A DNA stretch of 64,000 bases from Candidatus Eiseniibacteriota bacterium. GTDB taxonomy: Bacteria; Eisenbacteria; RBG-16-71-46; JACRLI01. Below are positions 1-64,000 of this stretch, one piece after another (the stretch's first letter is position 1; the number at the start of each line of letters is the position of its first letter). The notes beneath the pieces are model-generated. The model did no database searches. It worked only from the letters and a program-made list of their open reading frames with translations, and was not told where the DNA came from. A program made the translations under genes and the position numbers. The stretch is from the NCBI GenBank assembly GCA_025351485.1, contig JANXVU010000089.1, positions 6,513 through 70,512 of the forward strand, given 5' to 3'.

Positions 1-534
1 GACAACTCCACCGTGCTCAAGCGACTGGGCCTGGAGCCGAAGAAGTACGCCGCCCTCACGCTCCACCGCCCCGCGAACGTGGACGACGAGAAATCGCTGG
101 GCGCGCTGCTGGATGCCATCGGACAACTGCCCGCCGAGCTTCCCGTGGTGTTCCCGGTGCATCCCCGCACGCGCGAACGCCTGGCCGCTTACGCCGCGGC
201 CGGCCCCGCCAACCTGCGCCTGCTGGATCCGCTCGGCTACCTGGACTTCATGAAGCTCATCAAGGACGCCCGCCTGGTGCTGACCGATTCCGGGGGCATC
301 CAGGAGGAGACCACCGTCCTCGGAGTTCCATGCCTCACGCTCCGGTCCAACACCGAGAGGCCGGTGACCGTCACCGAAGGAACCAACATCCTGGTGGGCA
401 GCGACACCGCTCTCATGTTGGAGGAGTGCCGCAAGATCCTGGCTGGCCAGGGCAAGCAAGGCCGGATCCCCCGGCTGTGGGACGGCCACGCCGCCGAGCG
501 CATTGCCGCGATCCTGGAAAACCAGCTGGCATGA
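1..534 (+). CDS. wecB: UDP-N-acetylglucosamine 2-epimerase (non-hydrolysing), C-terminal fragment; the gene starts upstream of the window
   Basis: The translated frame (…VFPVHPRTRERL…LVLTDSGGIQEETTVLGVPCLTLRSNTERPVTV…) matches the conserved C-terminal half of WecB/MnaA epimerases. The ORF is open to position 1. Confidence 0.8.
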   Translation, partial: DNSTVLKRLGLEPKKYAALTLHRPANVDDEKSLGALLDAIGQLPAELPVVFPVHPRTRERLAAYAAAGPANLRLLDPLGYLDFMKLIKDARLVLTDSGGIQEETTVLGVPCLTLRSNTERPVTVTEGTNILVGSDTALMLEECRKILAGQGKQGRIPRLWDGHAAERIAAILENQLA

Positions 535-1538
535 CCGCACCGGACAGATTCGATGAACTGCGCTGCCCCGGGTGCGCCGGGGCGCTGCTGCGCGCGCAAG
601 ACGCCCTCCAGTGTCCGAACTGTTCCGAGAGCTTTCCCGTGGTGGACGGCATTCCACGCATGCTGCTGCCGCCGCTTCGGGAAGCGCTCCTGGGCGGGGC
701 CGGTGGGGGCTCGGCTTCGGAGCGGCGCAAGGTGGAGACGGCGCTCAGCTTCGGCTACGAGTGGAGCCGGTTCAACACCATGTACGCCGAGTGGGAAAAG
801 TCCTTCCTGGATTACATGCAGCCGCACGGCCGCGAATATTTTTCCGGCAAGAGCGTGCTGGACGCCGGCTGCGGCAGCGGTCGCCATGCCCACTACGCCG
901 CCCGGTTCGGAGCCCGCGTGTGGGCGGCCGACCTGGGCCCGGCGATCGAGGTGGCGCGCCGGAACGCGGGATCGGCGGGGGACATCGCGTTCGTGCAGTC
1001 GGACCTCTACCGGCTGCCCTTCGCGCCCGAGAGTTTCGACATGGTCTACTCGCTGGGGGTGCTGCACCACCTGCCCGATCCCGAGGCCGGCTTCCGGAGC
1101 CTGCTCCGCCTCGTCAAGCCCGGCGGCGAAGTGCAGATCTACCTTTACTGGAAACCCGAGGGCCAGCCGGTCAAGGCCGCCCTGCTCGCCCTGGTCGGCG
1201 GCATGCGCGAGATCACCCGGCGGATGCCGCATCCGCTGTTGCATGCGCTTTCCTACCCGCTGGCGACGGCTGCGTTTCTGTTCTTTGTGTGGCCCTACAA
1301 CTTGCTTCGGGCCATCCCCGCCACCCGCTCCATCGCCGAGAAGCTCCCCATGAAACAGTACGCCGCCTATCCCTTTCGCGTGTGCGTGAACGACCAGTTC
1401 GACCGGTTTTCCGCGCCCATCGAGAACCGCTACACGCAGGGCGAAGTGCGCGGATGGCTCGAGCGGGCGGGGCTCGAGAACATCCAGGTGCTGCCCAACT
1501 TCGGGTGGCTGGGGACGGGCCGCAAGCCGCTGCGCTAG
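531..1538 (+). CDS. Class I SAM-dependent methyltransferase with N-terminal Trm112-like zinc-ribbon (CPGC…CPNC)
   Basis: Motif I VLDAGCGSGRH and the rest of the MTase fold (…SFDMVYSLGVLHHLPDP…) are present. The ATG overlaps the wecB stop (ATGA). The C-terminal portion is hydrophobic. Confidence 0.7.
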   Translation: MTAPDRFDELRCPGCAGALLRAQDALQCPNCSESFPVVDGIPRMLLPPLREALLGGAGGGSASERRKVETALSFGYEWSRFNTMYAEWEKSFLDYMQPHGREYFSGKSVLDAGCGSGRHAHYAARFGARVWAADLGPAIEVARRNAGSAGDIAFVQSDLYRLPFAPESFDMVYSLGVLHHLPDPEAGFRSLLRLVKPGGEVQIYLYWKPEGQPVKAALLALVGGMREITRRMPHPLLHALSYPLATAAFLFFVWPYNLLRAIPATRSIAEKLPMKQYAAYPFRVCVNDQFDRFSAPIENRYTQGEVRGWLERAGLENIQVLPNFGWLGTGRKPLR

Positions 1539-1721
1539 TTCCCCTGGCCCCCCCGGGCGCGGCTTACGGATTCCTACCGTCAGGCGTAGAGTTATGAGCG
1601 TCAGGGAGCGGGGAATTTCAGATTTCTTCCATGCAATCACCGGCACAAGGAGGTCGCCCAGCTGACGTTCCATGCTTTGGGGAACGCTCGTTTCAAGCGA
1701 TGGACCCGAAGAGGACGTGTC

Positions 1722-2411
1722 ATGAACCGATGGCTAGCACTCGCCGCAGTTACTTTCCTCGTGCAGCTTGGCTCCGCTGATCCCGCTCCGGCAGGACCGA
1801 ACGCCGCCGCGTCCGCGCGCATTTACTGGCAGACCGGGATCAACGGCGCCGGGTCGCCCAACAACGGCTCCGCCAGCCCCAATCCCCAGTTCGTGGTTAC
1901 CTGCAAGGGCGTCCAGAATCTTCGCGGGGCCGAAGTGCAAGTATTGCTCAGCGGAGGCTTCGGTCCGCTCACGCCCGCTTGGCAATTTGAGCCGGGAGGA
2001 TGCGCCGAAGGCAGCGCCCAGTTCTACCTGGGCGGGCGGGGCGGTACCTATCCGAATGTGTTTACCGCAACCCCGGCCGTCCCCGGGCTGGTCATCGCCC
2101 AGAACTCGGCTCTGTTCAACACCGGCGACTGTCGCACTCCGCATGGCGTTGAAATGCTCTGGCTCTCCTGCATTGGCGATTCCGGAAGGGTCCGGGATGC
2201 GAGCAAGGAATACGCAGTGTGGGCGGTCCAGTTTGACGCCAACACCCATTCCCCGGTGGATGGAACGCCCTGCCCGCGAGCGCTCGACGACCTGGAAGTC
2301 CAGAACCTGGTCTGCGTCTTCCCGAATTTCAGGATCCCCTGCACGCAGCCCGGTCATGGGGCGGCCATGTCCCTGATCGGCCGATGGAACCGCCGACTAC
2401 GTCCCGTTTGA
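1722..2411 (+). CDS. Secreted hypothetical protein (paralog A of a tandem pair)
   Basis: N-terminal signal peptide MNRWLALAAVTFLVQLGSA. It shares conserved blocks (ARIYWQ…, …CKG…LRG.EVQ…, GGRGG.YPNVF, AVPGL, GDCRT.HG, REYA.W) with the downstream ORF 2523-3185. Confidence 0.55.
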   Translation: MNRWLALAAVTFLVQLGSADPAPAGPNAAASARIYWQTGINGAGSPNNGSASPNPQFVVTCKGVQNLRGAEVQVLLSGGFGPLTPAWQFEPGGCAEGSAQFYLGGRGGTYPNVFTATPAVPGLVIAQNSALFNTGDCRTPHGVEMLWLSCIGDSGRVRDASKEYAVWAVQFDANTHSPVDGTPCPRALDDLEVQNLVCVFPNFRIPCTQPGHGAAMSLIGRWNRRLRPV

Positions 2412-2522
2412 ATCCGGCCATACGCTCCTCATCTGGTCCCTCAACAGTATCGGAGGTTGCGAGTGCTCCGACTGCTTCCCGGTTGTCCCAAAGACGTGGG
2501 GTTGGTTGAGGCGGAGCTATAG

Positions 2523-3185
2523 GTGAGCCGGCCCGGCGGGCCGGGCCGCACCGCGGCTCTGGCCATGCCGCTGTTGCTGGGCGTGGCCGCGTTCGCCCAC
2601 GCCGGCCTCAACGCCGGCGCCGAGGCGCGGCTGTATTGGCAGAGTACATCCAATGGGACAGGGCTGGCCGCGCGAGACAACACTTCCAGCGCACCCAATC
2701 TGCTGGTTACGGTCAAAGGCCTCAAGAGCCTCCGGGGCGTGGAAGTTCAACTCTTCATCAACTCGTTCGACGGTGCAGGAGTTCCAGCCGCCTGGCACAT
2801 GGAATCCGGCGGTTGCGCCGATGGGTTTGCTACCTTCAACCCGGGTGGGCGTGGCGGACTCTATCCGAACGTTTTCAATGATTCGGTCGCTGTACCGGGG
2901 TTGCATGTCGTCGAAAACACCATGCTTCTTGGAACCGGTGATTGTCGCACGCACCACGGGATCGGCCAGTTTCACCTGGCCGCGGTTGGGGAAGCCGGCT
3001 CGGCGAGGAATCCATCCCGGGAATATGCGATCTGGTCGATCAACTTCGATCTAGCCAACTCCACCGACTCCCTCGGCGTTCCCTGTGCCGGTGGGCAGCG
3101 GCGATCTTGTGGGCCCCCGGGGTGTGTGTTTTGGCCCCGCCATCAATCCGTTTTGTGGCGGGGTGCGGGATTTCTACGCGATTGA
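2523..3185 (+). CDS. Secreted hypothetical protein (paralog B), possibly frameshifted with the coding sequence continuing in ORF 3085-3357
   Basis: GTG start, signal peptide (AMPLLLGVAAFAHA), and the same conserved blocks as paralog A. The C-terminal similarity to paralog A (…DDLEVQNLVCVFPNFRI… versus …ADMLDIACLSPGFQDL…) appears in a different frame (3085-3357). Confidence 0.5.
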   Translation: MSRPGGPGRTAALAMPLLLGVAAFAHAGLNAGAEARLYWQSTSNGTGLAARDNTSSAPNLLVTVKGLKSLRGVEVQLFINSFDGAGVPAAWHMESGGCADGFATFNPGGRGGLYPNVFNDSVAVPGLHVVENTMLLGTGDCRTHHGIGQFHLAAVGEAGSARNPSREYAIWSINFDLANSTDSLGVPCAGGQRRSCGPPGCVFWPRHQSVLWRGAGFLRD

Positions 3186-3524
3186 ACCCATCGATGGGGC
3201 GGATATGCTGGACATCGCCTGCCTGTCGCCGGGATTCCAGGACCTGACATGGAATTGGGCGAGCGGGACCTACTCGTATCCTAGGGGCTGCTGCCCATTC
3301 GGCTGCCCTGCTGTCGCACCCACCACCTGGGGGAAGCTCAGGAAAACCTACCACTAGCGCGCCGATCTGCCCCTTGGAACCCCCGGCCGCCCTTGGCGGT
3401 ACCCGATTTGACCGGCCTCCTCTTCTCGCTTCGAAATTTCTTTAAGTTATTTAATTACAATTGTTTAAACATACTCCAAAAACCCATTAGATTCAATTTA
3501 TGTAAGAGTCTCCGCCCCCTGCCG

Positions 3525-3533
3525 TGGTATAAT
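3525..3533 (+). promoter_or_regulatory. Extended -10 promoter element TGGTATAAT inside an AT-rich island, about 100 nt upstream of wza
   Basis: TGnTATAAT matches the extended -10 consensus exactly. It is embedded in an unusually AT-rich 200 nt stretch within a 70% GC genome. Confidence 0.4.
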
Positions 3534-3630
3534 TCCCTCTCTGGAACATCGCTACCGAGCAGGGCTTAACGCGGCCGAGTGGGGCCCGTGCCGGCCCGAA
3601 ATCCGTGCCCCCTCGGAGGTCATCCGCCTC

Positions 3631-5190
3631 TTGCGTTCCATCCGATCCAGCTTCCTCGCGTGGCTCCTGGTATTTTCATCCGTCCTCCTTGGCTCGCGCC
3701 CGGCCGGCGCCGCGGGCGTGTTCAGCGCGTCCGAAGAGCGGCCGGCCCCAAGGGAGCCGCTGCCGTCCATGCCGCTGGATCGTGCTCTCGATCCCCTCAC
3801 CTACCGGCTGGGGCCGGGGGACCAGCTGGGGCTCAGCGCCGGTGGGATTTCCGATTTCAACGTGAACCTCACCGTGAGCCCCGAAGGCACCATCCGCGTG
3901 CCCAACCTGGGAGTTCGCCGGGTGGCGGGGCAGACCCTGGAGTCCACGCGGCGCATGATCGCCGCCGACCTGCAGAAGTTCTTCACCCGGGGGCCGGTCG
4001 AGGTGGTGCTGCTGCGCCCGCGCAGCTACAAGGTGGTGGTCGCGGGAGATCTCGATCGCCCCGGCACGGTGGTGCTGGCGGGTCCGGGCCGCGTGTACGA
4101 CGCCATCTCGCTTGCAGGCGGACTGCGCGGCAGCCCGCGCCGCAACATCGTGCTGAAGCGCGGCGGCCGCGAGATGCTGCTCGATCTGGTCGCGTTCCAG
4201 CGCCTGGGCGACATCTCGCAGAACCCGATGCTGGAAGACGGCGACGTGCTGGTGGTGCGTGCGCCCCTTGGCGTGGTGCGGATCTACGGCGGCGTGAACT
4301 ACCCCGGCGAATACGAGTACCGTGAGGGCGAAAGCCTGGGCCGGCTGGTGGAGGTGGCGGGCGGGTTCGAGCCTTCGGCCGATACTTCGCGCATCCGGCT
4401 GCTGCGCTTTCGCGGGCCTGAGTCTTCCGATACGCTTACGCTGGGCGCGACTTCCGTGGCCGGTGCCATGACCCTGCGCGACGGGGACCGGGTGTTTATT
4501 TCCCAGGACGCCGGCTTCCACGCGTCGTCCCAGGTCCAGATCTCGGGCCAGGTGCGCCGGCCCGGCATCTACCCGATCGAGACGGGCAGGAGCCGGCTCT
4601 CGGAGATCCTCGCGCTCGCCGGGGGCCTCGCGCCGGACGCGGACTCGGAGCGCGTGGCGCTGCTGCGGCCCACCGAGAACCCGCCCCAGGACACCGCCTA
4701 CGTCAGTTACCTGCTCCGCGGCCAGGACCTGAAGGGCTTCGAGCGCGAGTATGCCAAGATGCGCTCGCGCACCCGCGCCCAGATGTCGCTCCAAGTGAGG
4801 GACGCCCTGCGCTCGCCCGGCTCCTCCGCCGATCCGGTGCTCGTGGACGGCGATATCCTGCTGGTGCCGCGTCAGGCCACCTCCATCCTGGTGCAGGGCG
4901 AAGTGGTCCGGCCCGGCCTGGTGCCGTTCCAGGCGGGGGGCGATCTATCCGTCTACGTGCGCGCCGCGGGCGGATACACCGGCGCGGCCGACAAGGGCAG
5001 CCTGTGGGTGACGCTGGGCACGACCCGGCAGATGGTGCCAGCGTGCGACGCGCCGCCGCTGCGCGCGGGCGACGTGGTGTGGGTGCCCGCGAAGGAGCAC
5101 GGCAACTTCTGGAACACCTTCAAGGACGTGCTGCTGGTGGCGGCCCAGCTCAGCACGCTCTACCTCGTCGTCCACGACGCGACCAAGTGA
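3631..5190 (+). CDS. wza: Polysaccharide export outer-membrane protein (Wza/GumB family, SLBB domains)
   Basis: Signal peptide, then the polysaccharide-export motif (PLTYRLGPGDQLGLS…VSPEGTIRVP…G.T..E) and repeated SLBB-like segments (GDVLVV…, GDRVFI…, GDILLVP…). Confidence 0.8.
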   Translation: MRSIRSSFLAWLLVFSSVLLGSRPAGAAGVFSASEERPAPREPLPSMPLDRALDPLTYRLGPGDQLGLSAGGISDFNVNLTVSPEGTIRVPNLGVRRVAGQTLESTRRMIAADLQKFFTRGPVEVVLLRPRSYKVVVAGDLDRPGTVVLAGPGRVYDAISLAGGLRGSPRRNIVLKRGGREMLLDLVAFQRLGDISQNPMLEDGDVLVVRAPLGVVRIYGGVNYPGEYEYREGESLGRLVEVAGGFEPSADTSRIRLLRFRGPESSDTLTLGATSVAGAMTLRDGDRVFISQDAGFHASSQVQISGQVRRPGIYPIETGRSRLSEILALAGGLAPDADSERVALLRPTENPPQDTAYVSYLLRGQDLKGFEREYAKMRSRTRAQMSLQVRDALRSPGSSADPVLVDGDILLVPRQATSILVQGEVVRPGLVPFQAGGDLSVYVRAAGGYTGAADKGSLWVTLGTTRQMVPACDAPPLRAGDVVWVPAKEHGNFWNTFKDVLLVAAQLSTLYLVVHDATK

Positions 5191-5204
5191 GGGGACAACT
5201 TCCG

Positions 5205-6311
5205 ATGCGGCCTTTCCCGGAACCCGAGCCCCTGCGTTCTTCCCAGTCGTTCACGGCGCTGGTGATGGAGCTGCTGCGCAGCCGCCGGCGCGCCTGGCTC
5301 ACGAACTGGCTGGTGGTGGTGGTGCTGGCCGCCGGGGTGAGCCTGCTGCTGCCCAAGTGGTACGTGGCCACCGCCACGCTGCTTCCGCCCTCCAGCGAGT
5401 CGGACCTGTCGTTTAATTTTTCCATGCTGCTGCGGGGCGGCGACCTCTCCCGCGGGGCGCTTCCGCGCACCACCAGCCCCGAGGACAACTTCACCGCCAT
5501 CCTGACCAGCCGGGCGCTCTCTCGCGCGGCCGTCCAGAAATTCGACCTGGCCGGGGAGTACCACTCGAAGCGCGAGAGCGAGGCCATTGCCGAGTTCGCC
5601 GAACACCTGCACGTCGGGACCACCCGGGAAGGGGTGGTGTTCATCTCGGTGGAGGACCGCTCGGCGCGCCGCGCGGCGGACCTGGCCAACTTCCTGGTGG
5701 ACGAGCTGGACCGCTTCAACAAGGACGTGCGCATGACCGCCGGCAAGAGCGCCCGGCTGTTCGTGGAGACGCGCCTGAAGGAGACCGAGCAGGCGCTTCG
5801 CCGGGCCGAGGACAACTTGAAGGCGCTGGGCGTCCGCGACGCGCTTCCGGTGACCTCCGGATCTTCGGACGCCACGGCCGGCACCGGCGTGATGGCCCAG
5901 CGAATCGCGCTTCAGGTAAGGCTCCAGACATTGCTCCAGACCCAGAGCGAGGGGAGCGAGGAAGTGCGCCGCACCCGCGCCGAGCTGGACGCGCTGGACC
6001 GCGAGCTGCGCCGGCTGCCGCAGAGCGGCACCGAGGCCGCCCGCCTGATCCGGGAGGTCAAGATCCAGGACCAGGTGTATACCTTGCTCACCCAGCAGTT
6101 CGAGGAGGCCAAGGTCCGCGAGCACAAGGACACGCCCACGGTGCAGGTGCTGGACCGCGCCGAGGCGCCCGACCGCAAGGCCCGCCCCAAGAGAGGCCTG
6201 ATCGTGATCGCCGCCGCGCTGCTCGGGCTCGTGGAAAGCACCTTGTGGGTGCTGTACCTGGAGCGCCGCCGCGTGCTTCCGTGGCTGCCGGGCGCGCGGT
6301 CGATTTCTTGA
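5205..6311 (+). CDS. Polysaccharide co-polymerase / chain-length determinant (Wzz/GumC-like), with no kinase domain
   Basis: N-terminal TM helix (WLVVVVLAAGVSLLL), a long coiled-coil periplasmic region and a C-terminal TM helix (GLIVIAAALLGLVESTLWVLY). Architecture and position after wza fit a Wzz-like PCP. Confidence 0.65.
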   Translation: MRPFPEPEPLRSSQSFTALVMELLRSRRRAWLTNWLVVVVLAAGVSLLLPKWYVATATLLPPSSESDLSFNFSMLLRGGDLSRGALPRTTSPEDNFTAILTSRALSRAAVQKFDLAGEYHSKRESEAIAEFAEHLHVGTTREGVVFISVEDRSARRAADLANFLVDELDRFNKDVRMTAGKSARLFVETRLKETEQALRRAEDNLKALGVRDALPVTSGSSDATAGTGVMAQRIALQVRLQTLLQTQSEGSEEVRRTRAELDALDRELRRLPQSGTEAARLIREVKIQDQVYTLLTQQFEEAKVREHKDTPTVQVLDRAEAPDRKARPKRGLIVIAAALLGLVESTLWVLYLERRRVLPWLPGARSIS

Positions 6312-6339
6312 GGGGCTCCGAGCCCTGGAGCATCGACCA

Positions 6340-7740
6340 GTGAGCCAAGTCGCCTCGAGCCGCGAACTGCCTGCATCCCGCGGCCTCCTCGCGGCCTTCC
6401 TGGGCGTGGCGCTGGCGGTCGTGTTTGCCGCCACCGCACCCAGGGGTATCTTCCTGGCGATCGGGGCCGCCGCCGTGTGCATGGCCGCCCTTTCACCGTG
6501 GTGGGGCACGCTGTTCGCAGCCGCCCTGCCGCTCGCCCTGCACGCGGACTTCATCAATCAGTACAAATTGCCTTTCTTCGGTTTCTCGCTCTACCCGCCG
6601 GACGTGGTGGCGCTGCTCCTGCTCTGGGCGCTCGTCATGTTCCACCTCACCGGCGCGCGCTACGGCCGGTCCGCCCGGCCCTCGGCGCTGCTCACCACGT
6701 TTCTCATGTACGCCTACCTGATGGGGGTGGTGGCGCTCTTCCGCGGCCTGGACCGGCGCGAGGTGCTCGCGGACGTGCGCCCGTTCGCGCAGTACGCCGT
6801 GGCGCTGCTCGTGCCCACCATGCTGTGCTCCAGGGAGCGGCTGCGCACGTTGCTGTGGGTGCTGCTGGCGGCCAGCGCGGCGGGCTCGGCGTACGGCGTG
6901 TACCACTCGCTCTCCAATCCCGGCCTGGTGGTCTACTCCCTCAGCCTGGGCTTCGCGCGCCTGACCGGCGGCAGCGAGGGCACGTACGCCCCGATGGCTT
7001 GCTTCGGGATCGCGGTCCTGGCGCTCAGCCGCTCCCGTGGACTGAGGACGATGGCGCTGGTGCAGGTGCCGCTGGCCGCGGCCGCCACCGTGCTCACCTA
7101 TTCCCGGGGTTCGTGGCTGGCCCTGATCGGGGGAGTGCTGGTGGTGGTGGGAGGCGTCGCGCTGCGCAATCCGAAGCGGGTACTCCCGGTGCTCGGCTCG
7201 ATCGCGGCCATGAGCGGGCTGGTGTTCGGCTGGCTGGTGTGGCGCGGCATTCCGCTCGGCGAGGCCGTGGCGGCGCGCAGCTCCGCCGCCGGCGCCGGCC
7301 GGGTGGACCTGGCGGTGGTCCAGCGACTCCTGGAATACCAGCAGGTGGCCTCGGCGTTCCTGGCCAATCCGTTTTTCGGGGCCGGGCCGGGGACGCTCTT
7401 TCACTACTTCATGCCCGGCCGCGGGTGGATGACCACCTCGTACACGCACAACTCGTTCTTCTACATCGCCTCCAAGTGGGGCGGGATCGGAATCGCCCTG
7501 TTCCTGGGCTTCTTCGCGCTTTTCCTGCTGCGCGCCGTCCCGGCGCTGCGGCGGGCGGTGCTGGAAGACCGCGCCGTGGCGCTGCTGGCGCTCAGCTCGG
7601 CGCTGGTCGCCCTGGGCATCAAGGCGCTCAGCACCTGGTTCCTGAACGAGTACACGGTGAGCCTGTGGGTCGGGGTGATGTTCGGCGCGCTGGACTGGAT
7701 GGGCCGGCCGGACCGCGACCTGCCCCCGGAGCTGCGATGA
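6340..7740 (+). CDS. O-antigen ligase/Wzy-like polymerase (multi-pass membrane protein)
   Basis: At least 10 predicted TM helices. Wzy_C/O-antigen-ligase-like loop (…LTYSRGSWLALIGG…). GTG start. Confidence 0.65.
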   Translation: MSQVASSRELPASRGLLAAFLGVALAVVFAATAPRGIFLAIGAAAVCMAALSPWWGTLFAAALPLALHADFINQYKLPFFGFSLYPPDVVALLLLWALVMFHLTGARYGRSARPSALLTTFLMYAYLMGVVALFRGLDRREVLADVRPFAQYAVALLVPTMLCSRERLRTLLWVLLAASAAGSAYGVYHSLSNPGLVVYSLSLGFARLTGGSEGTYAPMACFGIAVLALSRSRGLRTMALVQVPLAAAATVLTYSRGSWLALIGGVLVVVGGVALRNPKRVLPVLGSIAAMSGLVFGWLVWRGIPLGEAVAARSSAAGAGRVDLAVVQRLLEYQQVASAFLANPFFGAGPGTLFHYFMPGRGWMTTSYTHNSFFYIASKWGGIGIALFLGFFALFLLRAVPALRRAVLEDRAVALLALSSALVALGIKALSTWFLNEYTVSLWVGVMFGALDWMGRPDRDLPPELR

Positions 7741-9170
7741 GGCCGGGCTCGCGCCTGGCCCGCAACGTGGGACTGATGTCCGCCTCCGAAGTGGTCATCA
7801 AGCTCTTCACGCTGTCCTTTTTCATGCTCCTGGCACGGCGCCTGGGCGTGGAGGGGATGGGGCGCTGGACCTACGCTTTCACGTTCGTCAGCCTGTTCAT
7901 GAACTTTTTCAATTTTGGCCTGGCCATGCTCTATACCCGGGAAGCCGCCTCCCGGCCGGAGCAGGCGCAGTCGCTGCTGGACCGTTTTCTCCCGCTGCGG
8001 CTCCTGCTGGCGGGGGCCGGGCTGGCGCTGCTCATCCCGGTGGCCATGCTGGGGCGCAAGGCGGCCTCTCCGCTGCTGGTGGGTGTGTTTGGCGTGGCCC
8101 TGGCGGGCTCCCTGCTCAGCGACCTGGTCCGCTCGGTTTTCCGGGCGCGTCAGCGCATGGAGTACGACGCGGCGCTGAATGTTGCCGAGCGCGGCCTGGC
8201 TTCGCTGATGGGCGTGGCTGCCCTGGCGTTGGGGTTCCACGTGCTGGGCACGGCCGCGGCGTGGGCCCTGGGCACGCTCGCGGCCGTGGGGCTCGCGGTG
8301 TTCTGGACCGGCAAGTCCGGCCTGCGCTGGCAGCCCCGGCTGGACCGGGCCGCGGCGGCGGCAATCCTGAAGCAGGCCGCCCCGCTCTTCTTCCTGGGCG
8401 TGCTGGCCACGCTGTACTTTCGCCAGGACGTGCTGTTCCTGAGATGGCTACGTACCGAACACGAGCTGGGGCTCTATGGAGCGGCCTACCGGGTCATCGA
8501 CATGCTGGTGTTCCTGCCGGGGAGCATGGCCCTGGCGTACTTGCCGGCCGCATCCAGCGCGCTGGCGCAATCCCCGGACGTGTTCCGGGCGCTGTGCCGC
8601 CGCTCGCTGGCCATCACCTTCACGCTGAGCGTGCCGCTGGCGGTGGTGCTGTGGTTCCGGGCCGACGACGTGGTCCGGATCCTGTTCGGCCCGCAGTTCG
8701 CGGGGGCCGCGGGCGCGGTGAGGGTGCTGGTCGGAACACTGCTGTTCTTCTTCGCGAACCCGATCCTGGGAAACACCCTGATCGCCGGCAACCTCCAGAA
8801 GCTGCCTGCCATCTCGGTCGGGATCGGCGTGGTGGTGAACGCGGGGCTCAATCTGTTCCTGATTCCGCGCATGGGGATCCTGGGCGCCGCCTGGGCCACG
8901 CTCCTGACCGAGGCCATGCTGTTCCTGGTGCAGGGCGCCTTCGTGGTGACCCGCCTGGTGCCCATGAACCTGTTCGCGCCCATGGCCCGGCCTATCCTTG
9001 CGGGCGCCGGCCTCGCTCTGGTGATGTGGTTGCTGCGCGGCATGCCGTTCTTCGTGGCGCTGGGATTGGCCGTGGCGAGCTACGTCGGCCTCGGGGCCCT
9101 GCTGCGCCTGTGGTCCCGGAGCGAGTTCCTGGCGCTGATCCCTCGCCGCACCGGAGGAGGCCTGCCGTGA
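7737..9170 (+). CDS. wzx: Wzx-type polysaccharide flippase (MOP superfamily)
   Basis: Polytopic membrane protein with the typical PST-family N-terminus (…SEVVIKLFTLSFFMLLARRLGVEGMGRWTY…). ATG overlaps the upstream stop (ATGA). Confidence 0.75.
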   Translation: MRPGSRLARNVGLMSASEVVIKLFTLSFFMLLARRLGVEGMGRWTYAFTFVSLFMNFFNFGLAMLYTREAASRPEQAQSLLDRFLPLRLLLAGAGLALLIPVAMLGRKAASPLLVGVFGVALAGSLLSDLVRSVFRARQRMEYDAALNVAERGLASLMGVAALALGFHVLGTAAAWALGTLAAVGLAVFWTGKSGLRWQPRLDRAAAAAILKQAAPLFFLGVLATLYFRQDVLFLRWLRTEHELGLYGAAYRVIDMLVFLPGSMALAYLPAASSALAQSPDVFRALCRRSLAITFTLSVPLAVVLWFRADDVVRILFGPQFAGAAGAVRVLVGTLLFFFANPILGNTLIAGNLQKLPAISVGIGVVVNAGLNLFLIPRMGILGAAWATLLTEAMLFLVQGAFVVTRLVPMNLFAPMARPILAGAGLALVMWLLRGMPFFVALGLAVASYVGLGALLRLWSRSEFLALIPRRTGGGLP

Positions 9171-10111
9171 AGCCCGAGGTGGCGGTGATCGTGGTGATCT
9201 ATCGGCCCGGCGCGGAACTGGATACCTGCCTGGCCTCGGTGGAGCGCGAGCTCCGTGAGGTGAGCCACGAGCTGTGGGTGGTGGACAACGCCTCCGGCGA
9301 CGGCTCCCCCGATCGCGTGCGCGGCTCCTTTCCCACCGCGCGCGTGGAACAGATGTCCTCCAACCTGGGTTTTGCTTCCGCCAACAACGTGGCCCTGGAG
9401 CGCTCCGAGGCGGAGGCCTTCTTGCTGATCAATCCCGACGCCGAACTCCTGCCCGGATCGTACGGGGCATTTTGCCGCGCCGCCGCCGAGCATCCCGAGG
9501 CGGGGGCCGTGGCGCCGCAGATCGTGGAAGAGGATGGCAGCATCGCACGCAGCTGCCGCACCGCGCCCTCGGCCCTTTCGCTGTTATGGGAGAACACGCT
9601 GCTCGATTTCGCATTTCCAGGGAACCCGCTGTTCGACGCGCACCGGCTGGGACAATTCGATCACGCGTCGGCGCGCGCGGTGGACGCGGCGAGCGGCGCA
9701 TGCCTGTACGTCCCGCGGTCCTGCGTGCAGCGGGTGGGGGCCATGGACCCAGCATTCTTCATGTACAGCGAGGAAATGGATTGGTGCCGCCGCATGTGGA
9801 AGGCCGGCCTCGCGGTGTGGTTCGATCCTCGCGCGCGCGTGCGGCACCTGGGGCAGCGCAGCAGCGCGAACCATCAGGACATCCTGATCCCCGCGTACTA
9901 TCGAAGCCAGCGGCGCTATTTCAGCAAGCACGGCAGCCCGGCGGCGCGCGTGCTGTTCGGCCCGCTGACCCTGCTGGGAGTGCTGCTCCGGCTGGCGGTA
10001 TTCACCGTGCGCCGCATCTCGGGGCGACTGGACGGCCCGGCGTTCCGTACCCGCGTGCGCGCCTACACCCGCGCCGGCATGGAAGCTTTCGGCGGAGGGG
10101 GCGCCCGATGA
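9167..10111 (+). CDS. Glycosyltransferase family 2
   Basis: GT-A fold motifs (VAVIVVIYRPG…, VVDNASGDGS, and a DxD-like region); 'rhamnosyltransferase-like' GT2 architecture. GTG overlaps the wzx stop. Confidence 0.75.
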   Translation: MKPEVAVIVVIYRPGAELDTCLASVERELREVSHELWVVDNASGDGSPDRVRGSFPTARVEQMSSNLGFASANNVALERSEAEAFLLINPDAELLPGSYGAFCRAAAEHPEAGAVAPQIVEEDGSIARSCRTAPSALSLLWENTLLDFAFPGNPLFDAHRLGQFDHASARAVDAASGACLYVPRSCVQRVGAMDPAFFMYSEEMDWCRRMWKAGLAVWFDPRARVRHLGQRSSANHQDILIPAYYRSQRRYFSKHGSPAARVLFGPLTLLGVLLRLAVFTVRRISGRLDGPAFRTRVRAYTRAGMEAFGGGGAR

Positions 10112-11412
10112 GACTGTTGCTGATCGCCTACTACTTTCCGCCCTGCGGCGGCGCCGCGGCGCTGCGTGCGCTCCACTGGGCCAAGTACCTTCCGCAGCAC
10201 GGGCTGGACCTGACCGTGATCGCGCCCGAGGACGGCGTCTACCCCATGCAGGACGGGACGCTGCTCGGCTCCATCCCTGCCGGGGTCGCGGTGCACCGGG
10301 TGCGGGGTTTCACTCCCAGCGCCCACCCGGCCCTGCGCAGGGTGCGCGGCGGCTCGTTTTCCGAGGGAGGAGTCGCGCACGATGGCCTGCTTCGCCGCGC
10401 CCTGCGCGGGGTGCGCGATCTGTTCTTTGTGCCGGATGAGTTCGTGGGATTCGTGCCGGCGTCGGTCCGTCGCGCGCTGGAGTTGCACGCGGAGCGGCCG
10501 TTCGACGTGGTGCTTACGCTTTCGCATCCGCTCAGCGTGCATCTCGCGGGGCTGGAACTGAAGCGCCGCCTGGGCATTCCCTGGGCCACCGAGTTCGGGG
10601 ACCCGTGGACCGAGAACTGGCAGGCTTCGGGGCGAAGTTTATCCAGGAAGGTACTGGAGCCGCGCATGGAGCGTTCCGTGCTGACCGAATGCTGCCTGGC
10701 CGTGGCCACCACCGAGGGCCTGCGCGACCGCTGGCGCTCGCGCTTTCCGCAGCTCGATCCGGAGCGCTTCCAGGCCGTGCCCATCGGATACGACGAGGCG
10801 GGCTTTGCCGGGCTCCAGCCGGAGCGCCATGACCGCTGGACGCTGGGCTACGCGGGCGCTCTGTACCACGACCGCCGCGCCGACTCCTTCCTGGAAGGGT
10901 TGGGTCGCTACCTGGAGCGTCAGCCCGCGGAGCGAGAAGCGATCCGCGTCGTCTTCATCGGCGCCAAGGACGAGCCCAACAAGCGCTCCTTCCGCGAAGC
11001 GGTGGAGCGCCACCGGCTGGAGGGCGTGGTGGAGGACCTGGGCTTTCGCTCGCATCGCGAGGCGTTGGCCATGCTCATCGGTTCCGATGCGCTCCTTTAC
11101 GTGGGCGGCTTGCCGCCCGAAGGCGATCTGACCGTGCAATCCAAGGTCTACGAGTACCTGCGGGCGTGGAAGCCGGTGCTGGCCATCTCGCGCGAGGTGG
11201 AGGCGCTGCGCATCCTGAGGCGCGGCCCCGGAGTGTTCCGGGCCGACCAGAGCGATCCCCAGGGCGCCTGCCTCGCCATCGCCCAGATTCGAGCTGCCAC
11301 GCCCCGGCAGAACCTTCCGGCCGCGGCCCGCGACTACGAGGTCGCCGCCCTGGCCGGACGCCTGGCAGGTTACCTGCGCCGCCACGCCGTGCCTTCGGAG
11401 GCCCGCCCATGA
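10108..11412 (+). CDS. Glycosyltransferase (GT4-like, N-terminal YYFPP motif)
   Basis: N-terminus MRLLLIAYYFPPCGGAAALRALHWAKYL is typical of the GT4/'Glyco_trans_4_4' N-domain. It is translationally coupled (ATGA) on both sides. Confidence 0.6.
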   Translation: MRLLLIAYYFPPCGGAAALRALHWAKYLPQHGLDLTVIAPEDGVYPMQDGTLLGSIPAGVAVHRVRGFTPSAHPALRRVRGGSFSEGGVAHDGLLRRALRGVRDLFFVPDEFVGFVPASVRRALELHAERPFDVVLTLSHPLSVHLAGLELKRRLGIPWATEFGDPWTENWQASGRSLSRKVLEPRMERSVLTECCLAVATTEGLRDRWRSRFPQLDPERFQAVPIGYDEAGFAGLQPERHDRWTLGYAGALYHDRRADSFLEGLGRYLERQPAEREAIRVVFIGAKDEPNKRSFREAVERHRLEGVVEDLGFRSHREALAMLIGSDALLYVGGLPPEGDLTVQSKVYEYLRAWKPVLAISREVEALRILRRGPGVFRADQSDPQGACLAIAQIRAATPRQNLPAAARDYEVAALAGRLAGYLRRHAVPSEARP

Positions 11413-12512
11413 ACCCCGTGAAACTCGGCATCGTCCTGGTGTCCGCGCGTCCCGGTGGCACCGAACTTTCGGTGCTGCGGCTGTTGCGCGCCCTGGACCC
11501 CGCCTGTTTCGAGCCGCACGTGTGCGTGCTCACTGGGGAGGGCCCGCTGGTGGCCGACTACCGCGCGGCGGGTTTACCGGTCACGGTGCTGGGCGCCGAC
11601 CGGGGCCCGGGACTGCTCAAGATGCTCGGCCTGCGCGACTGGATCCGCCGCACCGATCCCGACCTCCTCCACGGCTTTCTTTACGCCGGCAACCTGCTGG
11701 TGCGCGCTTTCGGGCGCGAGGGGCGTAAGCGGCCCGTGGTGGTCTCGATTCACGGGATCGAAGAGTGGCGCGCGCCCATCCTGGACGCCCTGGAGCGCCC
11801 GACGTGGGCGCGCGCGGACGCCGTGCTGGCCAACTCGCAAGCCGCCCGCAAAGTGATGCTACGGAAGTTCGGGAGCGGCGTCCCGGTCCACGTGGTGCGC
11901 AACGGCAGCGACCCCATGCCGCGGCCCGCGCGCGAGGTGGCCCGCGCCCGGCTCGGCCTGCCTGGCGGCCCGCTGGCCTTGTGCGTGGCGAATTTCATCC
12001 GCTACAAGCGCCACCTGGAACTCATATTCGCATTCCAGCAGGTGCGGCTGGCCGTGCCTTCGGCGCGACTCGTGCTCACCAGCGAGGGTCCGGAGCGGGC
12101 GCGCTGCGAGCGCTCGGCGCGGGAACTCGGCATCCAGGACGCCGTGCTGTTCCTGGGCCGGCAGTCGGATCTTTCGATGCTGTATGCCGCCTGCGACGTG
12201 GTGACGCTCGCCTCCAGCGAAGAGAGCTATCCCGGCGTGCTGCTGGAAGCCGCGTGGGCCGGCCGGCCGGTGGTGGCCACCGCCGTGGGCGGGGTGCCGG
12301 AGCTGGTCGTGGAAGGCGTGACCGGGCATCTGGTCCCGCCGCTGGAAGCGCGCCCGATGGCCCAGGCGCTGATCGGGATCCTCGAGGACCGCGAACGTCG
12401 CGAAGCCATGGGCGAGGCGGCGCTCAGCCGCGCCCGGAAGCATTTCACCATGGCCGAGGAAGCGCGCCTGACGACGGAGTTCTACGACGCGGTGATGGAG
12501 GGCCGGGCCTGA
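11409..12512 (+). CDS. Glycosyltransferase family 4 (group 1)
   Basis: C-terminal GT-B motif (…CDVVTLASSEESYPGVLLEAAWAGRPVVATAVGGVPELVVEGVTG…) with the EX7E-like signature. Confidence 0.75.
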   Translation: MNPVKLGIVLVSARPGGTELSVLRLLRALDPACFEPHVCVLTGEGPLVADYRAAGLPVTVLGADRGPGLLKMLGLRDWIRRTDPDLLHGFLYAGNLLVRAFGREGRKRPVVVSIHGIEEWRAPILDALERPTWARADAVLANSQAARKVMLRKFGSGVPVHVVRNGSDPMPRPAREVARARLGLPGGPLALCVANFIRYKRHLELIFAFQQVRLAVPSARLVLTSEGPERARCERSARELGIQDAVLFLGRQSDLSMLYAACDVVTLASSEESYPGVLLEAAWAGRPVVATAVGGVPELVVEGVTGHLVPPLEARPMAQALIGILEDRERREAMGEAALSRARKHFTMAEEARLTTEFYDAVMEGRA

Positions 12513-15500
12513 TGTGCGGAATCGCGGGCATTTACACGCCGGGCCGACCGGTGGAAGAGGGCGCGCTGCACGCGATGCTCTCCAGGCTGCAGCACCGCGG
12601 TCCCGACGACGAGGGCGCCCACTTTTCTCCGGGTCTCGCGATGGGCGCGCGGCGCCTTTCCATCATCGACATCGCCGGCGGCCACCAGCCGATGGAGGCC
12701 GGCGAAGGGATCACCGTTTCCCAGAACGGCGAGATCTACAACTTCCCGGAGTTGCGCGAGGAGCTGGAACGCGCCGGAGAACGGTTCCGTACCCGGTCCG
12801 ACACCGAAGTGATCGGGAGGCTTTACCGCGCGCGCGGCCCGCAGGGCTTCACCCGGCTCTCGGGGATGTTCGCGGCCGCGGTCTTCGACGCGCGCTCGGG
12901 AGAGCTGGCGCTGGCGCGCGACCGCTCCGGCATCAAGCCGCTCTACGTGGCGGAGATCCCGGGTGGCATCGCGTACGCCTCGGAACTCTCGGCGCTGCTC
13001 GCATCCGGATTGGTGCAGGCCTCGCCCAACCCGGAGGCGCTGCGCTCCTTTGCCATGTTCGGCTTCATCGCCGGCGGGCCGTCGTCCATCCACGGGGTGG
13101 AGCGGCTCGCTCCCGGCGAGTGCCTGGTGTTCGGCCCCCAGGGCAGCCGGCGCTCCCGCTTTGCCGCGGCCTACGAGCCACGCGTGGGCGCTCCGGCCGG
13201 CGTGCCTGGAACACCGGATGTGCTCGCGCGCCTGAGCTCCTCGGTGGAGCGCCACATGCTGAGCGACGTCCCGGTGGGAGTATTCCTGTCGGGCGGGCTC
13301 GACTCCTCTGCCATCGTGGCCACGCTGGCCGGCCGCGGGGTGCGGGTGCGCACCTTTTCAATCGGCCCGGAAGGCGGGGCGCACCTGGACGAGCGTCCCC
13401 TGGCGCGCCGGGTGGCGGACCGCTTTCACATGGAGCACCACTCGGTGGCGCTGGCGACGCCCAACGAGGCTTCCATGCGCGAGCTGGCGAGGGCCTTCGA
13501 CGAGCCGTTCGCCGACTCCTCGGCGTTCGCCACGCTGCAGTTGTCGAGGCTCGCGCGGCAGTTCGTCACGGTGGCCCTGTCCGGCACCGGGGGCGACGAG
13601 ACGCTCTCGGGCTACGAGCGCTACGGCCTGCCGGCCATGCTCCGCCGGGCACGGGTGCTTCCGCCGCACCTGGCCGGGCAGCTCTCCCGGGGGATCGACC
13701 GGCTTCGCCCCAACCGCCGCAGCGCCCAGGGCGAGCTGATGCTGCGGGCCCAGAAGCTGCTCTCGGCGCGTTCCCGCCGCCGCCCGGCGCACGGCTACGT
13801 GGAGAGCGTGGCGGTCTCGCGAAACCTGTGGGGCCCGCTTTTCCATGGCACGCGCGCCGAGGGCGAGGAGCTGGTGGAGCGGCTGCTGGAAGAGGTGGGC
13901 CTCGCCGGCCGGCCGTTCGATTCCGCCTTCGGGCCGGCGTTCGACCATCGCATGTACTTGCCTGACGATCTGCTGGTGAAGGAGGACCGCGCCTCCATGG
14001 CAGTCTCCCTGGAGTCGCGCGTGCCGTTTCTGGACGTGGATTGGCTGCGCTGGACCGAGCAGATCGGGGAAGGGCGCAAGCGCCCTGGCGGCCGCCCCAA
14101 GGGCATCCTGAGGGACGCCATGGCGGATCTGCTTCCGCCTTCGATCACCGCGCGCCCCAAGCACGGCTTCGCCATGCCCGTCTCGGGATGGATGCGCTCG
14201 GAATCCATGCGCTGGGTGGAGGACCTGTTCCAGCCCGGCGGAGTGGAGACCGGTCTCGACCTGCGAGAGGCCCGCTCCCGTTTCCTGGACCACCGCGCCG
14301 GGCGGCTGGAGGCCGGGGAGGAGCTGTGGGCCGCCGCCATGATCCAGCTGTGGGCAAGCGAGCACGTGGCCCAGGCCTCGCCGGGCCTGGCCCCTGAAAT
14401 CTCCGCCATGCCTCTGCCGCCGGGACCCCCGGCTCCGTTCCGCGTGGCTCCCGCGCGGGCCAGCCGGGTCAGGGTGGTTCGAATCATCAGCCGCATGAAC
14501 GTGGGCGGGCCCGCCATCCACGTGAGCCTGCTCACTTCGGGCCTGCAGGAGTTCGGCTTCGACACCATGCTGGTGCGCGGCCAGGAAGGCCCGCACGAGG
14601 GCAGCATGGACGACGTGGCCCGGCGCTACCGGGTGACCCCGGTGAGCGTGCCCGGGTTGCGGCGCGAGATGCAGCCCATGGACGATGCACGCGCCCTGAT
14701 GAGCCTGGTGGAGCTGCTGCGCCGCGAGCGCCCGGACATCGTGCACACCCACACCAGCAAGGCCGGCATGCTGGGCCGGATCGCGGCCGCCCGGGTGGGC
14801 GTTCCGATCGTGCTGCACACCTTCCACGGGCACGTGCTGGACGGCTACTTCAACCCCATCATGGTGCGCGGGATCATGGCGGTGGAGCGCCAGCTGGCAC
14901 GCCGCAGCACCCGGCTGATCGCCGTCAGCCAGGCCACCCTGGAAGACATGGTCGGGATCGGCATCCCACGGGAAAAGCTGGTGCACATACCGCTGGGCCT
15001 ACCCATCGACGACCTGTTCCAGGTTGAGCGGGGCCGCGGAAACTTCCGGGCCTCCATCGGGGTTCCTACAGGAGTACCCCTCATCGGCATCCTGGCGCGG
15101 CTGGCCGAGGTCAAGCGGCACGAGATCTTCCTCAAGGCGGCCGCCCTGCTCAAAATGCGCGACCCCTACATGCACTTTGCCGTGGTGGGCGGCGGCGACC
15201 GAGAATGGGAGCTCCGGCGGCAAGCCGTTCGGCTGGGACTCGGGCAATCAGTCCATTTCACTGGGTTCCGACGGGACCTGGGGGAGGTGCTCTCGGACCT
15301 CGATGTGAGCGTCCTGTGCTCCCGCAGCGAGGGCCTGCCGGTGGCCCTGATCGAGTCCATGGCGGCCTCCCTCCCCGTGGTGGCCAGCGAGGTGGGCGGG
15401 GTACGCGAGTTGCTAGGGAATGACGAGGCCGGGCTGCTGGTCCGGTCCGAGGACCCCGAGGGACTGGCCTCTTCCGTCTACCGCCTGCTCAAGGACCGGG

Positions 15501-15631
15501 ACCTTCGCGCCCGGCTGACCGCCGCGGGCCGGCTCCGGGCCGAGCGCTACCGCGAGCGCCGGCTGCTGGTGGACATGGCCTCCCTTTACCACGAATTGCT
15601 GGGTTCCCGGACACCCCCCCGGTCCATGTAA
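12512..15631 (+). CDS. Fusion protein: asparagine synthetase (glutamine-hydrolysing)-like amidotransferase (N-terminal, about 620 aa) + GT4 glycosyltransferase (C-terminal, about 400 aa)
   Basis: N-terminus MCGIAGIY… carries the Ntn Cys2 and the AsnB PP-loop (VGVFLSGGLDSS). After a Pro-rich linker (…MPLPPGPPAPF…) comes a complete GT4 domain (…HTHTSKAGMLGR… EGLPVALIESMAASLPVVASEVGGVRELL…). No stop codon separates the two halves in the given sequence. Confidence 0.65.
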   Translation: MCGIAGIYTPGRPVEEGALHAMLSRLQHRGPDDEGAHFSPGLAMGARRLSIIDIAGGHQPMEAGEGITVSQNGEIYNFPELREELERAGERFRTRSDTEVIGRLYRARGPQGFTRLSGMFAAAVFDARSGELALARDRSGIKPLYVAEIPGGIAYASELSALLASGLVQASPNPEALRSFAMFGFIAGGPSSIHGVERLAPGECLVFGPQGSRRSRFAAAYEPRVGAPAGVPGTPDVLARLSSSVERHMLSDVPVGVFLSGGLDSSAIVATLAGRGVRVRTFSIGPEGGAHLDERPLARRVADRFHMEHHSVALATPNEASMRELARAFDEPFADSSAFATLQLSRLARQFVTVALSGTGGDETLSGYERYGLPAMLRRARVLPPHLAGQLSRGIDRLRPNRRSAQGELMLRAQKLLSARSRRRPAHGYVESVAVSRNLWGPLFHGTRAEGEELVERLLEEVGLAGRPFDSAFGPAFDHRMYLPDDLLVKEDRASMAVSLESRVPFLDVDWLRWTEQIGEGRKRPGGRPKGILRDAMADLLPPSITARPKHGFAMPVSGWMRSESMRWVEDLFQPGGVETGLDLREARSRFLDHRAGRLEAGEELWAAAMIQLWASEHVAQASPGLAPEISAMPLPPGPPAPFRVAPARASRVRVVRIISRMNVGGPAIHVSLLTSGLQEFGFDTMLVRGQEGPHEGSMDDVARRYRVTPVSVPGLRREMQPMDDARALMSLVELLRRERPDIVHTHTSKAGMLGRIAAARVGVPIVLHTFHGHVLDGYFNPIMVRGIMAVERQLARRSTRLIAVSQATLEDMVGIGIPREKLVHIPLGLPIDDLFQVERGRGNFRASIGVPTGVPLIGILARLAEVKRHEIFLKAAALLKMRDPYMHFAVVGGGDREWELRRQAVRLGLGQSVHFTGFRRDLGEVLSDLDVSVLCSRSEGLPVALIESMAASLPVVASEVGGVRELLGNDEAGLLVRSEDPEGLASSVYRLLKDRDLRARLTAAGRLRAERYRERRLLVDMASLYHELLGSRTPPRSM

Positions 15632-15640
15632 TTGGCAGTC

Positions 15641-15669
15641 TTGACAGGACTTTTGCCTTGTCGGTATGG
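15641..15669 (+). promoter_or_regulatory. Sigma-70-like promoter candidate TTGACA-N17-TATGGT upstream of the epimerase/dehydratase gene
   Basis: Perfect -35 hexamer TTGACA (15641-15646), 17 nt spacer, -10 TATGGT (15664-15669), about 100 nt upstream of the ATG at 15766. An AGGAGC RBS precedes the start codon. Confidence 0.4.
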
Positions 15670-15765
15670 TGCCCGGACGGTGTGCAAGGTCGGGCAGACG
15701 CCCCATTCGTGGCCCCCGGCCCCGGGCATCGGAAGGATTTCCCAAGCGCTAGGAGCGGTGAACCC

Positions 15766-16749
15766 ATGCGGATTTTGGTGACCGGCGGAGCCGGTTTCAT
15801 AGGATCACACCTGGTCGAAAGCCTGCTGGCCCGCGGTGACGAGGTGTGGGCTTTGGACGACCTGTCCACGGGTCGCCTCTCGAATTGTGCCTCATTTGAG
15901 AAGAATTCCCGGTTCCATTTCGTCAAGGGCACCGCCACCGAGATGGCCACGGTGGCCCCGCTGGTGGACGGTGTGGACCAGGTGTTCCACCTGGCCGCGG
16001 CCGTGGGCGTCAAGTACGTGGTGGAGCACCCGCTGCAGTCCCTGATCACCAACATCCGGGGCGCCGAGGTGGTGCTGGAAGCCGCCGCCAAAAAGGGCAC
16101 CCGGACCATCATGTTTTCCAGCTCCGAGGTGTACGGCAAGGGCACCGGCGCCCCGCTCCGGGAGGATGACGACCAGCTCCTGGGTCCGACTTCCATTTCC
16201 CGCTGGAGCTATGCCACCGGCAAGGCCGTGGACGAGTTCCTGGCATTCGCCTACTGGGCGGAAAAGCGGCTCCCGGTGGTGATCGTGCGCTGCTTCAACA
16301 CCTGCGGCCCCCGACAGAGGGGGGAGTACGGCATGGTGATCCCGCGCTTCATCGAGTCCTCGCTGCGCGGAGAGCCGATCTCGGTGTACGGCACCGGCGA
16401 GCAGAGCCGCTGCTTTTCCTACGTGGGGGATGTGGTGCGCGGGGTGCTGATGCTGGCCGACGATCCGGCCACCAGCGGTCAGGTGTTCAACATCGGCACC
16501 ACCGAAGAGATCAACGTGATGAACTTGGCCCGCAAGATCAAGGATCTCACCCGCTCCGAATCCCCGATCATCACTATTCCCTATGAGGAAGTGTACGGAA
16601 AGGCGTTCGAGGACATGAACAAGCGGGTGCCGGACCTGGCCAAGATCCACTCGTACGTGGGCTACACCCCGGAAGTGTCCCTGGAAGAGCTGCTGAAGAA
16701 GACCATCGCCGAGGTGGCGAGCCAGCTGGGGATCAAAGCGCCGGCGTAG
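15766..16749 (+). CDS. NAD-dependent nucleotide-sugar epimerase/dehydratase (UDP-glucuronate decarboxylase / UDP-glucose 4-epimerase family)
   Basis: Rossmann motif VTGGAGFIGSHL and catalytic YxxxK (YATGKAV). Overall SDR-extended family architecture. Confidence 0.85.
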   Translation: MRILVTGGAGFIGSHLVESLLARGDEVWALDDLSTGRLSNCASFEKNSRFHFVKGTATEMATVAPLVDGVDQVFHLAAAVGVKYVVEHPLQSLITNIRGAEVVLEAAAKKGTRTIMFSSSEVYGKGTGAPLREDDDQLLGPTSISRWSYATGKAVDEFLAFAYWAEKRLPVVIVRCFNTCGPRQRGEYGMVIPRFIESSLRGEPISVYGTGEQSRCFSYVGDVVRGVLMLADDPATSGQVFNIGTTEEINVMNLARKIKDLTRSESPIITIPYEEVYGKAFEDMNKRVPDLAKIHSYVGYTPEVSLEELLKKTIAEVASQLGIKAPA

Positions 16750-16954
16750 CTCCGGGAAATCGAAAGGCGAGGCGGCTCGAGTAGAAGAGGCCGTTCTCCA
16801 ATGAGAACCAGCACCCCAGGGCCGGGACGGCTTTGGGGTGTTGTTGTTTGGGGGGATGGAGTGAATCAGAAGAGGGGAGCGCAAACGAAGATGGCGCTGC
16901 GAGTGGGGAAGCTTACGCCTCGCCCCCGCGCCGCCCTCCAGCTAATATCCCCCC

Positions 16955-19945
16955 ATGATCGATACCGGCACCCGGCTTGGCCCCTACGTCGTCGTCCGCC
17001 GCCTCGGAGCGGGGGGGATGGGCGAGGTCTATTTGGCCAGCGACCCGCGCCTGGAGCGCGAGGTCGCGATCAAGGTCCTGCCGTTCGAGTTCTCCTTCGA
17101 CCCTGAACTCCTGGAGCGCTTTCAGCGCGAAGCCAAGCTGCTGGCTTCGGTGAACCACCCCAACATTGCCACCATCTACGGGCTGGAAGAAGGCGTCGGG
17201 GGCGTGCGTTGCCTGATCATGGAGCGCATCGAGGGCGTGACCCTCACCGAGCGCATCATGCTCAAGCCGATGCCGGTGGAAGCGGCCCTGGACATGGCGG
17301 TGCAGCTGGCCGAGGCACTGGAGGCGGCCCACGAGCGGGGCGTGATCCACCGCGACCTCAAGCCCAGCAACGTGATGATCACTCCGCGCGGGCAGGTCAA
17401 GGTGCTGGATTTTGGCCTGGCCAAGCGCTCCGACGATCTGGCCGACCAGGCGGCGAGGTCGGTCCTGGACGCCGGAAACCTGGGGGAGGACGACGCGCCC
17501 ATGGGGCTCACCCTGGCCGGCGACGTGCTGGGCACTCCCGGCTACATGAGCCCCGAGCAGATCCTGGCCCTGCCGCAGGACCTTCGCACCGACATCTTTT
17601 CTTTCGGCAGCGTGCTGTACGAGTGCCTCACGCGCAAAGCCGCCTTCCCCGGCAAGGGCACGCTGGAAATCACCGCGGCCACGGTGCACGACGAGCCCGA
17701 CTGGCAGGCGCTACCGGCGGAGCCTCGCGCAAAGCTCAAGCAAATCCTCTCGGACTGCCTTGAAAAGGACCCCGAGAAACGTCCCCCCAACATGGGGTTG
17801 GTGCGCGCGGCGCTGCGCGAGATGCTGGCGCCCGCCGCGGCCGTGGCGGTGGCGGCCCCGGTGGCCGCGCCCAACAATCTGCCGAGGCAGATCTCGAGCT
17901 TCGTGGGCCGCGAGGAAGAGGCCTCGAGCTGCGCTGCGCTTCTGCTGGAATCCCGCCTGCTCACGCTGACCGGCCCGGGCGGCTGCGGGAAGACCCGCCT
18001 AGCGCTCAACGTGGCCGAACGGTTCCTTCCTCAGAACACCGGCGGGACCTGGTTCGTGGACCTGGCGCCACTCTCCGAACCCAAGCGCGTTCCGCAGGCG
18101 CTGGCCGCCGCGCTGGGAGTGCGCGAGGAAACCGGGCGCGAACTGGTGGCGCAGCTGGCCGAGCACCTGGGCGCTCAGCCCACGCTGGTGGTGCTGGACA
18201 ACTGCGAGCACCTGCTGGAGGCGTGCGCCGCCCTGGTGAGCGTGCTGCTGGACGCCTGCCAGGGCGTGCGAGTCCTGGCCACCAGCCGGGAAGCGCTGGG
18301 CCTGGGCGGGGAACAGACCTACGTGGTGCCGTCGCTTTCGGTGCCCGATCCGCGGCGCGCGGCCAACGCCGCCGCGGTCATGGCATCCTCGGCAGGCCGG
18401 CTCTTCGCCGAGCGGGCCTCGCTGGTCAACGCATCCTTCGAGGTCAACGAATCCAACGCCCGGGGCGTCGCGGAAATATTGCAGCGGCTGGATGGAATCC
18501 CGCTCGCCATCGAGCTGGCCGCCGCGCGCATCAAGCTGCTCTCGGTGGACCAGATCCGCGCCAAGCTGGACGACCGCTTCCGGCTGCTCACATCCGGTAG
18601 CCGCGACGCGCTGCCGCGCCAGCAGACGCTGCGGGCCACCATCCAGTGGAGCTACGACCAGCTGGTAGAAGAAGAGCAGCGGCTCATGCGCGCCCTGTCG
18701 GTGTTCGTGGGCGGCTGGACGCTGGAGGCGGCCACGGCCATCTGCGGGGAAGACCTGGACGAGTTCGAAGTGCTGGACACCATCGGCCGGCTGGCCGACA
18801 AGTCGCTGGTGGTCGTCGAGCGATCCGCGTCCGCGGACGCCCGGTACCGGTTCCTGGAAACCGTGCGCCAGTACGCGCAGGGCGAGCGCGAGGCGAAAAA
18901 GGAAAGCCCGGCCCTGCGGGCCCGGCACCTCTCGTACTTCCTGGCGCTGGCCGAGCAGGCCGCGCCGCTCCTGCGCGGGGGGAAGCAGTCCGAGTGGCTC
19001 GCCCGGCTCGATTCGGACAATGCCAATCTGCTGGCGGCGCATGTCTGGTGCGGCGAGCCGCCGGAGCACGTGGAAGAGGACCTGCGCCTGGTGGGCGCCC
19101 TGTGGCGGTTCTGGTACAACCGGGGACACTTCCGAGACGGCAGCGAGGCGCTGCACGCCGCGCTCTCGCGCCCCGGCGCCGAGCGGGCGGGCGCGCTGCG
19201 CGCCGGCGCGCTGGGGGCCGCGGCCGGCATGGCGTTTCTCCAGAGCGAATTCGACCGGTCGCGGTTGCTCTACGAGGAGCTGGCCCGGTTGTGCGAGGAG
19301 CTCGGCGACCGCCTGGGGCTGGCCCGTGCGTTCAACGGGCTGGGCATCGTGGCGTTGGCCATGCAGGACTACCGGGCCGCGGAGCAGGACTTCGAGAAGG
19401 CCCTCGCGATCTACCGGGAGCTCGGGGACCAGGCCAACGCCGCGGTGGCCCTGGGAAACCTGGGCAACGTGTCGCTGGAAGAGGGCGATTACTCGGCGGC
19501 CGGTCCCCGGATCGAGGCGGCGCTGGAACTGGCCCGCACCCTCGGCGACGAGCAGGGCGTGGCCAAGGCCTACCTCAACGGGGCGATGGTGTGCACCCAC
19601 TCCGGCAATCCGGATGGTGCGCGCGAACGGTTGCGCGCCGGACTGCCGCTGGTGCTGCAACTGGGGGAGCGGCGCTATGCCGCCTACGCCCTGGAGACTT
19701 CCGCCGAACTGGCGGCGCTTCTATCCGAGCATCCCCTGGCGGCACGCCTCAGCGGGGCCGCGGCGGGGCTGCGCGAAGAGCTGGGAGCGCCCCTTCCGGA
19801 AACGGAAATGGAAAAGCACGAGCTGGCCATGCAACTCGTGCGTGAGGGCCTGGGCGGGGACGGCTTTGCCCGGGAATGGAACGAGGGCCGCTCCATGAAC
19901 TATGAAGCGGCCCTCGATTCGGTGCTGCGCTGGCTATCCGGCTGA
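16955..19945 (+). CDS. Multidomain Ser/Thr protein kinase – P-loop NTPase (AAA/NB-ARC-like) – TPR repeat signalling protein
   Basis: Hanks kinase motifs: GAGGMGEVY, AIK, HRDLKPSNV, DFG, SPE. A P-loop (LTGPGGCGKTRLA) follows at about residue 340, and the C-terminal half holds multiple TPR-like repeats. Confidence 0.8.
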   Translation: MIDTGTRLGPYVVVRRLGAGGMGEVYLASDPRLEREVAIKVLPFEFSFDPELLERFQREAKLLASVNHPNIATIYGLEEGVGGVRCLIMERIEGVTLTERIMLKPMPVEAALDMAVQLAEALEAAHERGVIHRDLKPSNVMITPRGQVKVLDFGLAKRSDDLADQAARSVLDAGNLGEDDAPMGLTLAGDVLGTPGYMSPEQILALPQDLRTDIFSFGSVLYECLTRKAAFPGKGTLEITAATVHDEPDWQALPAEPRAKLKQILSDCLEKDPEKRPPNMGLVRAALREMLAPAAAVAVAAPVAAPNNLPRQISSFVGREEEASSCAALLLESRLLTLTGPGGCGKTRLALNVAERFLPQNTGGTWFVDLAPLSEPKRVPQALAAALGVREETGRELVAQLAEHLGAQPTLVVLDNCEHLLEACAALVSVLLDACQGVRVLATSREALGLGGEQTYVVPSLSVPDPRRAANAAAVMASSAGRLFAERASLVNASFEVNESNARGVAEILQRLDGIPLAIELAAARIKLLSVDQIRAKLDDRFRLLTSGSRDALPRQQTLRATIQWSYDQLVEEEQRLMRALSVFVGGWTLEAATAICGEDLDEFEVLDTIGRLADKSLVVVERSASADARYRFLETVRQYAQGEREAKKESPALRARHLSYFLALAEQAAPLLRGGKQSEWLARLDSDNANLLAAHVWCGEPPEHVEEDLRLVGALWRFWYNRGHFRDGSEALHAALSRPGAERAGALRAGALGAAAGMAFLQSEFDRSRLLYEELARLCEELGDRLGLARAFNGLGIVALAMQDYRAAEQDFEKALAIYRELGDQANAAVALGNLGNVSLEEGDYSAAGPRIEAALELARTLGDEQGVAKAYLNGAMVCTHSGNPDGARERLRAGLPLVLQLGERRYAAYALETSAELAALLSEHPLAARLSGAAAGLREELGAPLPETEMEKHELAMQLVREGLGGDGFAREWNEGRSMNYEAALDSVLRWLSG

Positions 19946-19960
19946 TCCCGCGGATTCGGG

Positions 19961-21055
19961 CTAGCGGTAGGCTCTCTTCAGGCTTCCCCACGAGGTCGGC
20001 TTGGACGGCGTGGTAAGGCACTGTCCCGGACCGATCAGCCCGTTGTTGAAGTCCCCGAGCAGTTGGATCAGGTCCAGGCCCACGCCCTCCGGCAGGAAAT
20101 CGGTTCCCACCGGCGGCACGACGCGGGGTCCGATCAGGGCGTCGGCGTCCCGGATCGCCTGCCGGATGTTCGCGGGCACACTTGCTCCGTTGAAAAGATT
20201 CAGCTTGGCCGCGATCAGCTGATGGGCCAGCGCGATGAGCGTGGCCGAAGGGTCGACGATGACGGCCTGCCCCAGGCTGCCGTTGACCGGCACGGGCCGC
20301 ACCGGCTCGCTGATACCCGAGGGCTTGGTCAGGATGTTCTGCGTCTGGGTCTTGGTGTAGGTAATGCTTCCGAGCGGCATCTGCCAGGCAACCGTGTCCA
20401 CCGCCTGCGGGCGCGGGTTCGAGCCCAGGCGGGAGCGCTGCGGCAGCGGCATGTCGTCGTCGTCCCCATCGTCGTCGCCGGGCGGGATCTGCGGCCACTT
20501 GCTGGGATCGATCGCCCACTGGGTGCGGTTGAACGTGCAGTTGGTCTGGGCCATGGTGCGCTGGCGCGACATCGGAGACAGCGGCGAAGCCGCCTGGCCC
20601 TGCACGTCGAGCGCGTACGCCGTAAACACGTACGCCTCTCCGGGAGTCAGTTCGTTGGGAGCGTTGGAAATCACGCCGCTCTCGTCGTACAGGTCGCCGA
20701 TCTCCACCATGCCCGACGCGTTCGGGCCCAGTAGGAACGTCGTGTACTGGCCGCCGTACACGTGAATCAAGGGCGCTCCCACGAAGTACGCTTCGCCCTG
20801 GCGCGGGTCGGGCGCGGCGCTGAACCACTGCAAGCCATTGTTCGCAAAGTCGGAGTACTTCATCCACCAGACTCCAAAACCGGCCGGCGCGCCGGAGGCG
20901 CCCGCGGTCACGGTCATGACCACTTTGCCGTGGCCCGCGCGCACCATGCTGAGAGCGGGCGTATCGAGCGCCGGGAGCTGGGCCCAGCCGAACGAGGCGG
21001 TGACCGCAAGGATGGCCACGGAGGCCATAAAGATCTTCAAGATATGAGCTTTCAC
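19961..21055 (-). CDS. Secreted hypothetical protein
   Basis: Signal peptide (MASVAILAVTASFGWAQ). No recognisable catalytic motifs. Contains an acidic run DDDGDDDD. Confidence 0.5.
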   Translation of the reverse strand: MKAHILKIFMASVAILAVTASFGWAQLPALDTPALSMVRAGHGKVVMTVTAGASGAPAGFGVWWMKYSDFANNGLQWFSAAPDPRQGEAYFVGAPLIHVYGGQYTTFLLGPNASGMVEIGDLYDESGVISNAPNELTPGEAYVFTAYALDVQGQAASPLSPMSRQRTMAQTNCTFNRTQWAIDPSKWPQIPPGDDDGDDDDMPLPQRSRLGSNPRPQAVDTVAWQMPLGSITYTKTQTQNILTKPSGISEPVRPVPVNGSLGQAVIVDPSATLIALAHQLIAAKLNLFNGASVPANIRQAIRDADALIGPRVVPPVGTDFLPEGVGLDLIQLLGDFNNGLIGPGQCLTTPSKPTSWGSLKRAYR

Positions 21056-21189
21056 GTCTTCCTCCGGATTGAATTGGATGGATATTGGAAACGTGGCTTG
21101 GAATTGACGGCGGCCGTTATCGATTGTTTCGCGATTATAGTATGGGCGCAGGTCGCCCGGGGGTCAAGAGAATAGCGGCTGAAACAGGC

Positions 21190-21651
21190 CTATTCCCAGC
21201 GGTGGTAGGCCGGATGACCTTCCTTGACCGCTACGAACGTGCCCCGGCAGGTGGCGGTGACCACGCCGCCCGAAGACAGGGTAGCTTCCACCACGGCGCG
21301 GTCTTCCGTGGATTCCACCACTTTGGCCCGGATCTCGAGCGGCACCCGGCTCGGGGTGGGCCGCTTGAACTTCACGTGAAAGTCGGCGGTCACGGTGCTG
21401 GGTGGGGCGTCCTGGCCGGCCTTGTTCATCAGGTGCCAGGCGGCGGTCCAGTTGCTGTGGCAATCCAGGAGCGCCCCGCAGATACCCCCGTTGACCACGC
21501 CGTCAAAGGCTTCGTGGTACTTCTCGGGCTGCCAAGAGCACACCAGCTCCTCGCCCTCGGGAAAGCTGCGGATCCGAAGGCCCCTCCCGTTGGCCGGGCC
21601 GCAACCGAAGCACCGGTTGTTGGGCGCGTACTGCTCTTGGACGGATTTCAT
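21190..21651 (-). CDS. PaaI/YbgC-type hotdog-fold thioesterase
   Basis: Zinc-ribbon-like CFGCGP motif, then hotdog-fold signature (…HGGAL… analogue: GVVNGGICGALLD). About 153 aa. Start chosen at the internal ATG 21651. Confidence 0.65.
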   Translation of the reverse strand: MKSVQEQYAPNNRCFGCGPANGRGLRIRSFPEGEELVCSWQPEKYHEAFDGVVNGGICGALLDCHSNWTAAWHLMNKAGQDAPPSTVTADFHVKFKRPTPSRVPLEIRAKVVESTEDRAVVEATLSSGGVVTATCRGTFVAVKEGHPAYHRWE

Positions 21652-21743
21652 GAGACGGAGGGTATGACGGGAGGCCTGCCGGGGGCAAGCGAAGAGGGGC
21701 GGCCGGTGGGCCGCCCCTCGAGACTGCGCTTCGTCTGCCGGGC

Positions 21744-22499
21744 CTACTTGTACTTCTTGCGCAGGTCGGTGTAGGTCATGTGGATCACCGGCGTGATGCC
21801 GATGGCATGGACCTCGAACACCAGGTCGTTGAAGTCGTTGTCGGTCTGGCTGCAGCACGGCGTCGGGTTCGGGCCGCTGTCCAGGTCCTCGAAGCACACC
21901 AGCCAGGTGTTGGGCTGGTGCTTGATGACCGAGATGTCGAACACGAGCGCCTGCACGTCGCCGTCGAAGGGCGCGTGGACGGCGACGCCGTTCGGGCCCT
22001 TGTCGTTGAAGAACCGGTTGGTGAAGAAGAGCTCGGGCTCCGGGGCGTTGGTGGCGTTGCCCGTGCCGTTCGGGTTCATGTAGAAGCCGAAATGCGTGTG
22101 GGCGCCCGAAAAATTGACGCTCTTGACCGCGCCCGGATTGGCCGGCCCGTCGAACACCACGCCGTCGTGGATGTTGTCGTTCAGGAGGCTCGCCGGCTTG
22201 ACGCCGGTTTCAAGGTACCAGCCAACCGTGTTGCGGTCGCGGTTCCCGGCGACTTCCTTCACCAGCAGGGATGAGAACCCGGCGTCCGACCAGTAGAACG
22301 GATCGGGCTGGAACGGGTGCGCGCCAATGAAGTCGGTCGTGATGTGAATTCCCGGCCCGTACACGGCGTCAACGATGCTCTGAAGATCGTTTCCGGCGCC
22401 GTCCCACGAGGTGCCGAATACCACCGTCACCGGGGACACGGCCTGCGCAACACCCGCAGTCAAGATGAGTGCAAGGAAGATCGCGGTAGCAGTGCGCAT
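21744..22499 (-). CDS. Secreted protein, DUF4114-like C-terminal domain
   Basis: Signal peptide (MRTATAIFLALILTAGVAQA). C-terminal motif …FEDLDSG…DNDFNDLVFEV is characteristic of DUF4114. Confidence 0.55.
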   Translation of the reverse strand: MRTATAIFLALILTAGVAQAVSPVTVVFGTSWDGAGNDLQSIVDAVYGPGIHITTDFIGAHPFQPDPFYWSDAGFSSLLVKEVAGNRDRNTVGWYLETGVKPASLLNDNIHDGVVFDGPANPGAVKSVNFSGAHTHFGFYMNPNGTGNATNAPEPELFFTNRFFNDKGPNGVAVHAPFDGDVQALVFDISVIKHQPNTWLVCFEDLDSGPNPTPCCSQTDNDFNDLVFEVHAIGITPVIHMTYTDLRKKYK

Positions 22500-22798
22500 T
22501 CAAAATCTCCTGGGCCATGTGGGGGCCGAAATAAAATTAAAAGAACACGGGACCCCGCAGCACTCGAGCCGCGGCGCACCCTGAACCTGTTCTTCAAGTG
22601 TTTGTAAATGTACGTTATTCCAGGGCAACTGTCAATGGTTTACTTGCAAATACTTCTATCAGCATTCATTTCAGTATAGGCGCATATTTGCATTGATTTC
22701 TTCCCCCAAAGAGCCCCCCTTGCCCCGGCTGCCGGTCGGTGCTAACTTCCAATCTTTCATAGTCTAACCGCCTTCAGTCCCTAGCTTTTGGAGATGCC

Positions 22799-24799
22799 AT
22801 GCCTCGCAAGCGTCCGATGCAGCTCGATGACCTGTTTCGCCTTCGGGCCCTTGGCCGGGTCGCGATGTCGCCGGACGGGCGACAGGTGGCCTTCGAAGTG
22901 AAGAGATTCGATTCCTCCGAAAACCAGAATTTCACGCAGCTGATGCTGGTCGATGCCGATGGCACGCAGATACGTCCGCTCACCGATGGCAAGCACAACG
23001 ACCACCACCCGCGCTGGTCGCCCGACGGCACCCGCCTGGGCTTTCTCTCCGACCGGGACAAGGGCACCACCCTGTGGGTGCTGTCCATGGCGGGCGGCGA
23101 GCCGGAGCGCATCACCGAGCCCGACGGCTCAGTGAAGGACTTTGCCTGGTCGCCCGACGGGCGCCGGCTGGCTCTCACCTGGCAGGCCATGAGCGAACGC
23201 GAGATCCTGGAGCGCGACGGCAAGACCGACCAGATCAAGAAGGGCCCCCAGTTCAAGCACATCACGCGGCTGTTCCACAAACTGGACGGCGCGGGCTGGT
23301 GGAACGGGAACTACACCCACGTGTACGTGGTGCCCGCCGCGGGCGGCCGCATGAAGGCGCTCACGACCGGGGAATTCGACCACTCCGAGCCCACCTGGAG
23401 CCCCGACGGCACGCGGGTCTCGTTCGTCTCCAACCGCGACGAGAATCGCGACGTGTACCTGGAAAAGTCCGACATCTACGTGGTCAGCCCCAAAGGCGGC
23501 CGCGCGCGCCGGGTGACCCTGAAGGAAGGCAGCGCCCGATCCCATTCCTGGTCGCCCGATGGCAAGACCATCGCATTCGTCGGGGACTCCGCACGGCTGG
23601 GACAGGGATGGAAGCACAACACCCGCATCTGGCTGGTGCCGTCCCGGGGCGGGGCTCCGACCGAGCTCAACCGGGAATTGGACACCGACTGCATGAACAT
23701 GACCCTCGGGGACGTGGCCTCGGCCGGCTTCGAAGCCATGGCCCCGATCTGGACCGAGGACGGCTCGCGGGTCTACTTCCAGGCCAGCATCCAGGGTGCG
23801 GTGGTGCTGCTCAGCCGCTCGGTCAAGCGCCGCGAGGCCCGGATCGAGCTGGCCGGCGACATCAACCTGATGTACGCGCATCGCTGCGGAAACTCCGGCC
23901 CCATGGCGCTGGCGATCGGCGAGTCCACCAATCCCGGCGACGTGTTCCTGTTCGATCCTGCCAAGCCGGGCCGCGCCCGCCGCCTGACCCGTCTCAACGC
24001 CGCCCTGTTCGAAAAGATCGAGGTGGTGGAGCCCCAGGCTTTCCAGGTGAAGTCGGGCGCCGCCACGGTGAACGGCTGGGTGCTCAAGCCGCCCGGATTC
24101 CGCAAGGGCCGGCGCTACCCGGCCATCATGGAGGTCCACGGTGGGCCGCACGCGCAGTACGGCTACTCGTTCTTCCACGAGCTGCAGTGGCTGGCGGCCC
24201 AGGGCTACGTGGTGGTCTACTCCAATCCACGGGGCAGCACCAGCTACGGGCTCAAGTACCGCAACTGCATCCAGGCCGCCTGGGGAAACCTGGACTACAA
24301 GGACTGCATGAAGGTGGCCGACTGGATCTCCTCCCGATCCTACGTGGACCGCAAGCGGGTGGGCCTGACCGGTGGCTCCTACGGCGGCTATATGACCAAC
24401 TGGATGGTGAGCCACACCGACCGGTTCCGCGCGGCGGTGACCCAGCGCAGCGTGTACAACATGGAGTCCATGTTCGGCACCAGCGACGTGGGATACCTCT
24501 TCGAGTGGGAGTTCGGCGGGAACCCGTGGCGAAATGTGAAGGCCCTGCGCCGGCAGTCGCCCTACACGTTCGCGAAGAACATCCGCACCCCGCTCCTGAT
24601 CGAGCACGAGGAACAGGACTATCGTTGCCCGATCGAGCAGGGCGAACAGCTGTTCACGGCGCTCAAGCTGCTGGGGCGCGAAGTCGAGATGGTGCGCTTC
24701 GAGGGCGAGTCTCATGGACTCTCCCGCGGCGGCCGGCCCCAGAACCGGGCCGAGCGGCTGCGCCGCATCAAGGGCTGGTTCGACAAGCACATGCGGTGA
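22799..24799 (+). CDS. S9 family serine peptidase (prolyl oligopeptidase/acylaminoacyl-peptidase-like; beta-propeller + alpha/beta-hydrolase)
   Basis: N-terminal WD40-like propeller repeats (…SPDG…). C-terminal catalytic nucleophile motif GGSYGGYM plus the Asp/His region (…EEQDYRCP… ESHG…). Confidence 0.85.
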   Translation: MPRKRPMQLDDLFRLRALGRVAMSPDGRQVAFEVKRFDSSENQNFTQLMLVDADGTQIRPLTDGKHNDHHPRWSPDGTRLGFLSDRDKGTTLWVLSMAGGEPERITEPDGSVKDFAWSPDGRRLALTWQAMSEREILERDGKTDQIKKGPQFKHITRLFHKLDGAGWWNGNYTHVYVVPAAGGRMKALTTGEFDHSEPTWSPDGTRVSFVSNRDENRDVYLEKSDIYVVSPKGGRARRVTLKEGSARSHSWSPDGKTIAFVGDSARLGQGWKHNTRIWLVPSRGGAPTELNRELDTDCMNMTLGDVASAGFEAMAPIWTEDGSRVYFQASIQGAVVLLSRSVKRREARIELAGDINLMYAHRCGNSGPMALAIGESTNPGDVFLFDPAKPGRARRLTRLNAALFEKIEVVEPQAFQVKSGAATVNGWVLKPPGFRKGRRYPAIMEVHGGPHAQYGYSFFHELQWLAAQGYVVVYSNPRGSTSYGLKYRNCIQAAWGNLDYKDCMKVADWISSRSYVDRKRVGLTGGSYGGYMTNWMVSHTDRFRAAVTQRSVYNMESMFGTSDVGYLFEWEFGGNPWRNVKALRRQSPYTFAKNIRTPLLIEHEEQDYRCPIEQGEQLFTALKLLGREVEMVRFEGESHGLSRGGRPQNRAERLRRIKGWFDKHMR

Positions 24800-25266
24800 A
24801 GAAGCTTCCTCCCAGGCATCTGCGGCCCTCGGTCCGGCCGCTCCCCGAGCAACAGGGCGATGGGGCCCGCTGGAATCCGGTGGGCCGGTGGCTGCGCCGC
24901 GAGGGTTCCGGCGCGCCGGAGGCCCTGGCGGAGTGGAGCGAGCGATGGGACGAACTCGAGTCCCTGATTCTCCGGGTCTATCGCTCCGACCGGGCCGAGC
25001 CCGGGGACGAATCGGAGTTCCTGGCGCTGCGGATGTGGCTGTGGGATCGCTACCCGTCGTGGTCGGAATGGCTCGAGCCGCTGTGGCGCGAGTCCAGGGA
25101 AGCGGGGGAGCCGTGCTCGCAGGATCCGTTCGACCGGTTGCTCCGAATGGCGAGCGCCTCGGACTTCCGCGGCAACTGGGAAGCGCTGCAGGCGCTGCCG
25201 CCCGCGCGCGAAGCGCTGAATCGGCTGCTCCTGGAGGGCCCGGCCCGGCCCCCGGAGGCTCCATGA
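24796..25266 (+). CDS. Hypothetical protein (about 157 aa)
   Basis: GTG overlapping the peptidase stop (GTGA). W/E-rich sequence with no recognisable domain. Coding status uncertain. Confidence 0.3.
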   Translation: MKKLPPRHLRPSVRPLPEQQGDGARWNPVGRWLRREGSGAPEALAEWSERWDELESLILRVYRSDRAEPGDESEFLALRMWLWDRYPSWSEWLEPLWRESREAGEPCSQDPFDRLLRMASASDFRGNWEALQALPPAREALNRLLLEGPARPPEAP

Positions 25267-25350
25267 CCGGGGCGCCGGAAGCGTTGTATTTGGCCATGCG
25301 GCTGTGCTAGTCTTCATGTTTGCGCCCAAACCGGGCTCGCCCCACCCCTT

Positions 25351-26367
25351 ATGTGGCCTTTGCTTAAGTCCTTAGGCGTTGCCCTCGCGGGGGCGGCTGT
25401 CCTTACACCTGTCGCCCGTAAGTTATCTTGGCACTTGGGCTTCCTGGATCAGCCGGCAGCCCGGAAAGTGCACGTCAAGGTCACCCCCCTTCTGGGTGGG
25501 GCTGCCGTGGCGGCGGGCATGTTCCTCGCACTGGCGGTTGCTCCAGGCTTTCCGGCGGGCACAAGACCGGGGCCAGGCACCTGGCTGGGGCTTTTGTGCG
25601 CCCTGTTTTTGGGGTTGTGGGACGATCGACGGGGCATGGGACCCATGCCCAAGATGGCCGGGCAGCTCCTGGTGGGCGCGTGCCTGCTGATGGATGGGTT
25701 TTCGGCTCCGGTGTTCGGATGGGCGCCGGCCAACGCGGCCGTGACGCTCTTCTGGGTCGTCGCCCTGATGAACGCCGTCAATTTTCTGGACAATATGGAC
25801 GGGATCGCCGCGGGGATCGGGGCAGTGGCGGGGTTGGGATTTGCGGCGCTCGGGCTGGTGACGGGGCGCATGACGGAAGCGCTGCTGGGGACGGCACTCG
25901 CCGGCGCGTGCGCGGGCTTCCTGTTCTTCAATTTCAGTCCGGCTTCCATATTTCTGGGGGATGCCGGCAGCCTCCTGGTGGGGGCCACGCTGGCGCGGCT
26001 CTCCCTGGGCGCCGCGGATTCGGGACGTGGGGCGAGCGGCGTGCTGGCCGCCCTCATCGTGCTGGCCTACCCGGTGTTCGACATCACGTTCGTGACGTCG
26101 GTGCGCCTGCTGGAAGGGCGCAAGGTCTACCAGGGCGGACGGGACCACTCGTCGCACCGGTTCGACCGGCTCCTGAAGAATGGCCGCCGCACCGCCCTGG
26201 CCGTGTACCTGCTGAGCGCGCTTCTCTCGGTCGCCGGCTGGACGGCATATTCTTCGGCCCGCGTGGGCGTGGCATGGCTCGTCACGGCGATGGTGTTGCT
26301 GTTCTTTGTCGGGCTGGGGTTATCCCTGGCCCGAGTACCCGTTGGATCCCCCGGAAAGGGAGCCTGA
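25351..26367 (+). CDS. Polyprenyl-phosphate sugar-1-phosphate transferase (WecA/MraY family, 'glycosyltransferase family 4' in Pfam sense): candidate priming enzyme
   Basis: Multi-pass membrane protein with the family motifs …NAVNFLDNMDGIAAG… and …FLGDAGS…. Confidence 0.8.
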   Translation: MWPLLKSLGVALAGAAVLTPVARKLSWHLGFLDQPAARKVHVKVTPLLGGAAVAAGMFLALAVAPGFPAGTRPGPGTWLGLLCALFLGLWDDRRGMGPMPKMAGQLLVGACLLMDGFSAPVFGWAPANAAVTLFWVVALMNAVNFLDNMDGIAAGIGAVAGLGFAALGLVTGRMTEALLGTALAGACAGFLFFNFSPASIFLGDAGSLLVGATLARLSLGAADSGRGASGVLAALIVLAYPVFDITFVTSVRLLEGRKVYQGGRDHSSHRFDRLLKNGRRTALAVYLLSALLSVAGWTAYSSARVGVAWLVTAMVLLFFVGLGLSLARVPVGSPGKGA

Positions 26368-26372
26368 TCTCG

Positions 26373-26612
26373 ATGGATGCGAACTCCGAACTGATTTTGT
26401 TCATGGCCAGGAACCTGGTCGAAGAGCCCGCCGAAGTGAAAGTCAGCCGGCAGGAGCGCGAAAGAGGCGTGGTGTACGAGCTGCAGGTGGGAGCTCGCGA
26501 CCTGGGCAAGGTCATCGGCCGCAACGGCAAGACGGCCCGCTCCATGCGCGCGGTGCTGAGCGCGTTCCTCTCCAAGTCCGGAGAGCGGGCGCAGCTCGAA
26601 ATCCAGGGTTGA
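26373..26612 (+). CDS. KH-domain RNA-binding protein (UPF0109/YlqC-like)
   Basis: 79 aa with the KH GxxG motif (VIGRNGKTARSMRAV). Sits in the usual position upstream of rimM-trmD-rplS. Confidence 0.75.
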   Translation: MDANSELILFMARNLVEEPAEVKVSRQERERGVVYELQVGARDLGKVIGRNGKTARSMRAVLSAFLSKSGERAQLEIQG

Positions 26613-27157
26613 TCTCCCCGGACGATTATCTGTCCGTGGGCGTGGTGACGCGTTCTCACGGCCTCAAGGGTGAGGTGGTGGTGGACACCGAGCCCGGCGC
26701 GACCGACTTTCTCACGGCGCTCCCGCCGCTCTGGATCCTGGACGGTGAAGAGCCCGTCCGGCTGGAGCTGAAGAAGATCCAGCAGGTGAGCCGCCGGTTC
26801 GTGTTCCGGTTCGAGGGCTACCGCAAGCGCGAGGTGGGCGACCGGCTGATCGGCAAGCGCCTGTGGGCCAAACGGTCCGACCTGGAAATGCCCGAGGGGG
26901 CCTACGCCGTCCATGACCTGCTCGGGATCGCGGTGCGGCTCGAGGACGGCGCCGCGCTTGGAACGCTCGCGGACGTGCTTCTGACCGGGGCCAACGACGT
27001 GTACGTGGTTCGCGGCGAGCGCGGCGAATGGTACCTGCCGGCCACCGACCAGGTGGTGCTGGAAATGGACCTGGAGGCGCGCACCATGACCGTGAAGCTC
27101 CTGCCCGGGATGGAGCCGCAGACACCGACCGGGGCAGCCGGGACCGATGGCGAATGA
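26609..27157 (+). CDS. rimM: 16S rRNA processing protein RimM
   Basis: Motifs …VGVVTRSHGLKGEVVV… and the PRC-barrel C-terminus. Candidate TTG start overlaps the KH-gene stop; the exact start is uncertain. Confidence 0.7.
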   Translation: MISPDDYLSVGVVTRSHGLKGEVVVDTEPGATDFLTALPPLWILDGEEPVRLELKKIQQVSRRFVFRFEGYRKREVGDRLIGKRLWAKRSDLEMPEGAYAVHDLLGIAVRLEDGAALGTLADVLLTGANDVYVVRGERGEWYLPATDQVVLEMDLEARTMTVKLLPGMEPQTPTGAAGTDGE

Positions 27158-27899
27158 AACAGCGAGGCCGCTCCGGATCTCCGTCGTGACGATCTTTCCG
27201 GAGCTGGTAAAGGCTTTTTCGAGCGAAGGCGTGCTGCGCCTGGCGGTGGAAAAAGGCGCCATGGAGATCCACCCGGTGGACCTCCGCGATTTCACGCACG
27301 ATCGGCACCGCACCGTGGACGACTCGCCCTTTGGCGGCGGCCCCGGAATGGTGCTCAAGCCCGAGCCCTTGTTCGATGCGCTGGAGAGCCTGCCGGAGGA
27401 GTCGCGCCGGCGGATCATTCTGTTGAGCCCCCAGGGGCGTACGTTCCACCAGGAGCGGGCCCGGGAGCTGGCCGAGGGCGGGGACTTCACCATGATCGCC
27501 GGGCACTACAAGGCCCTGGACGAGCGGGTGGTGGAGCACTTCCAGCCAGAGGAACTGTCGCTGGGCGACTACGTGCTCTCGGGTGGGGAGATGGCGGCCG
27601 GCGTGGTCATGGACTGCGTCGCGCGGCTGTTGCCGGGAGTTCTGAACGATTTTGACAGCGCGGCCGGGGATTCCTTCTACGAAGGCCTTCTCGACTGCGC
27701 CTACTACACCCGTCCCGCGGAATTTCGCGGAATGCGGGCTCCCGAGGTGCTGCTTTCGGGCAATCACGCCCTGATCGAGCGGCACCGAAGGAAGGAAGCG
27801 TTACGCCGAACACTGGAACGGCGGCCGGATCTGCTTGAATCCAGAAAACTGACCCCGGAGGAGAGGCGGTTGCTCGCGGAGATCCGCGGCGGGCAGTAG
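27147..27899 (+). CDS. trmD: tRNA (guanine37-N1)-methyltransferase
   Basis: SPOUT-fold TrmD signature (…[12 protein letters not shown]… [10 protein letters not shown]… LSGGE…). Confidence 0.9.
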
Positions 27900-27931
27900 C
27901 AGCGCCTCGTGCACTAAGGAGAGAGAGAGTC

Positions 27932-28357
27932 ATGGAACTCGTCAAGACGGTTGAAAGCCCGCACTACCAGAAGCACTTCTCGGAATTCGGCCCGGGGGAC
28001 ACGATCAAGGTCCACGTGCGCGTGATCGAGGGTGAAAAAGAGCGTTCGCAGATTTTCCAGGGCATCGTTTCGAACCGGCGTGGCGGTGGTCTTTCGGAGA
28101 CCTTCACCGTGCGCAAGATGAGCCTGGGCGTCGGGGTCGAGCGAATTTTCCCGATCCACTCGCCGAGCATCGCGCGCATCGAACTGGTCCGCAAGGGCAA
28201 GGTCCGCCGCGCCAAGCTGTACTACCTGCGCAAGCAGAAGACCGACCGCCTGTCCGCCTCGCGCGAGACGCTGGTGCGCGAGACTTCCCAGGCGTCCAAG
28301 AAGGTCAAGAAGGTCGAAGTCCCGGTCACGCCGGACGGCGAGGCCGTTCCGGAGTAG
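27932..28357 (+). CDS. rplS: 50S ribosomal protein L19 (with a short basic C-terminal extension)
   Basis: Conserved L19 core (…[28 protein letters not shown]… SPSI… [17 protein letters not shown]…). Confidence 0.9.
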
Positions 28358-28367
28358 CGGAAAAGCC

Positions 28368-29051
28368 ATGGCCAGCGCGGGAAAGGATTCCCGTTCCGCC
28401 GGCGGGCCACGGCCCGCCCGGACGGCCGATGCGCGGTACGCCTACGAGCGCGAGCTCGCGGGAAGCCCATCGGGCCTGGTGTGCGGAGTGGACGAGGCCG
28501 GACGGGGACCCCTGGCCGGTCCGGTGGTGGCCGCCGCGGTGATCCTGCGGCCCGAGTGCCGGCTGAGCGCCCGGGTGACCGATTCCAAGATGCTGGACCT
28601 CCCGGGGCGGAGGCGCGCGATGGATGAAATCGCCGCCTCCGCCCTGTCTTTTTGCTGGCGCGCCATTTCGGCCGCCCACATCGACCGGATCAATATCCGG
28701 CAGGCCAGTTTCGCGGCCATGCGCGGCGCGGTGGAAGGGTTGGGCCTCCTGCCCGACGTGATCGTCACCGACGGCGAGCCCTGCCCCGGAATGCCGGCGC
28801 GCACGGTCGGTTTTCCCAGGGCCGACTTTCTGGTGCCCGCGGTTTCCGCCGCGAGCGTCGTGGCCAAGCTGGTCCGCGACGTGATCATGGAAGACCTGGC
28901 CCGGCTCCACCCCGAGTTCGGCTTCGAGCGCCACAAGGGCTACCCCACGCCCGAGCACCTGGCGGCGCTGCGGCTCCACGGTCCATGCCGCGAACACCGC
29001 CGGAGCTACGCGCCGGTGCGCGAGTGCGTGGAGCTGACCCTGGGTCTGTAG
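28368..29051 (+). CDS. rnhB: Ribonuclease HII
   Basis: Catalytic DEAGRGPLAGPVV motif and the SK…DS…KGY region. Confidence 0.85.
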   Translation: MASAGKDSRSAGGPRPARTADARYAYERELAGSPSGLVCGVDEAGRGPLAGPVVAAAVILRPECRLSARVTDSKMLDLPGRRRAMDEIAASALSFCWRAISAAHIDRINIRQASFAAMRGAVEGLGLLPDVIVTDGEPCPGMPARTVGFPRADFLVPAVSAASVVAKLVRDVIMEDLARLHPEFGFERHKGYPTPEHLAALRLHGPCREHRRSYAPVRECVELTLGL

Positions 29052-29137
29052 CGGTTCACGGCAGAGCTGCCGCGCCCCTCAATCCTGCAACACCGTGCAC
29101 GGCCCCTCGAGTTCCTCCCCCGCACGAAAGTCCCATC

Positions 29138-29506
29138 ATGGACAGGCAACACACCGGCCGGGCGGCCGAGGACCTGGCGCTGGCCTACCTGACGCTTCGG
29201 GGCTACGCGTTCCTGGCGCGCGGATTTCGCTCCGGCAAGGCGGAAGTGGATCTGGTCATGCAGGACGATCAGACGGTTGTATTCGTGGAGGTGAAGTACC
29301 GCGGCCCGGGCTCGCTCGGACGGAGCTCCGAGGTGGTGCATGCGGGCCAGCGGTCCCGGATCGAGTCCGCGGCCGCGGACTGGCTGGCACGGTTCGGGCT
29401 CGCGGACGCGCGGTTTGACGTGGTGGCGATCGACGACGGTCCGGGAGGGCTGCGCCTGGCGCACCATCGCGGGGCATTCGGGGCGAGCGGAAGGAGGCCC
29501 GGCTGA
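29138..29506 (+). CDS. yraN: YraN-family (UPF0102) endonuclease-like protein
   Basis: Conserved …GEVDLV…V.VEVK.R… core. Usual position after rnhB. Confidence 0.7.
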   Translation: MDRQHTGRAAEDLALAYLTLRGYAFLARGFRSGKAEVDLVMQDDQTVVFVEVKYRGPGSLGRSSEVVHAGQRSRIESAAADWLARFGLADARFDVVAIDDGPGGLRLAHHRGAFGASGRRPG

Positions 29507-29848
29507 CCGCAGGGCACAAGAAGAGCGCCCGCAAAGGGTTCCCCGCGGGCGCCGTGAATCCAGAGATCCTGGTGCTCTCTAGCCAGGTGGTAGTCCCGGG
29601 ACCGCTTCAGGAATCTCCCGAAGGAGTTTCACACCACGGCCGCGAAAAGGACCCCGACACAAGAGTTCGTTAGCCCAAGATCAATCGGACGACACGGGCG
29701 CGGCAGGGAATCCTCCCCGGGCGCTCGGATCCGGGCCCGTACCGGCCCCGGCTGCATCTCCCCCACCCATTTCACACCTATGCCCTGCATATCGGCACGC
29801 CCGGCGCGACCTTGAGTGAAAAATGCTTCGTCCGCGGAGGTTTTCCGG

Positions 29849-30763
29849 TTATCGGCTCCAGCTCAACGCCAGTCGCGCCGTGCCTTTCTCCGACTGGATC
29901 CCGTTGAGCCTGGAGGCCAACGGGAGTTGCACGATCAGGTCCAGGGTGAGCGGGGCCAGCGCGGTGCACCGGACGCTGGGAGTGAGGAACAGCACCCCGC
30001 CGCCGGTGTTGGGATCCCGGCCGTCCGGCCCGGTCAGGTCAAAGTCGGCGACCCGGCCATTCAACTCCGCGGCCAGCTGCCACTCGGGGCTGAGGGCGCG
30101 CGCATAGCCGGCGTTGAAGAGAGCGGCATTCCCGTAGTGGTAGCCGTGGGAGTTGGTGGCGTTGAACCGGCCGAGCAGACTGACGCTGAGCGCGGCCCGG
30201 CCCTCGATGTGGTCCAGGGCAAGTCCCAGCGACCACGCCGCGGCTCCCGTTCCGGGCTGCAGGTGGGCATCCAGGCGGCCGCCGTCGTCGTCCATGGCCT
30301 CGTTGGAGCCGGTCGGCAGAGTCACCGATCCGGTCAGGGCCAGCGCCCCGGTTCGCTGCATCAGACCCTCGAAGGAAGAGATGTCCAGCCGGGCCTGAAG
30401 ATCCGCGTCCCCAAAGCCGTGGCTGCGGGCCTCGCTGTCCGGCTCGCCCTGCGGGGAGCGGGTATTGCTCTTGATCGCGTACGGCGCGCGGGCCCGAAAG
30501 CTCCAGCGCTGGTCGGGCCGGAACAGGACGAACGCCGCCAGCCGGTGCTCGCGCTGCGACTCCTCGCCCGGTCCGTCGTCCAGCGCATTGGACTTGGACA
30601 GATACTGGTCCTCGAACCCGTAGCTCCACCCGGGCTCACCGGAGCCGAGCAGGTAACCGGCCGGCGTGGGGCTTCCGCACAGGCACTGGCTGCACGCCCG
30701 GGTGGTTCCGGGCGCAGCCAGCGCCAGTGCCGCCAGAGCAGCGGCCAGCATATGGCGTTGCAT
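29849..30763 (-). CDS. Putative outer-membrane beta-barrel protein (transporter/'MetA-pathway'-like), hypothetical
   Basis: Signal peptide (MQRHMLAAALAALALAAPG). Alternating amphipathic strands and a C-terminal aromatic residue (…LALSWSR end). Confidence 0.45.
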   Translation of the reverse strand: MQRHMLAAALAALALAAPGTTRACSQCLCGSPTPAGYLLGSGEPGWSYGFEDQYLSKSNALDDGPGEESQREHRLAAFVLFRPDQRWSFRARAPYAIKSNTRSPQGEPDSEARSHGFGDADLQARLDISSFEGLMQRTGALALTGSVTLPTGSNEAMDDDGGRLDAHLQPGTGAAAWSLGLALDHIEGRAALSVSLLGRFNATNSHGYHYGNAALFNAGYARALSPEWQLAAELNGRVADFDLTGPDGRDPNTGGGVLFLTPSVRCTALAPLTLDLIVQLPLASRLNGIQSEKGTARLALSWSR

Positions 30764-30921
30764 GATGTGTCCTCCTGGATCCACGCCGGGGCCACCTCGG
30801 ACGGACGTTGCGGGCGGGGAAAGTTAACCCCGGGAGCATAACGCCGCCCGCGGCGATCGTCCCTAGCGCGCGCCCGAAACGACCTTGAGGACGTAACGCC
30901 GCTCTGCCACACTGCCCAGTC

Positions 30922-32064
30922 ATGCCTCCTCGCAAGATATTAGTCCTGCACGCGTCCGCGGGAGCCGGCCACACCCAGGCGGCCATGGGCGTGGCCGACG
31001 CCCTCGGGGCCCAGGATCCGTCCCTGGAAGTGATCGTGGCCGACACGCTGCAGTTTTCCACCACCATGTTTCGACGCGGCTACGTGGCGTCCTACAACAG
31101 CATGGTTCGGCGCGCCCCGGGACTGTGGGGGTTCCTGTACGCCAGGACCGCCAATCGCCGGATCGACCGCATCACCACGCCGCCGCGGCTCACGTTCGAC
31201 AAGCTGAGCGTGCGCCGGATGAAGGACTTCCTGAAGCGCGAGCGGCCCGATGCCGTGGTGTCCACCCACTTCCTGCCGCTGGCCCTTCTTTCGGACCTCC
31301 GGATGAACCACCCCGACCAGTTTCCGTGGCCCCTCTACTGCGTGATCACCGATTTTACCGCCCACCCGTTCTGGGTGGTGGAGGGGATCCATCGCTACTT
31401 CGTTTCCTCCGACAACGTGGTGGATGAACTCGCCGAGCAGGACGTGCCACGGGAAAAAGTGGTGGTTACCGGGATCCCTGTGAATCCCCGGTTCGCGCTC
31501 CGCGGAAACCAGGCGGAGGCCCGCGCCCGAGTGGGGCTTCACACCGACCGTCCGACGGTCCTGGTGATGGGCGGAGGAGTCGGGATGGGGCGCCTCGGAG
31601 AGGTCGTGGAACGGGTGCTGAACGCCGGGCCGGAGTACCAGTGCATCGCGGTGTGCGGCCGGAACGCGCGGCTCCGCCGCTCGCTCCAGGCGCGCTACGA
31701 GGACGCGGAGGAGCGGGACGGCCGCATCGCCATTCGCGGCTTCGTCAAGGACGTGGACCGGCTCATGGACGCGGCCTTGCTGGTGATCAGCAAGGCCGGC
31801 GGCCTGACCAGTTCCGAGACCCTGGCCAAGGGCCTGCCCATGCTGATCCTGGATCCGATTCCCGGCCAGGAGGAACACAACTGCAACTTCCTGGAGCGGG
31901 TCGGCGCCGGGATACGCCTCAAGAGCGTGGACGAGGTGGGCGAGCGAGTGAGAGAGGTGCTGGGGCCGGACGGGCGCTGGAAGGACATGTCGAAGGCGGC
32001 CGAGGGCGCCGGGCGTCCGCTGGCGGCGGAGACGGTGGCCCGACTGGTGCTGGCGGGGCCCTAG
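30922..32064 (+). CDS. Monoglycosyl-diacylglycerol synthase-like glycosyltransferase (GT28/MGDG-synthase/UgtP family)
   Basis: N-terminal MGDG_synth-like domain (…ILVLHASAGAGH…) and C-terminal GT-B motif (…VISKAGGLTSSETLAKGLPMLILDPIPGQEEHN…). Confidence 0.75.
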   Translation: MPPRKILVLHASAGAGHTQAAMGVADALGAQDPSLEVIVADTLQFSTTMFRRGYVASYNSMVRRAPGLWGFLYARTANRRIDRITTPPRLTFDKLSVRRMKDFLKRERPDAVVSTHFLPLALLSDLRMNHPDQFPWPLYCVITDFTAHPFWVVEGIHRYFVSSDNVVDELAEQDVPREKVVVTGIPVNPRFALRGNQAEARARVGLHTDRPTVLVMGGGVGMGRLGEVVERVLNAGPEYQCIAVCGRNARLRRSLQARYEDAEERDGRIAIRGFVKDVDRLMDAALLVISKAGGLTSSETLAKGLPMLILDPIPGQEEHNCNFLERVGAGIRLKSVDEVGERVREVLGPDGRWKDMSKAAEGAGRPLAAETVARLVLAGP

Positions 32065-32727
32065 ATGGAACATCCCATGCCCGTGAAGCCCATATCCGAC
32101 GGCGCGCCGGGGCGCGAAGATCTCCGCCGCCGCGGCCGGGCGTTGGAATGGCTCACGCTGCTCTTTTGCGCGGTGGAAGCGGGCGTGGGGATCTTCGAGG
32201 GGCGGGCTTCTTCCAGCGTGGCGCTGCTCGGCTTCGGATTGCAGAGCCTGATCGAAGGGGCCTCCGGGGCCACCATCCTGTGGCGCCTTCGCGGCGGGCA
32301 GGCGGGGGGCGGCCGCGCCAGTGAACTGCGCGCGCTCCGGCTGATCGGGTTCTCGCTGCTGGCGGTGGCGGCCTACATCCTGTGGGAGGCCGTCCGGGAC
32401 TTGTACTTGAGCGAACGTCCGGGCCACAGCGTGGTGGGCATCGCGCTCGCGGTTTTCTCGCTGGTGTCCATGCCGCTGCTGGCCCACGCCAAGCGGGCGG
32501 TGGCCCGCGGGCTGCACAGCGCCGCCATGCGCGCCGACGCGGTGCACACCGACGTCTGCACCTGGCAGGCCGCGATCATGCTCGCGGGCCTGGGTCTTCA
32601 CGTGGGCCTGGGGTGGTGGTGGGCGGACCCGGTGGCCGCGCTGCTGATGGTGCCGCTCATCGCGCGCGAGGGTGTCCGCGCGCTGCGGGGCGAGAGCTGC
32701 GGTTGCGTGGAATGTATCGACGACTAA
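32065..32727 (+). CDS. Cation-diffusion-facilitator-like membrane protein (transmembrane domain only)
   Basis: CDF TM2/TM5-like motifs (…AMRADAVHTDVCTW…). About 220 aa with no cytoplasmic C-terminal domain. The ATG directly abuts the upstream stop. Confidence 0.45.
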   Translation: MEHPMPVKPISDGAPGREDLRRRGRALEWLTLLFCAVEAGVGIFEGRASSSVALLGFGLQSLIEGASGATILWRLRGGQAGGGRASELRALRLIGFSLLAVAAYILWEAVRDLYLSERPGHSVVGIALAVFSLVSMPLLAHAKRAVARGLHSAAMRADAVHTDVCTWQAAIMLAGLGLHVGLGWWWADPVAALLMVPLIAREGVRALRGESCGCVECIDD

Positions 32728-32731
32728 GCGG

Positions 32732-34663
32732 CTAGTAGCTTCCGGAGGACGAATCCGGCGGCGCGTCGGACGAAGAGTCCGAGGCCTCCGTCGGCGGCGT
32801 TTCCTGCTCGGGGGCCGGGGCCGGCTCCGGCGCCGCCACGGGCTCGGGTAGGGCCGGCTCGGCCGCCACCGGCTCTTCCACCGGCTCCGGCTCCTTCAAT
32901 CCTTCCAGCACCGCCCTGGCCCACGCCGGTGCATTCTTCTTCCGGATGATGCCGCGAAAGCCCCTCGACTCGCTCCGGAGGTCGGGCGATGCCCCGGCCC
33001 TGAAACTGCATGTGATCCCGGTCTCTCCCGAATTGAACGCGCCGCCCCGCGCGGAGTACCGCGCGCCCGGACGCGTCACGCCCTCGGCCAATTCTTCCGC
33101 CGTGCCCGCGCCGCCCGCGATCATCTCGAAGATCTCCTTCACGAACTTGTCGCGGCAGATCTCGGAGACGTTGCCGTTCATGTCCACGAGCCCCCACGGG
33201 TTGGGCTTCTTCTGGCCCACCGGGTGGGTGACGCCATTCGAATTGTCGCTGAACCAGGCGCGCTCGGGGTCCTTGGAGTCGCCCCACGGGTAGCGGGTGC
33301 GGGTGCCGGCGCGGCAGGCGTATTCCCATTCGGCTTCGGACGGGAGCTCGGCGCCCACGGCGTCGCAGTACTTGCGCATTTCGTTCCAGCTCAGGTACAC
33401 CGCCGGGTTTTTTTCACCGCCGTCCAGGGAGATGGCATCGTTCAGGGCGCCGTGGCGGACTTCGATGTCGGTCAGGCCGTGCGGGTCGCGCTCCTTCTTG
33501 GGGGTGGGCATGTAGCGGGACGGCAGCACCTGCGCGCGCACCGAACAGAACTCGCAGCTCTTGTCGTGCCCGGTGTGCTGGGCCAGGAAACGCTCCCAGG
33601 TGATGGGAGTCTTGTCGATCAGGAACGTGTCGAGCGTCACTTCCACGGGCGGCTGTTCGGCCGGTGTGCCGTCCGCATCGCCCATCAGGAACGTGCCGGC
33701 CGGGACCAGCACCATCACCGACCCATCGGTGGTGCGGCGGAACTCCGGCAGGCCCTGCTCGTTCGTCCCCAGCGGCTCCAGGCGCGGGCCGGTCTCCTTG
33801 GCCGGGCCGGCGGCGGCGGTCGACCCGCCCGCTCCAGCCGGGGCGCTCCACGAGCCGGCGCCGATTTCGGGCATGGAACCGGACGAGCCGCCCAGCAGGG
33901 AAGAGAGCTCCGCGAGGCTGCTCATGCGCTGGTCGGGCTCGCGCGCCAGCAGCCTGGAGAGCAGCGCCCGGGCCGCTTCAGGGGCCGGGGACAGGTCGGC
34001 ATCCCGGGTCATGATGGCGGCGATGACCTGGCGCGGCGATCCCGTGAACGGCGGGCGTCCGGTGAGCATTTCGAAAAACACCGCGCCCAGGGAAAAGAGC
34101 GTGGCGCGCGAGCTGGCGCCGATCTCTTCGTATTCCGGAGCGGTGTAGGCCGAGAGCGTGAAGTTGGGGGGCAGCTTGCGAGTGGCGAACAGCGACGGCA
34201 GGAAGTAGTCGTCCAGCTTGGCGCCGTCATCCCGCAGGCACACCGCGTCCGGGTACAGCACCGGCATCGGGACGCCGCGGTCTTCCATGGTCTTCAGGGC
34301 CCGCGCCAGGTCGCGCAGGTAGCCCAGCGCCGCGTCAGCCCCCAGCGATCCGCCGGAGGCGATCCGGTCGCGCAGGGTGGTGCCCGCGGCTTCGGTCACC
34401 ACCAGCAGATCGCCGCCCTCGCTGTCGTTCAGCTTGAAATCCAGGATGCCCAGGAGCCCCACGGAAAAGGGCTCCGCGATGGTCTCCAGGTCCGAGGTCT
34501 GCGGGGAATGTTCCGGTGAAACCGACTTCAGGCTCGCCTTGACCCCGGACTGGCCGCGCACGCTGTACTGTTCGTAGATCTCGTTGCGGCGCAGCCCCAG
34601 CTCGACGGTCCAATCGCCGAGCGGGCTCTTGTCGGGGCTGTAGCGAAACCCGTCGCTAGACAA
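32732..34663 (-). CDS. Pseudokinase-like domain fused to a formylglycine-generating-enzyme (FGE/SUMF1) family domain
   Basis: The N-terminal about 270 aa has a kinase-like fold with an APE motif, but the Gly-loop, VAIK Lys, HRD and DFG motifs are degenerate. The C-terminal about 250 aa match the FGE-sulfatase domain (…FLMGD… NPWGL.DM.GNV.E…). It overlaps the upstream ClpB/V-like gene by 8 nt, so the two are probably co-transcribed. Confidence 0.65.
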   Translation of the reverse strand: MSSDGFRYSPDKSPLGDWTVELGLRRNEIYEQYSVRGQSGVKASLKSVSPEHSPQTSDLETIAEPFSVGLLGILDFKLNDSEGGDLLVVTEAAGTTLRDRIASGGSLGADAALGYLRDLARALKTMEDRGVPMPVLYPDAVCLRDDGAKLDDYFLPSLFATRKLPPNFTLSAYTAPEYEEIGASSRATLFSLGAVFFEMLTGRPPFTGSPRQVIAAIMTRDADLSPAPEAARALLSRLLAREPDQRMSSLAELSSLLGGSSGSMPEIGAGSWSAPAGAGGSTAAAGPAKETGPRLEPLGTNEQGLPEFRRTTDGSVMVLVPAGTFLMGDADGTPAEQPPVEVTLDTFLIDKTPITWERFLAQHTGHDKSCEFCSVRAQVLPSRYMPTPKKERDPHGLTDIEVRHGALNDAISLDGGEKNPAVYLSWNEMRKYCDAVGAELPSEAEWEYACRAGTRTRYPWGDSKDPERAWFSDNSNGVTHPVGQKKPNPWGLVDMNGNVSEICRDKFVKEIFEMIAGGAGTAEELAEGVTRPGARYSARGGAFNSGETGITCSFRAGASPDLRSESRGFRGIIRKKNAPAWARAVLEGLKEPEPVEEPVAAEPALPEPVAAPEPAPAPEQETPPTEASDSSSDAPPDSSSGSY

Positions 34664-37163
34664 GCTTCACCACCACCTGTCCGTTCTCGGCGGTCACCAG
34701 GGCCTTTTTCCCCTCGGTCGAGTCCTCGCCGATCAGCAGGCGCGCCAGCGGGCTCATCACGCGCTCGTCGATCACTCGCGCCACCGGGCGGGCGCCCATC
34801 TCCGGGTCGTAGCCGTCGTGGGCCAGGATGTCGCGGGCGTCCTTGCTGATCTCGAACTTCACGCTCTGCTCGTCGAGCAGCTTCTGCACACCCTTGAGCT
34901 GCAGATCCACGATCTTGCCCACCTGCGGCTCGGTCAGCTGGTGGTAGACCACCAGCTTGTCGAAACGGTTGAGCAGCTCGGGACGCAGCCCCGCGCCGAT
35001 GAGCCGCTCGCGCAGTTCCTTGTCGTCCACCTGGACGCCGCGGGCGTCGTGCTCCGCGATCCAGGTGCCCGAGAGGTTGCTGGTCAGGATCACCACGGTG
35101 TTGGAAAAGTCCACCAGCCGGCTCTGCCCATCGGTGAGGCGCCCGTCGTCCAATACTTGCAGGAGCGGGTCCAATACCTGGGGATGCGCTTTTTCGATTT
35201 CGTCGAACAGGATCACCGAGTACGGCCGGCGCAGCACCGCGTTGGTGAGCGCGCCGCCGGCTTCGTAGCCAACGTAGCCCGGCGGGGGGCCAGTCATGCG
35301 CTGCACGGTGTGCTCGCCCTTGAACTCGGACATGTCGAACCGGATCATGGCCTTCTCGTCGTTGAACAGGAAGGCGGCCAGCGCCTTGGCCAGCTCGGTC
35401 TTTCCGGTGCCGGTCGGTCCCAGGAACAGGAAACGTCCCACCGGCAGGTTCTTCTTCTTCAGCCCGGTCCGCCCGCGCCGCACCGCGTCGCCCACCGCGG
35501 CCACCGCGTCCTCCTGGCCGATCACGCGCTCGTGCAGGTACTCTTCGATGTGCTGCAGCCGCTCTCGCTCGTCGCCCATCATGCGGTGCACCGGGATGCC
35601 GGTGCGGATGGAAACGCGGCGCGCCACTTCCACGTCGGTCACTTCCTTTTTCAAATCCGCGATGTGGCGGAGCATCTCCTTGTGGAGATTTTCAGCGGCC
35701 ACGTCCTCTTTGATCAGCCCGCGGTCGCGCAGGGCCCGCTCCAACTGCTGCACCGGTCCCTCGGGGGGCTCCACGCCGTCGGGGCCGGCCACGGGGGGGG
35801 CGGCTCCGCTTTCCAGCGCCGGCTTGGCCAGCTCGGCCATCTCGCACAGGATCCGCACGTCGGCCGCGGCCTCGTCCAGCAGGTCCACGGCCTTGTCGGG
35901 CAGGAAGCGGTCCGGGATGAACTTCTTGGACAGCTTCACCGCCGAGTCCAGCGCGCCCTCGGCGATGGTGACGCCGTGGTGCTTCTCGTACTTGGGCTTC
36001 ACGCCCTTCATGATCTTCAGGCACGCCTCGAAATCCGGTTCCTCGATGTCCACTCGCACGAACCGGCGCGCGAATGCCGCGTCGGCCTCGATGTGCTTGC
36101 GGTACTCGCCCACCGTGGTCGCGCCCAGCACCCGCAGCTCGCCACGCGCCAGGGCGGGCTTCAGGATGTTGGCCGCGTCCATGCCGCCGCCGCCGCCGCC
36201 GGCGCCCAGCAGCATGTGGATCTCGTCTACAAACAGCACCACGTTGCTCTGGGCGGCGAGGTCCGCGAGCAGCTTCTTGAGCCGCTCCTCGAACTCGCCC
36301 TTGTACTTGGCGCCGGCCACCATGCCGGACAGGTCCAGCGCCAGCACCCGGGCGCCCTGCAGGAAGCTGGGCACGGTCTTCTGGACGATCGCCAGTGCCA
36401 GGCCCTCGGTGATGGCGGTCTTGCCCACGCCGGGCTCTCCGACCAGCACCGCGTTGTTCTTGCGGCGCCGGGCGAGCACCTCGATGGTCATCAGGATCTC
36501 TTTTTCGCGCGCGATCACCGGGTCGAAATGGCCCAGGCGGGCCTCGGCGGTGATGTCCTGGCAGTAGAGGACCGTGCTGGAAGCTCCGCCCGCGCGGGCG
36601 CCGCCTGGGGCCGCGCCCTCGGCCGCGCCTCCGCCTGAGGCTTCGCCGCCCACCATGGCGGCAGTGCTGCGGATCCTGGTGATGGCGTCCTTCACTCCCT
36701 TGGCCTTTAAGCCGATGGCATCGCGGGTCGCCGCGGGGATTCCGCCATCCCCGGAACACAGGGCTATGAGCAGATGCTCCTCGCCCACCTCCCGGTCCTC
36801 CAGCACCCCGCGCTCGGTTTCCGCCACCTCCAGCGCGCCGCTGAGGGCCGTGGAGACAGGCGGATCGAACGCCGGGCGCGAGGGTCGGTCCTCGTCATCC
36901 AGGCATTCTTCCACGATGGCGCGCGTGAGCACGATGTCCTTGCCCATCTGCGAGAAGATCTCAGGAAGAATGCCGTCCTCGGGCACCAGCAGCGAGAAGA
37001 ACAGGTGCAGCGGGTGCACCTCGGAGTGCCCGTGCTCCTTGGCGATCTCCTTGGCGCGGGCCAGTGCATCGGAAGCGCGTGGGCTCCAGCGGGTAATCGG
37101 CATGGTTGGGACTTCCCCCGGGAAGATTATGGTCAAGGGCGCGCGTAAGCCGCGCAGAGGCAC
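34656..37163 (-). CDS. ClpB/ClpV-family double-ring AAA+ ATPase (candidate T6SS TssH/ClpV; short middle domain)
   Basis: Clp N-domain, two AAA modules (GEPGVGKTAI… and FLFLGPTGTGKTELAKA…), sensor/ClpB_D2-small region. The inter-NBD M-domain is only about 75 aa, shorter than in canonical ClpB. It lies about 6 kb from the tssBC block. Confidence 0.8.
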   Translation of the reverse strand: MPLRGLRAPLTIIFPGEVPTMPITRWSPRASDALARAKEIAKEHGHSEVHPLHLFFSLLVPEDGILPEIFSQMGKDIVLTRAIVEECLDDEDRPSRPAFDPPVSTALSGALEVAETERGVLEDREVGEEHLLIALCSGDGGIPAATRDAIGLKAKGVKDAITRIRSTAAMVGGEASGGGAAEGAAPGGARAGGASSTVLYCQDITAEARLGHFDPVIAREKEILMTIEVLARRRKNNAVLVGEPGVGKTAITEGLALAIVQKTVPSFLQGARVLALDLSGMVAGAKYKGEFEERLKKLLADLAAQSNVVLFVDEIHMLLGAGGGGGGMDAANILKPALARGELRVLGATTVGEYRKHIEADAAFARRFVRVDIEEPDFEACLKIMKGVKPKYEKHHGVTIAEGALDSAVKLSKKFIPDRFLPDKAVDLLDEAAADVRILCEMAELAKPALESGAAPPVAGPDGVEPPEGPVQQLERALRDRGLIKEDVAAENLHKEMLRHIADLKKEVTDVEVARRVSIRTGIPVHRMMGDERERLQHIEEYLHERVIGQEDAVAAVGDAVRRGRTGLKKKNLPVGRFLFLGPTGTGKTELAKALAAFLFNDEKAMIRFDMSEFKGEHTVQRMTGPPPGYVGYEAGGALTNAVLRRPYSVILFDEIEKAHPQVLDPLLQVLDDGRLTDGQSRLVDFSNTVVILTSNLSGTWIAEHDARGVQVDDKELRERLIGAGLRPELLNRFDKLVVYHQLTEPQVGKIVDLQLKGVQKLLDEQSVKFEISKDARDILAHDGYDPEMGARPVARVIDERVMSPLARLLIGEDSTEGKKALVTAENGQVVVKLV

Positions 37164-37312
37164 ATCCGAGGCATTGTAGGGCCCCCGGGGAGGCCGGTCA
37201 AATGGTGGAGTGGCCCCGGATCGGAGGTTGCAGACGCGGCCGGGAAGGCCCTACACTGCCAATCCAGATTCCGGACCCCAAATGTTCCGATTCCAATCAA
37301 GAGGAGGTCGCC

Positions 37313-37753
37313 GTGGCAGTCAATCTGAACGTACCCCTGGTGGCCACGATCAGCCATGCCAAGAGCTGGCACGCCGCCGCGAGCATGGTGAACTTCTACT
37401 TCCGCCCCGGAGCCCGGTTCTGGTCCCCGGACCAGGAAGGCGCCGGCGGCGGGGTCATCGACAACGAGGACTTCGTCCTGGCCCGCAAGCAGGGCCTGAT
37501 GCCGTTCTACTTCACCGGCAAGTGGGAGCCCAAGCTGATCGAAAGCGTGCTGCTCTCTCGCGGCCCCATGTGGTGCGTGGGCCGGTGGTACGGGCCGGTG
37601 GGCGTGATCGTCATCACCGGAGTGGACGGCGACCGCATATTCTTCAACGATCCGGTCGAGCCGGCGGTCAAGGCCGAGAAGATCACCTGGTTCAACCAGA
37701 ACCTGGCCCGCCAGGCCAACGCCGTCATGGTCAAGGATCCCTCCTCGCTGTAG
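37313..37753 (+). CDS. Small hypothetical protein with a Peptidase_C39-like (papain-fold) C-terminal signature; catalytic residues not clearly conserved
   Basis: Strong RBS GAGGAGG, then GTG. The motif …GVIVITGVDGDRIFFNDP… resembles the '…HYVVVTGYDxxxVYVNDP' block of C39-like peptidases. Coding potential (GC3) is good. Confidence 0.4.
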   Translation: MAVNLNVPLVATISHAKSWHAAASMVNFYFRPGARFWSPDQEGAGGGVIDNEDFVLARKQGLMPFYFTGKWEPKLIESVLLSRGPMWCVGRWYGPVGVIVITGVDGDRIFFNDPVEPAVKAEKITWFNQNLARQANAVMVKDPSSL

Positions 37754-37810
37754 GCGGGACCGGTTCGCCCCATGTCCTTGGATCACCTGATCTCCGGGAG
37801 GGAAACCCCA

Positions 37811-38466
37811 TGAGCGAACACCTTGCCGCGCCCGGCGAGTGCCTGGCGAGCCTCAGCGAGACGTTCGGCTTTCCGGACTTCCACACCATCCTGGACCACC
37901 CGGAAAACAGCGCGCTCAAGACCGCCCGCCCCAATCCCAACATGCTGGTGCCGGGCGACCTGGTGCATATTCCCGACCCGGCGCCCAAGAAGGCCAGCCT
38001 TTCGGAAGACCTGCAGCACGAGATCCGGATCAAGCAGCCGGAGGCCCGCTTCAAGCTCAAGCTGATGGATGACCAGGGAGTGGTGTTCGCGGGAAAGAAG
38101 TTCAACCTGAAGATCGGCTCCACCGAGATCACCGGGAACACCGACGGCGACGGGATGATCAACGAGATCATCCCGCCGGGGTTGACTTCGGGCGAACTGA
38201 CCTTCTTTCCCGAGGGGCGCGATGACGTGCTGGAGGGCTACTTGATCCCGCTCAGCCTGGGGAATCTCAGACCTCCCGATACCACCGACGGCCAGAAGAT
38301 GCGTCTCCAGAATCTGGGCTACCCGATCGGCCCCCTGGGAACGACCGTGGACGAGAGGACCCAGCGCGGCATTCGCATGTTCCAGCGCGACCAGGCCCTG
38401 ACTGCCAACGCCACGCTGGACGCTCCCACCACGGCCAAGCTCAAGCAAGTCCACGACGGCAACTGA
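37811..38466 (+). CDS. LysM domain + peptidoglycan-binding (PG_binding_1-like) domain protein, paralog 1
   Basis: N-terminal LysM-like segment (…GECLASLSETFGF…ILDHPENSALKTARPNPNMLVPGDLVHIPD). C-terminal PG_binding_1-like segment (…RLQNLGYPIGPLGTTVDERTQRGIRMFQRDQALTANATLDAPTTAKL). GGAGGG RBS. Confidence 0.6.
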
Positions 38467-38484
38467 CCCGAGGATTCGAGGCGC

Positions 38485-38961
38485 ATGCCATCCTTCGCGC
38501 GATCCAGCCCAGGAACCAACCACCACAACACCCTGATCCTGCCCCGGGTGAAAGTCTTCTTTCAGCGGTTTCCCGGCACCCTGGGAAGCGACGCGGACCG
38601 GGGTATCGCCAACGTGCCCTTCGTGTTCAAAGTGGACGGCCGCCTGGTGGGCAAGGGAACGACCGCCGCGGACGGGAGCATCACCGTGTTCACCCTGCCG
38701 GCGGTGGGGCTCGCGGTGCTCAATATTTTCGGCACGGACTACAACCTGATCCGGGTGCCGCTCGAGCCGGCCCCGGATATCGCCGGCGCCCAGCGCAGGT
38801 TGCAGCTCCTGGGCTACATGTCCGCCTCGGTCACGAATACGCTGGAGATCAATGCCGGCGAGGCGCTCTTCCAGTTCCAGGCAGACAACCCGCCGCTCGA
38901 CCCGCAGGGCGACCTGCCGGATCCGACCACCACCAAGCTCAAATCGGTTTTCGGGGAATAG
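38485..38961 (+). CDS. Hypothetical protein with a C-terminal PG_binding_1-like domain
   Basis: C-terminus …AQRRLQLLGYMSASVTNTLEINAGEALFQFQADNPPLDPQGDLPDPTTTKL fits the peptidoglycan-binding repeat consensus. The middle region resembles that of the LysM paralogs. Confidence 0.45.
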   Translation: MPSFARSSPGTNHHNTLILPRVKVFFQRFPGTLGSDADRGIANVPFVFKVDGRLVGKGTTAADGSITVFTLPAVGLAVLNIFGTDYNLIRVPLEPAPDIAGAQRRLQLLGYMSASVTNTLEINAGEALFQFQADNPPLDPQGDLPDPTTTKLKSVFGE

Positions 38962-38964
38962 GCC

Positions 38965-40065
38965 ATGACGATCGACATCACTTATCACAAGCGCAAGCGG
39001 CTCAGCCTGGTGCGGTTCTCCCGCGCCACCACGGGCAACCCGGTGATCGACAAGCCCGATCCGGATACCCGCGGGTTCGCCACGCCGGAGTTTGGCGCGG
39101 TGTTGCCGGTGACGGAGAACAAGACCGTGTTCGTGCGGCTGAATCGCGACAACGTGGACCCGGGCGCCGACCTGTTCGTGAAGTCTTCGGACGAGACCAT
39201 CTTCACCGTGGCGGGCCTCACCGGGGGCAAACTTCCCACCGGCGCGACGCAGGACATCCAGGTGGCGGCCAAGGGGGGCGGCACGCCCAAGAAGGCCTCG
39301 CTGGAGGTGCGGTTCGGGGCCCTCGACGGACCGATCATTTCGAAACTCGCGGTGTTCGTGTTCATCAAGCGCACCCTGCGGATCACCCCGCACAACCTGA
39401 GCATCAAGTCGGCCTCCGCGGCCGCGATCCCCAGCGCCGTGGACATCAATTCGGTGATCGGCCTGGTGCGGGCCATCTGGGCGCAGTGCGGCCTGGAGCT
39501 CACCGTTTCGGCCACCGTGACGGATGCGCATACTTTCGCGGTTGCCGGCCGGGTGGGCCGGGGCATTGAGCGGAACAAGGTCCTGAGCGCCCGATTCATC
39601 CCCAACACCATCAACGCCTATTTTGCGCACCAGCTGGAAGGATCCACCCCCGGAACGCTGGGCCTTGGATTCAGCCGAAAATTCATCACCGACAACGGGT
39701 TGCCCAACCCGGGCATCCTCCTTGGGGACGGGAACGTGGCGGGAACCGACCGGAGCACCGACAACATGTGGCTGGCCAACGACCTGGCCCACGAGATCGG
39801 ACACTTCCTGAGGCTCGACCACACCGAGAGGAAGGAGCCGCCCGACAATCGCACCGACCTGTGGTCCAGGCGCCGGCTCATGCACAATTTCAACACCCAG
39901 GGCAGTTCCGGCGACTTCCACGACCAGGTTGGATACGGGGACCGCGCGCCCGGCGACGTGCGGCGCGGCTGCTTCGTGAGCATGAAGGACCTGTCGCAAC
40001 TCACGACCGACGGCGAGGTCGCCGTGGTGCGCAGCACCATCGAGTCCGCGGCCGGGCCCTACTGA
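38965..40065 (+). CDS. Metzincin-like zinc metallopeptidase (HEIGHFLRLDH motif): candidate secreted effector/toxin
   Basis: HExxH…H zinc-binding motif at residue about 290 (HEIGHFLRLDH) with a downstream Met (…RRRLMHNF…). No signal peptide. Sits between the ClpV-like and PAAR/tssB genes. Confidence 0.55.
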   Translation: MTIDITYHKRKRLSLVRFSRATTGNPVIDKPDPDTRGFATPEFGAVLPVTENKTVFVRLNRDNVDPGADLFVKSSDETIFTVAGLTGGKLPTGATQDIQVAAKGGGTPKKASLEVRFGALDGPIISKLAVFVFIKRTLRITPHNLSIKSASAAAIPSAVDINSVIGLVRAIWAQCGLELTVSATVTDAHTFAVAGRVGRGIERNKVLSARFIPNTINAYFAHQLEGSTPGTLGLGFSRKFITDNGLPNPGILLGDGNVAGTDRSTDNMWLANDLAHEIGHFLRLDHTERKEPPDNRTDLWSRRRLMHNFNTQGSSGDFHDQVGYGDRAPGDVRRGCFVSMKDLSQLTTDGEVAVVRSTIESAAGPY

Positions 40066-40087
40066 GCCCGAGGGAGAGGGGATCGAA

Positions 40088-40855
40088 ATGTCCACGCTGG
40101 TCGAACTGGTCCGAGCCAAGGACTACACCGCCTGCCTCGCCGTGCGCGAGGAGGGAGCGGCTGCCGTGCCCGCGCTGCTCGGGTTTGCCAACGACCGCGA
40201 CCCCGAAGTGCGCGAGCTTGCGCTTCACTGCCTGGACGAGATCGGGGGACCGGAGGCCGAACGCGCTTTCTGCGTGGGGCTCCTGGATCGAGACGCCCAG
40301 GTGCGCTCGGCGGCCATGAAGGGCGCCGGCCACCACTGCACCACGGCTTCGGTGGAGGCCCTGAATCACGCCTACGAGCAGAGCCCGGAGCCGGTGGTGC
40401 GCGAAAACGTGATGCTCATCCTGGGCGCGCTGCCGGGCATGGAAGCCGCGAAGCTGCGGGGCCGCTGGGAGCGCGAGAAGCTGCCGCTGGCCCACGACGG
40501 CGGGCGCGCCGCGATGGCCCGGCTCGGGGATCCGAAGGCCCAGGAAGAGTTTTCGGCGCGGCTCCTGGCTTCGGCCGGGACCGAGCGCGTCCGGCTCTTC
40601 GAATACGCGGGCTTCATCCGCCAGCCGTTCTTGCTGAAAACGCTCCTGCCGATCCTGGACGATGGTTCGGATGGGATCCGGATCGGCGCCGATGGAGTCA
40701 CGGAATGTCCCTACGCCCTGAAGTTCCGCGACATGGCCGTCAACCTGGCCGCCGCCATCAGCGGTCAGCGGTTCAGTTTCGAGATCCGGCCCAACATCAA
40801 CTACACCGACTCCCAGGTGTCCGAAGTCCGGCAGTACCTCGCCGGGCTGCGATGA
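40088..40855 (+). CDS. HEAT-repeat (PBS-lyase-type) protein, cytoplasmic paralog
   Basis: Repeated …DPEVRELALHCL… / …DAQVRSAAMKG… HEAT-like units. Shares a C-terminal block (…IRIGADG…) with the next gene. Confidence 0.55.
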   Translation: MSTLVELVRAKDYTACLAVREEGAAAVPALLGFANDRDPEVRELALHCLDEIGGPEAERAFCVGLLDRDAQVRSAAMKGAGHHCTTASVEALNHAYEQSPEPVVRENVMLILGALPGMEAAKLRGRWEREKLPLAHDGGRAAMARLGDPKAQEEFSARLLASAGTERVRLFEYAGFIRQPFLLKTLLPILDDGSDGIRIGADGVTECPYALKFRDMAVNLAAAISGQRFSFEIRPNINYTDSQVSEVRQYLAGLR

Positions 40856-41742
40856 GCCCGCGGGGCCGGCTCGCGCTGCTGGCGGCCATCGCCCTCGGGC
40901 TGGCCGCCTGCGGCGCATCTCCGCGCGGGGCCTCCGCCCCGAATTCCTCGCCCGCCCGCGTCTCCTCCGACAGCCTGCTCCAGTCGATCGAGGCCAAGGT
41001 CCGCGCGCACGACTACTCCGCGCAGAACGACGCGCGGGGACTCGGCGACGGGGCCTTTCCGCTGCTGGCGCGGCTCGCCACGGACCGCGATCCCGACGCC
41101 CGATCGCTGGCGCTGCTGTGCCTCGAGAGCGCTGGCGGTAGCCGCGGTGGCCGGGTGCTGGGTGCGGCGCTGAACGATTCTTCCGCCGACGTTCGCATGG
41201 TCGCCTCCCAGGCGCTGGGCCGGCGCCCATTCCCGGACGCCCTGCCGTACCTGCTATCCGCCGTACGAACGTCGGCCGATCCCGCGATCCGACGCAACTG
41301 CGCGCTGGCGGCGGGAATGATTCCCGGGGCCAGCGCCTCGAAGCTGCGCGAGAGCAGCCGCGCCGAGAAGGATCCCGATGTGCAAATGGCCCTGGTCCAG
41401 GCGCGCGCGCGCCTTGGCGACGGGGAAGCGCGCCGGGAGTTCCAGGCCGGGCTCACGTCCGCCCAGGGCCAGGTCCGCGTTTTATGGCTGGAACGCTGCA
41501 GGTACGTCGGAGAGCCCTGGGTTCTGTCCCCGCTGGCGCCATGGCTGGACGATACGCACCCCGCGGTGCGCATCGGGGCCGACGGCCTTCCGGGCCCGCA
41601 GTACCTTCGCGTGTGCGACGTGGTGATCAACCTGGCGGCTGAATTAGGGAAGCCCAGGTGGAGTTTCAAGACCGGGCCGGCGAAGAACTATTCGGAGGAA
41701 GAACGTAAGGAAGCCCGGCGGGTCCTGGGCTCCATTCGTTGA
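40852..41742 (+). CDS. HEAT-repeat lipoprotein (paralog of the preceding gene)
   Basis: Signal peptide with lipobox (LALLAAIALGLAACG). HEAT-like repeats (…DPDARSLALLCL…, …SADVRMVASQAL…, …DPAIRRNCALAAG…). ATGA overlap with the upstream gene. Confidence 0.55.
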   Translation: MSPRGRLALLAAIALGLAACGASPRGASAPNSSPARVSSDSLLQSIEAKVRAHDYSAQNDARGLGDGAFPLLARLATDRDPDARSLALLCLESAGGSRGGRVLGAALNDSSADVRMVASQALGRRPFPDALPYLLSAVRTSADPAIRRNCALAAGMIPGASASKLRESSRAEKDPDVQMALVQARARLGDGEARREFQAGLTSAQGQVRVLWLERCRYVGEPWVLSPLAPWLDDTHPAVRIGADGLPGPQYLRVCDVVINLAAELGKPRWSFKTGPAKNYSEEERKEARRVLGSIR

Positions 41743-41773
41743 GGACCGATCGCCTCCGGAGGGTGGAGACGAC

Positions 41774-41808
41774 AAAGAGGCCGGGGCCCAGGGGGCACCG
41801 GCCTCTTT
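41774..41808. terminator. Bidirectional stem-loop (11 bp perfect stem AAAGAGGCCGG / CCGGCCTCTTT) between convergent genes
   Basis: A perfect inverted repeat can be read directly. It lies between the + strand HEAT lipoprotein gene and the - strand DUF1795-like gene. Confidence 0.5.
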
Positions 41809-41843
41809 CGTGTCGTGGGAGCGCCGCTGCTGCGAAGTCGCGG

Positions 41844-42320
41844 CTACTTCAAAGAAATCGTGAACGCCTTGACGATCTCGTCGAACTGCTCCTCCAGCCG
41901 CGCGAAGGCCGATTCCGGGGCGCTGGCGGTGATGATGAACATCACCGGGTCCTTGTAGACGTACCACTGCGCCTGGCGCACGACCACGTCCTTGGGGTTC
42001 TTCCAGGCGTACTGGACGTAGTTTGCGGAGCGCCCCGCGAGGCTGCGGCGCTCCTTCTTGATCTCCTTGTAGTCGGGCAGCTGGCCCTGCAGATCGAGCA
42101 TCAGTCCCTGCGCGAAGCCTTCCACATCCTTGAGCCCGGGAATATTGTCCTGGGTCACGGCCAGCGAGGGCTGCATGTCCTGGATGGTCTCCGGGAGCGC
42201 CGCCAGGTAGACGGAGCGGTCGGTCCAGCCTTCGGGCAGGGCCATCTTGAAACATGCGCCCCTGAGCTCGGGAATCACGGGCTTGGTGGGCGGGTGCGCG
42301 GGCGCCTTGGCATCGGCCAT
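41844..42320 (-). CDS. DUF1795/DcrB-like protein: candidate Eag-type T6SS effector chaperone
   Basis: About 158 aa. Pattern …VYLAALPE…LAVTQDNIP… …YVQYAWKNP… …FIITASAPESAF… resembles the DUF1795 fold. Located immediately downstream of a PAAR protein that carries hydrophobic segments. Confidence 0.5.
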   Translation of the reverse strand: MADAKAPAHPPTKPVIPELRGACFKMALPEGWTDRSVYLAALPETIQDMQPSLAVTQDNIPGLKDVEGFAQGLMLDLQGQLPDYKEIKKERRSLAGRSANYVQYAWKNPKDVVVRQAQWYVYKDPVMFIITASAPESAFARLEEQFDEIVKAFTISLK

Positions 42321-42330
42321 GGAATCTCCG

Positions 42331-43017
42331 TTAGGACTCGACGGTCCAGGAATCCTTGTCGAGGTCGGTCAGTGTGAGTTCGCAGTTGCCGGCGGGCAGG
42401 CCGAATTCCACCACCATGCCGTCGTTCCGCGAGTGGCCCTTGCGGATCTTGCCGTCGGGCAGTTTCAAGTCGTAGGCCACGGCCACGGCGGGGTCTCCGC
42501 TTGCCAGGGTCAGCTTGGCCTTGAAGAAGTGGCGCTGCATGGGGCAGGGGGGTGGCGGTCCGAGCCCGCCGCCGGCAGCCGCCCCGGCTGTTCCGGCCGC
42601 ACACACCGGGGCCGCGCCCGCCAGGGCGCCGCTCACCGCGCTCGAAGGGATCGCGGCGAGATCCAGGAGCCCCAGCAGAATGGCGACGAGCGCCATGAGC
42701 ATGTCCAGGATGGAAACCCCGATGTCCCCGATCAGGACGGCCGGAAATCCCATCACGATGGTCCCGCCGTGCCCGTGCAGGCTGGTCATGCGGGCGGCCG
42801 GCATGCCGCCGAAGAATACTCCCATGGATCCCATCATGATGGGCGCGGGCGGGCCCGTGGCGCACGCGCACATGCCGCCCACCACGGCCGCAGGCTGGCC
42901 CCCGATCATGACCGTCGGGCACCCCGGCGGCATGACGACGCCGCCCACGTGGGGCACCAGCACGGTGAACATCGGGCACACGTGGGGATCGCCAACTCGA
43001 GCGGCGGGGAATCCCAT
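42331..43017 (-). CDS. PAAR-domain protein with hydrophobic (TM-like) region and small C-terminal domain: candidate T6SS spike-tip/effector
   Basis: PAAR-like repeats (…ARVGDPHVCPM… GCPTVMIGGQPAAVVGGMCAC… GGMPAARMTSLHGHGG… VLIGD). Then a hydrophobic stretch (…SILDMLMALVAILLGLLDLAAIP…) and an about 70 aa C-terminal domain. Confidence 0.65.
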   Translation of the reverse strand: MGFPAARVGDPHVCPMFTVLVPHVGGVVMPPGCPTVMIGGQPAAVVGGMCACATGPPAPIMMGSMGVFFGGMPAARMTSLHGHGGTIVMGFPAVLIGDIGVSILDMLMALVAILLGLLDLAAIPSSAVSGALAGAAPVCAAGTAGAAAGGGLGPPPPCPMQRHFFKAKLTLASGDPAVAVAYDLKLPDGKIRKGHSRNDGMVVEFGLPAGNCELTLTDLDKDSWTVES

Positions 43018-43304
43018 GGGGCGCTTCCTCCGGGTGAGTGCGGGGTCAGGATCGGAAAATTACTTCGCCTAGACTGCACCAAATCGGGCCGGACTGCAAC
43101 GGCGCGTTCGGCCGATTCCGGGGGGCCGGGGCCGGGCAACAGGCGGATCAAAAATAAATCGTCAACCCACCCCCTATATAGAATGATCCCGCGATTTGTC
43201 GCTTGGCAAAGACGGGCCGCTGCCTTACGTTCACCCCCTGTAAAATTGTCCTATATCCAGCCTCGCGGCTGGTGCGTTCGAGCCCGCAACCACGGAGGAG
43301 TATC

Positions 43305-43754
43305 GTGCCGAAGCAGAAATTCATCGGCGCTCAGCACGAGCGAGAAGCGGATCTCACCATGGGGGTGGAGATCCTCGACACGAACAAGACCCTTTTCGTC
43401 GCGGCCATGAATGAGCAGGCCGGAGACAACCCCGAGCCGATCCAGTGCCGGACCATGGGCGAGGTGTTCGACACCTTCAAGCCCAAGGTCGAGATCACCG
43501 TGGAAGGCGAGGACGGAGCCAACTCGGACGCCGAGATCAAGTTCAACCGTGTGGGCGACTTCCTGCCGGAATCCGTCATCGAGCAGTCCCCGGAACTTCG
43601 CGCGCAGCACACCGAGCTCCTGCTGCTCAAGGACCTCATGAACCAGCTGCGCAACAACAAGAGCCTGCGCAAGGCGGTGGACTCTCCCGACCGGGAAGTT
43701 CTCATCAAGGGTATCCAGGCGGCGCGCGCGGCCATCGGCGTGAAGGAGAGCTAG
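43305..43754 (+). CDS. tssB: T6SS contractile sheath small subunit TssB (VipA-like)
   Basis: About 150 aa, GGAGGAG RBS + GTG. Sits immediately upstream of the large sheath subunit. Sequence features are typical of TssB (…KQKFIGAQ…EREADLTMGVEILD…). Confidence 0.75.
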   Translation: MPKQKFIGAQHEREADLTMGVEILDTNKTLFVAAMNEQAGDNPEPIQCRTMGEVFDTFKPKVEITVEGEDGANSDAEIKFNRVGDFLPESVIEQSPELRAQHTELLLLKDLMNQLRNNKSLRKAVDSPDREVLIKGIQAARAAIGVKES

Positions 43755-43757
43755 TCC

Positions 43758-45179
43758 ATGGCAAACGAACAGGAACGCGCGCAAGAGCAGGCCGGAGCGG
43801 CCTACGCGGAACCGGCCAAGCCGGAAGACTTCACCTCGCAGCTCGCGGAGCTCAACGCTCCCAAGGCGGCGGGCAAGGCCGACGCCGCCATCGCGTGGCT
43901 GGGCAAGGCCATGCCGAGCGCTTCGGTGGAGGGCGCCAAGCTTCCGCCCATCGATCTGCTGGACCCGACCAAGAAGAAGCAGTACGAGGACCTGGTCAGG
44001 AACAAGAACTTTTCCGAGACCAAGGACCTGCTCGCCAAGCGGCTGAACGTCTGGAACGGCGCGCTCACGTCCTCCGAGGACCTTGAGACCCTCATCGAGA
44101 ACACCCAGCAGCGGCTGGAGAAGCTCGAGGAGCTGCTGAACAAGAACCTCAAGAAGGCGTTCGAGGTGATCCGCCCGCTGGAGACCAACTACCGCGCCGT
44201 GGACGGGTTCTTCATGAACGCCGCCGTGGAGGCGGGCGACAAGGTCGAGGTGAGCTTCCTGAACGCCTCCGCCGAGCAACTCCTGAACCCCGACGACCGC
44301 TCCATCTTCGAGGAAGGCCTTGCCGGCGCCATCCAGACGCGTTTCCGCGACTGGACGCTGAAGGAGACCTACTCGAACCTGTGCGTGCCGGGCTGGGTCG
44401 GCACGGTCCAGAACATCGACCGGCTGGGAATCCTGGGATCGCAGAACAAGGTCCAGGTGTTCTCGGACGCCGAGAACTACGAGAGCTTCAAGCAGCTCCA
44501 GGACAACCTGGACCAGCGGGCGTTCGAAGGCCTGCGTGGCGCCGGCCTGGAAAAGCAGTACGTCTCCCTGTTCGGCAACTGGCTGCTCGGGCGCAAGAAG
44601 TACGACTGGGAAGAAGACGACCTGTGGCTGCCGCCGTCGGCGCTGATGACCGGCGTGGTCTACAAGACCGACGAGACCAAGGGCATCCAGGAGGCCGCGG
44701 CCGGTTACCGCAAGGGCAAGATCCAGGGCTCGACCGGCGTGCGTTTCCGCGTCGATCGTCCCACCGGCGGCAAGATGCTGTTCCAGTACGGAGTCAGCCC
44801 GGTGGTGGACTGGGACGGCTACCCGATCGCCATGGGCGACGCCAACCTCTCGAGCAAGGAAGGCGTGGACGCTTACCCGCGCATCCGGACCGAGGACTGG
44901 CTGCTCAAGAACGTGTGCCACTACCTGAACAAGCAGGCCTACCAGAACATCACCGACACGTTCCGTTCGGCGGTGAAGGCCGACCTGCACGACTTCCTTT
45001 CCAAGTGCACCGGCCCGGACAGCGAAGTGAAGAGCTTCGACATCCAGGTGCAGGCCACCCCGGAAATGGAAAAGCGGCACGAAGTGGACGTGGTGCTGAC
45101 GGTGAAGTTCCAGAACTCGGTGCGTTCGTTCAACGTGAAGGTCAAGGAGGCCGACGCCCAGGTCCAGCAGGGCGCTTAG
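43758..45179 (+). CDS. tssC: T6SS contractile sheath large subunit TssC (VipB-like)
   Basis: 473 aa with the typical TssC length and conserved C-terminal sheath-domain blocks (…GYPIAMGDANLS…, …DVVLTVKFQNSV…). The tssB-tssC pairing is T6SS-specific. Confidence 0.8.
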   Translation: MANEQERAQEQAGAAYAEPAKPEDFTSQLAELNAPKAAGKADAAIAWLGKAMPSASVEGAKLPPIDLLDPTKKKQYEDLVRNKNFSETKDLLAKRLNVWNGALTSSEDLETLIENTQQRLEKLEELLNKNLKKAFEVIRPLETNYRAVDGFFMNAAVEAGDKVEVSFLNASAEQLLNPDDRSIFEEGLAGAIQTRFRDWTLKETYSNLCVPGWVGTVQNIDRLGILGSQNKVQVFSDAENYESFKQLQDNLDQRAFEGLRGAGLEKQYVSLFGNWLLGRKKYDWEEDDLWLPPSALMTGVVYKTDETKGIQEAAAGYRKGKIQGSTGVRFRVDRPTGGKMLFQYGVSPVVDWDGYPIAMGDANLSSKEGVDAYPRIRTEDWLLKNVCHYLNKQAYQNITDTFRSAVKADLHDFLSKCTGPDSEVKSFDIQVQATPEMEKRHEVDVVLTVKFQNSVRSFNVKVKEADAQVQQGA

Positions 45180-45256
45180 CCGGATTTCCATCGAACGTCC
45201 TCGGGTCCGCGGGTTGCCGCGGGCCTTCAAGGCAACCGTAACTCCAGGGAGCAATC

Positions 45257-45655
45257 ATGGCGCAGGAACCCAAGCTCAAGGTGGATGGAACCGCGGTTCC
45301 CAACCTGCTCTCGGTCTCCTACGGCCTCCGGGCCGGCGTGGACCGTGACGGGCGTCCCACCCGCATGCTCATCTTCGACGGAATCACCATTCGCCGAATC
45401 GGCGATGCCAAGACGACCCTCGCCAACTGGGCGAAGGACCCCAAGGAAAAGAACCGCAAGAGCGGGGAGATCGAGTTCTTCGGGGACGCCGGCAAGGCCA
45501 TCAAGAAACTGACCTGGAAGAACGGGTTCGTGAAGCACTACGACCTCCGTTACAATCCCGAGGCTGACCATGTGGAAGAGACTGTCGTGATCCAGGCCGA
45601 AGAGATCAACTCCGGCGGGATGAAGATCGAATGCCACTGGGCCGACAAGCAATAG
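45257..45655 (+). CDS. hcp: Hcp-like inner tube protein (paralog 1)
   Basis: 132 aa, located between tssC and vgrG. Sequence is β-rich, similar in size to Hcp family members. Assignment rests mainly on size and synteny. Confidence 0.55.
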   Translation: MAQEPKLKVDGTAVPNLLSVSYGLRAGVDRDGRPTRMLIFDGITIRRIGDAKTTLANWAKDPKEKNRKSGEIEFFGDAGKAIKKLTWKNGFVKHYDLRYNPEADHVEETVVIQAEEINSGGMKIECHWADKQ

Positions 45656-45669
45656 CGGAGGAATAGAAC

Positions 45670-46089
45670 ATGCCGATTCGTCAAATCAAGGTGGAGATCG
45701 ACGGCAAGCACATTTCCAACGTGCTCGCCGTGGACTACGGCCTGGAAGTGAGCCACGACGCCGACGGCAGCCCGAGCGATGCCCGCCCGCGCCTTGCCCG
45801 CATCTGCGTCACCCGCAAGACCGATGATTCGACGCAGCTGGGGGACTGGGCCTGCAAGCCCTTCCGCGGCCACTTCAAGTCCGGCAAGATCAGCTTCTTC
45901 GCGCCGGACGAAGAGACCAAGGTGCAGTCCACCATGTCATGGACCGATGGGTTCGTGACCCTGTACCGCGAATGGGTGCCGGACGTGCAGACGCACCGCG
46001 GGGATCCGATGGTGGAGTACATCGAGATCTCGGCCCAGAAGATCAAGATCAACGATACGGAAGTGGACGCGGACACCTGGACCACCTAG
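45670..46089 (+). CDS. hcp: Hcp-like inner tube protein (paralog 2, divergent)
   Basis: 139 aa. Shares the N-terminal pattern (…I.V.IDG…VS..YGL…) with paralog 1. GGAGGA RBS. Confidence 0.5.
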   Translation: MPIRQIKVEIDGKHISNVLAVDYGLEVSHDADGSPSDARPRLARICVTRKTDDSTQLGDWACKPFRGHFKSGKISFFAPDEETKVQSTMSWTDGFVTLYREWVPDVQTHRGDPMVEYIEISAQKIKINDTEVDADTWTT

Positions 46090-46189
46090 CCGAGGTGGCC
46101 CACGGAGGCTGATCGCGGAGTCGTCCGATGGGGCGTGCGCTTGATCCGGCGCACGCCCCGTCCGATTTTTTGAGGCCGGGAGAAAAATC

Positions 46190-48151
46190 ATGTCAGCGCA
46201 TGCGGATATCGACGTCAAGATCGGCGGCAAGACCGCCGTCGACCTGGGAATCAAGCTCGGGCGGCTGGTGCTGAATGAAGCCCTCGGGGCGCACGCCACG
46301 TTCTCCCTGGAGTGCCACGCGCTGGACGAGGGCCAGGCCGTGCAGGTTTCGGGCAGCCAAGCCAAGCTGGACGACCTGTTCAAGCAGCTGGGCAAGGACC
46401 TGGAGATCACCGTCCTGTCGCCCGACCGAAACACCACCCGCCATTCGCTGCAGTTCGTCGGCCTGGTCACCGACGTGCACAGCCAGCGCCTGCGCGGGGG
46501 CGGCTATACGGTGTTCCTGGACGGCAAGAGCCACACCATCCTGATGGACATGGAAACCCACTACCGGTACGGCCCGCTGGACGACTCTGCCCGCCACCTG
46601 CGCACCTTCCTTGAAGTGATCACCGGCGAGTACGGAACCCTGTGCGCCCTGCAACTCAGCGCCAACCCGGTGGTGGACTACGGCATGCAGTCGGCCGAGA
46701 CCGATTTCAATTTCGTGAACCGCCTGGCTCAGCGCGAAAAGGCGTGGTGCTTCTACGACGGCGTGAAACTCCAGATCACCGACCAGCTCCCGTCCCAGGT
46801 GGTGGATCTGACCATGGGCCCGAACCAGGCCGAGGACGCCCTGGACGCATTCCGCATCCGCACCGCTCTGGCGGTGGGCTCCGTGGGCGTGGCCACCGAG
46901 GACTGGAAGACCGGAACGTTCATGGCGGTCAAGACCGACACCCTGGCGCTGCCGGCGGCCATCCACCCGTGGGCGCAGCAGACCCGCTCGGTGTACGAGG
47001 CCAAGAAGACCCACATCCAGGCCGAGTTCGCCGAGCGGCACATGGCCAGCCAGAGCGAGCTCGAGGGATACCTCACCGCCCGCAAGGCCGCGTGGGCCAG
47101 TCACCTGGTCCAGGTCGAGGGCAACTCGTCCAACGCCGACGTGCGGATCGCGCGCAAGGTCAACCTGACCGCCCTGGGCGTGGGCCAGGCCTCCAAGTAC
47201 GTGGTCTCGAGCGTGTCCCACACCATGGACATCTTCCGGGGCACCTACGAGAACCACTTCGAGGCGTTCCCCGAGGAGGGCGCGACCCCGCGCCAGTCCC
47301 ATCACCGCGAGCAGGCGCTGGAACTGTGCGAAGCCCGGGTGATGACCCAGGGCGACGACGACCACGTGGGCCAGGTGCAGGTGCAGTTCTTCGGCGCCGG
47401 CCAGCGCGGCCAGATGTGGGCCCGGGTGGCCCAGCCCATCGCGGGCAAGGGCGCGGGCATGTTCGTGATCCCCGAGACCGGCGACAGCGTGATGGTCTCG
47501 TTCCTGGACGGCGATCCCAGCCGGCCCGTGGTGGTGGGCAGCGTCTATCGCGGCCAGGCCGCGGGCAAGCCCAAGACCTGGGACGACGTGGACAACGTCG
47601 CCAAGAACACCAAGAAGATCTGGCACACCCGCAGCGGCCACAAGATCGTGTTCGAGGACGACCCGGACGGCAGCAAGACCGACGGGACCATCCTGATCAT
47701 CACCGGCGACGGCAAGAACGAGATCAAGCTCACCGGCAAGGGCGGAACCGAAAAGATCGAGATCCGCACCAAGGGCAACATCGCGATCGGCGCCGACGGT
47801 TCGATCAGCATGAGCGCCGGGGGTGATATCCACCTGGAAGCCGGCGGCGAAATCGGGCTCAAGTCCAAGAAGAAGACCACCGTGGACGCGACCGAGGACG
47901 CGATCGTGAAGTCCAAGAAGAACATCACCTTGAGTGCGACCGAGGACGGCAAGTTCGAGGCCACCAAGAACCTGGAGCTTTCGGCCACGCTGAAGCTGGC
48001 TGCTTCGGGAAAGACGGGCGCCAAGGTGTCCACGCCCGCGCAGCTGGAGGTTTCGGGAACGGCGTCGGCCAAGCTCTCCGGCGGGACCGGTTCGGTCACC
48101 TGCGATCCGGCCGGAGTGACGGCCATGGGCCCGATGATCAAGCTGAACTAG
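46190..48151 (+). CDS. vgrG: VgrG spike protein (gp27/gp5-like, with C-terminal β-helix repeats)
   Basis: Phage baseplate-V/gp5 OB-fold signature (…VIPETGDSVMVSFLDGDPSRPVVVGSVY…). N-terminal gp27-like region. C-terminal repetitive β-helix (…KIEIRTKGNIAIGADGSISMSAGGDIHLEAGGEIGLKSKK…). Confidence 0.85.
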   Translation: MSAHADIDVKIGGKTAVDLGIKLGRLVLNEALGAHATFSLECHALDEGQAVQVSGSQAKLDDLFKQLGKDLEITVLSPDRNTTRHSLQFVGLVTDVHSQRLRGGGYTVFLDGKSHTILMDMETHYRYGPLDDSARHLRTFLEVITGEYGTLCALQLSANPVVDYGMQSAETDFNFVNRLAQREKAWCFYDGVKLQITDQLPSQVVDLTMGPNQAEDALDAFRIRTALAVGSVGVATEDWKTGTFMAVKTDTLALPAAIHPWAQQTRSVYEAKKTHIQAEFAERHMASQSELEGYLTARKAAWASHLVQVEGNSSNADVRIARKVNLTALGVGQASKYVVSSVSHTMDIFRGTYENHFEAFPEEGATPRQSHHREQALELCEARVMTQGDDDHVGQVQVQFFGAGQRGQMWARVAQPIAGKGAGMFVIPETGDSVMVSFLDGDPSRPVVVGSVYRGQAAGKPKTWDDVDNVAKNTKKIWHTRSGHKIVFEDDPDGSKTDGTILIITGDGKNEIKLTGKGGTEKIEIRTKGNIAIGADGSISMSAGGDIHLEAGGEIGLKSKKKTTVDATEDAIVKSKKNITLSATEDGKFEATKNLELSATLKLAASGKTGAKVSTPAQLEVSGTASAKLSGGTGSVTCDPAGVTAMGPMIKLN

Positions 48152-48170
48152 GCCGGGGTCCGCGAGTTCG

Positions 48171-49031
48171 ATGGCCCTTCCATTCCCGGTCCGGCGGTCC
48201 ATGTCCGGCGGCGCCGGCGGTTCGGCGCTGCCGCCCCTGCGTCTGCCCTTCACCATCGTGAGCACCGCCTCCAGCGGGCGCGCGCCCGCCGCGGGCCGGC
48301 GCAGCTGGGGCAACCGGCTGGGGCTCTGGTGGACCGATGCCGAGGAGGGCGAACCGGGCGTGGTGGTGACCGGCCTGCTGCCGCACGGGCCCGCATCCGC
48401 GGGCGGCGCGGTCAAGGTTGGCGACCTGGTGGTGGAAGTGGAAGGGGCGCGCGTCACGACCCTGGGAGACATCACCCGTTTTCTGGAAAACCAGGGCCCC
48501 GGACCGCTCCGCATGACCGTCAAGCGCGGCCCGCACGAGGAGCACACGGTGGTGCTGGACGTCCCGCCCGAGCCCGGAGAGGCCGCCGCGTCTGCCGCGG
48601 GGCCCGCCGGGGGCTACTCGGCCCGTGTTCCCACGACCGACCTCCTCGACTCGCTCAAGCGCAACATCGAGTGGATCCTGGGCAACCCGGTGCAGAGCGA
48701 GATCACCCACCCGGGAGTCTCCGCCGATCCCGAATTTGGCTGCCTGGGGGCGGACCTTGAATTCAGCCTGCGCACGGTGGGCCTGTCGGAAATCCGAAAC
48801 GCCATCGTGCAGTGCGAGCCCCGGCTCAAGGAAGTGGAAGTGGAGTCGGCCGAGTTCGAGGTGCGCGAAGAGGGCGAGGTCTCGCTCAAGCCGGGGATCC
48901 GCGTTCACGCCCTGATGTCCGGCACCGGGGAAAAGATCAAGATCGAATTGGAAGTCGCGGGCCTGGCCCGGGCGCGGTTCACCAACCGCCGCCGCACATC
49001 GGTGGAAGACGCGGGACTGGAGGGGCGGTAG
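48171..49031 (+). CDS. tssE: PDZ domain fused to gp25-like baseplate wedge protein (TssE-like)
   Basis: The N-terminal about 140 aa contain a PDZ-like fold (…GVVVTGLLPHGPASAGGAVKVGDLVVEVEGARVTTLGDI…). The C-terminal about 130 aa match the GPW/gp25 family (…LLDSLKRNIEWILGNPVQSEI…AIVQCEPRL…). High GC3 across both parts. Confidence 0.6.
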   Translation: MALPFPVRRSMSGGAGGSALPPLRLPFTIVSTASSGRAPAAGRRSWGNRLGLWWTDAEEGEPGVVVTGLLPHGPASAGGAVKVGDLVVEVEGARVTTLGDITRFLENQGPGPLRMTVKRGPHEEHTVVLDVPPEPGEAAASAAGPAGGYSARVPTTDLLDSLKRNIEWILGNPVQSEITHPGVSADPEFGCLGADLEFSLRTVGLSEIRNAIVQCEPRLKEVEVESAEFEVREEGEVSLKPGIRVHALMSGTGEKIKIELEVAGLARARFTNRRRTSVEDAGLEGR

Positions 49032-50759
49032 ATGGCGAGTGGATCCATGAGCCGAGGATGGGGCTGGCTCAAGCCCGAGGAGCGCGACTTTGAGGCCGTG
49101 CTCCGGCGGCTGCACAAGGAAGCCTCCGAATCCATCCCCGGCCTTTCGCCCGACCCCAAGCAGGCCGACCCGGTGATCGTGATGCTCCTGCGCGCGTTCG
49201 CGCGCGAATACGTGGAGCTCTACCATCTGCTGGACGACTCGGTGGGCATGGCCTACCGAACCCTGGTTTCCCGCCTGGTGGCGTTCCCGCACGCTCCCGA
49301 GCCCGCCACCACCGCCCTGCAGCTGGTGGTGAAGGACGCCGGCGCCAAGGTGCCGATCGACTTCGAGGCCATCTCCTCCCAGCCCGTGATCCTGGCAGGC
49401 AGGCGCAGCGTGCAGGCCCACTTTTCGCCCTACGACGAGGGCGTGGTGTCCAGCTTCGAAGCGGGACCGGTGGCGCTGGTGGAGCCTTCGGGCGTGGCCT
49501 GGCGGATGAGCCTGAACCCCAATGAGACTTCCGCGGGCCGCTGGCAGGCGCCGCCTCGCAACTACGCTTCGCTGTTCCTGGCCCTGGATTCACCCTCGCC
49601 CTCGGCCACCGACCCGGTCACGGTGTTCGTGCACGGGGGCGACCGCGCGGTGCAGCAGTGCCTGTGGTCGCGCTGGGTGATTCCGGCCTCCCAGGGGGGG
49701 CCGGCCATCCGGATCCACGACAACGTGCCGGAGCCGTTCGTGCCGGGGAAGGTGTTCTACGAGGGCGCCCCGTTCGAGCCCCCGATGTTCACCTTCCGCA
49801 GCGACGCGCGGCGCATCCGCAGCCCCTACGAGCCGCAGTTCGTGAAGGTCGGCGGCGAGGCGCTGCTCTCCCAGGCGTGCCCGTTCCCCAGGGAACTGGG
49901 GTCCCCGGGAGTGGCGCTTTCGCAGCCCCACGGCACGCGCCACTGGGTGCGGGTCGACCTGCCGCCCGACGTGGACCTGACGGCGCTGCGGCAGGTGCGC
50001 TTCGCCACCAATGCCGTGCTGGCCGCCAACCGCGAGCTGCGCACCTCGGGCGCGATCAACGTGGACGCCACACCCATCCACACCTGGCTCTTCCCCGAGA
50101 CCGTCGATTTCGATTCGCTGCTGCGCCTGGAACGGGTGATCGACCTGAAGTCGGGGCACCTGTACCAGTCGTCGGACTCGCACGAAGGCCTGGAGTCCCC
50201 GCGCGCCTACCGCCTGGTGGAGTGGCTGGACGGCGAGCGGCGGGCGCTCAAGGTGGAATTGCTGAACCGCGAGGACACTCCGCGGGCGAGCCAGGTGGAA
50301 ATCGTGTACTCGCTCACGCTGGGCACGGCCGCCAACGGGCTGGAGCCGGGCACGATCAGCCAGGTGTTCACGCCGCCCCAGGTGTTTCCGGGTCTCCTGT
50401 CCGTCAATAACCTGGTCCCGGCGATCGGCGGACGCCCGGCGCGCACCGCGGACCTGCAGGAAGACGAACTCCGCGCCGCGCTGCGCCACCGCGGCCGCAC
50501 GGTGGTCGCGAGCGACTACCTGGAGTCCGCGCGCGCGTTCGATCCGGATCGCGTCACGTCCGTTTCCCTGGGCCGGGGCGTGGCCCGTGGCCCGCGGGGG
50601 CTCCGCAGCACGGTGCGCCTGGACGTGGAGCTGAACGCCGCGGCGTTCGTAAGCGCCATGGAGCGCGAGTCGTTCCGTCTGCGCCTCGAAGGCTACCTGC
50701 AAGACCGGTCTGCGATGGGCGAGTGCGTCGAGGTGCGGCTGGCCGGAGGGCCCGCTTGA
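49032..50759 (+). CDS. tssF: Baseplate protein TssF-like (gp6-like)
   Basis: 575 aa. The N-terminal block (…DPVIVMLLRAFAREYVELYHLLDDS…) fits the TssF N-terminal consensus. Position after tssE. Confidence 0.6.
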   Translation: MASGSMSRGWGWLKPEERDFEAVLRRLHKEASESIPGLSPDPKQADPVIVMLLRAFAREYVELYHLLDDSVGMAYRTLVSRLVAFPHAPEPATTALQLVVKDAGAKVPIDFEAISSQPVILAGRRSVQAHFSPYDEGVVSSFEAGPVALVEPSGVAWRMSLNPNETSAGRWQAPPRNYASLFLALDSPSPSATDPVTVFVHGGDRAVQQCLWSRWVIPASQGGPAIRIHDNVPEPFVPGKVFYEGAPFEPPMFTFRSDARRIRSPYEPQFVKVGGEALLSQACPFPRELGSPGVALSQPHGTRHWVRVDLPPDVDLTALRQVRFATNAVLAANRELRTSGAINVDATPIHTWLFPETVDFDSLLRLERVIDLKSGHLYQSSDSHEGLESPRAYRLVEWLDGERRALKVELLNREDTPRASQVEIVYSLTLGTAANGLEPGTISQVFTPPQVFPGLLSVNNLVPAIGGRPARTADLQEDELRAALRHRGRTVVASDYLESARAFDPDRVTSVSLGRGVARGPRGLRSTVRLDVELNAAAFVSAMERESFRLRLEGYLQDRSAMGECVEVRLAGGPA

Positions 50760-51787
50760 CCGCCGCCCTTCAACTGATCATGCCGGACCTGCTGGCCGAG
50801 CGGCCGGGGGATGCGGTGGAGAGTGCGATCCTGTCCCTGGTGGAGATGGGCGCAGACCGCCAGCAGATCGAACTCATCCCGGTGGGCATCTTTCGCCGCT
50901 ACCGCGGCCAGCTGCTGGGCTTCTACCCCGCGCTGGGCGTCGAGGTCCGGCAGGGCGACACCATCCGCCTCTACGTGGCCGAGCGGGGCCTGGCCGACCG
51001 GCTGCCCGAGGGGCTGCTCGCCCCGCTCCCCGACGAGGGCCGGCCCGAAAGCGTGTTCGACACCCAGAACGGCGGGATCATTCCTCCGACCGGGTGGGAG
51101 GCGCCTCCGGATGGGGCGCCGGGGCAGGGCTACGACCCGGAGGAACTGTTCCACCGCCAGCTGGACGGCGGCCGCAAGCTGCTTCGCCTGCTGGACCGGG
51201 CGCTGCGACGGGCCCGCCGGGACGTGATCTTGCAGCGGCAGTCGCTGAAGTTCCTGGTCAATGATCCTCGATTTGCCCGGAACCTCCTGGGCCTCCTGCA
51301 CCTGGAGGCGCTGGATTCGGGGGATGCGGCGGCCGTTTATGCAGCGGCCTCGCTGGCGGGCTTCCAGGACGCCGTGGGCACGCTGGAAGAGGCTGCCGCC
51401 TTCCTGGCCCAGCTGTTCCAGGTGGAGGTGCGGGCCGAGGAGGCCCGCGCGGGAATGCTGCCCATTCCCAAGCCGCTGCACATGAAGCTCGGCGGCCCCA
51501 ATGCCCGGCTGGGGCAGGGCAGCGTGCCGGGACGGAACTTCCGCGACCCCCGGCCGGCGGTCAAGCTGCTCGTGGGCCCCATGGGCGCCGAAAATGCCGC
51601 GCGCCGCTACCGGGACGAGTGGGCCCGGCGCTCGTTCGAAAACGCGGCCGCTGCCATGGTGCCGGCTTCCCGACCTTTCAAGGTGATCTATGACGTGGTC
51701 CGGGAGGAGCGCAAGGCGCGCCCCGGGCTTCTGCCGCACGCGCTGCTGGGGCAGACGATGTACCTGGGACGCCCCCGAACCGCCTGA
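50756..51787 (+). CDS. tssG: Baseplate protein TssG-like
   Basis: About 340 aa, translationally coupled to tssF (candidate TTG overlapping TGA). Assignment rests on size and synteny; sequence is weakly diagnostic. Confidence 0.45.
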   Translation: MTAALQLIMPDLLAERPGDAVESAILSLVEMGADRQQIELIPVGIFRRYRGQLLGFYPALGVEVRQGDTIRLYVAERGLADRLPEGLLAPLPDEGRPESVFDTQNGGIIPPTGWEAPPDGAPGQGYDPEELFHRQLDGGRKLLRLLDRALRRARRDVILQRQSLKFLVNDPRFARNLLGLLHLEALDSGDAAAVYAAASLAGFQDAVGTLEEAAAFLAQLFQVEVRAEEARAGMLPIPKPLHMKLGGPNARLGQGSVPGRNFRDPRPAVKLLVGPMGAENAARRYRDEWARRSFENAAAAMVPASRPFKVIYDVVREERKARPGLLPHALLGQTMYLGRPRTA

Positions 51788-51901
51788 CCGGACGCGCGGG
51801 GCACGAGTCCTGCACAACCGCCGGACGGTGTGGTAGAGTCCTGCTGGAATTGATCTTTCCCCGCCCGGCGGGGACCTAACCCAACGGAGAAATTGAGGCC
51901 C

Positions 51902-53335
51902 ATGCCCTTCGATCGCCGCGGATCCGTGAACTGGCAGGACGGGATGCTCATTGAATCGTCCCACCTCACGGCCGAGACGGAGTTCCTGCGTTCCCTGGCG
52001 GCCCGCTCCGCCCGGACCGCCCTGGGTTCGTTCGGCCTGTACGCCGACCCGGGCGAGACCGCCCCGCTGGACTTGCAAGTAAGCGCCTCCGGCGGGGAGT
52101 GCACGGCCGAGCTGCGCCGCTTCCGTGGATTTTTTCCGGACGGCACCTGGGTGGACTTCGACTCGCCCGAGGCCGGCACGGTGCTCGGCCGCACCATGCT
52201 GGAAGGCTCCGGCCCCAGCTCGGTGGGTGTGTTCCTGTACGCGCACGAGGATGAATTCCTGGGGATCGGCGAGCCCGACCCCGCCGACGACCCGCCGCGC
52301 AGCCCCTACCGGCTTCCCCGCCTGGAGCTCCGGCTCGGCGAGGACCCCAAATGGCCCCGGGGACGCAGCCTGCGCCTGGCCACCGTGCAGGTGAACGGAG
52401 GCGTCGCCGTGATGGATGGCGCGCACGTGCCGCCGTCCGCCACGCTGGCCTCGTGGCCGGCGCTGCGGGAGCTGGGGGAGCGCTACGGCGAATACCTGGA
52501 GCGGTGGCGCCGGCTGGCGATCGGCAACTTCATCACGCTGCTTCCCATCGCCACGGCGCCCGCGGGCGGGCTGGGGCGCGAGATCGCCTACGCCAAGCGC
52601 GAAACGGCTTTCCAGCTGGCGGTCGAGATTTCCCGCAACCAGTCGGCCCAGCCGCTGCTCACCCGGGTGGGATCGCCCGCCGAGTGGTTCGCCTCGGTGC
52701 AGACCAACGCCCGCCTGATCGCGACGCTGCTGGAGCTGAACCGCGACCTGGCCGGAGCCATGCAGGACGGCGCCAATTTTGCAGCGGCCATGGGCACGCT
52801 GCGCGACACCTCCACGTTCGACGTGTACCAGGAATCGCTGCGGGCGATGGTCCAGCAGGTGGAAGTGTTCATCGACGCGGTGGAGACGCTCCTGACCGGT
52901 CTGTTCGAGGCGCGCGAGGGCGAGAAGGACGTGCTGCGCTACCGCGACAAGGAGTACGCGTTCACTCCGTACGCCAAGAGAGTGTACCGGCGCGAGTCCG
53001 ACCGCGAATACCTCGAGATCCAGGGGCTCTCGGCCTCCGAGGTGGAGGACTACGTCGTGCTCATGAAGGGCGGCATCGGCGCGGCGGTACGCAAGTCGCC
53101 GCCCAACACCCACGTGGGGCCCAACGAGCGCTCCACCTGGCCCCAGGCCGACCCGGCGTTCGTCGACCACACCTTCATGGACGGCGCGGCCCTGTTTCAC
53201 CCCCATGGATTCCAGCCGCAGCGCGAGATCAACCGCCTGACCCTTATCTGCATCGGCGGCGGCGACCTCTCGATCTTCGAGCAGGGCGATGACCAGGACG
53301 TGCGAGTGTTCATTCGCAGGAAGGCGAGTTCGTAG
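51902..53335 (+). CDS. tssK: Baseplate protein TssK-like
   Basis: About 477 aa. The N-terminus …VNWQDGMLIESSHL… resembles the TssK 'W.EGM.L.PQHFQ' start. Position after tssG. Confidence 0.55.
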   Translation: MPFDRRGSVNWQDGMLIESSHLTAETEFLRSLAARSARTALGSFGLYADPGETAPLDLQVSASGGECTAELRRFRGFFPDGTWVDFDSPEAGTVLGRTMLEGSGPSSVGVFLYAHEDEFLGIGEPDPADDPPRSPYRLPRLELRLGEDPKWPRGRSLRLATVQVNGGVAVMDGAHVPPSATLASWPALRELGERYGEYLERWRRLAIGNFITLLPIATAPAGGLGREIAYAKRETAFQLAVEISRNQSAQPLLTRVGSPAEWFASVQTNARLIATLLELNRDLAGAMQDGANFAAAMGTLRDTSTFDVYQESLRAMVQQVEVFIDAVETLLTGLFEAREGEKDVLRYRDKEYAFTPYAKRVYRRESDREYLEIQGLSASEVEDYVVLMKGGIGAAVRKSPPNTHVGPNERSTWPQADPAFVDHTFMDGAALFHPHGFQPQREINRLTLICIGGGDLSIFEQGDDQDVRVFIRRKASS

Positions 53336-53343
53336 GACCACCT

Positions 53344-54288
53344 ATGCCCACGCTAGTCGAAAACATCGACAACCTGTTTGCGGAGATCGGCGCGCTCGAA
53401 AAGGGCGGCGCCTTTTCCCCGGATTCGTTCAACCAGAACCTGAAGGGCATCCTTTCGGCGTTCGAGCTGCTCCGCAACCAGCAGGAGCTGGGCTCGATGG
53501 CCGACGACGCCCTGTACACGCGCATCCGCGAGGTGGAGCCCACCGAGTCGCAGCTGCGCTTCCTGACCTCCCACATCCTGGGGATGTACCTGGAAGCGTG
53601 GGCCCACGGACCTTCGGGCTACCGCCGCTCCTACCAGGACCTGCTGCGCTTCCGGCCCGACGACGCGCGAGTGGACGGCGACTTCATCGAGATCGTGCTC
53701 ATGCCGCGCCTGCTGGTGCTGCGCGACCTGGGCGGCCAGGCCGACCTGGGCTACCACCTGTTGATGCACCTGGCCGACTATCTGCAAACGTTCGGCGCTC
53801 CCTCCGGCCTGCCCGCCAGGCCCACGCGCGCCGACCTGGAGGCGATGGGCCCGTCCAGGCTGCTGCTGGGTTTCGCGCGGCGCCGGCTGGCGTTCCCGGG
53901 CAAGCGCCTGGTGGACATGCCGGACGCCTGGGAATACGGGCTGGCCCGCGAAAAGTACTTCGAGTCGCTGCGGGTCCGGGGCAAGAAGCTGCAGCTGGAC
54001 CTGGAAGCCTACCTGCTCCGGCTGGACCTGCTGAGCAAAGTGCCCTGGTGGAAGCGCCTGCTGGATGCCATCGGGCGCTTCTTCCGCGCGATCGGCACGT
54101 GGCTGGGAGCCAGGCTGGAAAAGCTGCCGGCCGGCGGAGTGTTCTGGTCGGCGTTCTGGGTGGTTTTTTCGCTCGCGGTGATGGTGGGCGTGACCCTGCT
54201 GTGGCTCTCCTTCTATGAACATCGCCTGCGGGACTTCCGCGGCAAGGGCCTGAACGCGCAGACGCGCGACATGGAGGTGGTCAAGTGA
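53344..54288 (+). CDS. Cytoplasmic protein with single C-terminal TM anchor: candidate TssL/DotU-like membrane-complex component
   Basis: 314 aa. One predicted TM helix near the C-terminus (…GVFWSAFWVVFSLAVMVGVTLLWLSF…) with a short tail. Topology and position after tssK resemble TssL; there is no sequence-level proof. Confidence 0.35.
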   Translation: MPTLVENIDNLFAEIGALEKGGAFSPDSFNQNLKGILSAFELLRNQQELGSMADDALYTRIREVEPTESQLRFLTSHILGMYLEAWAHGPSGYRRSYQDLLRFRPDDARVDGDFIEIVLMPRLLVLRDLGGQADLGYHLLMHLADYLQTFGAPSGLPARPTRADLEAMGPSRLLLGFARRRLAFPGKRLVDMPDAWEYGLAREKYFESLRVRGKKLQLDLEAYLLRLDLLSKVPWWKRLLDAIGRFFRAIGTWLGARLEKLPAGGVFWSAFWVVFSLAVMVGVTLLWLSFYEHRLRDFRGKGLNAQTRDMEVVK

Positions 54289-56528
54289 GCGGCTTGATTG
54301 GAACCTTCATGGCCAACGCGCAGAATGCCGCCGACACCGCCAAGCAGGCGCGCGAAATGGGCAAGAACGCCAGGAAGACCCAGGACGGGCGGCGCATCTA
54401 CAAGATCGCCTGCCTGGGCCACGCCCGCAGCGGCAAGACCACCTACTGGAGCGTGTTCCACGAGGCCAGCCGCGGCCGCATGGACGAATTCAACATCCAG
54501 ACGGGCGACAACACCACCGCGGCCTACCTGGTGCGGCAGCGGGAAGCCATGCAGTCGGGCGCGTTCTACATCCCCGCGCCCGGCGAAAAACCCGCCGACT
54601 ACGAGCCGGGGTATCCGCCCGAATCCGACCTGCTGGTGAATCTGTTGTTCATGGCGCGCGAAGGCGGCGGCCGCGAGATTCCGATCATGGTGCAGGACTA
54701 TCCGGGACGGGCCATCAGCATCGAGGACACCGATGGGCGCGCCCAGGAAGTGGTGGAATTTCTCAAGGGCGCGGACGGGATCCTGTTCTTCGTGGACGCC
54801 TACTCCACCCGCGAAAGCCCGCACAAACTCACCGAGCAGCTGCTGGGATTCAACTCGCTTCTGAAGCACCTCGAGGACCGGCACGGCCGCATCAACAGGC
54901 CGGTGGGCCTGGTGCTGACCAAGGCGGACATGCTGGACGAGTACCGGCCGGCCAACCCGTCGGAGCTCATCTCGGACGCCGACCAGCGCCGCCGTGGCGA
55001 GATCTACAGCAAGTTCCTGGCGCAGCTCCTGAAGGGCAACGTGTTCGCCCAGGACGCCGCGTGGAAGACCCGCGTGGAAAAGACGCTCACGCGACTTCGC
55101 TCGTTCGCCGACGCGCTGCTCAAGAAGACCCAGGCCACCCAGTTCTTCGTGGTCTCGGCGGTCGGCGACAAGCGCCGGAGGCCCATCGAGCCCGCCGCGG
55201 CCGGGGACAGCATCGCCAACACCAGCATGGCCGCCAGCAGCAGCTCCATGGCGTTTGCCGTGGGGCGCCACGAGACCGGCATGGAAGAGCCGCTGCGCTG
55301 GATGATCCACCAGCTCCTGGTCAAGAACCAGGTGCGCAAGGCCGACCGGCTGCGCAACGGCGCCCTGGCGGCCGCGGCCGTCTACTCGCTCGCCCTGACG
55401 CTTCCGTTCCTGCTCTACCTGGGATGCGCGGTGCCGCGCCTGGAGGCAGACCTGCGCAAGGAGCCGCTGCCGGCCCTGCAGATCCTTAAGGACACCCGGG
55501 GGTTCGAGGAGAACCACCTGGTGAAGCTGTGGTCGGTGATGACCCGCCACCACGATTTCCTGCCGTCCGCGCAGGCCATTCGCACCCGGGTGGCCGACCG
55601 GGTGGTGGAAGAGGGCCGCAACGCGCTCCTGACCGTGCTCAGCCACAACAAGGCACGCGGCGTGAACCCGGACCCGGAAGCTTCGGAGTTCTGCTCCCGG
55701 TGGGGGTTCTTCCTGGAGACCTGCACCCAGGAGCTCCGGGATTCCACGGCCGACTACCGCGACTCGCGGGCCAAGATGTACTGCCTGCGAAAGGTCTTCA
55801 TCCAGGCCGGCACCAACTTCAAGCTGGCCAGCACCAACGACCGGCGCGACGCGTTCCTGAACCTGACGCGCCTCGCCGGCACCCAGTTGTGCATGGAGGA
55901 TACGGTCAAGCTGGCGGCCCAGGCCCTGGCCGACGGCATCACCAAGGACGACCGGATCGCCCCGGCCCCGGTGCCCAGCGCTGCGGCCGGCGGCGGCGGT
56001 GGCGGTGGCGGGCCCTCGCTCAAGGACTCCTACAACACCGCGGTGGCCCAGTTCGGGCCGGGCAGCCCGCCGGAGTCGCGCGTCAGCCTGAAGCTGATTT
56101 CGGACCTGGAAGGCCTGCTCGCCTCGCGCTACCCCCACGACGCCGTGTCGGTGGAGGTGGAAAAACGGATCCACGCCTACCTCTCGGCGGTGGAGAAGTT
56201 CAAGAACGGCACGCCGCTCAAGCTCAAGGTCACGCAGCTGTCCAGCCCGGCGCGGCTCAAGCTTCCGGAAGTCAGCGGGGAGAGGGAGTACCTGCCGGAC
56301 GACGAGATCTCGATCCCTCGCTGGAAGCTGAACAGCAAGGTGCGGTTCGTGTTCTACGCCAACCTGAACTCCGCGCCGCTGGTGCTGGACGACCTGGTGG
56401 GCAAGCAGAACCAGCCGCTGCAGGTGAACCTGCCGGCCAAGGCCGGAGGCAACGTGGTGTTCCAGTTCGAGGTCAGCTCGCCGCCGGTGACGGATGAAAC
56501 CGTGCCGCCGCTGTCGAAGATTCCCTAG
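54285..56528 (+). CDS. P-loop GTPase/NTPase domain membrane protein (747 aa): possible non-canonical TssM-like component
   Basis: Walker A (ACLGHARSGKTTYW) at residue about 40, Walker B-like (ILFFVDA) and NKxD-like (LVLTKAD). One predicted TM at about residue 385 (…AAAVYSLALTLPFLLYLGCAV…) followed by about 350 aa. The GTG start overlaps the upstream stop (GTGA). Confidence 0.55.
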   Translation: MSGLIGTFMANAQNAADTAKQAREMGKNARKTQDGRRIYKIACLGHARSGKTTYWSVFHEASRGRMDEFNIQTGDNTTAAYLVRQREAMQSGAFYIPAPGEKPADYEPGYPPESDLLVNLLFMAREGGGREIPIMVQDYPGRAISIEDTDGRAQEVVEFLKGADGILFFVDAYSTRESPHKLTEQLLGFNSLLKHLEDRHGRINRPVGLVLTKADMLDEYRPANPSELISDADQRRRGEIYSKFLAQLLKGNVFAQDAAWKTRVEKTLTRLRSFADALLKKTQATQFFVVSAVGDKRRRPIEPAAAGDSIANTSMAASSSSMAFAVGRHETGMEEPLRWMIHQLLVKNQVRKADRLRNGALAAAAVYSLALTLPFLLYLGCAVPRLEADLRKEPLPALQILKDTRGFEENHLVKLWSVMTRHHDFLPSAQAIRTRVADRVVEEGRNALLTVLSHNKARGVNPDPEASEFCSRWGFFLETCTQELRDSTADYRDSRAKMYCLRKVFIQAGTNFKLASTNDRRDAFLNLTRLAGTQLCMEDTVKLAAQALADGITKDDRIAPAPVPSAAAGGGGGGGGPSLKDSYNTAVAQFGPGSPPESRVSLKLISDLEGLLASRYPHDAVSVEVEKRIHAYLSAVEKFKNGTPLKLKVTQLSSPARLKLPEVSGEREYLPDDEISIPRWKLNSKVRFVFYANLNSAPLVLDDLVGKQNQPLQVNLPAKAGGNVVFQFEVSSPPVTDETVPPLSKIP

Positions 56529-56581
56529 CGGGACTGCGCGACCGGGTGGGAAGGCCGTCTCCGGACCTTCATGAAAGTAGA

Positions 56582-56618
56582 AGAGGAGCCTTCCACCAGG
56601 AAGGCTCCTCTCTTTTTG
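56582..56618 (+). terminator. Rho-independent terminator (13 bp stem AGAGGAGCCTTCC / GGAAGGCTCCTCT, loop ACCA, T-run)
   Basis: Perfect hairpin followed by CTTTTT. It sits 54 nt after the stop of the P-loop protein gene and closes the tssB…cluster transcription unit. Confidence 0.7.
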
Positions 56619-56652
56619 CATCCCGGCGAATACGCCGGGCCGATCCTTGAAA

Positions 56653-57151
56653 CTACCAGCGCGCCGACTTGGTCACTTCGATGTTCAGGTCCGAGCCTTC
56701 GCCCGGCGTGCTGCTGTCGTGCCAGATCAGGAAGCCCAGGAGCGGCGGAAGCAGCAGCTTCTTGATGATGCTCGCGCTCTGGCTCTTGGCGATCCCCGCG
56801 GCCGGGTCGGCCAGGTGGGCCGGCACCACCACGTGCTTGCCCTTGTACATGAACGTGAACTGGGTGACGTCGAACTTGGCTCCGTCCCCCGTCTTTTCGC
56901 CCATCTTCAGCGTGATGAAGCCCGCCACTCCGGCGGCCAGCACCGGGGGGCCCTTGGGGTCGGCCTGGAAGGCCTCCGGCAGGGTGACCGAGATCGTGTC
57001 GCCATTGGAGTTCGAGCCCGAAATTCCGTACCCCAGGCGCACCTTGAAGGAATCGCCTTCGCGCAGCGCGGCGGCGCCGGCAACCACCGACAGGACCGAC
57101 GATGCGGCCAGGGAAACTGCTACCACCAAGCTCAGGGTTTTTCTCATCCAT
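56653..57151 (-). CDS. Secreted hypothetical protein (about 166 aa)
   Basis: Signal peptide (MRKTLSLVVAVSLAASSVLSVVAGAAA) with no lipobox Cys. No recognisable domain. Confidence 0.45.
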
Positions 57152-57211
57152 GCCTCCGGGGTGACGTTCAAAGGCCGCGTGCTCCGGCCGGGTTGACCTT
57201 CCTTGTATCCG

Positions 57212-58501
57212 CTATTTCCTGGTCGTGGCGCCCTTGCGGCCGGGAGCCAGGCGATTCTTCCCGGGGGACTTCACGCCGCCCCGGGAGTGGGCGCCGTTCC
57301 TGCCGCCGTTCTTCGTTTCCGCCAGCTTCGCCGGTTTGCCGTGGCCGTGCTCCCGCCAGCTGGTGGGGTAGCCCTGGTCGTCGTACTTGAGGGCCGCGGC
57401 CGTCATGTGCAGCGGCTGGAACGTGTCCAGCATCACCGCCAGTTCCTCGGTGGACTCCTTGCCCAGGGATGCTTCCACGGTGCCCGGGTGCGGACCGTGG
57501 GGGATGCCCTGCGGGTGCACCGTGAAGGACGCCACGTCGATGCCGCGCCGGCTCATGAAGTTGCCGTTCACGTAATAGATGATCTCGTCGCTGTCGATGT
57601 TGCTGTGGTTGTAGGGCACCGGGATGGACAGCGGGTGGTAGTCGTACTTGCGCGGGCAGAACGAGCAAACCACGAAGTTGTGCCCTTCGAAGTTCTGGTG
57701 CACCGGGGGCGGCTGGTGGATCCGACCGGTGATCGGCTCGAAATCCTCGATGTTGAAGATCCACGGGTACAGATAGCCGTCCCAGCCCACCACGTCGAGA
57801 GGGTGGAAGTCGAAGTGGTAGGACGTGAGCTCGTCGCGGGCTTTCACCCGCACCTCGTATTCGCCCTTTTCCACGTGGGTCTCGAGCTTCTCGGGGCGGC
57901 GGAAGTCGCGCTCGCAGAACGGCGAGTGCTCCATCTGCTGGCCATAGGGGTTGCGGTAGCGCCGGGGCGTCTCGATCTGGCTGACCGATTCGATCACCAG
58001 CCAGCGCTGCTCGCCCTTGTCGGCCACCACCTTGTAGGTCGTGCCGCGCGGAAGGATCACGTAGTCGCCTTCGCGGTAGGGCAGCGTGCCGAATACCGTC
58101 TCGAACCGCCCGGTTCCCTGGTGGATGAAGTAGAGCTCGTCACCCATGCCGTTGCGGTAGAAGTAGTCCATGGGCCGGGCCGGGCGGCAGATGCCCATGT
58201 TCACATCGGTGTTCCACAGCAGCACCTCCCGCGCCTCGATGGGGTCGCCCATGGCCTTCACCGGCCTGGTGAGCAGGTGGTGGTGCCGGAGCGGCTCGCG
58301 CGGGGCGAGCTGGACGGTCATGTCGCGCACGTCGCCGATCCGCTGGACCATGGTGGGCGGGTTGTGGTGATAGAGCAGGGAACTCATGCCGGAGAAGCCC
58401 TTGCTTCCCATGAGTTGCTCGCTGAACAGCTTGCCGTCCGGCCGGCGGAACTGGGTGTGCCGCTTGTGCGGGATCAGGCCGAGTGAATGGTACATGGGCA
58501 T
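57212..58501 (-). CDS. hmgA: Homogentisate 1,2-dioxygenase (with a basic C-terminal tail)
   Basis: Conserved HGD cupin motifs (…NGMGDELYFIHQGTG…, …PHGPHPG…, …FESVSQIETPRRYRNPYGQ…). Confidence 0.85.
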   Translation of the reverse strand: MPMYHSLGLIPHKRHTQFRRPDGKLFSEQLMGSKGFSGMSSLLYHHNPPTMVQRIGDVRDMTVQLAPREPLRHHHLLTRPVKAMGDPIEAREVLLWNTDVNMGICRPARPMDYFYRNGMGDELYFIHQGTGRFETVFGTLPYREGDYVILPRGTTYKVVADKGEQRWLVIESVSQIETPRRYRNPYGQQMEHSPFCERDFRRPEKLETHVEKGEYEVRVKARDELTSYHFDFHPLDVVGWDGYLYPWIFNIEDFEPITGRIHQPPPVHQNFEGHNFVVCSFCPRKYDYHPLSIPVPYNHSNIDSDEIIYYVNGNFMSRRGIDVASFTVHPQGIPHGPHPGTVEASLGKESTEELAVMLDTFQPLHMTAAALKYDDQGYPTSWREHGHGKPAKLAETKNGGRNGAHSRGGVKSPGKNRLAPGRKGATTRK

Positions 58502-58576
58502 GGAACGCACTCCGACTTTCTTTGGGGCCGCTGCCGCGGGCCCGCTCCGGGAACGAATGGCGCGACGGCCGCGCCG

Positions 58577-59671
58577 CTAAAGATTTCCGCGCAGGGCCTG
58601 CTCGCGCTCGATCGCTTCGAACAGCGCCTTGAAGTTGCCCTTGCCGAAACCACGGCTGCCCTTGCGTTCGATCACTTCGAAGAAGAGCGTGGGACGGTCC
58701 TCCACCGGCTTGGTGAACAGCTGCAGCAGGTAGCCTTCCTCGTCTCGGTCCAGCAGGATGCCCAGTTTTTCCAGGTCCTTGAGGTCTTCGTCGATCTTGC
58801 CCGCGCGCAGCGGCAGGTCGTCGTAGTACTCCTTGGGCACGCGCAGGAATTCCACGCCCGAATCCTTGAGCCCCGAGACCGTCTGCACGACGTCGTTGGT
58901 GAGCATGGCGATGTGCTGGGCGCCCGGGCCGTTGTAGAATTCGAGATACTCGTCGATCTGCGACTTGCGCTTGCCCTCGGCAGGCTCGTTGATCGGGAAC
59001 TTGATCGAGCCGGAGCCGTCCGACATGACCTTGGACATCAGGGCCGAGTACTCGGTGGAGATGTCCTTGTCCTCGAAGCTCTGGAACTGCGAAAAGCCCA
59101 TCACGTCGCGGTAGAAATCCACCCAGTGGTTCATCTTGCCCAGCTCCACGTTGCCCACGATGTGGTCCACGCGCAGCAGGCCGTGCCCGCCGTTGCCCAC
59201 GGAGCGCGCCTCGAAGCCGGGGGCAAACGCGCCCTTGTAGTTCCGGCGCTCCACGAAGGTGTGGATGGTATCGCCGTAGGTGTGGATGGCGGAGGTCTTG
59301 TAGACGCCGTGGTCGTCCTTCACCTCGCGCGGCTCGGAGGCGGGCCTGGCGCCGCGCTTGACCGTCTCCTTGAAGGCGGATTCGGCGTCGTCCACCCACA
59401 GGGCGATGTCGCGCACCCCGTCGCCGTGGCGGGCGACGTGGTCGGCGATCGGGCCCTCCGAGCGGATCGGGCTGGTGAGGACGAAGCGGATCTTGCCCTG
59501 CTCCATCAGGTAGCAGGCGCGGTCCCGGACGCCGGTTTCGGGGCCCAGGTAGCCGGTCAGCTTGAAGCCGAAGGCATTGCGGTAAAAGTGGGAGGCCTGC
59601 TTGGCGTTGCCCACCCAGAATTCGAGGTGATCGATGCCCTTCAACTGCAAGAAATCGCCGTGGTTCGACAT
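58577..59671 (-). CDS. hppD: 4-hydroxyphenylpyruvate dioxygenase
   Basis: Two VOC/glyoxalase-like modules with the HPPD iron-ligand regions (…IDHLEFWV…, …[18 protein letters not shown]…, …[10 protein letters not shown]…, C-terminal …[14 protein letters not shown]…). Confidence 0.9.
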
Positions 59672-59751
59672 GGGTCCTCCGGGAGAAATATGGCTGGATT
59701 CCCTGCGAGATTAGGGGCGAAAGACTTGGAAATCAAGGCCCCTCGGAGGCT

Positions 59752-60408
59752 TCAGCTGCCGTGGACGTCCCGCAGCTTGTTCCGGGTCACGGGGCCGGCC
59801 ACCCCGTCCACCTTGAGGCCGTGGTCGCACTGGAATTCCTCGATGGCCGAGTGGAGCCTGCGTTCGTCCACCTTGTCCCCGGGGCCCGCCTTTTCCGCCA
59901 GGCCCGCGTCGTAGCCCAGATTATTGAGCCGGGCCACCATGCCGGACGGGGTGTCCGGGGGATCCAGGTGCCCGACCCGGATCGGAAGCTCGATCTGCAG
60001 GGCGGGAAAGACAATCGAGCCGACCTCGGCTTCCACCGGGATCACCAGTTCCACCTGGCCCTTGCCGTCGGTGGTGACCTCGCGCGGCTCGCCGCCCACG
60101 GCAATCTTGCCCTTGGCGCTCGCGATGGGCTTCAGGTTCCAGTCCTGAAAGACCAGCCGCAGGTGGAGCTCTACCCGGTGGACCTTGAACTTGTGCTGCT
60201 GGCCGGTCTTGAGCGAGACGACCTTCTGGCGCTTCGGATCGGGAATAAACACCACGTCCCCGGGCGCCAGCACGTTGGGATTCTGCCGAAGGGAGCGCAG
60301 GTTCGAGTTCTGGGGATGGTCCCAGATGGGGTTGATGCCGTCGAACCCGTGGCTCTTGGCGATGCGGGAGAGGTGCTCGCCCTGCTGGACGGTGTGGCTG
60401 GCCGACAT
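59752..60408 (-). CDS. LysM domain + PG_binding_1-like domain protein, paralog 2 (homolog of 37811-38466)
   Basis: N-terminal LysM (…HTVQQGEHLSRIAKSHGF…IWDHPQNSNLRSLRQNPNVLAPGDVVFIPD) and C-terminal peptidoglycan-binding repeat (…RLNNLGYDAGL…FQCDHGLKVDGVAGPVTRNKL). Same architecture as the protein at 37.8 kb. Confidence 0.6.
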   Translation of the reverse strand: MSASHTVQQGEHLSRIAKSHGFDGINPIWDHPQNSNLRSLRQNPNVLAPGDVVFIPDPKRQKVVSLKTGQQHKFKVHRVELHLRLVFQDWNLKPIASAKGKIAVGGEPREVTTDGKGQVELVIPVEAEVGSIVFPALQIELPIRVGHLDPPDTPSGMVARLNNLGYDAGLAEKAGPGDKVDERRLHSAIEEFQCDHGLKVDGVAGPVTRNKLRDVHGS

Positions 60409-60597
60409 GCCGCTATGCCTCCTGGAAGGGAAGTCCCGCTGGGGTCCGTGAATGAGCCGTCAGGGTATCGGACTTTCCCTTTTCCGGCAACAGGGTGGGA
60501 GAGACCTGGGTGGCAGAGACCGGCCGCGCCGCGGGAACGCGCCGCCGCGCCCGGGATTCGATTGACCTGTCCCTTCGCGTCCCGCGATAATGCCGCC

Positions 60598-61650
60598 ATG
60601 ACAAATGCCCGCCGTTCCGCCGCCCGCTCCCTTCGACTGCTCCTGCCTGCCGCCCTGGCCACCTTGGCGGCCACCTTCGCACTTGCCCTCGCCGGATGCG
60701 GCAGCAGCTCGACCATTCAGCTCGTGTACGGTTTTGTGAATTCCTTCCACGGCCGCGGCCACGAGGCCGACAGCCTGGACCTGCCGACCACCGTGCTGCC
60801 GCTGATGCGGGACGATATCCTGGTCCGCGAAGTGTGGGTGGGAGAGGCGGGCAAGGGCCGCGTGTCGCGGTTCGACTTCCAGGGCGACTTCATCAAGTCC
60901 TTCAGCCTCCAGGGGCCGTCACCGTCGCCTCGAGGCATGACGCTGGGTCGGGACTTGCTCATCTACATCGCGATCGACGATCCGAACCAGCCCGGAAACC
61001 CGGGTCGCATCGCGGCAACGGACACCTCCGGCGCCGTCCTGCGCAGCATTCCACTCGATCCGAAATTCGAGCCCCGGGGCATCGCGGCCACCCAGGGGCT
61101 GCTGTTCGTGACCGAAGTCCATCGCGAGGCCTCCCACGGAGGCGGCCAGGTGGAAGTGTTCAGCGAGACCGGTAACCGCCTGGGAGTGTTCGGGCGGGGA
61201 GGATCGGACTCCCTGGTCTCTCCGCTCGGGATCGCGGCACGGGATTCCTCGATCTGGGTGTGCGACCCGGAGGCCCAGAAGATTCGCGAGTATCGTCCCG
61301 ACGGCCGGCTGGTTTCCACGTTCGGCTCGCCCGGCCTGGCCGGGGAGAAAGGCAAGTGGAACCATCCCCGCAACGTGGCCGTCACCGACGACCGGCACCT
61401 GCTGGTGGTGGACCAGGGGAATTCGAGGGTGCAGGAATACACCGCGGGGGGAGTCTACGTGACGCAGTTCGGGGCGGCCCAGGTGGGCAATCCCGCCACT
61501 TTCGGCATCGACGCCATCGGCGCCGGAGGGTCCAGCATCTACGGTGAATTTCTGTATGTGAGCGAGATCCAATCCAATCGGATCTACGTGGTGCTACGGC
61601 AGTACATCCGCGGCTCGGCCAAGGCGCGGCTCCTGAGTCCCGCTCCCTAG
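60598..61650 (+). CDS. NHL-repeat β-propeller lipoprotein
   Basis: Lipobox (LALAGCGSS). Repeated NHL-like units (…PRGIAAT…LFVTE…, …PLGIAARDSSIWVCD…, …PRNVAVTDDRHLLVVDQGNSRVQEY…). Confidence 0.6.
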   Translation: MTNARRSAARSLRLLLPAALATLAATFALALAGCGSSSTIQLVYGFVNSFHGRGHEADSLDLPTTVLPLMRDDILVREVWVGEAGKGRVSRFDFQGDFIKSFSLQGPSPSPRGMTLGRDLLIYIAIDDPNQPGNPGRIAATDTSGAVLRSIPLDPKFEPRGIAATQGLLFVTEVHREASHGGGQVEVFSETGNRLGVFGRGGSDSLVSPLGIAARDSSIWVCDPEAQKIREYRPDGRLVSTFGSPGLAGEKGKWNHPRNVAVTDDRHLLVVDQGNSRVQEYTAGGVYVTQFGAAQVGNPATFGIDAIGAGGSSIYGEFLYVSEIQSNRIYVVLRQYIRGSAKARLLSPAP

Positions 61651-62318
61651 CGGCCCGGGGCCGTGGCGGCCGCTCCCGCGGGCGCCGGCGTTCCGAAGTG
61701 CCGGGTCAGGGCCCGGCTCACAGCCACCGCGATCCTGCCCGCCTGCGGGTCGCGGTTTCCATCCGGGCGAACCATGATCCGAACCTCGGGAACATCCATT
61801 TGCCCGTGCTCGCGCGCGCCGGAGGTGCCCGGCGGGTGGAGCGTCGCGCGCAGGTCCAGCGCCAGTTCCGCGCTCAGGCAGGCGGCCGCGCGCGCCGCGG
61901 AGCTGTCTCCCAGGGAGCTGCTCACCAGGGGCGCAACCGCCGGAGCGTTCGAGGGTTCCAGGCACAGCATCAGGTCGGCCGGCGGGGCGTCGGGCGCGCG
62001 GAAAGCCTCCGGGGATTCCACGGACGCGCCGGACTCTTCCAGTACGCTCTTCAGCCACACGCCCAGGCTGGGCCCAGCCTGTCCCGGGGCGTAGGGCAGC
62101 TGCGAAGCGAGGACGATGCGGCGCCCCTTCAGCGCGCCGGCCGGGATGCGCGGCAGCGCGGAGAACGCGGGGGTGGCCGGCGCGGGGCGCTGGGGCGCCC
62201 AGGTGAAGGCCCAGCCCAGCGCGCCTCCGAGCAGCAGCCACACGAAGGCGGCCTGGGCTCGGCGGAGCGGCGAATTGCGGCGGCGCTCCAGCAGATGTCG
62301 GCGTGCGTAGGGGTTCAT
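61647..62318 (-). CDS. Hypothetical membrane-anchored protein
   Basis: Internal ATG, followed by one N-terminal TM/signal-anchor (AAFVWLLLGGALGWAF). No domain recognised. Confidence 0.35.
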   Translation of the reverse strand: MNPYARRHLLERRRNSPLRRAQAAFVWLLLGGALGWAFTWAPQRPAPATPAFSALPRIPAGALKGRRIVLASQLPYAPGQAGPSLGVWLKSVLEESGASVESPEAFRAPDAPPADLMLCLEPSNAPAVAPLVSSSLGDSSAARAAACLSAELALDLRATLHPPGTSGAREHGQMDVPEVRIMVRPDGNRDPQAGRIAVAVSRALTRHFGTPAPAGAAATAPGR

Positions 62319-62325
62319 GGCAGGT

Positions 62326-63891
62326 TCAGGCAGCCTCTCGCGGTTCTTCCAGCAAACGGAAACGCCGCAGCTTCTCGTTGAGGGATGCGGCCTCGGTTCC
62401 AAGCGTGCGCGATGCGTCCGCGGCCCAGCCGGCGGACATCGCCGTGTTCTGCGCGATCACCGCGATGTTCTCGATCTTGCTCGCGATCTCGCGGGTGGTG
62501 TCCGCCTGCTCCTGGCTGGCCCGGGCGATCGTCTCGATCTGGCCTTCCACGCCGTTGCTCAGGCGACTGATGTCTTCCAGGCTCTCGCACGCCTCGCGCG
62601 CCAGCGCATGGCGGGAGGACTCGGCAGCCTCGCGCCCCGATTCCATGGCCGTGATCACCTCGGAGGTGCCGTGCTGCACCGCGGCCACCCGTTCCCCGAT
62701 CTCCTTGGTGGCCTGGCGCGTGCGCTCGGCCAGCTTGCGAACCTCGTCGGCGACCACCGCGAAACCCCGGCCCTGGTCGCCTGCGCGCGCCGCCTCGATG
62801 GCCGCGTTCAGGGCCAGCAGGTTGGTCTGGTCGGCGATTTCCTCGATGACGTCCACCACCGCGCCGATCCGGTCGGAGTGGGATCCCAGGTCGATCAGGA
62901 TCACCGACATCCGCGCCACCGCGTCGGCGCTGCGGCTCATGATTTCCGAAGCGTTGCGCACCACCTCCAGCCCCATGCTGGCGGCCTCGCGCGACTCGCG
63001 CGACATTTCCAGGGTCTCCTGGAGCCGGCGCGAGGTCTCCTGGGCGGTGCGGGCCATCTGTTCCACCGAGGCGGAAACGTCCGCGCTGGCCTCCGCCTGC
63101 GCGTGCGCGCCGTCGCCCATGATGCCGCAACTGTTGGCGATTTCCTGCACCGCCGCCCGCACGTCCGAGCCTGCGCGGCCCACCTCGGCCAGGGCCGAGG
63201 AGACGTCGCGGGCCATGGTGTTGATCGCGGTGGAGAGCAGATAGGTTTCCCGGCTGGTGGTCGCGTGGCTCCGCCCGGTGAAGTCGCCCTGGGCCATCTT
63301 CGTGAGGCGGCCCACGACATCCTCCACCGGCCGGCTCATGAAGCGCCCGAGCACCAGTGCGGCCAGCATGCCCATGGCGAGCAGCAGCAGGGAGGCCAGG
63401 GCGGTCAGGCGCCGGTATTCCGAAACAGTGACCTCCGCCTGCCGGGTGGACAGGGCCACCACGATCGATCCGGCGGGCGCGCCCTGGTACACGATGGGCT
63501 GGCTGGCGCGGACCTCCCCATGGCCTTGGCGCAGTGCCGGCGGAGAAGCGGTGGCGGGTCGAGTCATCGGGACGTCCGCGGGAACGCGGCCCACGCTGGC
63601 GATCTGGATCCCGTGCGAATCGAAGAGCTGCGCGAACACCAGGTCCCGCTGGCTTTCCAGGCCGTGCAGCGCCTGCAATCCCGCCTCGGCATCGCACCGC
63701 GCGCTGACCGGGCCGATGCACGCGGCGATGGCATCTGCGAGCGCGCTGGCGCGTGCCTCGAGCGCGGCCTCGGCCGGTTGTCCGAGCTTCTCAGGGAGCA
63801 GCGCGGTGGCGAGCACGGCAAACGTGACCAGCACCGCGACCGTGCACACCAGGAACTGCACGCGCAGAGGCATCCGGCGCAGCCCGGCCAT
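62326..63891 (-). CDS. Methyl-accepting chemotaxis protein (two TM helices, periplasmic sensor, HAMP, MCP signalling domain)
   Basis: Highly conserved MCP signalling hairpin (…[40 protein letters not shown]…) and a HAMP-like region after TM2. The start could be the ATG at 63891 or upstream. Confidence 0.8.
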
Positions 63892-64000
63892 GGGCGGGGA
63901 TTCGTGCCGGAATTCCGGGCGCGGCCCGGCGCCATGATGTTGGGCATCATGGGCGGGCCGGCCGGCGTCCTGCAATCTGGGACGTGCGTTTCGGATTGGG

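Follow-up and report, generated by a model that had tools for sequence, protein, structure and literature searches.

To our knowledge, the T6SS membrane complexes characterised so far are two: the TssJLM of T6SS-i, known from Pseudomonadota, and the TssNQOPR of Bacteroidota. In the first, TssM carries a cytoplasmic domain that is located between a TM hairpin and TM3 and for which a high-resolution structure is lacking (PMC6517824), and it is nucleotide hydrolysis by TssM that drives formation of the TssM-TssL-Hcp complex (PMC3346141). The second goes with T6SS-iii, which the study describing it found only in Bacteroidota, and its origin is hard to identify, according to the authors themselves (PMC10781749). 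A further point of reference is the DO-GTPases (PF19975, PF19993), which are paired with GAP1 and variable effectors and often come as paralogous pairs or with N-terminal Zn-ribbons; TM segments occur in ~13% of them (Kaur et al. 2020, PMC7159879), N-terminally where present, and a conserved Walker B glutamate has been reported (PMC7159879). The literature yielded no relevant report of a GTPase-anchored T6SS subtype, of a T6SS in Zixibacteria or of a link between DO-GTPases and IcmF.

Here we have tried to deal with one question only: what is the last gene of one particular T6SS operon for? The operon lies in the window (the whole 64,000-nucleotide stretch of DNA analysed here) and runs TssB, TssC, Hcp twice, VgrG, PDZ-TssE, TssF, TssG, TssK, a 314-aa protein and finally the gene of interest, with a tail module of the T6SS-iii type (TssC PF17541, Hcp PF17642) and a ClpV gene in the same cluster, which in some distant loci stands directly 5' of TssB (Table 1). 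Window ORFs put through a Pfam or NCBIfam scan include no canonical TssM, TssL or TssJ. We consider it probable that the 747-aa product of the last gene serves as the inner-membrane core of a T6SS membrane complex that departs from the canonical one, and that it is a functional equivalent of TssM; that its cytoplasmic domain is a remote homolog of TssM's is a matter of sequence comparison, and the anchoring function is what we infer from the rest.

Table 1. Features of the T6SS locus and of the GTPase gene at its end (positions in the window; residues are those of the 747-aa protein unless another protein is named)
Feature	Position	Strand	Remark
ClpV/TssH-type double AAA+ ATPase	34656..37163	-	same cluster
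TssB	43203-43754	+	
TssC	43758-45179	+	
Hcp x2	45257-45655 and 45670-46089	+	
VgrG	46190-48151	+	
PDZ-TssE	48171-49031	+	
TssF-like	49032-50759	+	
TssG	50723-51787	+	
TssK-like baseplate gene	51893..53335	+	NCBIfam TssK E 5.8e-6, under curated cut-off
314-aa tail-anchored inner-membrane protein	53344..54288	+	TM at its residues 270-288
Shine-Dalgarno-like GGAGGTGG	54273-54280	+	5' of GTG start of GTPase gene
GGAGGTGG plus GTGA start/stop overlap	54273..54288	+	translational coupling with upstream gene
GTPase gene	54285-56528	+	747 aa, no internal stops
N-terminal helix, residues 2-27	54288..54365	+	AF2 model 2; Lys/Arg/Gln/Ala-rich, not hydrophobic
TRAFAC GTPase domain, residues 39-330	54399..55274	+	motifs; AF2 pLDDT > 90; Pfam DO-GTPase2 E 2.7e-7
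G1 GHARSGKTT, residues 45-53	54417-54443	+	Walker A
G2, T78			in GTPase domain
G3 DYPG, residues 138-141	54696-54707	+	
G4 TKAD, residues 212-215	54918-54929	+	
G5 SAV, residues 291-293	55155-55163	+	
Single TM helix, residues 361-383	55365..55433	+	conserved LPF..YLGC; predicted N-in/C-out
Helical domain, predicted periplasmic, residues 397-557	55473..55955	+	AF2 pLDDT ~80-95
Poly-Gly linker, residues 569-576	55989..56012	+	disordered
C-terminal part	56019..56525	+	helical segment 579-641, beta-sandwich 643-732, Pro-rich tail 733-747
Intrinsic-terminator-like hairpin and T-run	56582..56621	+	13 bp, 8 GC pairs; operon end
Convergent 172-aa secreted protein	56653..57171	-	signal peptide, no lipobox

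One might worry, before anything else, that there is no gene here at all, only a high-GC artefact or a decaying pseudogene, long spurious ORFs being common in high-GC genomes (24 kb of sequence here gave 104 ORFs of 80 aa or longer). That reading is already refuted, and we give it next to no weight: GC3 is 0.93 against a GC2 of 0.45, the pattern expected of a real gene at the ~68% GC of this genome; full-length homologs extend to ~20% identity with the motifs kept; the AF2 model is confident (pLDDT 87.5); and a Shine-Dalgarno-like motif stands before the coupled start, with a terminator after the stop. The GTG start and the TGA stop codon of the ORF upstream share the letters GTGA, in line with the translational coupling of which the preliminary description spoke; loci L001, L002 and L004 keep a start/stop overlap, of 4 nt or 1 nt, and the start codon is supported by homologs that begin at the same position (MSxFIG...).

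What does the protein look like? No hydrophobic segment precedes the GTPase, just as the preliminary description had it; the N-terminal helix sits where TssM has its TM hairpin, and a TM before Walker A is found in 0/63 members of the family. The Walker A and TKAD motifs singled out at the outset are there, as parts of a complete G1-G5 set on a Ras-like fold (the marks of a TRAFAC-class GTPase), with a long helical insert between G4 and G5. Across 39 family sequences at 15-22% identity, G45, G50, K51, G141, K213, D215 and S291 never vary, and T78 and D138 hardly do. The domain had been called Ras/dynamin-like: it is a GTPase, but the dynamin half of the label has been dropped, since the nearest folds found by Foldseek are G-alpha, SR-beta, Arf/Arl and RagA-like structures (E 1e-5 to 1e-3). 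The one hydrophobic helix that follows, placed at about residue 385 in the preliminary description, is indeed single, but it lies at 361-383. Beyond it come 364 residues (about 350 had been estimated), made up of a helical domain, the poly-Gly linker and a beta-sandwich. Four Cys in the helical domain are invariant (470, 480, 500 and 536), P741 is nearly invariant in the conserved Pro-rich tail, and at the poly-Gly site more distant homologs carry an Ig-like insert of ~60 aa; this region, too, is homologous between the two subfamilies. An N-in/C-out orientation, with the GTPase in the cytoplasm and the C-terminal region in the periplasm, is suggested by the net charge flanking the TM (+4 before it and 0 after it), together with the four fixed Cys and the insert of Ig-like type.

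Profile-profile comparison shows homology between the GTPase domain and the cytoplasmic NTPase domain of TssM. Aligned with hhalign, the N-domain of the family matches the latter at a probability of 94.7% (E 5.9e-8 over 238 columns), the whole alignment at 95.6% (E 1.2e-8) and an independent Zixibacteria profile at 92.1% (E 6.3e-7), against cross-controls that stay at or below 0.2% for the N-domain comparison and 1.1% overall, and 5-21% for H-Ras. The aligned signatures are IPVGLVITKADxLxGF and PVYLVxTKCDLIxGF, with the long helical insert between G4 and G5 in both. The relation is homology at the level of the clade, because DO-GTPases match TssM equally well. Curated models, searched with the whole protein and its halves, gave no match at E up to 10 (PF14331 or IcmF-related_N, IcmF-related, IcmF_C and NCBIfam TssM), and the E. 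coli TssM control matched PF14331 at 2.5e-23.

The likeness extends beyond the motifs (GxxxxGKT, DxxG and TKxD, in a P-loop NTPase with its helical insert after G4). G1, G3, G4 and the TM follow one another in canonical TssMs as they do here, and the order of NTPase, TM, helical domain and C-terminal beta domain is that of TssM after its first TM hairpin. Gene order agrees as well: in seven annotated canonical loci it is TssK-TssL-TssM, and here TssK and the gene of a tail-anchored protein, the 314-aa one, come before ours. The differences are just as plain. Our protein has no N-terminal TM hairpin and one TM, whereas TssM has three, which agrees with the different topology stated in the preliminary description; at 747 aa it is ~35% shorter than the canonical TssMs compared here (1133-1203 aa, or 1.52-1.61 times as long, in keeping with the earlier figure of about 50%); its G3 box is DYxG, not DTAG; its periplasmic region is half as large; and no TssJ lipoprotein or TssL of the DotU type was found beside it. 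The comparison of the C-terminal region with the periplasmic domain of TssM gave no significant match of sequence or fold: hhalign stays at background even with a 116-sequence profile, the TssM periplasmic core is the top Foldseek match for model 1 at a non-significant level, and the match between the two C-terminal parts is weak and likewise not significant. A PDB-sequence profile search returned a single match, to TFIIB (E 0.6, a chance hit).

TssM is not the closest relative. That place belongs to the DO-GTPases, which share with our protein the GH..GKT P-loop, the DY.G G3 box and TKxD and to which, again by profile, its N-domain is closer than to TssM (hhalign 99.9%, E 1.9e-31). The gene might then represent a conflict or defence module of the DO-GTPase kind (Kaur et al. 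2020), or else T6SS cargo or an immunity gene that merely happens to sit beside a T6SS. Its score of 30.9 bits against Pfam DO-GTPase2 clears the gathering cut-off of 27, bona fide soluble DO-GTPases match the N-domain at 99.9%, and the G3/Walker B box of the family, DYxG with a nearly invariant Asp, resembles the DYRG that the soluble DO-GTPase controls also show. Yet most of the distant members fall under the Pfam cut-off (P0014 reaches 22.3, P0022 21.7 and P0055 16.0), PADLOC gave no match, and TssK, a tail-anchored protein and a secreted protein without a Pfam match make up the neighbourhood, with no GAP1 partner, paralogous GTPase pair, Zn-ribbon or variable effector gene among them. Where DO-GTPases have their TM N-terminally, the family has it after the GTPase, together with a large periplasmic domain and a fixed T6SS context.

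This context is what counts most against that reading. The family is rare, its members are annotated as generic GTPase or hypothetical protein only, and its named hosts are mostly Zixibacteria; a 39-sequence alignment used as query retrieved only seven close relatives, within the limited reach of a word index, and neither the window protein nor P0001 had an exact-sequence match among contigs. Those seven and the wider family have the layout seen here. In four closer contexts (39-51% identity) the T6SS gene order agrees; among distant loci, TssK lies just upstream in 46/46 that have at least 3 kb of upstream sequence, and TssC, Hcp, VgrG and TssF lie on the same strand in 28/28 that have at least 9.8 kb, while host GC ranges from 0.38 to 0.67. 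Wherever the flank is long enough, full-length homologs occur in T6SS loci of one and the same gene order, in which this gene is always the last of the core set. Cargo genes vary among loci, but this gene is constant. With synteny so invariant, we have rejected a defence or cargo gene; synteny largely refutes that reading, which we regard as very improbable. The same synteny, the conserved TM and the homology of the GTPase to the TssM NTPase are what now support the suggestion, made in the preliminary description, of a minimal or alternative analogue of TssM that ties baseplate to envelope; of the two outcomes named there as refuting it, neither came about.

The two small neighbours deserve some attention. 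The 314-aa protein had been called TssL-like, a name that holds for topology and position only: like TssL/DotU, it is tail-anchored, has a cytoplasmic N-domain and is encoded between TssK and a TssM-like gene, and one C-terminal TM is present in 68/68 members of its family, but Pfam DotU gives no match, hhalign against TssL gives 0.1% (background), and the cytoplasmic domain is ~265 aa with no periplasmic peptidoglycan-binding extension. For the convergent 172-aa gene, codon 9 (ATG) is the likely true start; its product lines up with those of L001 11791-12291(-) and L002 8134-8649(-), and with a 176-aa family downstream in 52 distant loci (hhalign 79.8%, E 1.5e-5). This conserved neighbour is a candidate periplasmic partner of the GTPase protein.

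How might such a set of proteins work? Translation of the GTPase gene would be coupled to that of the tail-anchored partner, and the product would insert in the inner membrane with the GTPase in the cytoplasm and ~364 residues in the periplasm. The GTPase and the ~265-aa cytoplasmic domain of the partner could then together offer the TssK/TssG baseplate its place to dock, binding and hydrolysis of GTP could gate or drive assembly, much as TssM uses nucleotide in Agrobacterium, and the helical domain and beta-sandwich could oligomerise into a conduit spanning the periplasm, which the ~172-aa secreted protein would probably join in a TssJ-like role.

There is another way to read the same protein, namely as a transmembrane regulatory switch whose periplasmic domain picks up signals from the envelope or from neighbouring cells and which licenses T6SS assembly or firing through its GTPase, the channel itself being built by other proteins. 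A complete, conserved G1-G5 set with the guanine-specific TKxD is typical of switch GTPases, and the closest relatives, the DO-GTPases, are proposed switches (PMC7159879). The periplasmic region evolves fast and has variable inserts, as a sensor might; FHA, PP2C and kinase genes lie near homologs in related loci, and the CsgG-like and TPR envelope proteins kept downstream in 22-23 loci could supply the structural part. The CsgG-like genes, however, have no homolog in the window, the operon offers no other conserved candidate for the inner-membrane core, and the fixed place after TssK with a coupled tail-anchored partner mirrors TssK-TssL-TssM. Nor need one choose altogether, since TssM is both structural and nucleotide-dependent (PMC3346141). 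We consider a pure switch unlikely and the core subunit of a membrane complex the better description of the protein.

If it is such a subunit, the GTPase-TM protein, the ~310-aa tail-anchored protein and the ~175-aa secreted protein may constitute a third, undescribed T6SS membrane complex, one that would join a T6SS-iii-like tail to an anchor with a TssM-homologous GTPase in a class found mainly in Zixibacteria and some other uncultivated lineages. We put this forward tentatively, as something possible on which we would not yet insist. Like TssNQOPR systems, the operon has a T6SS-iii-type tail and a membrane-complex gene that would contact the baseplate next to TssK, and the main-branch hosts (Zixibacteria) belong, as Bacteroidota do, to the FCB group. 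TssN is described in PMC10781749 as multi-TM and as bearing an EccD-like ubiquitin fold in its cytoplasmic domain, whereas here TssK is followed by genes for a tail-anchored protein with one TM and for the GTPase-TM protein.

The pairing of a Bacteroidota-type tail with a TssM-related GTPase anchor makes an evolutionary bridge possible. Were the third complex real, a GTPase anchor of the TssM type would be older than the split between T6SS-i and T6SS-iii, TssNQOPR would be a later replacement, and one ancestor would stand behind both the NTPase of TssM and the DO-GTPases found in conflict systems; with the present system, ideas on where the membrane complex came from can be tested by comparison. 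The protein is a simpler TssM-like molecule (a single TM, a compact periplasmic part, textbook G1-G5 motifs) and could lend itself to the study of what nucleotide binding does in TssM. Standard models for T6SS detection, for their part, overlook the envelope components of a system that hundreds of environmental genomes carry. A contig scan returned a single locus, in a MAG labelled Saccharimonadales, whose length and tblastn profile are those of L004. The label is probably a binning error, given a contig of 73% GC and a T6SS of the Gram-negative type.

The 747-aa frame has no internal stops on translation, and its codon-position GC (GC1 0.65, GC2 0.45, GC3 0.93) marks it as a genuine gene of a ~68% GC genome. 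GGAGGTGG sits just 5' of its GTG start, aligned homologs share the same first residue, and that start and the TGA stop of the preceding ORF overlap as GTGA, which is the translational coupling that the preliminary description had proposed; that the ORF is an artefact is effectively excluded. A 13-bp hairpin and T-run follow the stop codon and the genes beyond are convergent, so this is the last gene of its operon.

Upstream of it, Pfam and NCBIfam recognize TssB, TssC (PF17541, the Bacteroidota type), two Hcp (PF17642), VgrG, a PDZ-gp25/TssE fusion, a TssF-like protein, TssG and, weakly, TssK, and a 314-aa protein without a family match lies between TssK and the target. Models for TssM/IcmF, DotU/TssL and TssJ had no match among the scanned window ORFs, nor, in a permissive scan (E <= 10; positive controls E. 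coli TssM at 2.5e-23 and DotU at 2.6e-26), in either half of the target or in the 314-aa protein. Among the conserved genes of the operon, only the target, the 314-aa gene and a convergent 172-aa gene code for envelope-directed products. As to the baseplate, the PDZ-TssE fusion is kept in close relatives, whereas TssE of the Zixibacteria-branch loci is plain (~124-128 aa); to our knowledge, no PDZ-TssE baseplate wedge has been described.

How faithfully does the GTPase keep such company? A database of 5.8 billion proteins holds only seven full-length relatives (39-100% identity), and the close contexts fetched repeat one order: Hcp, Hcp, VgrG, PDZ-TssE, TssF, TssG, TssK, a ~320-aa protein, GTPase. 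Searched exhaustively with a profile, 1.84 billion representative sequences gave 64 matches, aligned over the N-terminal ~340 residues only. Some 40 of these measure 620-840 aa and place Walker A around residue 40, TKAD around 206 and a single TM around 340, the layout of the target. A DNA-level metagenome scan yielded 80 loci with this distant branch, which falls into no fewer than 258 clusters at 90% identity. These loci, with GC contents of 38% to 67%, were queried by tblastn with the T6SS proteins encoded in the window. TssK lies directly upstream in 46/46 loci having at least 3 kb there, separated from the GTPase gene by a slot of 1.0-1.5 kb; TssC, Hcp, VgrG and TssF are found in 28/28 loci having at least 9.8 kb, and all these matches share one strand. 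Homologs outside T6SS loci had been named beforehand as the observation that would count against the proposal; the synteny found instead favours a core T6SS role, and a defence or cargo module is effectively excluded. Clustering all ORFs of the distant loci defines a core of TssB, TssC, Hcp, VgrG, TssE, TssF, TssG, TssK, a ~309-aa family (68 loci), the GTPase-TM family (66) and a ~176-aa family (52) that begins ~31 nt after the GTPase gene.

Most of the distant-branch organisms that are named belong to the FCB-group phylum Zixibacteria; candidate division GN15 and Candidatus Deferrimicrobium also occur. The proteins are annotated only as "GTPase domain-containing," "hypothetical" or "SAR1 family." Only one species-representative genome has a relative, a MAG under the label Candidatus Saccharimonadales (DATKKS010000117.1, locus L005, apparently the same contig as L004), which is probably mis-binned because the contig has 73% GC and a diderm-type T6SS.

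The anatomy is largely as foreseen: Walker A, TKAD, the Gly8 linker and the post-TM region (364 residues, ~350 expected) are all present, none of 63 family members has a TM before Walker A, and the single hydrophobic helix exists, slightly earlier than the ~385 proposed. A 39-sequence alignment, whose members are 15-22% identical to the target, keeps G45, G50, K51 (G1), G141 (G3), K213, D215 (G4) and S291 (G5) invariant and T78 (G2) and D138 nearly so, as an active, guanine-specific TRAFAC GTPase would be expected to show. With that alignment as input, AlphaFold2 gave a model of mean pLDDT 87.5 (domains in the table). An N-in/C-out topology is predicted from the net charge to either side of the TM (+4 N-terminal, 0 C-terminal), from four post-TM Cys invariant in close homologs and from an Ig-like insert that occupies the poly-Gly position in more distant homologs. 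In homologs P0005-P0007 (807-808 aa), a ~60-aa insert (alignment columns ~575-640) of Ig/PKD-like pattern, GGTPPY...W.GPxGTGPFAG...PGxYTxxVTDAAGAQxEATC, replaces the Gly8, which suggests that the periplasmic region tolerates domain insertion there.

Coordinates of features in the window, related loci and the target protein
Feature	Sequence	Coordinates	Remark
Kinase/FGE-sulfatase fusion	window	32732-34663 (-)	adjoins ClpV
AvrRpt2-like Peptidase_C70 protein; PAAR protein with C-terminal extension adjoining DcrB-like protein	window	37106-37753 (+), 41844-42320 (-), 42331-43017 (-)	
Two overlapping HEAT-repeat ORFs	window	40088-41742 (+)	
PDZ-TssE, PDZ N-terminal	window	48171-49031 (+)	one gene
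PDZ-TssE	L001; L004	3079-3930; 3850-4713	
Target	window	54285-56528 (+)	
172-aa gene	window	56653-57171 (-)	signal peptide, no lipobox
Equally placed genes	L001; L002	11791-12291 (-); 8134-8649 (-)	clearly alignable to 172-aa protein
~170-aa secreted protein	L006	12255-12779 (+)	
Genes 3' of GTPase	L001; L002	12377-21724; 8686-18055	
~470-aa leucine-rich-repeat protein	L006	15560-16969 (-)	
Helix	target protein	2-27	AlphaFold2
GTPase	target protein	39-330	AlphaFold2; a long helical insert separates G4 from G5
GHARSGKTT	target protein	45-53	Walker A
TKAD	target protein	212-215	
Continuous helix containing TM	target protein	334-391	AlphaFold2
Hydrophobic helix	target protein	361-383	
Helical domain	target protein	397-557	AlphaFold2
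Gly8 run	target protein	569-576	AlphaFold2: disordered linker between helical domain and next helices
Further helices	target protein	579-641	AlphaFold2
Beta-sandwich	target protein	643-732	AlphaFold2
Pro-rich tail	target protein	after beta-sandwich	AlphaFold2; P741 nearly invariant

Is it, then, a TssM? Our reference set comprised seven annotated TssM + TssL pairs encoded on plasmids of Alpha-, Beta- and Gammaproteobacteria, always in the order TssK-TssL-TssM; the motif-retaining TssMs carry GxxGxGKT at ~130-145, DTAG at ~180-195, TK[AC]D at ~262-279 and TM3 at ~450-470, a motif order that the target shares. By hhalign, the whole family matches TssM at 95.6% (E 1.2e-8, 133 columns), the family N-domain matches the TssM cytoplasmic domain at 94.7% (E 5.9e-8, 238 columns) and the Zixibacteria N-domain (116 sequences) does so at 92.1% (E 6.3e-7, 238 columns), against 0.1-1.1% (E 0.05-0.77) for wrong-domain cross-controls; H-Ras reached 21% against TssM (E 1e-3) and 5% against the target family (E 7e-3). 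Signature pairs align (IPVGLVITKADxLxGF with PVYLVxTKCDLIxGF; FFVSSTG with YFTSxTQ), and at the level of such profiles the N-domain is shown to be homologous to the TssM NTPase. Soluble DO-GTPases (P0060-P0072; ~290 aa, confirmed by Pfam as DO-GTPase1/2) match the TssM cytoplasmic NTPase domain on par with the target family (93.9%, E 1.6e-7) and the target family itself far better (99.9%, E 1.9e-31), and the G3 box of the family, DYxG, resembles their DYRG, unlike the DTAG of TssM. The TssM link is common to both, and therefore only a clade-level statement is supported: sequence comparison groups the TssM/IcmF NTPase domain in one clade with the DO-GTPases and the target GTPase, apart from Ras-like GTPases, and within that clade the target stands nearer to the DO-GTPases. 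The paper defining DO-GTPases names neither IcmF nor TssM; one soluble DO-GTPase (P0065) has a weak IcmF-related_N Pfam match.

One C-terminal TM, with a median of 27 residues behind it, is present in the 314-aa protein and in every one of the 68 members of its family, the same tail-anchored topology as TssL; there was no DotU match, and hhalign against TssL gave 0.1%. The 172-aa protein and the 176-aa downstream family are probably remote homologs, aligned over their full length (79.8%, E 1.5e-5). This ~170-aa secreted family, beta-rich and without a Pfam match, always adjoins the GTPase gene, on its strand in 52 distant loci and inverted in the window subfamily, and is a candidate TssJ-like periplasmic partner.

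We have, that is, a conserved GTPase-TM-periplasmic protein, coupled to a tail-anchored partner right after TssK and strictly linked to one T6SS type, and we rate it the probable core of a T6SS membrane complex, TssM-related but built differently. TssM and TssL contact the baseplate (PMC10781749). By analogy, the target and its partner would insert in the inner membrane, and the GTPase of the one and the cytoplasmic domain of the other would form a docking platform for TssK/TssG. GTP binding and hydrolysis would gate or drive assembly, and the periplasmic domains, possibly with the ~172-aa secreted protein, would oligomerise to extend the conduit through the periplasm. A purely regulatory switch is the chief rival reading and is compatible with this structural role. 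Our literature search found no description of this T6SS type, its GTPase or any Zixibacteria T6SS, and the protein has only generic names in public sources. T6SS-iii, reported only in Bacteroidota, uses a TssNQOPR complex (PMC10781749), which differs from the membrane proteins here; the T6SS class to which the target belongs is apparently undescribed.

Other genes travel nearby. In L001 and L002, the GTPase gene is followed by genes for PP2C, for three FHA proteins, of which one carries a fused SLT lytic transglycosylase, and for a CsgG-like/TPR protein, a TPR protein and a ~400-aa protein. Possible roles of this set are regulation through threonine phosphorylation and a part in the outer envelope; clusters of the CsgG-like and 400-aa proteins turn up again in 22-23 distant loci and have no homolog in the window. 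The leucine-rich-repeat protein, encoded ~4 kb downstream and on the other strand, is kept in 24 distant loci (L006 and 23 others). Further upstream of the window operon lie ClpV, a PAAR protein, a DcrB-like protein, HEAT-repeat proteins and an AvrRpt2-like peptidase. The peptidase, extended PAAR and DcrB-like proteins probably serve this T6SS as effector, adaptor or immunity cargo, and the protein kinase fused to a formylglycine-generating-enzyme-like domain may regulate the cluster. The second HEAT-repeat ORF has a lipobox-like LGLAAC inside a hydrophobic stretch (ORF residues 54-72) and may therefore start further downstream and encode a lipoprotein.
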